From positions 1-52,617 of the forward strand of contig MCFE01000616.1 of assembly GCA_002104905.1 (NCBI GenBank): 52,617 nt of DNA, written 5' to 3'. The DNA comes from Basidiobolus meristosporus CBS 931.73. Taxonomy: Eukaryota; Fungi; Basidiobolomycota. The position numbers were made by a program, and so were the translations under genes. The notes beneath the pieces were generated by a model. It did not search any database. It had not been told where the DNA came from and saw only the letters and a list, made by a program, of their open reading frames with translations. Positions 1 to 52,617 of this stretch are shown piece after piece (within the stretch, counting starts at the first letter, position 1; each line of letters starts with the position of its first letter).

Positions 1-2133
1 CGGAATCAGTTGCCACTGCTTGTATATCTTAAAAATAGGAGTTATAACAGAATACTTCGTGATTCTACTCCATTTGAAGCATGGTATGGATACAGACAAA
101 TGCAGAACATCTAAGAATATTTGGGTGTACAGCATATGCCAAAAAACTGGCCGGAAATTAGTCAAAATTTGAGCCAAAAGTGTAAAATGCATATTTTTGG
201 GCTACTGCAATGAGAGTAAGGCATACAGACTCTACAATACCAAAGCAAAGAAGCTGATCAAGTCCAGGGATGTGTTGTTTGATGAAAATTCAAAATTTTC
301 ACAAAAAATGATATCAGATGATGACAAAAATTTGATCTCAAGTCCACCAGTTGTCAGGATTGAATCAGAGCAAAACAATGAAAATTTTTTCACTCCAGAG
401 GACTCTACAACCGTGGTTCAGCCAGAATCAGTGCCCAGGAATATCCCAGAAGTGATCATTCCAGTATCAAATGCCCGGAGATCAAATTGTACAAGAAATA
501 GCCCAAATTACTATATCAATGAGGGTACAAACTTAGCCTATGCCTATTCAGTCCATGTTGATGAACGCCAGACTGTAAAAGAGGCCCTAAATAGCCCTCA
601 GACAAGGTTTTGGAGATCTGCAATGACTGAGGAATATCAGGCCCTGATGGAAAATCAAACTTGGGACTTAGTCAAATTACCAATCAACCAAAAATCAATT
701 GGATGCAGATGAGTCTTCAAGACAAAATACAAAGCTGATGGTACAATTGAAAGAAACAAAGCAAGACTTGTAGCCAAAGGATACTCTCAAACACAAGGAC
801 TGGACTATACTGAGACTTTGGACTGGTAGCCAAGTTTAATTCCATCAGATTAATATTGGCTATTGCAGCCAACTATAAGTTTTTTTTTCATCAAATGGAT
901 GTAAAAACTGCATTTTTGAATGGAGAACTTGATGAGGACGTGTATATGGCCCAGCCTGATGGGTTTGCTTACCAAGATAACCCCCATTTGGTCTGCAAGC
1001 TTAAAAAGTCACTATATGGTCTCAAACAATCACCAAGAGCTTGGAATTGCAAGATAGATTCTTATTTGGAATCCTTGAGTTTCAAAAGAAGTAATGCTGG
1101 CTATAGTATATACTATAAGCCAGATAGAGCAAATCCAGTTCTACTAGCTCTATATGTGGATGCTCCTATTATAGCCGCCAATAACCTAGAAACATTGGAA
1201 GAGACTAAATCCAGCCTATACAAGGAGTTCAAGATGTCTGATTTAGGAGAACTTGGTTACTACTTAGGGATTAGGTTCTCCATAGACAGAAGTACCCAGA
1301 CTATTACCCTAAGCCAATCCAAGTATATTCAAGATATACTAAAGAAGTACCAAATGGAAGACTGTAAACCGGCAGCTACCCCAATGGAGACAAACCTCAA
1401 CTTGGTCAAAACTCAGCCAAATCAAGAGAGCTTGGTGCCATCTGAAAGCCCTGACTTTCCTTATCAATCTATGATTGGCAGTCTGATGGATATCATGCTT
1501 GGAACATGTCCAGATATCTCATATTCAGTGGGAGTTGTCAGCCAACATAATCAGAACTATGGATCTGATCATATTGCAGCAGTTAAGCGGATTTTTAGAT
1601 GCCTAAAAGGAACTGCTGATATTTGCTTAAGATACACTTATAAGGACTCAGAACAAGATCTTGTGGGATACTCTGATGCAGATTGGGGACAAAATTTAGA
1701 AGACAGAAGATCCACCATAGGATACACCTTTCTTCACTGTAAAGGAGCAATTTCATGGAATTCAAGAAAGCAACCAACCGTAGCACTTTCCACCACAGAG
1801 GCAGAGTATATGGCAGCCTGTGAAGCTACAAAAGAAGCAATGTGGTTAAGAAAGCTGTTTACAGATTTAGGCCTATGTCAAGAAACGCCTATTACTTTAT
1901 TTCAAGATAATCAAGGATGTATACAATTAGGTAGAAATCCAACTTTTCATGCTAGAACCAAGCACATAGATATTAGACATCATTTCATATGTGAAGCTAT
2001 AGAGAATAACTTAGTTAGCTTAGTTTACTGTCCTACAGATGAAATGATTGCAGACATATTTACCAAACCATTAGCTAGAGACAAGTTTGAATATCTTAGG
2101 TCAAAATTAGGACTAGTCAGTATGGGCATTTAG
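1..2133 (+). mobile_element. Ty1/copia LTR retrotransposon pol remnant (integrase C-terminal region, RT, RNase H); inactivated; 5' part lies outside the window
   Basis: Copia domain order and motifs: [100 protein letters not shown]. Lesions: TGA at 710-712 (conserved Trp), frameshift near 820, catalytic YVDD changed to YVDA. Confidence 0.95.
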
Positions 2134-2144
2134 CTGAGTGGGGG

Positions 2145-2476
2145 TGTTGTAAAAATTTGTATTTCCACCTAAATATTCACCTAACTTAGTCACTTAGATC
2201 ATTACCTTCAAATCCTAGTGAATACTGACCAAATTCCTTGTTGGGATTTACTTAGAATATTTACCCAGAACATGAAAATTCTCAGAGTTGTCCAAACAGC
2301 CCCAAACTTTGCACACATGTTCTTGGGATCTTCCTTAGCCTATTCTACGTGTTTGTAATGCCAAGACCAGGTAAAAGTATAAATACTACTTTTACATTCA
2401 ATAAATCATTAAGTGAAAACCACATAATCTACTTGTTCTCCCAATCACTTCCAATATCTCCAAGACTCTTACAACA
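2145..2476 (+). mobile_element. 3' LTR of the copia element (332 bp), preceded by a polypurine tract
   Basis: PPT GAGTGGGGG at 2136-2144 right after the pol stop; inverted ends TGTTGTAA...TTACAACA; near-identical to the LTR at 43917-44265 apart from a ~17-bp deletion and scattered substitutions. Confidence 0.93.
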
Positions 2477-3640
2477 GCTTGTGCATTGGTCAAAGAGCCA
2501 ATTGGGGGCTGAAAGCTTCAGGATACTTTTGGACCAATTAGCCACTGGGGTACCATCCAATTGGAGTGATGGTAATTAAGATGGTAAGTATCAGTGTAGT
2601 TTATAGTGTGATACGCATTTATTTCCATTTACATTAAAGAAATATATCCAAATACTGGCTTTTACCTACCATAATAGTGGTATTCAATTGCGCACGTGAT
2701 GCAAACATTAGAAGTGGGCGCACTCATTTGTGCCAACCTCATTGCGTCAGATTGTGCCATAGTGTACAAGACTGTCCCATGTGGTGCAAAATTGTCTCAG
2801 AGCAATCCTGCCTACTGGTAGCTACAATATTGCACCCAATTGTTCTTAGAGACCGCAGATTGCACCGCGCACCCTGGCACAGTATGATGGAACCAGCCTA
2901 TTGGCTAAATACCAAAAAGCTCTTTGAAGATATTCAGGAGGTATTCATGCTAGAAGTGATGGCAACCAAGCATATGTTTGCAAGATATATATGTTACCAG
3001 CCGTACAATGTGTATGGCAGCTTTGCAAGTATCACACTCAAAAGCTGTAAAGTTGAGGTAGTAGAAGCTTGTTAATTGTGGCAGGTGTGCACATTTCTAG
3101 AGGTTAGTAAGCAGGAGGCCATAGTTTTTTTAATTCAACTATATGTGGAATACCAAAGGTAGTAGTGGGTAAGCAGATATAGAGGGTGTTTCTACAGAGG
3201 AATATATGAAATGCACAAGGGGAGGTAGAGAAAGGAAACACCATTTGGTAAATTGGTATGGTAGCATTATACAGCACTAGCTGTAGGCTGCCATACTGCC
3301 ATGATAATGCCATCAGAGGCTTGCAAAGAGGCCATCAAAGCACTGCCACATTCTTGGCCATATAAGGCAATTGGATGTACTGGCCAGTTAGATCCACTCA
3401 AATAGTTGTAAAGTGCACTAAGACTGCAACAATGGAATGCCACCCTTGACAAAACATTGTACAACACTGTTATATTTTATTAACTCTATTTGGCTGTAAA
3501 ATTAGCCAAACACCATTATCATCCTGTCACAAAATTGGGTAGATGGTCATTAATTCAAGCTGCTGGTATTATAGTGGTCTCCTGACAAGATCATGATGGC
3601 TGATCTGGATTGTATCCACCTGCAGGACCAAATTATTTTT
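2477..3640. repeat. Unclassified dispersed repeat (probable decayed transposon), left copy
   Basis: Aligns in inverted orientation to 43052-43916 plus 44681-45090 (roughly 75-80% by eye); a more diverged piece lies at ~7540-7720; the minus strand has broken coding-like frames (FECDTCK...SCKHMLGCHHF*HEYLLN). Confidence 0.75.
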
Positions 3641-6499
3641 CATTGGGTAAGTACCTCTACACTGCTACAATAGTTTTACCTCTTTTATTGTTGCACTGTC
3701 TCTACATACCTTGGTCTCATTGGTGATAAGAGTCAGGGGATACCCTTGGCATCCCACCTGAGTTCAGATGCACTGTAAAGTATGTCCATCTTATTTTTTT
3801 AAGTTTTTTGAGAAATCTGAGGTGCAATCTTTTTAACAGTCCTTGCATGATGTTCTTATGGCATCAATATCTTTTAGTCATGAGATTAAATCTTACAATG
3901 GCCTCTTGGCAGGATCATCAAAATTATTTCTCATAAGGAGTAAACACTACAAATAAAGTTGTGGCACCACATACACCTTTATATGCAACATTATTTCCCT
4001 TTGATTTGACTCACTCCCCTATATACCGCCAAAAATGAAGCAAAGCTGTCTAGTTCCCAGTCAAGCCTCACTACATGGGACAGCAGAAGTATGGTTGGGC
4101 AACAGCTTGCTTTGACATCCAATGCAACAAGCAGGACCACATCTTAAGAAGGCTATGCTATCAGTGTGCTCAGTGGAGGTAATAATGCTAACACCTGAGG
4201 CTTTCAGTTAGGTAGGCAATTGATAATCTCTATGGAGTTGTAAGCGGACCATAATGTTGAGGCAGACAGGAATGTAGCAAGCACAGTACCTCTGGGGGAA
4301 AACCAGATAATGACTGTTATAACCTTGCCACCTCCAGTATTAGCAAGTATGTGGTCAGCTTATGCCAAAGCATTGATATGGCAATTAGGTGCAGTAGTTA
4401 TTAGGATAGATACCATTGCCAAGAGAAATCATGGAGTTGTCCAGCAACAGGATGAGTGGATAATACATGTAGGGCAATCAACATTCCAGGCAGAAAATGC
4501 AGTATCCAGGCTGCAAAGAAGGAGTTCAAGTGGCTCAATATCATAGATCAGAGTTGGGCCATTTCTCAATGTAACAGCAGAAGAATGCTGTTCAGTCATT
4601 GAAGCACAACAGCAGTACTAAATGATAAAGCCTGCAGGATATCTACCAGCACAGGAGGGAGAAAATGTAGTGTTTATACCAAAGCCTAAAAATCATAAGA
4701 CATTGAAGATCTGTGAAGTCATTGAGTGCAATGATGAGCACTAAGAAAAAAATCAGGAAAAGGCCAGCAAAATACCATCATAATATTGGCTGAATTCCAA
4801 GTGTCTCAAGTGGACAAATGTCAATATCTGTGTTGTTAGCTGATGGGCAGGCATGGAAATATATTCCCCAGGAGGAGACTAGGCCAACTAGCATCCATAA
4901 CAAATTTTGTAATTAGCTGCCCAATACTTCCATCAAAAATTGCATTTGAAATTTTGAACCAAAAACACCAGCTGAATACCAGCAAATTACTGTCAGAATA
5001 CCAGCTGAAATTCAGATGAATTCCAAGTTTGAGATTTTTCATAGGAGAAGAGTGGGCTAATATTCAAGAGGCTGTTAGAAGTCCAGCACACCAACTCCTT
5101 AATGCAGGCATACAATGGGACTACCAGGAGCTCAAGGCCAAGCAGAATATGCTTGATCTGTTCCATGAGCATTATACTGTATTCAAAGAAGCAAATGGAT
5201 TTGTAGGCCAGCATTGGTATGCTAAGAAAGTATCTCAAAAATAGCAGAAACTATCAATGGCAGAGGTGTAAGGGCACCATGGTGAAACTAGTGGCTTCCT
5301 TGAGTGCCTGTAACAAGCAGGGCCAAAAGCTCCAGACAAGTGTCATAGAGACATCAGGTAGCTGGAAGAGTGCCAATTAGGGACAAGCAGACAGACACAG
5401 ATGCACCAGCACAACCTCTATCAAGGAAAAAAGTGTGATAAAAACCAGCAGCTTCATCAAGAGCCTACCACATGTAGGGCTCAAAGCTCAAAACAAACAG
5501 CAAAGAAACAACAGGTTGCCAGTGGAGTGCTGCTAAGGGACAAGTAGGCAGAAACATATATACTAGTGCAGCATTATCAAGGTGGAAATGTAAAATAATA
5601 CAAAAAAAACTTGGTCAAGGTATCAGTGAAAGATCCATCAGCAACAAAGGTAAAGGGAAGAAAGTCTACTCAAGCCAGAGACAGAGGAGCAAGAGAAAGG
5701 CAACTTGTTTACCACAGCCTCCATGCCTCCCATGATGGATAGAGTAGAGATTCCACTGACAGAAAAAGCAACAATGTCAAGAAATCAGGGGACTATCACA
5801 ATGCCTGTGGTGGAATTTTGGAGGATTAATAACTGCAGCACAAGGTTGCAGCACTTCTTCAATAGGAGTGGTCAAGAAAACTCGATTATTGCAGGGATTT
5901 ATTGCAAAGACTGGTGGATGAGGTGCCAGACCTTACAGTGCCAGCTGAAGACCTGAACATATGGGAACCAGTGAATGAACAATGGCATAAAGCTGTTGGG
6001 TTCCTGTCAAAGTAATGCAAAAGGGTGTTATGTCAGAAACACTTGTTGAGCTATGAATTTTAATGCAGTAACTTGTTGAGTATGAGGTTGGGCTCAATGT
6101 TGGTGTTGGTTATAGGGACTGGTATAGGTCAGTACAACTGGCAATTGAGTTACAATTGGAAATTTTACAGAAAAAAACCATTTGTATGCATGAGAAGTAA
6201 GAGCATTGCTTGAATCAGGAAGTAGGGAGTGTGAAAAAGAGGCAATAGCCAACCAACGCACACAAGCATAGAAGGTGATTCAGTGTCCTGGATCAGAAAG
6301 TGATAGAATTGGCAGAGAACCAATCAATATCCACTTATGTGTTGTTGTGATGAAAGATTTTGGCTGGGTTTTTTGTGAAATCTGGGGTTTGATTTTTTTT
6401 AACAGTCTTTGCTTGGTGTCCTGATAGGATCAGTACCTCTTAGTCATGGTCTTTTAATTTTGTCATGGCCTTTTGAGGTGATCATCACAGTTATTTTTT

Positions 6500-6923
6500 G
6501 CAGGGTACCTTTCTTTACCTTAAAGGAGCAGTTTGATGGAGTTTCAGAATGCAACCAACTAAGGCACTTTCCACACAGAGGCTGCATACATGGTAGCATG
6601 TGAGGCTATTAAACACCCAATGTTGCTAGGAAAGCTCTATGAAGATTTAGGCCACTATGAAAAAACCCCCACTACATTGGCTCAAGATATTCCTGGATTT
6701 ATGCAATCAGGTAAACATCCAATTTTTTCACTATAACCAAGCATGTATATATTAGAGATTCTCTCATATGGGAAGCTATAGAGAGTAGCCTAGCTGACTT
6801 AGTTTACTGTCCTATAGATGAAATGAACTCACATGTTCTCACTCAACCATTGGCTAGGGACAAATTTGAATAGCTTGAATCACAATTAGGCCTAATTAAT
6901 TTGGATATTTAGTTGAGTGGGGG
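6500..6923 (+). mobile_element. Second, older copia RNase H remnant plus PPT
   Basis: Colinear with 1720-2144 (e.g. gcactttccacacagagg, ttagtttactgtccta.agatgaaatga, gagtggggg PPT) but heavily mutated. Confidence 0.85.
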
Positions 6924-7271
6924 TGTGGCAGGATTTTTAATGGCACTTTGATATCCACCAAACTTGGTCACTTGGATCATTGCCAACAGATCTCAGAGAA
7001 CTCTGGCCAAATTATGTTCAGGGATTTACTTGGACAATTTTCACCAAAATATCCGGTACCCTGAGCATTGAAAGCCTCAAAGTTGTCCCAACAGCCCCAA
7101 GCTTTGCACACATGTCCTTGGGATCTTTGTAAGCATATTCTATATGTTTGTTTTGCCAAGACCATGTAAAAGTATATATACCACCACAACATGCAAAAAA
7201 TCATCAAGTGAACACCACATGATCTACTTGTTCTCCCAACCACTTCCAATATCTCCAAGACTCTGACAACA
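6924..7271 (+). mobile_element. Diverged copia 3' LTR of the same family
   Basis: TG start directly after the PPT, ends CAAGACTCTGACAACA; internal blocks match the LTRs at 2145 and 43917. Confidence 0.85.
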
Positions 7272-7435
7272 CCGCAAACCAGCAGCAACCCCAATGGAGA
7301 CAAACCTTAGCTTGGTCCAAAAGTTACCAAACTCAGAGAGCATGGCACCATACGAAATCCCAGACCCCACTTATGAATCTATGGCTGTCAGTTTGATGCA
7401 AATCGTGCTTGGAACATGGCCAGATATTGATTATG
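7272..7435 (+). mobile_element. Copia RT fragment directly after the LTR (probably an older element that received a nested insertion)
   Basis: Matches 1365-1520 (ccaatggagacaaacct...gcttggaacatg.ccagatat); translates METNLSLVQ...ESMAVSLMQIVLGTWPDI. Confidence 0.75.
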
Positions 7436-8305
7436 GTGAGGGTGATGAAACCAGTCTATGTATGCAGAGTGTGTAGACCACCAACAGTACATGGCATGTG
7501 GAAACTTTGCCAGTCTCCCACTGAAAAACCCTTGAGTCCAGGCACCAAAAGTGTATCAATCGCAGCTGGTATGAACATATGTTGAGGTTACTAAGCAGGA
7601 GGCGATAGGGTTTTTGGCTCACACTATATCTGGAATACCCAAGGTAACAGTGGGGAAAGTAAGAAGGGGGAATGGTTTTACGGTGGAACGTATGAATGGT
7701 GCAACAGGAGGTGATAAGGTGCAACGGCGGTTGAAAAATCTGTATGGTGACATCATACAATCCAAGCAGCTGGCCACCACCAAATCATCCAATGGCGATC
7801 AGAAGCCTGGCAAGAGGCTGCCAAGACACCAGGTATGCTCTTTCTGACCTGCAGCACACGAAAACGTTCCCAAAATAGGTTGCCACGAACCCGTCCAAGT
7901 GGGAAGCCCAGTCTGCACCATGGGCAGAAATGAGAACAGTGCAGCGATTTGGCTCCGTTTTTCCGCTAGATCGAAAATGTTACGCGTATCATTGGGTGCA
8001 AGATACGGGAGTGTTCTTGGGTCACATGGCTGGCTCCGGAACACCAGGCAGGCCCAACAAATCCCACTCTTTGTCGTTCAACCTGGGGGATAGCGGCGGT
8101 GGTGTATGGGCGTAGGTAAGGTAAGACTTGGAACTTTATACATCTTATTGTATTGGACTGGATAAATGTATACATACATCATGGAGAACAGGATGGGGGG
8201 AGGATGGGGGGCGGATGATTTCGATGACTACGGGCCAGTGTTTGCGGAGGGGAAGGGGATGGTGGGAATACATACAGTACATATATTGGTGGGGGAGGGG
8301 GATAT

Positions 8306-9916
8306 TTAGGCGGTGGAGGTATCAAGATATGAGGACCGGTTGGGGTGGGCGAAGTTGGTCTGACTCTCGCGGGCGGGGCCGGTGGGGGCGCGGGCGGCCA
8401 TCCCGGTGATCTCCTCGATGCTACGTCCCTTGGTCTCCTTCTGGAAGATCAGGGCGATGAAGAAGGCAACGCCGCAGATGGCGGCGAAGATGAGGAACAC
8501 GTAGCCCTGCATGACGTTCTTCAGCGAGGGGAAGAAGAAGCCGACGAGGAAGTTGCAGAACCAGTTGAGTCCGAGGGAGATGGCGCTCACGGTGGACACG
8601 GCGTGGGTGGGGATCAACTCGGAGATGATCAAGAAGGGGATGGGGCCCATACCGATGGCGAACGACAGGACGAACGCGAACACCCCGACGATCACCATGG
8701 CGGGGATGTCGAGTTGGATGCCCAACAGGAGGATCACGTGGAAGATGGTCATCCCGGCCAGACTGGTGAGAACCAGGATCTTCCGGCCCAGACGGTCGAT
8801 CAGTATGACCGACAGGATGGTGGCCAGCAGGTTGAGCCCGCCGATGCCTACGGTGAGGTACTGGGCGGTGGACTTCCCGTAGATGTCGGTGAAGATGGTG
8901 GTGGAGTAGTACATGACCCCGTTGATCCCGCTCAGCTGCTGCGCGCAACACAGGAAGATGCACATCCACCCGTTGCGACGGATCAGGGGATCTTTGAAGA
9001 GGTACTTGATCCCTTCGCTGGTGGACACCGACCCGGCCGTACGTTTGTACTCCTCGCGCGCGTGGACGATCTCCCGGAGCTCGTTTTTCGTGTCGAAGCC
9101 CTTGCGGATCTTGACCAGGGAGCGCTCGGCGTGGTCGAACTTGTCCTGGGAGATGTAGTAGCGTGGGGTTTCCACCACCATGGGAAGAAGCGCCATCTGC
9201 ACGATGGCGATGATGCCGGTGATGGCAAGGTCGATTCTCCATCCGGGATGGTACGACAGCCCAAGGCCGACCGCCTCCGTCACCAGGATGCCAATCACCA
9301 CCGAGAGCTGGTTGAGCACTCCCATGGCGCCGCGTGACTTGGTGGTGGCGCTCTCGCCGATGTAGGTGGGTAGAACCACCGTTCCAAAGCCGGAACCGAT
9401 GCCGGTGAAGAAGCGACCAACAATCCACATGGCCCGGTGGACGGAGAACCCAAGAAGGATGGCGCCGATGATAAAGTTGACGTTGTTGAACAGGAGCGAG
9501 TTCCGGCGGCCGAACCGGGTTTGGAACCAACCGGCGGAAAGACCGCCCACCGCACCGCCCAATGCATAACTACCCACCGCAAACCCCCACAGCCAGCTGC
9601 CCATGGGGAAGCATGGATAAAACCCGCGATCCTTCACCTCGGGATTCGGGCAGTTGCGAATCGCATCCTCGGGGATGTTGGTCACCGAGGTGTTCCACCC
9701 GTTGTTGAAGGCCACCAGACACGCGATGGCGACGCAGAAAATGCTGTAGGCGGTGTAGGAGGCGTTCAATGAGTCTCGCGGGGAGGTGACTTTGACCTCG
9801 CCCGTGGACCGAAGCGGGTCTCTTGGATAGTCGGCCTGAGCAGTGGTCTGCGGATGAACCGTGGACTGATACGGCTCCGACATGTCTTGGCCTGCCTTGT
9901 TGAATCTGTTGTTCAT
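8306..9916 (-). CDS. MFS sugar porter, GLUT-like hexose transporter; intronless, GC-rich
   Basis: About 12 hydrophobic segments; GRRNSLL, YIGE, ETPRY, QQLSGINGVMYYST.IF, DRLGRK, GPIPF..SEL, ETKGRSIEEI. Start placed at ATG 9916 because a TATA-like element lies ~40 nt upstream; ATG 9883 is an alternative. Confidence 0.93.
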   Translation of the reverse strand: MNNRFNKAGQDMSEPYQSTVHPQTTAQADYPRDPLRSTGEVKVTSPRDSLNASYTAYSIFCVAIACLVAFNNGWNTSVTNIPEDAIRNCPNPEVKDRGFYPCFPMGSWLWGFAVGSYALGGAVGGLSAGWFQTRFGRRNSLLFNNVNFIIGAILLGFSVHRAMWIVGRFFTGIGSGFGTVVLPTYIGESATTKSRGAMGVLNQLSVVIGILVTEAVGLGLSYHPGWRIDLAITGIIAIVQMALLPMVVETPRYYISQDKFDHAERSLVKIRKGFDTKNELREIVHAREEYKRTAGSVSTSEGIKYLFKDPLIRRNGWMCIFLCCAQQLSGINGVMYYSTTIFTDIYGKSTAQYLTVGIGGLNLLATILSVILIDRLGRKILVLTSLAGMTIFHVILLLGIQLDIPAMVIVGVFAFVLSFAIGMGPIPFLIISELIPTHAVSTVSAISLGLNWFCNFLVGFFFPSLKNVMQGYVFLIFAAICGVAFFIALIFQKETKGRSIEEITGMAARAPTGPARESQTNFAHPNRSSYLDTSTA

Positions 9917-10588
9917 TGTGAATGTAGGCGACCGGTGGAGGAGAGGGTTGCTTATATAAATGGGTGAGTCAGTCGCCCTGGGGATTGCTGTCATCATGGC
10001 AGGCCAGATATGGATACCGACTTCTGTGCTTAACTTCCATAAAGCTGACTGTTGGCGATCATGTGGGGAACAAGCGTGCACCATAAATGACGTTCATCGA
10101 TCCAGTCTAAAACCGAGGGTGCAGTTGCTTGGACGATTGGTGCACGTTATCTGGAACTCACTACTTTAACCTCCCATGCGCAACTGGTTTGAACACCGGA
10201 TGCGCCAATCAGAAGCGGCATCACATGTCATAGCATCCGGTCAGTGGTCAGTCGACCCACACGAGCCAATGAGTCGGCTGTCCAAATGAACAAGGCATAT
10301 TGACATCAACCAAGCTTTGGAAAACAAAGTCTAAATTTGAGGTCATCATGATGGATCGAGTTACGCGTGGGAGTGGCAATCGGACTGTGTCACATCCACT
10401 GACGTGAGATTTCATCACTACATAACCAGCGCTGCAGATCGATCAACATTCAATCAATCATCGTTCCAACCGTATCACCGCCACCCTCGCCACCCATGCC
10501 CATGGTTCTAGCCCTCTTCAACAAGTGAACAAACAGGATGAAGGCCTAAAACATGACAGTTTATTGTGAGCTGCAGTCCCATCCACTG

Positions 10589-11898
10589 CTATTCGCCCGT
10601 CTTGACAAACGAATCATCAACGTATGTGACCCAGAACTGCGCGATAACATCGAAGTAATTGGGGGCGAGACAGGTATCGTTGTGGGTCGAGTTGAACTCG
10701 CTGAACGATTTCCCGCCGCTCGTCTTGACCTTTTCATGGAGTGCTTTCATGTGCTGAGGTGGGACAAGCTCATCCCGTTTTCCCGACAGGAACAGGATGG
10801 GTGTCTTGGTAATGCTTTCGATCGCTTTCTCCGAATTCCATTTTTGGTGGCATAAGAAGGCAACGTGACGAAGGAAAGGCATCAAACTTGGGATCAGTTT
10901 TGGCTAGCAGTCAAGAGGGTTAGTCTCGAACACGTGCAGCGGGTGAATGGGTGAATGGATGAGGGTCTTACAAGGCTAAGGAAGGTGTTTTCCAGGATCA
11001 TGGCGTGGATCTAGATGTGTTCGGTGCAAAGATGAGTATTGTTTCCATCGGAATCCCCTTGCGTTTCCCTTACTTTGTCCTCGTTACGTGCCACCAGATC
11101 GATAGCCACCGCCCCACCAATAGACTGGCCAAAGGCAATGATCTTTGTATTCATGAGGAGCGGGTGGTCTGTTATGAAGTCCAACGCTGCCTGAGCATCC
11201 AAACGTAGCCCCTTCTCCCTCGGGGCCCCCTCACTCAAGCCGTACCTTGAGAATCGATGAGTTGGTGGTGTTAGTATCTCCCTTGAAGTGGACGCACCTC
11301 TCTTCTTACCCTCTGTAGGACACCATGAACACATTGCATTTGAACATCTTGTAAAAAATGTGTGCGATAGGAAGTCGGATGGCCCTGCCATTGCAAATAT
11401 CTTAGTCTGGTACAAGACAGCCCCGCAAGGGCGGGTGGGGATACCATTCGCCTACCATGTTCCCTGCATTTGCCTTATCAAAAATGTCAGTAACGCCAGT
11501 CAAGGGGGGAGAGGAAAATGGCCGACTTACATGAAAATAAAGCAAGGTGCAGGCTTTGCTGGTTTGTTCGTCTGTTTCTTGCTTGATGAAGTAAGCCTTG
11601 ATTTTAACGTTATCCCGGGTCCTTAACGAGAGATCCTCGAAATGGGGCATATTATGGTCAGACGGTAAGGCCACCTAAACAGTTCCACCCGGTTACTGAT
11701 GAATGAGATTGAGCACCTTTTGATAAAGCCATCTACCTCAGTTCTAGAATTCTCCGGAAACTCAGCCGGGTATATCAATTTACACTGGAAAGTGTAAATC
11801 AAGCCCAAGCCAAGAAGAACGATGAAGGTGGTGACATAGGAAAGGTAAAGAAGGATCGTGGGGATCGCGTATAGGTAATGTATTATCAGGTAGATCAT
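10589..11898 (-). CDS. Alpha/beta hydrolase, ABHD13/Bem46-like; multi-exon; one apparent +1 indel
   Basis: N-terminal TM then Q.KLIYP; TLLYFHANAGNM; YRGYG.SEG.P.EKGL; nucleophile AFGQSIGGAVAI; PILFLSG.RDELVPP.HM; THNDT. GT-AG introns; an extra base at 11377-11378 breaks GHRLPIA. Confidence 0.85.
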
Positions 11899-12143
11899 GT
11901 TGCAAGTAGCAGCTCGTGTCACAAGGAGAGGGTAGTCGATGAGCCTAGTGCTTATACAAATCAACCTCACAACATCCCACCTCAAGAGTTAAACACCAAT
12001 AAATATTTTGTGTATAATACACACCTTGGGATCAACGCAGTCATTTTGAGTAATTTATTTCAATTTTTAACACAACAAAGCAATAACAATACGCATTTTT
12101 TGATACATTCATAGTGACATATGTATGGTCATACTTTCTCTAG

Positions 12144-15100
12144 TTAATTTTTTGATGCCATTTCGATCTCATCGACAGGCGGCCTAGCACCACTGGGTGG
12201 CTGGGCCAGAGAGGCTTTGAGCTGGAGAACTGCTTTGTTGAAAGCAAAACTCAACACCTGGTTAAGCGGGCCTACCATGTTTAGCGCATAGATGACATAG
12301 GCAGCAACTCCGGTGAATACTGCCAATACGAGATTGAATGGGTTCATGAGGAACCAGAACAATGAAATAAACTCATTCCACCCCAAAACCATTATCAGCA
12401 TGATAACCCAATATGGAACGCGAGCAGTCGTAGCGACGACCGATCGCTTGGCTTCCAAGAATAAGGCGTCTGCCTCTTTCTTGAATCGGGAGAGAAGATC
12501 CTGCTGCTTTGCATTTGATAGAATCGTCAAAGTGCTGCCAATATCATATCCCTACAAACATGGCGAAATAAGCTCAAGAAAAGGCATGGCCCCATCAAGA
12601 AATTGCGAACTACCTCTGGGAAATAAAGCTCGGGTTCGAATTGAGCCTCGGTAATATCGATCTTGGCAAACAATGGCATCATTTGGATTGCCTAAGAATA
12701 GACAACAGTTACTAATGATATTGCAACATGTGCAGACAACTCCGCCAAACCTGCTCTTTAGCTTTTCTGAAGAACCCATCCATGTCATCTTCAGGCTTCC
12801 AAACTCTGGGCAAACCCTCGGCGTCATAACGGAACTTTTCTTCTAGCCTGTTGCGAAGCTTCAAAAGCATCAAATGATCCGCGGTCTCATCTTTGATTTT
12901 TTGGCAAAAGATCTCCCAAGAACGAACACGAAGGTTCTGAATAGATTGTTTCATTTCGTTGTCATCAGAATTGAGGCCTGTAGTGTGTATTAGTATCATA
13001 ACAACCATTGTGCGAGAGAGGAGATTCATTTACATCCAGCATGCTTGGCCAGCTTCGTTTCCGACTCTTCAGTGACTTTTCTAAAGGATTCCAAAGATTC
13101 CTTCCACATATCCGCATTGGCTCTGGTAAGGAAGATTGGAATCGTGTCGTTCAATTCGGTTCTGATATGTTTCTAAGGAGAATATGTCATATCAATACAG
13201 CGCTCATATTCGATGTTCAGTAATCGTGCTACCTCCAGTGAATTGACCAATTTTTTCATCTCATCCCGCTTTTGCGTTTGCGCAATTTCTTCTAAACTCT
13301 GATTCAGTTGCGCTGTCTCCTCTTCGAATGACCAGTCAGTCTCGGAAAGAGTTGCTGACCGAGCATTTTCTATGAAGTAACTCTCGGCCTCCTTCTTGGA
13401 ATTGGATACAATCGCTCCAAAGTCGTAATTGTCTCCCTTGAGTTTTTCCTAAACTCCAAGGTTAGTACACAGAGTCCCAACAAATCTGTGATTTGGGCTT
13501 GCTAACCTTGAGTGATCCGGTGAACATGGCAACAGCCTTCTTGTGGAGGTTCTTGAGTTGCCCAAGATATAGGATATGCAGTTGAGAATTCAATTTCTCC
13601 AGCGTTTCCTCTCGTTTACGCTGGTAAACCTCTTGGTGGTAGCGGCTGGCCTCTTTATCGAAGCTCGCTATATGCACGGATTCGAGGTTAGGCATGAGCG
13701 AGCGAAATTCAATCGAACTATACTAACTCAAAGCAATCTGACGAATCTCATTGGTACGTGAGCCTAAGCCCTCAAGAACACTACCCGCCTCAATGGGACG
13801 TCTAAATTCCTTGATGGCTTCGAGGAAAACGGCGAACGCAGCCTACCAATCGCGGAATTAGGGAAATATCAAGAGAACTAATGCCAGATTGCACTTACAT
13901 TAGCGATCTCATCACAGCGGTATTGGGCCAGCAATTCTTTCTGAGTGGGAAGATCGAGATCTCTATTGGTGACAATTTTTTCCTAGAATTGCCAGTTAAT
14001 ATTCTATTGATCGGTACAACCAAGCGAGTGCAAGTGTGAGTACCCATATTGCTTGCAAAAAGGTAGAAAATCCATCGGCTGGAATCATCTTGTGATAATT
14101 GGGCTTGAAGATGTACTCTGAGTCGGACGAATCGGTAAATCTAACAACAGTTTTGGGGTCAGACCACAATCGACAAGTGGAATACTCTCTGTTGTCTACC
14201 TTTTACGTAGAGCAGCCACGCCTTCGTCGAACTTTTGTGGCAAAAGAATTTTGTGTGGAAGCGCAGCAAAGGCAAAATCGAAGAAATCGGTGATCTGACT
14301 GTCTTCCAACCCCTCAGGCTGTCGAGTGAACTCGCATGAGACTACAATTTGTAGGTTCTTTTGATATGGTCAGCATACCTTTGCGAGTCCCGACCATAGT
14401 TTGGCCAAATCATTCTCCAAGGTGCTAGTTAAATTCTCTAGCGGAGTATTGCCGATGAAGTCTCGAATTACGAAAAACAAGAGAGTCTTTCCTTGTCCTT
14501 TTTGTTGGAAAAGTTGTAGGTTGACTTCAAATACGGTCTTGAGCAATCCCATATTGGCACCATTGTACAGCCCAATCATGTTCTCCCACTGGTTGATGAT
14601 GATGGCTTCTGCAGTGGCAATAGAAAATAGTGCACTTTTCCGTTCAAAATCCTAGGGGAATACTAATGAGTTGTACGAAAATGACATCTGCTTGCAACAA
14701 GCATACTTGATCTTCGCCACGTTCGCGACCATCGGTTCCTTCTACATCCATGACCAGAACTTTCATTCCTTGTCCACGACTAATCCAAATACCTGACAAG
14801 TGTATTTAGTAGGGAATATAGCGAGTTCACCTGAAGTGCCGACTTACGTACCTTTGGTGGTTTGTGCACGTTTCTTTTCGTCCATTACATCAAATTTGGT
14901 ACCAAAGAGATTGTTCAGTAAGGTACCTACGAGTTATATTTGTATTACTAAAGGTAACAGCTCGATCCTTCAAAAACCACATACTTTTTCCTGTGCTCTG
15001 GGACCCAAAGACAGCTACGACGTTATAATCAAAACCACTGTCGATGAGATCCCAATGCTCTCTCATGTATTGGTTTACTTGATCCCTGCATTGAGTTGGC

Positions 15101-15287
15101 AAGTAGGGTTTCAGATACGTCTTTAGAAAGTGATAGGTAAAATAAGACATATGTTCACTTACGAGAAGTCTTGGTTCTCATCAATAATCTGCAATTGAGG
15201 ATACGCATTTGTCGATGAGATATGAGTACTTTCCAATGGGGTAGCATCAGCTACACCATTTAGAGCTGGCGTGTTTAGGTTCTCCAT
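12144..15287 (-). CDS. SEY1: SEY1/RHD3 dynamin-like GTPase for ER membrane fusion; many introns
   Basis: [24 protein letters not shown] (P-loop), [65 protein letters not shown]-terminal TM hairpin [17 protein letters not shown]. Confidence 0.95.
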
Positions 15288-16634
15288 TAGAGATTCTATT
15301 GGTAAGAAAAGCTTGTACAATATAAGGACGGTGAGTCAAGCTTGATAAAGGAAGGATAAATTTGGTAATGAAAACATCATTATTGATATTGGAAGATTCG
15401 TGAATTTCTCTGGTTGGTGCACAATGCTAGTAGTATACTATAAACTTCGTGATCCCATGAGGGAGCATAGCCTTCCACACTGATGTTTCTACAACCACCA
15501 TTGCCGCTACGAATGCCATTCTCATGAGTGATGACTCAATAACACATTTCCAAACGAGCGCGTAGCATGATTTCAAACGTAGTGTAAATCCAGAAATAAT
15601 TTAGTTGTTGACATTGTCTCCGCATAACAAGCTAACTCTTTGAGAGTTTGTATCACCCTATGATGTATGTATGTGGAGAGGCCGAGGTTATTTAGGGAAA
15701 TATAATAAGCATACTTCACAGCTTACATAGACAAAACAAATGACCACAAATGAGGTAGACTAGGGTGTAGAGCTCCCGAATTCGATTTACTGATATTCTT
15801 GATTTTTGGCAGTCACATCTGCATTGCTCTGCATGATTCAAACTTGGAGTCGGCATGAGAAATTTGCCACGGAAGAAAATCTGGTTGTGAGAAAGGCTCC
15901 AGGAGAGCACTGTGATACCGATTGAAGCCCAAGTTCCTTGATATCCAGAATCAGCTCTACTTGTATCTGTATGCATATATGCACATATTTGATTAAGAAA
16001 GTTCTGGGATGCTGAACTTGAGTCATCATTATTAATTTACTCCACAACCACATAAAGCCCGTCAAATAGATTTCAATATAGCCACAGCATGAATAAAGCA
16101 AGTGGTAGATGTGTAGGTATGAGTAAGGGTGGTGGTGCGGAGTGGCTAGTGTATATATGCAGCAAGGAAACTAAACAACCTTGCAGTATATGCAATAGCC
16201 CTTTACGTTATGCAGATCGTCCGCACCTTACCATTTGTTTGATTCGTTCCTGGCTGTCAGAATGCCTCCGCCTTCTTAATTTTCCTTTATCACCACCATA
16301 TTTCACTTCTGACATTCCCTCTCTTTGATCATCTTTTTTCCTCTCTTGCCTCAGCCCCCTATTCTTCGGAATCAATCACCCACTCCAAATAGAGCATAGA
16401 ACAGTGAACATTTTTGCAAAAGGGTGGAGACCCTACCTTTTCGTACATACCCCACGCTGAACGAGTAAGTTTCTAGCGAGTTTTTTGTCCATCGCAACCA
16501 GCAAAGCTTTGGCATACCTATGTGTCAACAATCATGATAACTAACTAGTCGAACTAGGGAACATTATATAGATAGAGATTGAAGATATCGTCCTCTCTTT
16601 GTAATTACGACGCAAGCTCGCCAATATTCCCAAA

Positions 16635-19573
16635 ATGGTGATCAGCGCCATATTGAAAACTACCTGGAGACTCTTATGTATAGCACTCCTATTGATTAAT
16701 GCTTCGTTTGCTCAAGATACCCAGGTGCCGCGATTAAACGCTGTAGCATTCCAAGATGGGAGAACTATCTGGACATTCTCTAGATTCAAAAATTACACGG
16801 CATTTGTTAATGCTAATCCGCAAAGTCCAACTTACATACAGGAGCTCAAGGCCTCTATATTGCCTGATCTAGTTGTCGCCTACGATAAGAATCGGAACCT
16901 GCTGTTTCAAAGAGATGATTTCCCCCCGCTTTGGTCAGACGATCACTCCTTATTCGTGGCACTCCCTTCAGGAGATATTGGTTACTTCTACATTGAATTG
17001 GGCACAAATCTGTTGAATCTTCAACTGTATTCGATTGATGGAAAAAAGAAGAGGGAGAAAATAGCACTCCAGGATGTTATCACCTATTCAGCTGCAGTGA
17101 GTCTAGCCTCACCCACCAGGATCCTGCTGGCGTTTATTGACATTGACCCGAAGTCTGGGCCTTCTCTGAAGATGCAGATGTTCGACGACGAAGGGAGACC
17201 AATCGGCAATCCCTCCCTCATATCAAGCAACATCTTTGATGCGAATCAGAAGACCCTCTATCAGCCAAGTGTTTCCGTTTCCGCAACTGCTGATGGGAGC
17301 TTCTTGGTGAGTTGGCCTGGTAAAACTCGCAACGGAGATAATGTTCTTCGGGCTGCTTATGTATCGCCGGGTCAACCCATCAACAAGGCCTTCTTGGTGT
17401 CAACCTCAACTGCAAATACTGGCTTTATGAAGATCAACAAATGCGACACTTTGAGAGCTGGTGACGGCCATTACTGTATATACGAGGAATGGACTCCTCA
17501 AGGGGGCACTACTTGGGCGCGCGTGACATTCATTACGGTATTTTCGTATTCTGGTTCGGTTTATGATACCCCGACCAGACTCGGAAATTCAACCGAAGAT
17601 GTGAGCAAGGTGTTCTCACCTGCCATGAACATCGCCTTACCTTATGGTGGCTTGTTGGTCACCACCGACTATAAGGCTGATCCGGCCAATCCCAGTGCCA
17701 TGCCGGCAATATTTCTTTATGACCGTGAATGGAACCCCAAGCCCTACGATGGAAAAAACATCAAGAGCTATACGGTCTGTGTTCTGCCGAATAACACAGT
17801 GATCACCTTAGAGCAAGCCAAGCAACCCTCTGCACCAGTAAATCCCGCGGATTGGTTTATTCAACCTGGTTGGAGAGCAGTGCAAGAGGGATTGCCAAAG
17901 TTCCTCCCTGGTAAGTTGTGTTGGTTGTTGCCAGCGTACAAGGCCATTCTAATCAAAACTTTTCTTAGACTCGAAGTATGGTGATAATCCAGCGATCTCC
18001 TCCACTTACCCGGAACTGTACGGTATGATTCCCTTGAGCCTAGGGTATCTCAACATCACTTTCCTCCAAGAGGATTATCGGTTTGGCCTAGGAAACATCT
18101 CGATCTTTGACTCCAATTACCCCGACTATCCTCGTGAAGTCATCTCTGTGGTGCCCGATCCTACGGGACTGGGCAAGAGCTTTTCCATGAAGGTTTCCAG
18201 CTTCACTTTCAACACGCCAAACCATGACTACTTCATCACCATTGATGGGGGAACCTTCAAAAGCTCCTTGAACGAGCCATTACTTGGTATAGCAAAGAAT
18301 GTGTGGACCTTCACAACAGCAGCCGGTAAGATATCAAACAGAGTAACCGATTCGCCACACCACGCTAATGCTTTACTTCTCTGCTTATACCAGACTACAG
18401 TGAGCAAGGTAATTCTTCACGGTCACGTCAAGTTAGCAGAAATATCTAACAGCCCATCAATTCATTTAGCCGAGAAAGATGACGTGGTACTTCAGATTAG
18501 AGTTAAAAATGCCACCAGCCATTTCCGTGATCGTAATGAAGCTGCTCAGAAGCTGTCGGAGGATCTGTCATACTTCTTACCGATCGAAAAGGATAGAGTG
18601 ATGTCACGTTACCTCCGTACTGATGAGGTTGGTGAGATCTACCAGATCTCGCTGGTACGACTGCGGAATGGCAATGGTAAACGGATGGCAACGAAGCTTG
18701 CTGGAGATTTTCATTCAATGATCATGAAAAAGTCGACCAGTAACCTAATCGCCGGGAATGTGACTAGATATGTGGACCCAGAATTTGGAACCCTTTATGA
18801 GGGTAAGTGCAACCGCAACTTGCTAGCGAATTACTGCGAATCTCACATAATATTGAATCTATACAGAGAACATATTTCAAACCAACAAAGGGCCGCTAAT
18901 CGGGATCGTATGCTTTGTTGTATGCTTGATAATTTTCTATGTTTTCTGTCACCGCCGCTTCCCTGACAGTGATAACATGGTTATATTTGTCGTGGCTGTA
19001 TCATTATTTGATTTTATAGCCGACCTGCTCTTTGTGATTCTAAACAGCGGGGACATACCATACCTACAGGTCCCCTCCATCATCTTCTTCGTACTCCCGT
19101 TTGCCTTCAACATGGTGGCCTCCACAACGATAATAGTGAAGGAGGTCTCGTCGAACCCAGATTTCCGGGAATGGTTTTCCAAGCGAACATTGCTAACCAC
19201 GGGGATTTCGGTGCTCTCGGCCACCAATCCTGTGCTGTTGAATATTATGCGTTCTCGATTTGCTGGTCTGAACGAACTTAATGCTCCGTTGAGCGAGCGC
19301 GTATCCCGGTGGATCTTGTATTGCACAGCAGCGGATATTATTATCGAAGACATCCCCCAACTGATTATCCAAACCCTTTACAAAACAAACAATGGCTTCT
19401 TCAAACTGGTGCCCTTCCTGTCGATGGTGTCCAGCTGCCTGGGTATCCTCTTCTCGATCATTGCCCACATTTACAACCACGTAGCATACAAGCAGAACAT
19501 GATGGTCCGCAAAGAAGAGACCAGAGTGGAGTTCCAGGATGACGAGTATAAGGCAACCAAGGTGTACATGTGA
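16635..19573 (+). CDS. Secreted-ectodomain, multi-pass membrane protein (signal peptide, large N-terminal region, Ig-like module, ~6 TM); paralog A; 4 exons
   Basis: Exons ~16635-17910, 17969-18325, 18470-18801, 18866-19573 join in frame at GT-AG introns; signal peptide; NP.ISSTYP...STFNTP..DYFITIDGG.F...EPLLGI..NVWTFTT Ig-like block; TM region with EDIPQLIIQTLY. Confidence 0.85.
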
Positions 19574-20948
19574 ACTCGGCAATGATTTGATAGCAATTAC
19601 CCAGAAAACTATACTTATTGTACCTCTATCTCTGGCAACCATGATCAACATACACATACATATACACACACACACTCGTTAGCGTGTGGAATAGAAAACA
19701 GTTGATAGGCTCTTGCGTTGGCCAAATACCTTGGAACGCGGACATCACGCGGCTCTTGTCTGCTTTCAAAATCCACCAGGATCATGCAATATGACTTTGT
19801 TGAGAAGTCGCATGAGACTTAATCGAGCCGACGTATTTCGCGCCAATACTCCTATGTACCCATAAATTAGCGTAAATTTAGTAATTTTTTGATATCTTCC
19901 CCATTTTTCCCTGGTTGTTTGAGTAAACACGAGAAATTATGTCAGTAATGAATGAAATTAATTTCTCTAATTAGCGAATCGAGCCCCACCATCCAGACCC
20001 ACCAATCACCGTGGGACCGAGTTAATTTCCCCCCTCCAAAATAGGCAGTTCATATATGGACATTTCAAATAACCTTTGTTGCGGGCGGAAATAGAAATGG
20101 GGTCCCCTCGAGGTGGTAGCCAAAAGTACGTTTGGGTCGGATCTTACCTCTCACTGCGTCCCACCAGAAACCGGTGGTGTGCGGAGGAGTACGAGTTGAT
20201 ACCGGTATCCCTGAAGGGCAAAATCTCTACCGCATGAGGTGGACGGCAGGAACAGGCTGCACCAAGAGAAAGGCAACGAGGAAAAGCCCTGAGCACGTCA
20301 TTTGACCACCCAGCATTATTGCAGCCGTCTCTTTTGGGGAATGGTCGATCAAGTTCGCATCGTTCGCATTATACACTCGGACGTAATGTAGCACACATCT
20401 ATGCGACGTTTGTTCTAGAGATCGCCAAGGGGGAGTTATTTTTAGTGCGCTGACACTGCATTACGGGATTTGACCACCCATCGAACCCTCTAGGTCCAGC
20501 AGTGGGAATGGGTCCTCCCAAGTTCACGGTCAGGGCGTAGGGAAATACCGGTCTTCTGATGTGAGCAGACGAGCATATTAGCATCGTCGATTCAAATGGC
20601 GGCCAATCTATATTATTCGAGCACCCCAGCCAAAAAATGAATGCCATATTCATCAAGCAGGACAACCATCCCGGTTAAGCGAATAATCACCTCCTAGATA
20701 GACCAATTCTAGAGCTGGCACTTCAGAACATTCATTCCATCAGCCTTGAGGTGTTTGCGCCGTCAGTTTGTATACCATTACACCTGATATGATGGACGGG
20801 TCGAGATCTAGTCCTCCCACGTCAGGGATCACGGATCCCAATTGGAAATAACCTTTCGGCCGGATCGAGTCGAAAGAATTCCTTTAAATAGCGGGCCGCG
20901 CTCTGGAGTAGACCGTAGTTTCCAGATTTTTCCTTCCCGCATCCACTC

Positions 20949-22582
20949 ATGACCAATTTATCTCTGCTGGCCCTTTTAGCCACCGCGCTAAGCTTAGCTT
21001 CTGCCCAGGTGGAGAAGGGCGGTCAATGGGATCTCATCGGACATTCCGGTGTGTCGGCCATGCATATGGCGCTAACCCATACCAACCACGTGATCATCCT
21101 GGATAGAGTCCAGAGGGCCTCGAAGATTTACCTGCCCACCGGGGAATACGCATGGGGCACCGAATACGACCTAGAAACCAACACAGTCAGACCGTTGAAC
21201 CTGAAGAGCAATACGTTCTGCTCGGCAGGTGGTTTCCTCGAGGACGGGGTAAGGGACAACCGTGGGCGATCACATGATATCCAGGCACTAACCACCCATT
21301 TTTTCCGCAGACCTTGATCAACGTAGCTGGCTCCCAAGGGCGTCGCAAGATCGAGGAAGGCTTCAACGGGATCCGCTCCTTCAAGCCCTGCACCGACAAG
21401 TTCTGCGACTTCAACCAGGACTTCAACGTCACCCTCCACTCGAAGCGCTGGTACCCGACTGTGGAGAACCTGGCCGACGGCCGTCTGTTCATCCTGGGTG
21501 GGTCCAGCACCACCTGCGCAACCAACAGCAAGGAGATCAACGTTCCCTCATTCGAGCTTTACCCACACCTGCCTGAAGACCCATTCCAAGGGGAGAAGCA
21601 TTTCCAATTCATGGAAGACACCTTGCCCCACAACCTCTACCCCGCCGTGCACCTTCTCCCCGACGGCAACCTGTTCATCTTCTCGAACACCCGCTCGGTC
21701 ATTCTCGACACGAAGACCTGGGAGATCAAGAGAGAGCTCCCAGAGATCCCAGGCGGAGTCCGTACCTACCCCTTGACCGGCGGCTCCATCTTGTTGCCCC
21801 TGTCTCCAGACAACGATTACCAAGCGGAGGTGTTGATTTGCGGAGGCAGCACCCGCTACTGGAAGAAGAGCCCCGGATTGAAGACCTGCGCCAGAATCAA
21901 CCTCGACGAGCCAGATGCCAAATGGGAGCTGGAGGACATGCCAATGCCCCGTGTGATGCCCGATCTGTTGGCGCTTCCCGACGGCCGGATCCTGATCGTC
22001 AACGGCGTGGAGATCGGGACCGCTGGATTCAACCGCGCTCAGGTTCCCACCTTCAGCCCCGTCGTCTACGACCCCAGTGCCCCCAAGGGACAACGCTTCT
22101 CCACCTGGAGTCCATCGGCCATCCCTCGTGTGTACCATTCCACCGCACTTCTCATCCCTGACGGACGTGTCTTCGTCGCCGGCAGCAACCCTAACGCTGA
22201 TGCCCTTTGGGAGAAGGTGGACTTCCCAACCGAATACCGCGTGGAGGCCTTCAGCCCCCCATACCTCTTCGCCGACCAGCCAAGACCAGTCATCGAGAGC
22301 ATGCAGCAATCCGTCAAGTACGGCGAGGAATTCGACATCGAGATCCAAACCTTCGGCTCCGACCCCGACATCGCCGTCACCATGATGCACAGCGGCTTCG
22401 TCACCCACAGCACCCACATGAACCATAGAGCAGTGAAACTCGACGTGGTCAGAAAGACCGGTGGCAAGGTCACCGTTAGAGCACCCCCTCGCCCGGCCAT
22501 CGCACCCCCCAAGTACTACATGGTGTTCGTGCTTGAGGATGGCATCCCATCGGTCGCCAAGTGGATCCAGCTCAAGAACTAA
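20949..22582 (+). CDS. Copper radical oxidase (glyoxal/galactose oxidase family, CAZy AA5), secreted; 2 exons
   Basis: Signal peptide; intron 21249-21310 joins FLEDG|TLINV; all cofactor residues present: SNTFCSAG (Cys), RWYPT (Tyr), RVYHSTA (Tyr, His), FVTHSTHM (His); C-terminal DUF1929-like domain. Confidence 0.93.
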
Positions 22583-22818
22583 GAAGCCACCCGAAGGAAC
22601 GGAACCCCCGCTGTAATATTAACATGTATACCTCGTTTTTGACCACCCAATACCTATCCTATGACTACCCCGATTTTGACCCAAGGCAAGGCCTATGTTT
22701 ATCCCATCCGACAACTAACCCCAACTATCCAGTTCTAGTCAGCGACAATAAAAGCTAGATCTTCGAGTTTATTGGAAGGGGATATGTGGTATCTATCTGT
22801 AGCTAGGTGGTGTGGTAT

Positions 22819-23229
22819 CTATCTACTAGTCATAGGTGGTGGTGGTGGCTGGTTTGGGTTCAGGGCTTGTGGATTTCCACCTCGACACCGAGCAACTTCG
22901 AGCATTCCAGCAGCTTCTTGCAGCCCTTGACTGAAGATCTCTTCCTGGATGACTTCCTTGGATTCGAGGAGGATCATCTTGCCACGAGCCATGTCCACCT
23001 TTCCTTCCTTGCAGGTGATCTTGAGGCCCTTGAGCAACTTGGGCTTGTTCAGCGTGTGGAAGATCTGCTCGCACGTCTCCTTTTTCAAGGGGTGGGCGAT
23101 TTCGGGCTGGACTGGTGGCTGATGAAGGCGGTCTTTTCCGAGGTTGGCCTTCAGCAGATTGATGGAGGTGGCGTTGGCCAGGAGAGCCGAACCCAAGAGA
23201 ACCATAAGAGAGCAGACCTTGAAGTGCAT
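22819..23229 (-). CDS. Small secreted protein of unknown function (136 aa)
   Basis: MHFKVCSLMVLLGSALLANA signal-like N-terminus; TATAAATA on the minus strand ~75 nt upstream; GC3-rich codon usage like neighbouring real genes; C-terminal poly-Pro. Confidence 0.65.
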   Translation of the reverse strand: MHFKVCSLMVLLGSALLANATSINLLKANLGKDRLHQPPVQPEIAHPLKKETCEQIFHTLNKPKLLKGLKITCKEGKVDMARGKMILLESKEVIQEEIFSQGLQEAAGMLEVARCRGGNPQALNPNQPPPPPMTSR

Positions 23230-23937
23230 GTTGTGTGGCTGTGGTTGGTAGAATTGCTTTCCGACGATGGAATGATGAATTGGGTGGTCGGTCGGGGTTG
23301 GTTTATTTATACAGATGGGCATTCGGTAGGGTGAGCGTGGTTGGCAACAGATATGTGCCTGGTGTTGGTGATGACCAAGAAGTTTGGTTTCGTCACTAGT
23401 CTACATTAGTGCCAACGCACATGGGATTGGTTTCGAATGGGGTGCAAGTCTATTGCTTTTCATCGCAGGTGCCTGCTTACGCTGGTTACATCCACCGCAA
23501 TCCCTTCGATTCGCATGATCTCGATTTTTCTGCACCTGGTACGTGTTGTCGGCAGGATGGATCAACCAGATTCATATGATTACACATTCCACTGTATGGT
23601 CGCCTGGTTCGGTCAATTCGATGGCCACTGCACTTGTCCATCTCGACCTGGACCCTAACCCTGACTCTCGTCCTTGCCAGAGTGTTGCTAAGTCTGAAAT
23701 GACCTAATCCGGACTGCTCTCCTTCGTCGATGGTGCCACCCATTGCCAGAGGGTTGCGGATATTAGTGTCGCATGCATACCAGGCAGTTGATCTAAAGGA
23801 CGGAAAGGCACACCGACAAATCCCCTTAGCTACTGGAACAATTGAATGGATGCACCAACGGCCAGCATGAAGTGTAAACCGATATAAATTCTCTCCCAAG
23901 GGGACGACTGACTATTTTATTTGCCAATCACAGGGCA

Positions 23938-25277
23938 ATGCTCTTCCTGACAATACATCTATGGGCATTGCTGTCCTCAGCACAAGCGGGGACCCAGCTC
24001 CGACCCGGCCACCACCAACAGTGTGAATTACCAGCAGCCAAGCACTACGCGGCTCCATTTGTATTGCAACCACCGGTCATCGACGGCCGGTTGGATGATC
24101 CGGTCTGGATGAACGCCAGGTATACTGACGATTTCCAAGACCTAGCGCACCCCACTGCGGCGGTACCAACAAGCCTGCTGACGAGGACCAAGGTAGTGTC
24201 ATAACTAGTCGCACCTCTAACCACAGCAAACCCAACGCTTTCCCCTGGGTTGCCTGGGATGATAAGTTCGTTTACATCGGCGCCACCCTGTTTGACCCGT
24301 TCTTGTCGGCCAACGTGACGGAACGGAACCAACCCAAGGACCAAGGTAGATTACTACAAGTTCCTCCGATTTACCACCCGAAGAACTTCCACTCACCCAC
24401 TTGTCCAAAACCCAAGAATTCGTTGACAACACCTTCGAGATCTTCATTGATCCGGACCGCACAAATCAGAACTATAAACGGATTCAGGTCAATCCGTTGG
24501 GTATCGTGAGGACCGCCCAATATACAAAGCCGGAAACGGACGGGGGGAAACTTTCGAGCTGGAATTTAGGGCCTGAGTTCCAGGTGAAGGTGTATACGCC
24601 GGAAGAGGTGCGCATCATCCACGACCCTGTGCAGATCATGAACTCGAACCCCGAGCTCAGCTCCTTCTGGTCGGTTGAAATGGCTATACCGGTGGCGAGC
24701 CTCCGAACCTCCAGGAAGAGGGCCCCCTCTAGTCAGGGCCCATACTCGGGGTTTAATTTCATGAGGTAGGCATATCGTCCAAGACCCAATCTCCCCGGGA
24801 TACTCTAACCCAATTTGACAATGTAGAACCGGTTGGCCACCCAAGACTGTCAACAACAACAACAACAACAACGACAGAAGACGGCGGAGACGTGTGAACG
24901 TGGAGCTTTTCGAGCCTCGGTATCAGCTCGTATGGAACCGTGGGACGAAGGCATTCCCAGGAACAATCGCCAACCCTGATAGCTGGGGAACAAACTACTT
25001 CTCCCAAGAGACCCACGACGCTTGCTTCAAACCGGACCCACAAGCTACCCTACGCTACCTGCTTTCCAAAATCTATCATGCCCAGTGGGCCTACCATAAT
25101 GTTCACGGATACTTCGCCTCCTTACCTGTACCAGGTGCAGCCCTGACGAACTGCACGTCAGCCCCCCATCCCCATATATCCATTGATTATGCCGGAGCGG
25201 GATTTCAGGCATCGGTGAGCTTGGACAGCGTCGTAGGCTCGATACGCCAGGATAGGTTCATCTCATTCAACCACTGA
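23938..25277 (+). CDS. Secreted CBM9-like/DOMON-fold carbohydrate-binding protein; ~4 exons; first acceptor non-canonical or damaged
   Basis: Signal peptide; PVIDGRLDDPVW, TKVAWDDKFVYIGA, DNTFEIFIDPD, WSVEMAIP, NFMRTGW, ATLRYLL.KIYHAQ, as in CBM9-like family proteins. Introns inferred at 24193-24248, 24346-24416 and ~24766-24826. Confidence 0.72.
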
Positions 25278-25685
25278 AGACATACTTCACCACTATTTGA
25301 TAATTATTATTGGAACATCTCGATATTTTTGATAAATACTCGCCATCAGCATGGTCACACCATAAACACTCCAATACTAGTGGATGGAATACAGACGAAT
25401 CAGGAGGGGCGACGTAGCTTTGGTTGGCATGTTTATTTGTCCCGAACATCCAGTTGTACAAATGGGGTAGGAGAGGTTGTGGAAACAAACCACCAGCGTA
25501 AATACAGGGTTGGTGGGAGCGGTTACAAGGAGCAGTGTGCGATTACCCAAATGATTTTATTCACTGGGAGTCATGTGTGTGTGGGGGGGGGGAGGGGGCA
25601 GAGAACAACAAAATATTTCTATGATTACATGAAAGAGAAGAATTCGCAGAATAAGGATTCTATGAAATTAGTAAGCGTACGCACT

Positions 25686-27040
25686 TTACAATTGCTCTTC
25701 TTCGGGCATTTCTTCCTCCTCATACATGTACTCCTCCTCGTATTCCTCGGCGGTGGCGTCTTGGTATTGTTGGTACTCGGAGACGAGATCGTTCATGTTG
25801 GACTCAGCCTCGGTGAATTCCATCTCATCCATACCCTCACCAGTGTACCAATGCAAGAAAGCCTTACGACGGAACATGGCAGTGAATTGCTCACCGACAC
25901 GCTTGAACAACTCTTGGATGGCGGTGGAGTTACCAACGAAGGTGGCGGACATCTTGAGACCCTTGGGAGGAATGTCACAAACAGAGGTCTTGATGTTGTT
26001 GGGGATCCATTCAACGAAGTAGCTGCTGTTCTTGTTTTGGACGTTGATCATTTGGTTCTCGACTTCCTTGGTGGACATGCGACCACGGAACATGGCGGCA
26101 ACGGTGAGGTAACGGCCGTGACGAGGATCGGAGGCAGCCATCATGTTCTTGGCATCGAACATTTGTTGAGTCAACTCAGGAACGGTGAGGGCTTGGTATC
26201 CTTGGGAACCGCGGGAGGTCAAAGGAGCGAAACCAACCATGAAGAAGTGAAGACGAGGGAAGGGAACCATGTTGACGGCCAACTTGCGAAGATCGGCGTT
26301 CAATTGACCGGGGAAACGGAGGGAGGTAGTGGTACCGCTCATGACGTTGGAGACAAGATGGTTGAGGTCACCATATGTGGGGTTGGTGAGCTTCAAGGTA
26401 CGGAAGCAGATATCATACAAAGCTTCGTTATCAATACAGAAGGTCAAGTCGGAGTTCTCGACCAATTGGTGGACGGAGAGAGTGGCGTTGTATGGCTCGA
26501 CAACGGTGTCAGAAACCTTGGGAGAGGGAACAACGGAGAAAGTGCACATCATACGATCGGGATATTCTTCACGGATCTTGGAGATGAGGAGGGTACCCAT
26601 ACCGGAACCGGTACCACCACCAAGGGAGTGTGTGATTTGGAAACCTTGAAGACTGTCACATCCTTCAGCCTCCTTGCGGACAACATCGAGGACAGAGTCG
26701 ACCAACTCGGCACCCTCGGTGTAGTGACCCTTCGGCCCAGTTGTTACCGGCACCGCTTTGGCCGATAGATGTAGTTATCGGGACGGAAGAGAGTACCCAA
26801 TTCGCTGGCACGGATGTTGTCCATGGTTCCGGGTTCCAAATCGACCAGGACGGCACGAGGAACATACTTTCCGTGGGCGGCTTCGTTGTAGTAGACATCA
26901 ATTCTCTCCAATTGAAGGTCAGAGTCACCGACATAGGCACCGTCCTTGTCGATACCGTGTTCAGCGGAGATGGTGTCCCAGAACTTGTTACCAATTTGGT
27001 TACCGCATTGACCGGTTTGAATGTGAACGATTTCTCTCAT
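25686..27040 (-). CDS. TUB2: Beta-tubulin, divergent and intronless; two +1 indels at ~26735 and ~26767 (assembly error or pseudogene)
   Basis: [51 protein letters not shown], acidic tail. The GQSGAGNNW motif is offset by +1 from the N-terminal frame and GHYTEG by a further +1. Confidence 0.93.
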
Positions 27041-27765
27041 GACTTAAAGTAAGGGGCCTAGAAAGGAGGGAGGTTTAGTAGTAAGTTGTGAAGTGGCGAA
27101 GTAAACGCGCTGCGTCAGTTAAAAGCGCGGAGGGGGGCCCGAGTGACCTTTTATCTCTTTTCAGATTGGGTTTGTTTTGATCTACTCCGATTTCAATTCA
27201 GGTCACTTGGTTGGACTATCTGACGCATAAACAATTGAACGGATTCGCCAACAGACCTCGAATCGCCTCAGTTTCGACCAATCATGGGCATTCTCACCAC
27301 CTCACAGAAGGAGTGATTCACAGCCACTCACAAGGCTCGCCCTAACAAAGGTCCAGTGTGTAGATTGGCCAGGCTCGCTTAGGACAGGGGTCATACTTGA
27401 ATTTGCTTGCAACGATCATGGCTTATCGGCCAATTAAAGTATTTCCCTCCGGAAAATGGGGCCGCATCTCCATAAACAAATGCTTTCATTGGCTGATGTT
27501 CTCAGAATGATAAATACAACCTTTGTACTAGGCAGGTTGGTGTGATTTTCGCTGGCATTATTCTCAACTACGCTAACAGCGTAATATGGATATCAATTTT
27601 TGGGGCAAGACATGCCAATTTCCCCACTGTGCTAAAAGGTCGCCTATCTTGTTGCACATTAATCAAACGATATCGTTTGATCATGTGCAAGGAAATTTTT
27701 GCTTCAAGACTGTGAAATCCTGGCCGTCAAATGTATATCCTCTTTCCCGAAATATGATAGGCAAC

Positions 27766-29558
27766 ATGCGTGTGGGAGTGTTGGGAGTGGGTTGGTTGGG
27801 AAGGCGTTCGGTAAAACACTTTGGTAGCATACAGCCATGTGTCAGCTTTTCTACCTCCCGCATAATTCTGGCCAAGAAAGCCAGCGGAAAAAACAAGGCT
27901 GTCCCCGAGGAGAAGCTGCTGCTGGGTAGACCCTCGAACAACCTGAAGATAGGTGTTGTTGGTTTGCCCAACGTCGGGTATGCACGTTTCACGAGGTGGC
28001 TTTGGAGAGTTGCGTTTTGACCGCCATTGTTCCCCTCCCCCATTTTAGAAAATCCACTTTCTTCAATGCAATTACAAACAGCACCGTGGCCGCGGAAAAC
28101 TACCCTTTCTGCACGATAGGTATGGTTTTCCAATGAAAAAAGCTTTCGCACACCGTCCACCTGACCTGTTTGACTGATAGACCCTGAAGAATCGAGAGTT
28201 GCCGTCCCTGACGCTCGGTTTGATTGGTTATGCGAGCATTATAAGCCGGCCTCGAAGGTTCCAGCCTATCTCACCGTCATTGATATCGCCGGACTTGTCA
28301 AAGGGGCTGCCTCCGGTGAAGGTCTTGGAAATGCATTTTTGAGTCACGTCAAATCGGTAGACGCTATATTCCATATGGTTAGAGCGTACGAAAACCAAGA
28401 TATCATTCATGTGGAAGGCGATATCGACCCATTGAGAGATATGGAGATTATCCACGAGGAGCTCAGACTGAAGGATATGGAATTTCTCTCGAAATATCAC
28501 GACACTCTCTCGAAGCAGGTTACCCGCGTTGGTCCAAACTCTTCTCCCGCCGAGAAGGCCAAGAAGGAAGAGGCGGTAGCTATGATCCATTCCACTCATT
28601 GTACAACAGCGGACTCAACTTGTCCTCCATCAACAGGAAACGGTAAAGAAAGTGATGGATTGGGTGATTAATGAAGATAAGGATGTGCGGAGCGGTGAAT
28701 GGACTAATCCAGAGGTAAATTTGGCATGCATGACCTGGCCCATATGATTGTCACTCAACCATTCCCAATAGATCGAAATCATCAATAAGCTTTATTTACT
28801 CACAGCCAAACCGGTGATATATTTGGCCAACTTGAGCGAATCCGAGTATATCAACAAGAATAATAGCTGGTATTATGATTGATTAGTGCTACCCCACAAT
28901 GGCCAGCTTGCTCACCAAAGACTTCCATCAGGCTTCCAAAGATAAAGGAATGGGTAGATCGGGAACACCCTGGGGACTTGGTCATTCCCTTCAGTGGAGA
29001 GTTGGAGGAGAAGGTAAGGCGGGTCTCGACTTTTCGGAGGCGCCTTGGCTAAACTTGCTCGATTAGATATCGGGGCTGACCAGGAAGGAAAGGGAGGCAA
29101 CGCTGAGTAGCCTCAGCACTACATCCGCTCTATCGGAGATTATTGTTGCTGGCTACAAGGCCTTGCAGTTGATATATTACTTCACCGCCGGTACCGATGA
29201 AGTTCGTGCATGGACAGTTCGGGTATGTTCTCCAGTCAGTGATATGCGTGTCCATGGCTAACGCATGTGCCCAATCGTTAGAAAAATTCCAAGGCCCCAC
29301 AGGCTGCCGGGGTAATTCACACGGATTTCGAGCACGGGTTCATCAAAGCTGAGGTGATCAAGTTCGAGGACCTGAAGAACCTCAAAACGTAAGCGCTGAT
29401 TCCCCCGACCCATACACGTGACCCACTGACCTTTGCATCCATGCAGTGACGCAGCCGTCAAAGCGAACGGGAAGTGCCTGCAGAAAGGCAAAGACTACGT
29501 TGTTGAAGACGGCGACATCATTTTCTTTAAATTCAACAAGACTCAGAGCAAGAAATAG
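27766..29558 (+). CDS. OLA1: Obg-like ATPase 1 (OLA1/YchF); multi-exon; start codon approximate
   Basis: [20 protein letters not shown]|[14 protein letters not shown]|[63 protein letters not shown]; frame restored by GT-AG introns. Confidence 0.93.
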
Positions 29559-29867
29559 AGTTGCCTAAAATACAATAAATAGATTTCGGAGATCTTTGAT
29601 CAACATCGTTCGTTTACCCAATGGGACTGCTGGTCGAATCTGTGCGTAAGCCTATCTCGATAATTGCTCGATAATTGGACTGGTTCCCATTCTAGCCAGC
29701 CTCATTCTGTTGCAGAAAGAGTGATCCGATGTGAAACTGTCTTAGTACAGTAGGTAGCATCTGTACTACGATATGATGTCGTTGATATATCTACAAACTT
29801 TGACTTCTGACCGCTATAAATTGGTTGCGTGGGACCTGGTGCGGACCAAGTGAAGCTTTACCTGGAG

Positions 29868-30779
29868 ATGCCGGCAAACAAAACCATTGCGATTATCGGG
29901 AGCGGCTCGGTCGGTGCCTCTATTGCTAGTGCATTGATTTTGCGCAATGTCTCTTCGACCGTACTTCTGGTTGATGTGGATCCCAAGGTTGCTGAGGGGC
30001 AATCGCTGGATCTGACCGACTCACTTTTCCTCTCCTCATCCCACGTTAAGGTTGGAACCTATGCAGAAGCTGGTCAGGCTGATATCATTGTCATCACAGC
30101 AGGAGCAAAGCAAAAGCCAGGAGAGACACGGATGCAGCTCATCGAGAAGAATTACGCCATCCTGCAAAACGTCATCACCAACATGTCGCCCATTAACCCT
30201 AACGCCAAGATCCTTCTGGTTGCGAATCCAGTGGAGATCCTGGCCCATATCACCCAGAAGATTTCCGGCTTACCTCACAATCAAGTATTCGGCTCTGGAA
30301 CCTTCCTAGACTCGGGACGCCTTCGCTCAGCTCTGGGTCGGAAGCTGGGGGTGAACGATACCGCCATTCATTGCTACGTCTTGGGCGAGCATGGTGATCA
30401 CCAGTTCGTGGCATGGTCGTCGGCCACCGTCGGTGGGGTGCCCTTACTGGAATATCCCCAGCTCAAGGAAGTGGACCTTCGAGCGCTGGCTCACGAGGTG
30501 AAGCGCAAAGCGTACCAGATAATCGACCTGAAGGGAGCGACCTACTACGGAATAGGAGCCTGCGTGTCTTCCTTGTGCGAGAGTATCCTGAACCACCAAT
30601 GCCACATTCGCCCTGTTTCCTGTTGGGTTGAGAAGTATCAGTGCTATGTATCGGTTCCTGCTGTCATTGGGGCTCGTGGTATCGAGAATGTCATTGATAT
30701 TCGGCTGAATGAAGAGGAGACTAAGAGTATGGAATCGGCGGTCGAGGCGATGAAGCAAACAATAGTCCATTACACCTAA
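29868..30779 (+). CDS. ldh: NAD-dependent L-lactate dehydrogenase, intronless (Rhizopus LdhA/B type)
   Basis: IIGSGSVG Rossmann motif, TAGAKQKPGETR (Gln specificity residue), VANPV, GSGT.LDSGRL, LGEHGD, KGATYYGIG. Confidence 0.93.
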   Translation: MPANKTIAIIGSGSVGASIASALILRNVSSTVLLVDVDPKVAEGQSLDLTDSLFLSSSHVKVGTYAEAGQADIIVITAGAKQKPGETRMQLIEKNYAILQNVITNMSPINPNAKILLVANPVEILAHITQKISGLPHNQVFGSGTFLDSGRLRSALGRKLGVNDTAIHCYVLGEHGDHQFVAWSSATVGGVPLLEYPQLKEVDLRALAHEVKRKAYQIIDLKGATYYGIGACVSSLCESILNHQCHIRPVSCWVEKYQCYVSVPAVIGARGIENVIDIRLNEEETKSMESAVEAMKQTIVHYT

Positions 30780-31337
30780 GCACAATATCCATTCCAAATA
30801 AATCAAGATCCACACCAGAATTTACTTGATCTCTCGTTTGCGGCCGGTTTCAACGTCTAGTGATGGTGCAGGGAGTAGAGGTTGGCGAGACACAATCATC
30901 CAAGGCAATGGCAATGGTGATGGCGGATGAAACCGAACTAATTGTGAACAAATCAGCCGAGGTACATGACTTGGGTATCATGTTCTTCGTTAATTATTAC
31001 AACGTTTGTCTCAGGAATCCCTGGAATTGTGATGGATCGACTCCAGGGTTAGGGTTGGATAAGGTTTCGGTGGCGATGCTGATTGGCCATGCTTGGATCA
31101 TGTGATCCACTGTGCGATTGTTTAACCTAGCCCTTTTTGATGATTCAGATTAGCAGTGTACAAGGCAATATACGCAATGTCTGGGCCAATGGATATTTAA
31201 TTAAGGGCAATAAACAAGTCCTTTTATTGTTATATAACCACCTTGTTTGCGATCCAGTGTCAAGCGTAACACAGCAATCATTTGTATTCTATAATTTTTC
31301 TTTGCTATTTTCCTACCTTCCACAACTTGGACTCAAC

Positions 31338-32145
31338 ATGAAAACTTTTGATCTGGCCAACTTCCCTACCACAGAAACCATTCGGATCTTGAGCGGATTC
31401 CTAGAGCGCCTGATCAAAGCGAACGAACAACCCTTGGTCAATACAGTCACAACGTATACCCCCTTCCATGCCAAATGCCCGCCTAATATCGACATCTACC
31501 TGTACCTAAGTAGAATCCTCAAGTACTGCCCCTGCTCGAACGAGTGCTTCCTTGCACTGTTGGTCTACTTTGATAGAATGACCGAGTCCAAGGAGGAAGC
31601 TCACCCCGGCAACCGGTCCTTCGCCATTAATACCTACAACATCCATCGATTGGTGATAACTGGGATAATGGTAGCGTCCAAGTTCTTCTCAGACGTGTAC
31701 TACACAAACGTTCGTTACGCGAAGGTACAGACATAGATGTAGATATCTTTGGGCAGAGCTGTGTTGGGCTGACTTTTTGTCTGTGTCATAGGTTGGTGGA
31801 CTGCCAGTGAAGGAGCTAAACCATTTAGAAGTAGAGTTTTTGCGCCTGAATGAATTCCAAATGAATATTAGTGTGGCCGAGTTTCAAATGTACGCCGATC
31901 AATTGTTGAATTATTCTGGTATCGGCAGCTCCATATTTATGGGGGGCAGCATCGAGAAATTGGCCAAATCACAAGGGCTAGCCTTGAGGACAAGAGAGGG
32001 GGGGCCAAGCAAGTTCTCAACCTGCGAGAAATCCATAGATACACCGCTGCAGCGCAACAAGCCCAGCTGGTGCAACACGGAATATCCGTCCCAGCGGACG
32101 GACGAGGAGGACTTTCTTGGTCACGTTGCGTCTCCCGTTCATTGA
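31338..32145 (+). CDS. Pho80/Pcl-family cyclin; 2 exons
   Basis: FHAK.PP.I.IY.YL.RILKY.PCS.ECFL..LVY.DR, NIHRL.ITG.MVASKFFSD.YYTN.RYAK|VGGLP.KELN.LE.EFL; intron 31725-31791. Confidence 0.9.
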
Positions 32146-32551
32146 CACATCGACTTTGTACAAAACATCATTTATAAGCCTTGGCATCCCGCGAGTCAGG
32201 TAATTTAATTGTCCAGAACCAGGCTGGGAACAATAAACATCTTCGTCAACCACCTAGTTTAATTCGAATTAAGATTGATCCACTCTGCGTCTATCTCATT
32301 CATAGCCATTCTTACCATGTATGATCGCCATTTACGGTAAGCATAAACAACCGATTACGCCGTTGTTTCTATTGTTGCGACCTAGCCGAGTGAATTGGTG
32401 ATATTATTAACTCATTGTGTTGCCCAATGAACACGCCAACGTGGGCAACCGTATGTATAGCAAAACAAAGCCCACGCGTAATTTCAATTAAAATACTCGA
32501 TATTTCCCCCTCCAGCGCCGAGTGCAAAAAGGCCCCTTTCTCTTACCACTT

Positions 32552-35345
32552 ATGTACAGATTTACGCTTATCCTACTCATAGTAATCGCCCAAACATTCT
32601 GCGCAGATATCCTTCCTCGGGTGGGCGTCACGAGCGGAGCCATAGCATGGAGGTTGGCGAGGTTCAGGAATTACTCCGAGTTCAGAACAGCCTCGGGCGC
32701 GTCGAACTTCACCAGAATGAAAGAGCTGGTGTCAATGGATAAAGTGGTGGCCTACGACAACGATGGAAATATGATTTTCTCGCGAGAAGACATGCCCCCT
32801 GTGTACCTGGATAATCAATCGGATTTCCTCATCCTACGCGACGGGTTTGCTTACTTTTACTTAGACTATGGTTTCGCCTCTCAGCCACTGTTTCTGCAGC
32901 TATTTAGCAAAGACGGGGTGCGCACGGGGGAAAAGCTTACCATGGCGGAGTGTCACCAGTTTTCAGTGGTTGGGAGCCGGTCCTCGGAAAATACACTTCT
33001 AATAGCCTGGATTGAGTCCAGAAACAGCACCATCGAGCTGTCTTACCGACTTGTTGATTCCGGCGGGCGGTTTCTAACTTCACCAATTCTGTTGGATAGT
33101 GTAATTTGGAACGAATCCGTAGATATGTTCAGCTTATCCACCTCCAGCGTGGTGAATGGGGGGTTTCTAATCAATTGGGTTGGGCTCGATGAAACCACTC
33201 AACAATTCGTAATCAAGTCGGCGTATATCGCAGCCCAACACCCAACAACATATGCAGGGCCCGCCATACTGGCTGACCACCAAGACACCGGCTTTCTCAG
33301 ATTGCTTAGTTGCGGCGGGATTCAGGTGGATGAGGGTCACACCTGTCTGTATGAGCATTGGGGTTCGATTAGCGGCTCTATGGTTGAGCGGGCCACTTAC
33401 ATGCTAACCTTTGCGTACACTGGCTCGGTCCGCAGCGCCCCTATTCTGTTGGACCGATCGATAGTTGATTCCAGCACTGCTCGCTTCCCGAAAGTCGCCG
33501 CCACTTTACCTTACGGAGGCCTACTATTATCGGACCCGCAAAACCACACTGTTTCCTTGATTGACGGCCAGGAAGCACGCTTCCTACAGGGAGATATCGG
33601 CACCTCCATCAGTATTCTACCCAACAATACCGTTCTCTCTTTGAACCAATCGAGCGGTGCGTGGAGCGTGGTAGAAGGATGGAGTGTGGTCAGCACAAAC
33701 ATCCCCAAAACTCTACCAGGTATTTAGCCATTTCACATATGGTGCACCCCATCACGCTGACATTATCACCATTGCTGCAGAATCCAAGTACGATAACAAT
33801 CCCATCATCACGTCAACCTTCCCCTCAATAGGTTCAGTAGTTTCAATCTCAACCAATAATCTCAGTATAACCTTCTTGCAAAATCCCCAGGGATATCTTC
33901 AATCCACAGGCAAACTAGCGATATATCGATCGAGAGACCCCTACCACCCTCGACAAATCATACCGGTCTCCGAGGGGGTCGTGGCCCATGATTTCCAAGC
34001 GCAGATTCTGCCGTCCACTCTGAATAGCCCCGATTCCGAATACTTCGTAGTGGTTGACCCAGGCGCGTTTATCGCCAGTGCCGGTAACCCGGTGCCGGGT
34101 ATACCTCCCAACGTGTGGAAGTTCCGGACGCAGAAAGGTAGGCTTGCTCATTCATCTAAACGCGCTTTCAGTCTCTCACATCGGTCTATCAGATAGTTTG
34201 GAGAAAGGTACTCCAGCACCGGCATCGGCCTTTGTCACCGTACTAACGCTTTGGCGCAGATACTGAGTCTGTGTATTTTCAGATCCGGCTAAGTTCTCCA
34301 GGTGATTCGATGGCCAATCTGGCCGACGAGTTGCAGAGCTTTCTCCCGATCGCCGAGAGTGGCCGGTTGAGAGCAAAGCTACTCCGAACCGAAGATAGCC
34401 TGGATGTTTACCAAGTGAAAATAGGTGGCGGCGAGAATGTTCAGCGATCAGCCATGAATCTCTATGCCGACTTTCGGGTGATGCTGGAGCACAAGGAGAT
34501 CTCGATTCTGTCGTTCGGCAATGCCACACGGCTCATTGACGCCCAGTATGGCGCCACCATGGAAGGTCAGTCGTTCGTGTGGATCATGCAAGTATATTCA
34601 ACATATTCACCGTGATCGCACTTTAGCTGATGTTGTCTGGCATTACCCGGCACACCTTGCGATCATTGGGGCCGCTGCGATTCTGCTTGTGTTTTATGCA
34701 TTCTGCCGATATCGCTACCCCTCAGCGCGAAACTCAATGGTGATCGTGACTGGGCTGTGTGCGTATAGCTTTGTAGTCAGTACGCTGTTTGTTCTTGTTA
34801 GCAGCGAAGAAGTCAAACAGCTGCAAATGATCGCAAGCATACTCTACATACTCCCATATGTTCTGAACATGATCCTTGTGCTGGGGATCATAGTTCGGCA
34901 GGTGTCGGGAAATGCAATGTTCTATGTCTGGCTTTCCAATCGAACCTTCGTCACAACTATCGTAACGTTGATATCGGCATCGAATCCAGCGCTGTTGACT
35001 TTGCTATCATCCAGAATCTTCGGGATTGACTGGCTGGATGCCCCGGTCTCTGAAGGGTTTCACAAACGTGTCATCTATGCCATAATGGTCAATGTGGTAA
35101 CGAAGGATGTGCCATTCCTAGTAATCCAATCGCTTTTCCGGAAGCTCTATGGCTATTTTAAGATCATCCCTTACTTGTGCCTGGTCTCATGCGTGGTGAA
35201 CATTCTTATGGGCATCACGTTGTGTGCATATCATTTTTGGTATCGCCCCAAGGGGCTGATGGCCCTTCGCAACTCTTCAGATTCCCTCTCCTCAAGCCCA
35301 TCTGCGCATCAGAAGCACTCTTCCCGGGTTTCCTCGTTTTATTGA
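32552..35345 (+). CDS. Secreted-ectodomain, multi-pass membrane protein, paralog B of 16635-19573; 4 exons
   Basis: Shared blocks (FRNY..F, KVVAYD..GN..F.R.D.PP, LPYGGLL, LPNNTV, NP.I.ST.P, ST.N.P...YF...D.G, VW.F.T, SA.NP.LL); introns at homologous positions (~33720-33780, 34138-34259, ~34567-34626). Confidence 0.85.
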
Positions 35346-35458
35346 TGCTGGTGTGGTCTGAGAGCCTATATATAGATGTGTACATTTGCATGATGTAATA
35401 TGAAATAAATGCCGAAATAATCCATCATATGCTTGATCTATGGCGTTTATTTATATAT

Positions 35459-36967
35459 TTACTTATCTACCGACTCGCTGATGGCTGCTTCCTGGGCTTC
35501 GAGAACCTCCGAGTTACGGACTCGAATGGTTACTGGCACAGCGGGATCAGCGCCTTCACCGGTGCTGGACATGTTGCCAACTGGAGCGTCAGGGATAATG
35601 GGGACGTTAGGGTTGGGTGTGGCATTGGATCTTCTGCGGGCAGTGGTGTCCTTGATTCGTGCCACCAGCTGGTTGTTGTGTGAGCCGATTTGGTGAGAGT
35701 TCATGAATCCATAAGCAGTCTCTCCCAGAACCGCCAGATCGGTGCCCATCAGCTCCTCGTCATCCCTGAGCCTCAGCTTGAGCCCACTCTTCTCCATGAC
35801 CCAAAGAGTCAAATAGGTTACTACAAAAGACCAGCCCGTGATTGCCCCAATGGCTGCCAGCTGCACTGGAACCTGGATCCAATGGCGATCGAACCAACCG
35901 CCCAATGGGATATTTTGCGCCCCTTCAGGGTAACTCAATGCTATCACTGATTGCTGTGAGAAGATCCCTGTCATCAGAGTCCCGACAATCCCGCTGACAT
36001 AATGGACTGCAAACACATCCAGACAGTCATCAAATGGGAACAGCCGATTCTTATTCGCCACGCAGAAATGACAGATAAGCGCACCGAAAAGACCGAATGC
36101 CAGGGAGGATGATGCGGTTACGAATCCGGCTGCTGGGGTGATCGTAGCTAGTCCAGCGACGGCCCCAGTACAGATCCCCACCAGCGACCATTTCTTGGTG
36201 TTGTAGTAGTCGATCATAACCCACACCAGACCACCTACGCAGCCTGCGAGATGGGTGACCACTACCGCGTTCATCCCCCTGGCGTTGGCTGCAAGTGCGC
36301 TACCTCCGTTGAAGCCGAACCACCCGAACCACAACATGGCAGTGCCCAAAAACACGAATGCAACATTGTTGGGTGCAAAATGGCTTTGCTTGTTGTAATC
36401 TCTTCGCTCTCCAATAAGCAATGCATAGGCGCCTGCAGCTGCTCCTGAGGTCAAATGTACTGTGGTTCCGCCAGCATAATCTTGAACGCCGAGCTTTGCA
36501 AGCCAACCAAGAGGGTTCCATACCCACATTGCGCAGATATTGTACACCAACGTGGACCAGATAAATAAGAAGATGATCACTGGGCCGATTTTCATACGTT
36601 CAGCTGTAGAACCAAAGGCCAGGGCGGGGGTAATGACGGCAAACATGCACTGATATATGAAATAGGTCGACGATGGTATGGTAGGGGCATTGGAGTGGGG
36701 CTCTCTACCGATATGCCGAGCAACTATGTGGTGAAGGTTCCCGATAAAGCTGTTGTTGGTGGTTTCGCTGAAGGTCAAGGAGTAGCCCCAGAAATACCAC
36801 TGTAGCGATACTACGCACGTTGAGACCATCATAAGGAACATGAGTGAAAGAGTATGATTGGACCTAGCAAGTCCTCCGTAGAAGAAGCCGAGCCCTAAGC
36901 ACATTAGAAAAACAAGTGCAGCGGACACCACGGTCCAAGCTGTATCTCCGGGATCAAGTGCGGCCAT
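35459..36967 (-). CDS. Ammonium transporter (Amt/Mep family), intronless, twin-His type
   Basis: MFAVITPAL.FG..AERM, DYAGGT.VH..SG, LWFGWFGFNGGS, ATITPAAGFV, DDCLDVFAVH; ATG 36967 precedes DPGDTAW. Confidence 0.95.
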   Translation of the reverse strand: MAALDPGDTAWTVVSAALVFLMCLGLGFFYGGLARSNHTLSLMFLMMVSTCVVSLQWYFWGYSLTFSETTNNSFIGNLHHIVARHIGREPHSNAPTIPSSTYFIYQCMFAVITPALAFGSTAERMKIGPVIIFLFIWSTLVYNICAMWVWNPLGWLAKLGVQDYAGGTTVHLTSGAAAGAYALLIGERRDYNKQSHFAPNNVAFVFLGTAMLWFGWFGFNGGSALAANARGMNAVVVTHLAGCVGGLVWVMIDYYNTKKWSLVGICTGAVAGLATITPAAGFVTASSSLAFGLFGALICHFCVANKNRLFPFDDCLDVFAVHYVSGIVGTLMTGIFSQQSVIALSYPEGAQNIPLGGWFDRHWIQVPVQLAAIGAITGWSFVVTYLTLWVMEKSGLKLRLRDDEELMGTDLAVLGETAYGFMNSHQIGSHNNQLVARIKDTTARRRSNATPNPNVPIIPDAPVGNMSSTGEGADPAVPVTIRVRNSEVLEAQEAAISESVDK

Positions 36968-37188
36968 GACTAGTGTGAATTGTTTGGACTGTGACCACAC
37001 GATCTTATTATATTTATGCTTAATACGCGAACAGATGACCAAGCCATTCAAGGAAATCCATTCGTCGATTGAATGTCTCGATAAGTATTGGACATGTTTG
37101 GTAAGCGTACCCTCAGTTTCGTCATGACCAACTTCTAATTGGTGCTTGCATCCTTTTTTTGACCCATACTCATCTCAGTCTCAATCTG

Positions 37189-37313
37189 TTCTAGAGTGAC
37201 GGGTAAAATTGGTGTTGTGGCCTTCTAGGGTGACGGGTAAAATTGGTGTTGTGGCCTTCTAGGGTGACGGGTAAAATTGGTGTTGTGGCCTTCTAGGGTG
37301 ACGGGTAAAATTG
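37189..37313. repeat. 34-bp tandem repeat x3.7 (TTCTAGGGTGACGGGTAAAATTGGTGTTGTGGCC) upstream of the ammonium transporter
   Basis: Units start at 37189, 37223, 37257 and 37291; only one mismatch (first unit AGAG instead of AGGG). Confidence 0.97.
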
Positions 37314-37766
37314 CGCTCTCATCAAAAATAGTAATATGTTGCTTGGTTTATACTCTGAAGGTTGCCTCGTTTATACACTTAAGGCTATTCCTTCTTCCCA
37401 TTTTTAATTTACCCTCGGGATGCTATATATTCAAATATGAAAACAGCTCACTGTTGCAAAACCTTTGTTCTGGTAATCCATTAGACCATTCGGGTGACAG
37501 AAAGTTCTTGAAACAGATTCCATTCCAAGCACTAGGCCAATGCGAAAATCCTAGTCCATATGTGTCAGTTAGTGCTCACTTGCCAGACACCAGTTATTTC
37601 AATTAAAACCACGATGAATTGATCATCACCCAGTATGTTTCCATTGTGTTACAAGTCGCTGATGTAATAGTAGCTACCAAATCTGGTCAGCAATGTATAT
37701 CATGATTAACGATAAAAAAGTTGGCAATTGATTCATTCTTGTTTTATTTGGTCGAACAATAGGAAT

Positions 37767-38720
37767 TTAATAATCACAGTACATTTGATTCACACCCCCA
37801 CGACAAACGGTTCCTGGAGCACAACGTTGTGTATATTCATATCCATTCGTGCAGACCTTGAACTCCCGGGATTGCCCAGGACTAACACATTTGGTCTCAA
37901 AGCCAGAACAGCGGCCAGGTTTGTTGCCTGGCTTAGATGGCTCAGTAGGGACCGGGTTGGAGGTAACCGTAGGCTTGTCAGAAGCAGCAGGCTTGGTGGG
38001 GGTAGGCTTGGCCGAGTCAGTGCTAGAAGGAGCTGGCTTGGTAGAGGTCGGCTTAGGTGGGGTGGAAGGCTCAGGATTGGTCTCGCTGCTGCCATTCCCA
38101 GTCACCTTCACCGTAGGTCTCTTGGGGAACAGGTCCTTGCCACTATACCCACCGTGAGTGAACTCGGGGATAGTGACATATCCAGGAAGATTGGCAACAA
38201 GCAGCTTTGGTCCGGTAATCGAGCCACTCGGGCTGCCTTGGACCTCAATATCAGCGCAGTTCATGTAGTACTCGCGATTTCCAGTCTTGTTGATCCAAGC
38301 CCAGGCAAATGTGGCCCTGCCACTGGGTGCCCCGGCTGGAATGGTGATGCTGTACTCACGAGACGCGATCAGGCAGTCGTCAAAGACATCCTTGAGGACA
38401 ACATAGGTCTTGTCATCGTAGGAGAGAGCGAATTGGCAATGGCCACCATCGTGAGGAGCTCCTCCCCCGATCTTTACTGGGAGACTGTTTCCAGCCTTGA
38501 TGGTCTGAACCACTCCGCCCTTGCCAAAGCCACGGCAAGGATATGGCCAACGACCCGTCTCCAATGGCGACGTCATGTCGTAATCAGGAGTACCCTTGTA
38601 AGTCGGGTTATACTGAGACTGACGTGGAGGTGGTTGGACCATTTCCATATGCCCCAAAGCATAGGGAGCAAGAGCCAGCAATGCAAGCGCGGGGAGAGAA
38701 AGCTTCGAGAGGACCATCAT
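37767..38720 (-). CDS. AA11-type lytic polysaccharide monooxygenase with Pro/Thr/Ser linker and C-terminal Cys-rich chitin-binding-like module; copy A
   Basis: Signal peptide ends ALG|H, giving mature His1 (HMEMVQP.P); YPCRG; GGAPHDGGHCQ (second His); WAWINKTGNREYYMNCA (axial Tyr); 4-Cys C-terminal module. Confidence 0.88.
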   Translation of the reverse strand: MMVLSKLSLPALALLALAPYALGHMEMVQPPPRQSQYNPTYKGTPDYDMTSPLETGRWPYPCRGFGKGGVVQTIKAGNSLPVKIGGGAPHDGGHCQFALSYDDKTYVVLKDVFDDCLIASREYSITIPAGAPSGRATFAWAWINKTGNREYYMNCADIEVQGSPSGSITGPKLLVANLPGYVTIPEFTHGGYSGKDLFPKRPTVKVTGNGSSETNPEPSTPPKPTSTKPAPSSTDSAKPTPTKPAASDKPTVTSNPVPTEPSKPGNKPGRCSGFETKCVSPGQSREFKVCTNGYEYTQRCAPGTVCRGGVNQMYCDY

Positions 38721-38829
38721 GTTAGAGAAGTAGAGGAATAATATAGCCAGCTAGCCTGCTAGAAGATTTGCAGATTTATCTATGCCAGTAGATAGATGTG
38801 GTTGCTGGTGAGGCAGGAACCCTTCAGAG

Positions 38830-38837
38830 TATTTATA
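38830..38837 (-). promoter_or_regulatory. TATA box of LPMO copy A (conserved at 40577-40584 for copy B)
   Basis: TATAAATA on the minus strand ~110 nt upstream of the ATG in both copies, inside a conserved upstream block. Confidence 0.6.
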
Positions 38838-39513
38838 GTAGTTAGTGCGGGGAATCGGCATAGATTAAGAATGGCTAAAGAATGGTTGGTAAATTCCTTG
38901 AACTTTGGAGCTAGTCAATGTACCTTTCCGATTTAGTGTGCTTTATGGGATGTTTCGATGTACTACAAATGTCATTTTCTACTCTTGTTAAACATTTATT
39001 ATCCATATATAGGATTCTTGAGTGCTAGGGATCCTAATGCTGTGCTCGGATATCTAGCATTTCAAGTATTTACATCAATTAGCGCAGTTACACCACATGA
39101 ATCTATTCGGGATGAGGATTGTGGATGTTGGCCATCATTTTAAGTTTTACCAGACTCAGCATTGCATGCACAGCTTCCATATTATCGTATATAACCAGGT
39201 TGCGCATATCTTGTTTTAACTTGGAGATTATTCCATCCAGAAGGATAATTTGATATATTTCATCTAAATCGTGGTCTCCACATTAATTAGTGCTATATTG
39301 TGAGAACACTCTTGGCGACCAGCAATGGGAGTGAATCTATGCCGAATATACCTTATATTTCAGTAATATGTTCCTCGAATACGTGCATTTATCATATGTT
39401 ACTAATAACCGAATTTAATACCTACTCAACTGCCATTTATATTGGCATTGTTTGATATCGATCATTAAATGTGAATTTTATTTGGTTGAAGTACCATTTC
39501 TCAGATTAATTAC

Positions 39514-40467
39514 CTAGTAGTCACAGTACATTTGATTCACACCACCACGACAAACGGTTCCTGGAGCACATCGTTGTGTATATTCATAACCATTGGTGCA
39601 GACCTTGAACTCCCGGGATTGCCCAGGGCTAACACATTTGGTCTCAAAGCCAGAGCAGCGGCCAGGTTTGTTGCCTGGTTTAGATGGCTCAGTAGGGACC
39701 GGGTTGGAGGTAACCGTAGGCTTGTCAGAAGCAGCAGGCTTGGTAGGGGTAGGCTTGGCCGAGTCAGTGCTAGAAGGAGCTGGCTTGGTAGAGGTCGGCT
39801 TAGGTGGGGTGGAAGGCTCAGGATTGGTCTCGCTGCTGCCATTCCCAGTCACCTTCACCGTAGGTCTCTTGGGGAACAGGTCCTTGCCACTATACCCACC
39901 GTGAGTAAACTCGGGGATAGTGACATATCCAGGAAGATTGGCAACAAGCAGCTTTGGTCCGGTAATCGAGCCACTCGGGCTGCCTTGGACCTCAATATCA
40001 GCGCAGTTCATGTAGTACTCGCGATTTCCAGTCTTGTTGATCCAAGCCCAGGCAAATGTGGCCCTGCCACTGGGTGCCCCGGCTGGAATGGTAATGCTGT
40101 ACTCACGAGACGCGATCAGGCAGTCGTCAAAGACATCCTTGAGGACAACATAGGTCTTGTCATCGTAGGAGAGAGCGAATTGGCAATGGCCACCATCGTG
40201 AGGAGCTCCTCCCCCGATCTTTACTGGGAGACTGTTTCCAGCCTTGATGGTCTGAACCACTCCGCCCTTGCCAAAGCCACGGCAAGGATATGGCCAACGA
40301 CCCGTCTCCAATGGCGACGTCATGTCGTAATCAGGAGTACCCTTGTAAGTCGGGTTATACTGAGACTGACGTGGAGGTGGTTGGACCATTTCCATATGTC
40401 CCAAAGCATAGGGAGCAAGAGCCAGCAATGCAAGCGCGGGGAGAGAAAGCTTCGAGAGGACCATCAT
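39514..40467 (-). CDS. AA11-type LPMO, copy B (protein identical to copy A)
   Basis: Same 317-aa translation, offset 1747 bp; only synonymous nucleotide differences. Confidence 0.88.
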   Translation of the reverse strand: MMVLSKLSLPALALLALAPYALGHMEMVQPPPRQSQYNPTYKGTPDYDMTSPLETGRWPYPCRGFGKGGVVQTIKAGNSLPVKIGGGAPHDGGHCQFALSYDDKTYVVLKDVFDDCLIASREYSITIPAGAPSGRATFAWAWINKTGNREYYMNCADIEVQGSPSGSITGPKLLVANLPGYVTIPEFTHGGYSGKDLFPKRPTVKVTGNGSSETNPEPSTPPKPTSTKPAPSSTDSAKPTPTKPAASDKPTVTSNPVPTEPSKPGNKPGRCSGFETKCVSPGQSREFKVCTNGYEYTQRCAPGTVCRGGVNQMYCDY

Positions 40468-42731
40468 GTTAGAGAAGTAGAGGAATAATATAGCCAGCTA
40501 GCCTGCTAGAAGATTTGCAGATTTATCTATGCCAGTAGATAGATGTAGTTGATGGTGAGGCAGGAACCCTTCAGAGTATTTATAGTAGTTGGTGCGGAGA
40601 ATCAGTACAGATATAGGATGACTGAAGGGTGGTTGTGAAATTTCTTAAAACTACTATTACTAGTCAACACTACTTATTACACAAGAGTTTGAGGCAATTA
40701 TCCTTCTGCTTTTACATTACGATACCGTTTACAGCGTGACATTTTTCACTGTTCCTTTTGGTTGAACATTCACTACCCATATATAGCATTATTAAGGACC
40801 AGGGCCTACCTTACAATGAGCACATAGATATAGGTTACACACTATGCATATGGCTTCTGAATGCCAAAGTTTGTAATGAAAATCTGGAACTTGCAAGGTA
40901 ACTCGATATGCTACAATCGATAGTAATCTTGTGCTACGGTCCCAGGACAACGTGCCACTTTTATGCAAGAAGAGCAGCAGTATTCATGCAGAAACACTGC
41001 GCGGTCCAAACCTGTAATTTGAATATTGTGTAATAACTCATTGTCACCTTAGAGAGCTATATCAAAAATTTTCTTTGGGGAAATTAACAGTATCACTTAA
41101 CATACTAGTCACAATTAGAGCTGTTCCTTACGCAAGCACCCACAGAGTCAAATCGACACCACTCACCTTCATAATCCAGCAACTAAATTGGTGGTAGCTT
41201 AAGAAGACTTGGTCAAGTCATATTAAAATCTGCTCATTAAGCGAAACTGGCTATTTTGGATTATGCTAGCCAACTGATCTTACCAGAGTTTTGGTTTTAC
41301 GGCTTCATAAAGCAGCGGTTATGGTAGTTAATTACAAGCGATGCATTTTAGGATCATTCAAATAATCTTGTGGAACGAATCCACGTTGGGGCCAAATAGG
41401 TTCGGGGTTCAATTCCTGGTTAAACTCGATTATGCTTGAATCATATTATCTCTAGTGAAATCAAATGCTTTAATTAGTTTACCACACCTTCTGGACTGAT
41501 TTTGTATGGCACTTTAATGAAACACGTTGTTTGTTTCCAGAATACTGTATAGAGCTACCCAAGTTGGAAGAAAAGATTTGATTTTCTAGCAGTAAGGTTG
41601 TTAATTTCTAACTATTATGCAATATTTGCATATACAGGTAAATAAACACCATTACTTGTACAGGTTTGTTTTTTATCCAATGGTGAAGACTAATTTATTT
41701 TTGAAAAGCAAGTGTATTAATTAGTAAATAGCCTCAAGGAATTGCCTCCTCAAATTTCCTACTGAAACTACTCACCAAACACCAACAGAAATCCAGCTTT
41801 CCTTGTATTTACAATTTTCAGCAAACAATGTTCTAGCCCTATTGAGGATCAAAATACATATATGCTTGGATATATTTTGCCTGCTTAATCTGCATCTCAA
41901 ATACTGTTATATGCAGTCCACTTACTCCTGTTTTGTACCTCAAAAGCTGACAAAAAAAAGAGGTTGATAATAGAATACTGTATCCAATCCTGGCTTGATA
42001 CTTTGCACAGAAGTTGTTTAGTTGAGGTAATCAACCTGGAGTACTCAGTCTTGGTGGTAATGAGCAGTCTTGTATTGACATATGGGGAACCAGTCAATTG
42101 TTCCTTATCAAAGAGTTTATGCTTGAGATTCACTTGAAAGCTTACAGGTATTCTGATTGTATTTTGCAGGCATCCAGCTGGTGTTTTTCCTAGATATATA
42201 TGGTAGTAAATTTTGTGGAAGTAGAGAGTGACTTATTACCAGATCTGGTATAGGTTTTATTTAGCCTTGCCTCATTCTAAAAAGCAATACTTCTTCTCTA
42301 TCTGACAGCTGGAGCCTGCAATATATAATCTTGTGTGATTAGATAAATTTGGAGCTTGGCTAAGTACTATGCTGATTATCCCTAGGCCTTTTGTATTGTT
42401 TTTCACTTGGGGATTTTGCTGGTACTCAGCAGGTAATTAACAGACACTCAGCTAGTGTGTTTCCTTTGAATTCCTAGCTGTAAGCTATTGGGGAAGTAGT
42501 GGGTAGTTTATAATCAATTCAAGTTTAAGTGCTATTCCACCTAACCTTCTACTTAGACAACACACACATTTCTTCTGCAAACAAGTTTACACTAACTGAC
42601 ATCCAAAATAAACAGTATAGATGTGGCTCCAGGGATGAGTGGAATGTGCATCATCAGAAACAACCAACCATAGATATGAATACACAGTCAGGCATAGTAG
42701 AAATTGAAACCTTTATGCTCAGAACATCAGG

Positions 42732-43051
42732 AGGGTTAGGGGGAAACAGTCACCAACAGGTGAAATCTTTATTTCAGTTGAAACAAAGAAGCCAGCACTA
42801 CTGTTGTAGCTTTGATACAAGAGTGTGTAGCTGAGGGGAATTTGTAGGTAAGTTTACAAGAAGTGATGATAGTTCTTCAGTGCTCAAGACACTGTTCAGG
42901 GGGAAGGGGGGTAGCAAGAGGGGTAAGAATGATTTGTGAACAACATTAATGAGGGGAATATGATAAGGATTGATATTCATCATAAAGGGAGTGTGCTGCT
43001 TCAGATATTGCAGCCAAAGGTCTGTCAAGTACTTCAGGTAGGCCAGCTTGG
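42732..43051 (-). mobile_element. 3'-end fragment of the subtelomeric LINE (copy 1), more diverged
   Basis: Matches 49117-49426 and 45158-45465, including the ORF2 C-terminus (KLAYLKYLTDLW...LHTLVSKLQQ*), AATAAA and hairpin; junction reads AGGGTTAGGG. Confidence 0.92.
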
Positions 43052-43916
43052 CCCTATGAAAAGTAATTTGGTCCCACAGGTGGATCCAATCCAGATCATC
43101 CATCAAGATCCTGTTTAGAGACTGTCATAATAACAGCAGCTTGGAATTAGTGACCCTCCTGACAATCTTATAATGAGATCATGATGGTGTTTTGCAAATT
43201 TTACAGCCAAATAAAGGGATAAAACTTGACAATTTTTGGTTGGTGCTATGACAATATTTGCATGGTATTGTTGCGGTCTTTCAGCACTCTATTACTATTT
43301 TAAGTGGATCCAGTTGGCCAGGACTTCCAATTGCCTTATATGGCAAGAAACTTGACAGTATTTTGACAGCCTCACAGAAAGACTCTGATGGCTTTTTCTT
43401 GGCAGTATGATGGCCTGCCACTGGTTCTGTATAATGCTACCATACCAATTTACCAAATGGTATTTCCTTTTTCTACCTCCCCTTGTGCAATTCATATATT
43501 CCTCTGCAGAATCACCCCTGTTGATTTGCTTACCCACTACTATATTGGGTATTCCACATAAAGTTTGAATAAAAAAAAACTATGGCCTCCTGCTTACTAA
43601 CCTCTACAAACACACACACCTGCCACAATTGACATACTTCTATCACCTCAACTATACAGCTTTTTAGTGTGATACTTGCAAAGTTGCCATAAACCTTGTA
43701 CTGCTGGTAGCATATACATCTTGCAAACATATGCTTGGTTGTTGCCACTTCCGCCATGAATACCTCCTGAATATTGGCAAAGAACTTCTTGGTATTTAGC
43801 CAATATATTCCTTCTCCCTGCTGGATTCTAGTCCCCCTTGTAGGTGTGCTCTGGCTTTTGTTTGCGTGAATTCCGTATTGAATGGTGTAGAAGTTGGCTT
43901 GTGACCACAAGAAATC

Positions 43917-44265
43917 TGTTGTAAAAACTTGTAATTCCACCTAAATATTCACCTAACTTAGTCAATTAAATCATTACCCTCAAATTCTAGAGAATACTGA
44001 CCAAATTCCTTGTTGGGATTTACTTAGAATATTTTCACCAAAATACCAGGTACCCAGAACATGAAAATTCTCAAAGTTGTCCAAACAGCCCCAAACTTTG
44101 CACACATGTTCTTGGGACCTTTCTTAGCCTACTCTATGTGTTTGCAATGCCAAGACCTGGTAAAAGTATAAATACTACTTTTACATTCCATATATCATTA
44201 AGTGAAAACCACATAATCTACTTGTTCTCCCAATCACTTCCAATATCTCCAAGACTCTTACAACA
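43917..44265 (+). mobile_element. Copia 5' LTR (349 bp)
   Basis: TGTTGTAA...TTACAACA; same family as 2145-2476; immediately followed by a PBS and gag. Confidence 0.93.
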
Positions 44266-44277
44266 GGTTATGAGCCC
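44266..44277 (+). promoter_or_regulatory. Primer binding site GGTTATGAGCCC (half-tRNA-iMet type), containing the gag ATG
   Basis: Directly abuts the LTR end; same PBS type as Ty5 and Drosophila copia; ATG at 44270 opens the gag frame. Confidence 0.85.
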
Positions 44278-44680
44278 CAAGCTGTCACTCTCTGCAATGT
44301 CTACTACTGCTATTACTGGAATTTTTTCCTCTGCTGAAAAGTTGGATGGATCTAACTACCAAGTGTGGAAGGTGAAGACAAAGATGCTGCTACAAGAAAG
44401 AGGCCTTTGGGATATTGTCATGGGAAGAAAATGCCCTCCTAAAACTGTGAGAGAGGAAGTCTTGAAGTACCAGAAGAAAAAACAAAGTGCCTCTAACTGC
44501 ATTTGCCTTAATGTTAAAGACAAGTTGCTAATTCAGTGCTCAAGAGCAAAAACAGCAAAGAATGCCTGGAAGGCATTAGAAGACACCTACCAGTCATGTT
44601 CAGCGGCTAGGAAAGTGTATCTGAGACAAAAATTCTTTACTACAAAGATGCTGCCAGCAGAAGAAATGAAAATTCTGTAG
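44270..44680 (+). pseudogene. Truncated copia gag N-terminus
   Basis: EKLDGSNYQVWKVK.KMLL.ERGLWDIV.G...AK.AW.AL...Y.......K..LR.KF (copia gag N-terminal/UBN2-like region); stops where the host repeat resumes. Confidence 0.88.
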
Positions 44681-45212
44681 ACTTGTTCCATTGTACCATG
44701 CCAGGGCACGCGGCGTAATCCGTGGTTGTAAAGGACAATTGGGCGCAACATTATAGCTACCAGAAGGCAGATTTGTTCATGGACAATTTTGCACTATGCG
44801 GGATGATCTTGCACACTATGGCACAATCTGACACAATGAGGTTAGCACGGATGATTGCACCAACTTGTAATGTTTGCATCATGTGCGCAATTGGATATCG
44901 CTACTAAGGCAGGTAAAATCTGGTATTTGGATATGTTTCTTTAATGTAAATGGAAATAAATGTGTATCACACTAATAACTACACTGATACTTACCATTTC
45001 GGTTACCCTCACTCCAATTGGACAGTATCTCAGTGGTTAATTGGTCCAAAAGTATCCTGAAGCTGGCAGCCCCCAATTGGCTCATTGACTACTGAAAAAG
45101 CTACCTGATTTGCCATCAAATATCCCATTTTGCCCATTGAGCAAGTAAATCCTAGGGGAGACAGTCACCAATAGGTGAAATCTTTATTTCAGTTGAAACA
45201 AAGAAGCCAGCG

Positions 45213-47979
45213 CTACTGTTGTGGCTTTGATACAAGAGTGTGTAGCTGAGGGGAATTTGTAGGTAAGTTAATAAGAAGGGATGATAGTTCTTCAGTGCTC
45301 AAGACACTGTTCAGTGGGAAGGGGGGTAGCAAGAGAGGTAAGAATGACTTGTGAACAACATTAATGAGGGAAATGTGATAAGGATTGTTATTCATCATAA
45401 AGGGAGTGTGCTGCTGCAGATATTGCTGCCAAAGGTCTGTCAAGTACTTCAGGTAGGCCAGCTTGGGTTTTCCTGACTGCAGAATAAATTCAGCAAACTT
45501 CTTGACTTCAGGATCTCCAAGTATAGTTCTCCAGCAGGAGCCAGGTGTTGTGGTGTGTTCTCTTCCAGGCCTTAATCAGTGGGCTGTTGCAGTTGTGAAG
45601 TCTGAGGTATAATCTGGTTCTAAGGTAGAGAAGTATGATCTTATAGGGCATAAACCCAAAAGCACCAAGAATAGCATGTCTGTAGGGGCATTCAGGCAAA
45701 TGAGGCACCAAGGAGGTAATGCACCATACTGCAAACTTGTCAAGCTTAGTGCAGTCTCTAGAAGTAAGAGAGAGAAGTGGTAGGCCAAATTCCAGGACAG
45801 GGAAGACAAACTGCTTGAGTAGAAGGAGGCAGCTGGGAGCTGAAGTTGTAGGAGGAGTAACAGCCAGTAGCTTGTGGAGTGCCTGTCTTGCCAGGATAAT
45901 TCTCTTCTTCAGGTGTGCTCCAGAGTCTAGTCCAGTAGGAAGGAAAGGAAAGCCAAGATATGTAGCAGAAACCTGAGCAGGTAGAGTGGAGTTCTCCAAG
46001 TTGATGGGAGAGCCCAAAGGTACTGTCTTTGCAATGGAAAGCTGGAGATTATTCTTCTGCAGATACTGGTGGATGGTCTGGGAGTCTTGTTGCACATTGG
46101 AGGAGGATATTCTGATGTCATCAGCAAAGAGAGTAACCAGGCAGTCAGCTGAGAGTCTTGGGAAATCATTCAGGAAGATGGCAAACAGTATAGGACCAAG
46201 CACAGAGCCTTGAACCACTCCATTAGGAACTGAGTACACAGCTGATTGCTCACTTGGGTGCAGAATTCTTGCTTGTGGATCCAGAAACAGAGACCTGACA
46301 AGGAGGGTGAGAGAGGTACTGGAGAAGCATTGCAGCTTGGACCAAAGCAGATTTCTGTCAACTGAATCAAAGGCCTTAGTAATATCAAACAGAACAGAGG
46401 GATACTTGCACTGGAGAGAGTGATCTTGGCTAAGTATGACTGCATATTCCAAGGAGAGGCCAGGAACAAAGCCAAACTGTGCAGGATGAAACTTGAGGGA
46501 GTCAGAGTAGAGCTCCTGAGCAAGCAGAAGCTCAAACACCTTTCTGCAGGTGGGCAGCAGAGATATTGGCCTGTAGGAGCTAGGATCCAGGTACTTTCCT
46601 TTACCCTTGTACAGTGGCAGAACATTTGCAAAGGACCATTCCTCAGGAGTAGAAAGCTGGGCGGAGCATTGCTGAAACAGTGGAAGCAGAAGTGCAGACA
46701 TGGCCTTGGTACTAGTCTTCAGAAGCTCATAAGAGATTGTGTCCACACCTGGAGCAGTAGAGTTGGGAAGCCTCTTGAGCACATTATGGATTCTCCCTTG
46801 ATCAAGTGCAAGTGGGATGGGCAGAGTCTTGAAATCAGGATGAAAGCCTGGAGTTGAGTACTGCTTTGTAGAGAAGAAGATGTTAGCCAGCTGCTCTGTT
46901 GAAGGTAACTTCCTGGAAGAGGGCCTCATTGCCCTGTAGAGTCTTGATACTGTTCTTGTTATAGAGTTGGAAGATTGCAGAGGCAAGGAACTCATAATAT
47001 GATCCCAGAGCTGAGTATGCAGAGTATGGTGAATTGCCTTGGAGTGGTGTATTGCTGTCAGGAGGAGTTTCTCTGTTTTTGGGTTAGGGAAACTCAGGTA
47101 GCTTTGTTGCAGGGTTGAAACAATGGATTCCCATTTTCTTGAGGTAACAGCAGTAGTCTTGCATGGCAGTGAGAGGGAGGCAGACACCAGAATCAGATGC
47201 TTCACAAAGAGTCAGGCATAGTTGAGATCATCTGGCAGAGAAAGTAGCAAACTGGCAAGCTTCAAGTAGTTCCCAAAGTCTTTCTTCTGATTCTTGGTAG
47301 CTTTGTGGGTGAGCACAGTAAGTTTTGGCAGCTTCTTCTTCACAACTGGTTGCATAGAAAGGGACCAGGCTGGGTGGTCAGATGCTCTCAAGGATCCTAG
47401 CTCAGCTCCAGAGAATTGCTTAACTTCATTCACAAAGTAGAGGGCAGCAGCAGAAGGGCAGATCCAGTCAACACATCTTTTCTCAGATTGAGCACCTAGT
47501 GCTAGCAGATGGCTTTCTCTCAGGAAGTTCAGTAGGAATGTAGACCTTGGCTTCATTCTTGCAGTCAGAGTAGTCTTGCTCTCAGGATGGGGAATGTTGA
47601 GATCTTCAAGCAAGATAATAGGTGTTGGTATAGATTGCTGGTATTGCTAAACTTTCTGGCATATAACTTGCACTTCCTGAAGGGCAAGACTTGGAGGCAG
47701 ATAGCAGAGCACCAGAATGATAGTTGGCAACTGGAGAGCAGCACACTAAGGGGAGTAAAGAGGAACACAGAGCTGAGGAGTATTGATGGTAGAAGAGATG
47801 AAGCAGATAGAGGAGGTATTCTTTGTTCTAGGAGTAGAGAAGCAATATTGATTAGTCAAAAGTATAGAGGGTAGCTGGACATCAATCAAGCACAGGAGGG
47901 AAAATCTTGAAAGAAGTCTCTCTAGAGTTGGTCTTGATGGCTGTATGCTGTTGCAGTTAAGCAACAGAACTTCAGGTAG
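45213..47979 (-). pseudogene. LINE ORF2 (APE-RT) of copy 2, disabled
   Basis: Relative to copy 3: CAG to TAG (~47647), GDLN to EDLN, TGG to TGA (~47212), 2-bp deletion near 45550. Confidence 0.9.
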
Positions 47980-49081
47980 TCAGGCAGAGGTTGTAGCTTC
48001 TTCAGAGGCAGCATTGACAATGTGACCTGCAGAGTCCCAGTGCTCTTCAAATGGTGCATCACTTAAGTCAGCAAGGAGGGAAATGGCATGGTTCTTGAGG
48101 AAGTATGCTACATCATAGGAGGGGGCTTGTCTCTTGATGGCAGCAAAGAAAGACAGAATGGCAACATGGGCTGGAGGCTTGTTGAACAGTAGAGAGTCAG
48201 AGGATTCAGATTCTTCAGGCACTATCTTGAAGTCAGTTTTCAGCCAGTTAAGGTTCTTCTCCACAAAGGCAACAAATGGGTCAGCAATGTTTTGGTCTAG
48301 AATAACCTCCAGAATCTTCCCTTTTCTCCAGGCCAGGTTAACAATTCTTGAGAGCTGAATATTGCATGCCTTGAGTGCTTTCCTGATGTTGGAAATGGGA
48401 GTCCAGGGAACTTGCTTCAAGTACACCACAGTCCAGGTAGAAGCTGGTGGTAGGTTTGCTGGGGGCTTGTAAGTCCTTCTGTGTGGCAATGTAGCTGCAG
48501 TAGTCAGATTGGAGTCCACATTCTTAGTAGAGGGTTTTCTTGATGTGTCTTGCGGAATGGTACTGGAGCTGGATGTGCTGAGAATTCTTGCTAGAACCTT
48601 GCCTGCATAAGTCTGAGGTATAGCTGAGGTGACTGTAGAGGTGGTGACAGCTGGTGCAGGTGGAGAGGCAGAAACTGAAGCAGGAACTGAGGTCACCTGG
48701 GAGAAGGCAGTAGAAGCAGGTTTTCTGGGAGGAACAGAGTTCACTATCCAGTTGTTCTGTAAAACACTGGAGTAGCTTTTCTGTGGAACAGGATCTTGCT
48801 CTTGAACAGGAACAGAAGCAGGAGGCTGGGGCTGAGCAGTAGTGGTAAGAGAGTGGCACTCCAAGGAAGCTTTTGCAAGGCATCTCTGGCAGTTTTCAGG
48901 GCAGTATTGGCTTCATTCTTGAGCTTCTTGCATTGGGCATCCAGTCTCTTGTTTTCAATAGCCAGGACAGTATTGGCAGCCTCTAAATCAGCAATTCACT
49001 TCTCAATTGCAAGGAATCTCTGACAAAATGCATCAGTAGAAGTGCGGCAACTGGGAGAGCAGTGGCAGGAATAGACTCCAT
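47980..49081 (-). pseudogene. LINE ORF1 of copy 2: N-terminal coiled coil, Ser/Pro/Thr low-complexity linker, RRM-like C-terminal block; 2 frameshifts and 1 stop in the 5' part
   Basis: Reconstructed MESIPATALPVAA/TSTDAF...IEK*IADLEAANTVLAIENKRLDAQCKKLKNEAN.../ASLECHSL...WTVVYLKQVP..ISNIRKALK..I..IVNLAW..GKILEVIL; no CCHC knuckle seen. Confidence 0.75.
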
Positions 49082-49110
49082 TGACAGTGGCTTCTTGAGG
49101 CAGAAGTGAC

Positions 49111-52100
49111 TTAGGGGGGAGACAGTCACCAACAGGTGAAATCTTTATTTCAGTTGAAACAAAGAAGCCAGCGCTACTGTTGTAGCTTTGATACAAGAGT
49201 GTGTAGCTGAGGGGAATTTGTAGGTAAGTTAATAAGAAGTGATGATAGTTCTTCAGTGCTCAAGACACTGTTCAGTGGGAAGGGGGGTAGCAAGAGAGGT
49301 AAGAATGCCTTGTGAACAACATTAATGAGGGGAATGTGATAAGGATTGATATTCATCATAAAGGGAGTATGCTGCTGCAGATATTGCTGCCAAAGGTCTG
49401 TCAAGTACTTCAGGTAGGCCAGCTTGGGTTTTTCTGACTGCAGAATATAGTGAGCAAACTTCTTGATGTCAGGATCTCCAAGTATAGTTCTCCAGCAGGA
49501 GTCAGGTGTTGTGTGGTGTGTTCTCTTCCAGGCCTTAATCAGTGGGTTGTTGCAGTTGTGAAGTCTGAGGTATAATCTGGTTCTAAGGTAGAGAAGTCTG
49601 ATCTTATAGGGCATAAACCCAAAAGCACCAAGAATAGCATGTCTGTAGGGGCATTCAGGCAAATGAGGCACCAAGGAGGTAATGCACCATACTGCAAACT
49701 TGTCAAGCTTAGTGCAGTCTCTAGAAGTAAGAAGAGAAGTGGTAAGCCAAATTCCAGGACAGGGAAGACAAACTGCTTGAGTAGAAGGAGGCAGCTGGGA
49801 GCTGAAGTTGTAGGAGGAGTAACAGCCAGTAGCTTGTGGAGTGCCTGTCTTGCCAGGATAATTCTCTTCTTCAGGTGTGCTCCAGAGTCTAGTCCAGTAG
49901 GAAGGAAAGGAAAGCCAAGATATGTAGCAGAAACCTGAGCAGGTAGAGTGGAGTTCTCCAAGTTGATGGGAGAGCCCAAAGGTACTGTCTTTGCAATGGA
50001 AAGCTGGAGATTATTCTTCTGCAGATACTGGTGGATGGTCTGGGAGTCTTGTTGCACATTGGAGGAGGATATTCTGATGTCATCAGCAAAGAGAGTAACC
50101 AGGCAGTCAGCTGAGAGTCTTGGGAAATCATTCAGGAAGATGGCAAACAGTATAGGACCAAGCACAGAGCCTTGAACCACTCCATTAGGAACTGAGAACA
50201 CAGCTGATTGCTCACTTGGGTGCAGAATTCTTGCTTGTGGATCCAGAAACAGAGACCTGACAAGGAGGGTGAGAGAGGTACTGGAGAAGCATTGCAACTT
50301 GGACCAAAGCAGATTTCTGTCAACTGAATCAAAGGCCTTAGTAATATCAAACAGAACAGAGGGATACTTGCACTGGAGAGAGTGATCTTGGCTAAGTATG
50401 ACTGCATATTCCAAGGAGAGGCCAGGAACAAAGCCAAACTGTGCAGGATGAAACTTGAGGGAGTCAGAGTAGAGCTCCTGAGCAAGCAGAAGCTCAAACA
50501 CCTTTCTGCAGGTGGGCAGCAGAGATATTGGCCTGTAGGAGCTAGGATCCAGGTGCTTTCCTTTACCCTTGTACAGTGGCAGAACATTTGCAAAGGACCA
50601 TTCCTCAGGAGTAGAAAGCTGGGCTGAGCATTGCTGAAACAGTGGAAGCAGAAGTGCAGACATGGCCTTGGTACTAGTCTTCAGAAGCTCATAGGAGATT
50701 GTGTCCACACCTGGAGCAGTAGAGTTGGGAAGCCTCTTGAGCACATTATGGATTCTCCTTTGATCAAGTGCAAGTGGGATAGGGCAGAGTCTTGAAGTCA
50801 GGATGAAAGCCAGGAGTTGAGTACTGCTTTGTAGAGAAGAAGATGTTAGCCAGCTGTTCTGTTGAAGGTAACTTCCTGGAAGAGGGCCTCATTGCCCTGT
50901 AGAGTCTTGATACTGTTCTTGTTATAGAGTTGGAAGATTGCAGAGGCAAGGAACTCATAATATGATCCCAGAGCTGAGTATGCAGAGTGTGGTGAATTGC
51001 CTTGGAGTGGTGTATTGCTGTCAGGAGGAGTTTCTCTGTTTTTGGGTTAGGGAAGCTCAGGTAGCTTTGTTGCAGGGCTGAAACAATGGATTCCCATTTT
51101 CTTGAGGTAACAGCAGTAGTCTTGCATGACAGTGAGAGGGAGGCAGACACCAGAATCAGATGCTTCACAAAGAGCCAGGCAAAGTTGAGATCATCTGGCA
51201 GAGAAAGTAGCAAACTGGCAAGCTTCAAGTAGTTCCCAAAGTCTTTCTTCTGATTCTTGGTAGCTTTGTGGGTGAGCACAGTAAGTTTTGGCAGCTTCTT
51301 CTTCACAACTGGTTGCATAGAAAGGGACCAGGCTGGGTGGTCAGAGGCTCTCAAGGATCCTAGCTCAGCTCCAGAGAATTGCTTAACTTCATTCACAAAG
51401 TAGAGGGCAGCAGCAGAAGGGCAGATCCAGTCAACACATCTTTTCTCAGATTGAGCACCTAGTGCTAGCAGGTGGCTTTCTCTCAGGAAGTTCAGTAGGA
51501 ATGTAGACCTTGGCTTCATTCTTGCAGTCAGAGTAGTCTTGTTCTCAGGATGGGGAATGTTGAGATCTCCAAGCAAGATAACAGGTGTTGATATAGATTG
51601 TTGGTATTGCTGAACCTTCTGGCATATAATTTGCACTTCCTGAAGGGCTAGACTTGGAGGCAGATAGCAGAGCACCAGACTGATAGTTGGCAACTGGAGA
51701 GCAGCACAGTAAGGGGAGTAAAGAGGAACACAGAGCTGAGGAGTATTGATGGTAGAAGAGATGAAGCAGATAGAGGAGGTATTCTTTGTTCTAGGAGTAG
51801 AGAAGCAATATTGATTAGTCAAAAGTATAGAGGGTAGCTGGACATCAATCAAGCACAGGAGGGAAAATCTTGAAAGAAGTCTCTCTAGAGTTGGTCTTGA
51901 TGGCTGTATGCTGTTGCAGTTAAGCAACAGAACTTCAGGTAGTCAGGCAGAGGTTGTAGCTTCTTCAGAGGCAGCATTAACAATGTGACCTGCAGAGTCC
52001 CAGAGCTCTTCAAATGGTGCATCACTTAAGTCAGCAAGGAGGGAAATGGCATGGTTCTTGAGGAAGTATGCCACATCATAGGAGGGGGCTTGTCTCTTGA

Positions 52101-52423
52101 TGGCAGCAAAGAAAGACAGAATGGCAACATGGGCTGGAGGCTTGTTGAACAGTAGAGAGTCAGAGGATTCAGATTCTTCAGGCACTATCTTGAAGTCAGT
52201 TTTCAGCCAGTTAAGGTTCTTCTCCACAAAGGCAACAAATGGGTCAGCAATGTTTTGGTCTAGAATAACCTCCAGAATCTTCCCTTTTCTCCAGGCCAGG
52301 TTAACAATTCTTGAGAGCTGAATATTGCATGCCTTGAGTGCTTTCCTGATGTTGGAAATGGGAGTCCAGGGAACTTGCTTCAAGTACACCACAGTCCAGG
52401 TAGAAGCTGGTGGTAGGTTTGCT
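49111..52423 (-). mobile_element. Non-LTR (LINE) retrotransposon copy 3, terminal, 5'-truncated inside ORF1 by the telomere
   Basis: ORF2 spans 49174-51942 (~920 codons) with no in-frame nonsense, only two single-base indels (~50780 and ~49730); ORF1 remnant at 51943-52423; APE GDLN intact. Confidence 0.96.
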
Positions 52424-52617
52424 TAGGGTTAGGGTTAGGGTTAGGGTTAGGGTTAGGGTTAGGGTTAGGGTTAGGGTTAGGGTTAGGGTTAGGGTTAGGG
52501 TTAGGGTTAGGGTTAGGTTAGGGTTAGGGTTAGGGTTAGGGTTAGGGTTAGGGTTAGGGTTAGGGTTAGGGTTAGGGTTAGGGTTAGGGTTAGGGTTAGG
52601 GTTAGGTTAGGTTAGGT
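52423..52617 (+). repeat. Telomeric repeat (TTAGGG)n, chromosome end
   Basis: About 32 tandem units running to the end of the window, G-rich strand 5'-3' toward the end; a few TTAGG variants (~52513 and the last three units). Confidence 0.98.

Follow-up and report, generated by a model that had tools for sequence, protein, structure and literature searches.

How three copies of one LINE came to lie in a single direction against a chromosome end was the question raised by contig MCFE01000616.1 of Basidiobolus meristosporus CBS 931.73, analyzed here over its positions 1 to 52,617 (52,617 nt, the window). The window terminates in a true telomere, (TTAGGG)n from position 52423 with the G-strand outward, and the copies belong to one APE+RT LINE family (family A), all on the minus strand. 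From the telomere inward, the features are as follows.

52423..52617, plus strand: terminal telomere tract (TTAGGG)n with a few TTAGG variants (tracts 52423-52512 and 52518-52601), the G-strand running 5' to 3' to the window end.
49120..52422, minus strand: copy 3 of family A, outermost and youngest with a divergence of 0.53% from the family consensus, its truncation capped directly by telomere repeats.
49120..49180, minus strand: conserved 3' UTR module with hairpin 1 (containing AAUAAAG), hairpin 2 (UCACC-N4-GGUGA) and a single-stranded pyrimidine linker leading to the tail.
49111..49119, minus strand: tail of copy 3, plus-strand sequence TTAGGGGGG, in RNA sense C6-UAA, adjoining the 5' end of copy 2.
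45159..49110, minus strand: family A copy 2, 1.10% from consensus, with ORF1 (coiled coil), APE domain and RT (RVT_1, 1.6e-25).
45152..45158, minus strand: tail of copy 2, plus-strand sequence (C)TAGGGG, in RNA sense C4-UA, joined to a broken copia fragment.
43052..45151, no strand assigned: rearranged pieces, between copies 1 and 2, of a Copia-like LTR retrotransposon that is present in high copy number, with a gag ORF at 44138-44680.
42744..43051, minus strand: copy 1 of family A, innermost of the three and oldest with 3.25% divergence from consensus, a 3' fragment of ~310 nt.
42732..42743, minus strand: tail of copy 1, plus-strand sequence AGGGTTAGGGGG, in RNA sense C5-UAACCCU, joined to a single-copy flank.

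The three junctions read as given in the original prediction: AGGGTTAGGGGG-AAACAGTCACC at 42732, CTAGGGG-AGACAGTCACC at 45152, and TTAGGGGGG-AGACAGTCACC at 49111. When re-read from the sequence, their G-runs were 5, 4, and 6, and the claimed lack of an A-tail was borne out by the absence of an A/T tract at all three. Copies 2 and 3 are arranged head-to-tail and copy 3 passes into (TTAGGG)n at 52423, both as described earlier. Copy 2 is incomplete: a longer copy at L010:4358-8763 reaches ~450 nt further 5', and all three window copies are therefore 5'-truncated. Copy 3 (49116-52423) is 98.4% and copy 1 (42740-43051, 312 nt) 95% identical to copy 2 (45152-49110). Copy 3, cut at its 5' side inside ORF1, retains the C-terminal part of ORF1 together with the APE domain and RT; it has two private frameshifts, and its extra base at 50781 is absent in most genomic copies. 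The 33-nt 3'-end motif occurs three times in the window against zero expected by chance, and junction 42732 is bridged by a 399-nt short-read contig at the single-copy depth of 85.

In RNA sense, each window copy ends in GGUGACUGUCU, followed by C4-6 and UA(A) with or without CCCU, and poly(A) is absent. The 3' UTR has a predicted structure with z = -3.7 and 14 pairs, one of them covarying (GC/AU/CG/UG), and structure prediction leaves the tail unpaired and single-stranded beside the conserved 3' structure. Among 23 hairpin-type ends across the arrays, the tail consists of a C-run of 4 to 10 followed by 0 to 15 telomere-phase letters, with a maximum of 2.5 units. An A-tract was found at none of these 23 ends, nor at those of family D, element S, and tail types C and E. 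The predicted 3' tail of the RNA reads as the telomeric G-strand in reverse complement and stands in place of poly(A), in line with the original prediction. At the junctions L009:7893 and L010:8760, the C-run is present without telomeric letters, and at window 45151 only the 'TA' of the tail is found on the broken copia. With no telomeric primer at these sites, the RNA must itself carry at least some of the tail, and TTAGGG is not strictly needed for priming.

The same arrays were found at three further contig ends of this genome, one of which has a second true telomere (end of MCFE01000243.1, L010:1-198, (CCCTAA)33). At both true telomeres, telomere repeats, the product of telomerase, follow directly on a truncated copy of family A. 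The polarity claimed for the window extends to these ends: 5' ends face outward at the two independent telomeres and at two further contig ends, and the five arrays together hold 23 hairpin-type 3' ends, all from copies with their 5' ends toward the nearer telomere or contig end. From distal to proximal, divergence from the family consensus was 0.53, 1.10, and 3.25% in the window, 1.03, 4.43, and 6.49% in L009, 0.88, 0.82, and 1.85% in L008, and 0.57, 0.44, 0.97, and 0.92% in L010 plus L007; this distal-to-proximal rise in every array indicates growth at the tip. Copies are 5'-truncated at many different points, and in the arrays inspected each truncated copy is preceded by the tail of another element. 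At 45151, a copia element stops at its junction with the LINE and does not resume distally; other copia copies continue past the equivalent position. In genome-wide contigs, many different truncation points are joined to TTAGGGGGG-AGACAG via GG, GGG, AGG, or CTTAGGG, and several truncated copies are joined to a telomere tract. Such one-way stacks with the youngest copy outermost suggest direct copying of the elements onto worn chromosome ends, in parallel with telomerase. The tails do not exceed 2.5 units, compared to at least 195 nt in real telomeres, so addition would take place where almost no telomere is left. In L008, a 491-nt unit also appears to be duplicated in tandem, and flanks in the contig data are AT-rich and diverse.

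The telomere-type tail is common to at least three LINE families (A, B, and D) and to the non-coding passenger elements S and SINE2, and two more tail types, C and E, are known from 3' ends only. Family D, with intact ORFs, has ~25% protein identity to P0002, which is the ORF2 from an element closely related to family A. Pfam searches gave RVT_1 matches at 1e-25 to 4e-27 and weak matches to Exo_endo_phos and Exo_endo_phos_2, for which the cut-off was reached by P0006 only. The family profile matched human L1 endonuclease chains at 1e-10, and together with RVT_1 this upheld the earlier assignment to APE+RT LINEs. The architecture is APE followed by RT, and no REL-type (restriction-like endonuclease) domain was found by Pfam; ORF1 gave only weak coiled-coil-like matches and no zinc knuckle. 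No Rfam ribozyme was detected at E<=0.1 in window positions 40000-52617, L002, L009, and L010. The APE domain of families A and B retains the N, Y, GDxN, and SDH motifs; Asp stands in place of the metal-binding Glu in 'ETW', and the column aligned with the partner Asp of the catalytic His holds Ala, with an invariant 'CVDW' 7 residues upstream. All APE catalytic residues (N, E, Y, D-x-N, D, and S-D-H) are present in family D. The best explanation is that family A is one member of a guild of chromosome-end-specialised non-LTR retroelements in B. meristosporus.

We consider it somewhat probable that, at short or eroded chromosome ends, the C-strand-like tail of the RNA pairs with the 3' end of the G-strand and is reverse-transcribed on the spot, with telomerase re-capping the product. 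The RNA would end in the two-hairpin 3' UTR, a single-stranded C-run, UAA, and up to two further CCCUAA units without poly(A), and this tail would pair with, or simply abut, the G-strand 3'-OH at an end bearing 0 to 3 remaining repeats. The element RT would copy the RNA onto the chromosome end, the cDNA becoming the new distal G-strand with the element 5' end outward, and 5' truncation would arise from incomplete copying or later erosion. TTAGGG repeats from telomerase, or another element, would be added next, and repetition of the cycle would generate one-way head-to-tail arrays with the youngest member outermost. The primer is presumably provided by a natural or eroded end and not by an endonuclease nick, pairing of the tail probably guides initiation, and the elements may bring some benefit to the host. 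As some junctions have no telomeric letters, pairing with TTAGGG would not be obligatory, and as families A and B conserve the APE domain and family D has it in canonical form, an endonuclease step is likely at least some of the time.

That step is central to the main rival, TRAS-like nicking of telomeric repeats, in which the APE would nick the G-strand in telomeric or telomere-like repeats, the complementary RNA tail would anneal to the nicked strand, and arrays would result from the terminal tract being the target. Read-through 3' sequence of R1 is said to anneal likewise at its nicked target. TRAS forms arrays of the same polarity, which in TRAS1 results from endonuclease nicking of the TTAGG strand (G-strand), so polarity alone is not discriminating; the ORF1 of TRAS/SART has zinc knuckles. 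The age gradient would also be expected if the terminal tract were the only target, and a family D copy that lies at a telomere-like tract in an internal position and has host-like DNA on its 5' side fits such nicking, as do the conserved APE of families A and B and the fully canonical one of the intact family D. SART1 requires at least 3 repeats and a long poly(A) tail, and three repeats suffice as a SART1Bm target (PMC7265360). A random nick in a tract would, however, leave long internal tracts, and the short tails therefore count against this reading: across ~30 junctions, the proximal side holds 2.5 repeat units at most, versus at least 33 units in real telomeres. Most primer sides are non-telomeric (truncated LINE body, copia, or unique DNA), three junctions have the C-run only, and in families A and B the metal-binding Glu is replaced and the His-pairing Asp is off its aligned position. 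On this evidence, we regard TRAS-like nicking as rather unlikely. TRAS/SART (R1 clade; Bombyx, Tribolium, and aphids) resemble the Basidiobolus elements in being APE-type LINEs confined to telomeric repeats with telomerase-type repeats kept (PMC10088271), but they have a poly(A) end, a fixed cut position in the repeats, and a location within long repeat tracts. The Basidiobolus elements have no poly(A), at most 2.5 units at junctions, non-telomeric primer sides, and an ORF1 without zinc knuckles; no fixed-position insertion in long telomeric tracts was seen, the proximal side being non-telomeric beyond those 2.5 units.

Many stringent-type LINEs have a 3' hairpin and a short-repeat tail, e.g., UnaL2 with (TGTAA)n, and the family could likewise be an ordinary dispersed LINE whose microsatellite-type tail resembles the telomere repeat by chance, with tolerant subtelomeres and arrays formed by nested insertion and recombination. 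Its copy number, in the thousands (summed depth 2e5 to 1e6 versus a single-copy depth of 85), would agree with this and tells against copying onto chromosome ends; so would the flank diversity and the tandem 491-nt unit of L008. We find this improbable, since orientation is uniform (23/23) with a distal-to-proximal age gradient, no older copy in the arrays inspected is split in two, no target-site duplication was found at any inspected junction, and a motif search of 42 kb of gene-bearing window DNA found no family A copies. Moreover, the exact host telomere unit serves as the tail in several otherwise unrelated element families, and telomeres cap the terminal copies directly at two ends.

Array 2, on contig 243 (MCFE01000243.1), lies ~17 kb inside the telomere and is not terminal now; between it and the chromosome end lie 6 kb of host-like DNA plus an intact copy of family D, which has no tail at its 5' flank. 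Its internal position requires later capture of terminal DNA or endonuclease-mediated insertion. Contigs 243 and 244 have in common an 11-kb block of host-like DNA and family D at 98-99% identity that ends exactly at the family D tail. Although this block and the tandem 491-nt units in L008 favor DNA-level exchange between chromosome ends (break-induced replication, unequal exchange, or terminal-block capture) as the main builder with retrotransposition minor, we hold this to be still less probable than a dispersed LINE, because truncation points, C-run lengths, and tail phases vary among junctions, which indicates independent events, and the copies differ mutually, graded by age.

Copying onto worn ends, the reading that we prefer, has its closest parallel in the Penelope-like Athena and Coprina elements of rotifers, fungi, protists, and plants. 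Gladyshev and Arkhipova in 2007 reportedly described one-way head-to-tail telomeric arrays with short telomeric stretches between 5'-truncated copies, where telomerase coexists. The endonuclease-deficient Athena and Coprina carry short reverse-complement telomeric repeats at the RNA 3' end, by which they are proposed to attach to G-rich overhangs at G-strand 3' ends (10.1101/2021.04.23.441226). They differ in having a Penelope/TERT-like RT, no endonuclease, and hammerhead ribozymes beside the repeats, whereas the Basidiobolus elements have an N-terminal APE, a LINE-type RT (RVT_1), a coiled-coil ORF1, no Rfam ribozyme, and a C-run before the first UAA.

HeT-A/TART/TAHRE attach through oligo(A), have 5' ends outward and 5'-truncated copies, and include coexisting autonomous and non-autonomous partners; TART also retains the APE. 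These Jockey-clade elements of Drosophila, which has lost telomerase (PMC6581046), share with the Basidiobolus elements successive transposition onto chromosome ends (PMC2173066, PMC5537684) and, for HeT-A/TART, head-to-tail arrays with 5' ends toward the chromosome end. In contrast, the Basidiobolus arrays are capped by (TTAGGG)n, and the tail is the telomere complement with no oligo(A). Zepp has poly(A) tails, nests in itself, and has a 5'-truncated copy that telomere repeats directly adjoin; the insertion site of Tx1-1_ACar is (TTAGGG)n, and to our knowledge no telomere-complement tail has been reported for either. Zepp of Chlorella and Tx1-1_ACar of the green anole are likewise APE-type, telomere-associated LINEs, L1-like or Tx1 (PMC10088271). 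Among fungi, MoTeR, FoTeR, and Cnl1 are also telomeric non-LTR elements (PMC12857005, PMC7367193), but they belong to the CRE/SLACS clade with a restriction-like endonuclease (PMC12857005), in contrast to the APE domain in Basidiobolus. These were the published fungal telomeric LINEs found, in agreement with the remark in the original prediction that no APE-type equivalent was known from early-diverging fungi, and a literature search found no published description of the Basidiobolus elements.

Tentatively, APE LINE lineages and SINE-like passengers may have converged on a device known to date from Penelope-like elements that lack an endonuclease, namely mimicry of the telomerase template by the RNA 3' end. 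In this telomerase-positive, early-diverging fungus, they may heal and extend worn ends and, in thousands of copies, possibly build the subtelomeres of most or all chromosomes. As a minor observation, the Copia-like fragments at 43052..45151 are related to window positions 1-7800.

The final 195 nt of the window were (TTAGGG)n, the G-strand pointing 5'->3' to the window end, as it does at a genuine chromosome end. Proximal to this tract lay an array of the APE- and RT-bearing LINE family A, accompanied by pieces of a Copia-like element:

49116-52423, minus strand, family A copy 3, proximal to the telomere tract
45152-49110, minus strand, family A copy 2
42740-43051, minus strand, family A copy 1, a 312-nt 3' fragment
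43052-45102 and 1-7800, rearranged pieces of a Copia-like LTR retrotransposon (gag 44138-44680, RVT_2 856-2133)

The three copies of the original prediction were confirmed, but copy 2 proved not to be full length, ~450 nt being missing from its 5' end relative to L010:4358-8763 on contig MCFE01000243.1. The three 3' junctions read as predicted, with G-runs of 5, 4, and 6 and an A/T tract at none of them. The 33-nt terminal motif occurred three times in the window versus zero expected, and neither this motif nor a similar one was present in the other 42 kb, which carried ordinary genes for a sugar transporter, glyoxal oxidase, ammonium transporter, and malate dehydrogenase. The LINE ORFs of the window matched RVT_1 (1e-25) and gave a weak Exo_endo_phos signal; at L001 and L002, two loci of relatives, ORF1 and ORF2 were called as two ORFs lying 3 nt or 306 nt apart. 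An assembly artefact at 42732 was rejected, and the copy 1 junction is real, because a short-read contig of single-copy depth (85) bridges it.

Five loci from the window and three further contig ends of the same genome were taken in, and the best named protein matches of the element were hypothetical proteins of Basidiobolus meristosporus CBS 931.73, encoded by GCA_002104905.1 contigs, which bears out the original suggestion that the host is an early-diverging fungus. Contig MCFE01000243.1 (loci L010 and L007) opens with (CCCTAA)33, and its start is a second true telomere. Behind it come a 29-nt family A remnant and an array of 9 kb; host-like DNA then fills 6 kb before an intact family D LINE and a second array, which is now internal. 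On MCFE01000090.1 (L009) and MCFE01000244.1 (L008), arrays were located 0-15 kb from the contig end. Hairpin-type 3' ends of families A and B numbered 23 in non-redundant sequence, and the uniform polarity foreseen for them held throughout, the 5' end facing the nearer telomere or contig end in 23/23. Their C-run was 4-10 long, and the letters after it that kept the telomere phase numbered 0-15 (2.5 units at most, at least TAA in 19/23 ends); none of the 23 carried poly(A), and two junctions consisted of the C-run without any telomeric letters.

Among the strain's own short-read contigs listed, many more head-to-tail joints led from varied truncation points to TTAGGGGGG-AGACAG via GG, GGG, AGG, TAG, or CTTAGGG. 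A related family in Logan and ENA assemblies, whose protein was 66% identical, had the same kind of 3' ends, ...GTCA-CCCCCTAACCC(TAA) and ...CTTT-C9-TAA, the latter followed immediately by the 5' end of the next copy. Summed over the contigs listed, the depth of family A was 2-4e5 at a likeness of at least 98% and ~1e6 at a likeness of at least 85%, versus a single-copy depth of 85, which indicates thousands of copies, five loci of which were examined here. The arrays are a sizeable part of the genome and probably explain why many assembly contigs stop at subtelomeres.

The telomere-complement tail, in RNA sense a C-run and UAA in place of poly(A) or a variant of it, was shared by a set of LINEs, tail types, and non-coding elements.

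Elements and tail types bearing telomere-type 3' ends
Family A: LINE of the window; 3' end ...ggtgactgtct, C-run, TAA...
Family B: LINE, 44% identical to family A in the endonuclease region; hairpin module of family A, then ...ggtgactttccct-CCCCTAA...
Family D: LINE, ~25% identical to P0002 (ORF2 of a close relative of family A); 3' end ...aataaagtatctaaaag-CCTAACCCTAACCC, without C-run; apparently intact at L008:6294-10870 (ORF1 530 aa, ORF2 998 aa, APE fully canonical)
Type C: known by its 3' end only, CCCCTAACCCTAA
Type E: known by its 3' end only, ...gcgcaa-CCCTAACCCTAA
S: non-coding, ~470 nt; 3' end ...cctaca-CCCTAACCCTAACCC; L008:11028-11495, L007:13116-13318, L009:6630-7057
SINE2: non-coding, ~530 nt; a tRNA-like T-arm motif in the head and a 3' end as in family B, whose 3' module forms the last ~80 nt; L010:2352-2890, L007:12720-13115, L010:2888-3219

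That several otherwise unrelated families end in the telomere unit of the host argues that the tail is functional and not accidental. The T-arm motif in the 5' head of SINE2 was GGGTTCAAATCC, ARAGORN called no tRNA in this head, and 5'-truncated SINE2 copies were present too. Element S contained an internal gaattcTAACCCTAAggg, GGTTAGGG-like motifs on the opposite strand, and two short GC hairpins. The named relatives nearest to family D, 38-46% identical, came from Smittium mucronatum and S. culicis, and no obvious telomere-type tail was seen in their 3' flanks.

The last ~60 nt of the hairpin-type ends were predicted to fold into two hairpins (-20.1 kcal/mol, z = -3.7) that leave the C-rich tail single-stranded. 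Across 12 diverse ends, stem 1, which includes AAUAAAG, had one covarying pair (GC/AU/CG/UG), and stem 2 (UCACC/GGUGA) was invariant with a variable loop. In stringent-type LINEs, the RT recognises a 3' hairpin beside a short-repeat tail, and the Basidiobolus 3' module resembles this arrangement. No Rfam ribozymes were found in window 40000-52617, L002, L009, or L010. In the APE domain of families A and B, N, Y, GDxN, and SDH were conserved, and the Glu of 'ETW' was replaced by Asp. At the aligned position of the Asp partner of the catalytic His, both families had Ala, and an invariant CVDW was located seven residues ahead of this position. Because of these two unusual positions, endonuclease activity appears uncertain in families A and B; in family D, all canonical APE residues were present, which makes activity plausible. 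The APE segment alone had no match in PDB by phmmer, and a match was obtained only with a profile. Beyond their own families, the RTs matched generic APE-LINEs only (best hits, PDB, and Atlas), with human L1 ORF2p at 1e-15 in the searches with both family A and family D.

In each array, divergence from the family A consensus increased away from the tip (values listed starting at the distal copy):

Window array: 0.53, 1.10, 3.25%
L009 array: 1.03, 4.43, 6.49%
L008 array: 0.88, 0.82, 1.85%
L010 plus L007 array: 0.57, 0.44, 0.97, 0.92%

By a rough estimate, equally consistent orderings would arise by chance in ~1 in 650 trials, and the consistency across arrays indicates that new copies join at the tip. 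Every truncated copy was preceded by the tail of another element, and neither split older copies nor target-site duplications were found at the junctions inspected. At window position 45151, a broken copia is joined to the LINE via TAGGGG only; other copia copies continue beyond this break point, and nothing of the same copia was found distal to it in the window. Tip addition also fits the preceding tails, the absence of split copies and target-site duplications, the broken copia, and the junctions made of a C-run only. Random endonuclease insertion into LINE bodies was rejected, as split copies were absent from the loci examined.

On balance, we lean towards a mechanism in which element RNA would be copied sequentially onto chromosome ends nearly stripped of their telomere, with telomerase re-capping them afterwards. 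The tail C6-UAA would pair with ...TTAGGG-3', and extension would yield exactly TTAGGGGGG-AGACAG; judged from the junction sequences, the RNA would have to supply the C-run together with, at a minimum, the first UAA. The primer 3'-OH could be a natural or eroded end or, alternatively, an endonuclease nick, and the extra one to two telomere units could be RNA-borne or a few repeats put on beforehand by telomerase. Re-capping takes place, since the window and L010 both contained capped truncated copies, and a telomere tract was directly attached to several truncated copies in the short-read contigs listed. The strongest competing reading, TRAS-like nicking of telomeric repeats, gives the same polarity and likewise predicts the age gradient. 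We consider it less likely; it leaves unexplained both the non-telomeric primer sides and the ~30 junctions that all hold at most 2.5 units, versus at least 33 units in the telomeres.

Along with addition at the tip, DNA-level exchange between chromosome ends also shapes these regions, as an 11-kb block is common to contigs 244 and 243 (L008:1-11026 and L007:845-11701, 98-99% identity). The block consists of the intact family D LINE and of host-like DNA that carries three orphan ORFs, and stops exactly at the telomere-type tail of family D. In contig 243, it is preceded by a family B tail and behaves like a single array unit; it is either a very long 5'-transduced transcript or the product of break-induced copying begun in a repeat tract.

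Telomere-seeking retroelements are known from a handful of lineages, and telomere-complement tails are, to our knowledge, on record so far only for Penelope-like elements that lack an endonuclease. The Basidiobolus elements share the telomere-complement tail with Penelope-like elements and differ in that its bearers are LINEs with an APE domain. The telomeric LINEs listed in a recent review are TRAS/SART (R1), Tx1-1_ACar, Zepp, Drosophila HTT (Jockey), GilM/GilT, and MoTeR (PMC10088271); MoTeR, FoTeR, and Cnl1 of fungi are CRE-clade elements with a restriction-like endonuclease (PMC12857005), and RNA 3' ends with reverse-complement telomeric repeats occur in the endonuclease-free Penelope-like Athena and Coprina (10.1101/2021.04.23.441226). 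A literature search for Basidiobolus with telomere, retrotransposon, or LINE returned no description, and none of the non-LTR/telomere papers listed in a further search named Mucoromycota or Zoopagomycota. What is new is that Penelope-like telomere-complement tails occur on APE-domain LINEs, here as a guild of several families with their passengers in an early-diverging fungus. Several APE-LINE families and their non-autonomous partners have the tail solution of Penelope-like elements, and the fungus that carries them continues to make TTAGGG repeats. This offers a natural case for asking how a retrotransposon RT comes to prime on a chromosome end, a question relevant to how retroelements and telomerase are related and to how Drosophila-type telomeres arose.

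The summed short-read depth of the Copia-like element reached 1.2e6 in the contigs listed, matching that of the LINE. CpG observed/expected was 0.00-0.02 in the LINE copies (window 45001-52422), though these are young (0.5-1% from consensus), and was 0.06-0.14 in copia fragments, ~0.25-0.3 in intact family D, and ~0.85 in host genes (window 7501-37500). The window also contained a 230-nt direct duplication of 96% identity (37768-37997 and 39515-39744), with long ORFs on both strands in both regions. Directly proximal to the L009 array, five tandem genes for CHAP-domain proteins of ~181-231 aa (bacterial-type amidase/peptidase) were located at L009:10790-18266.
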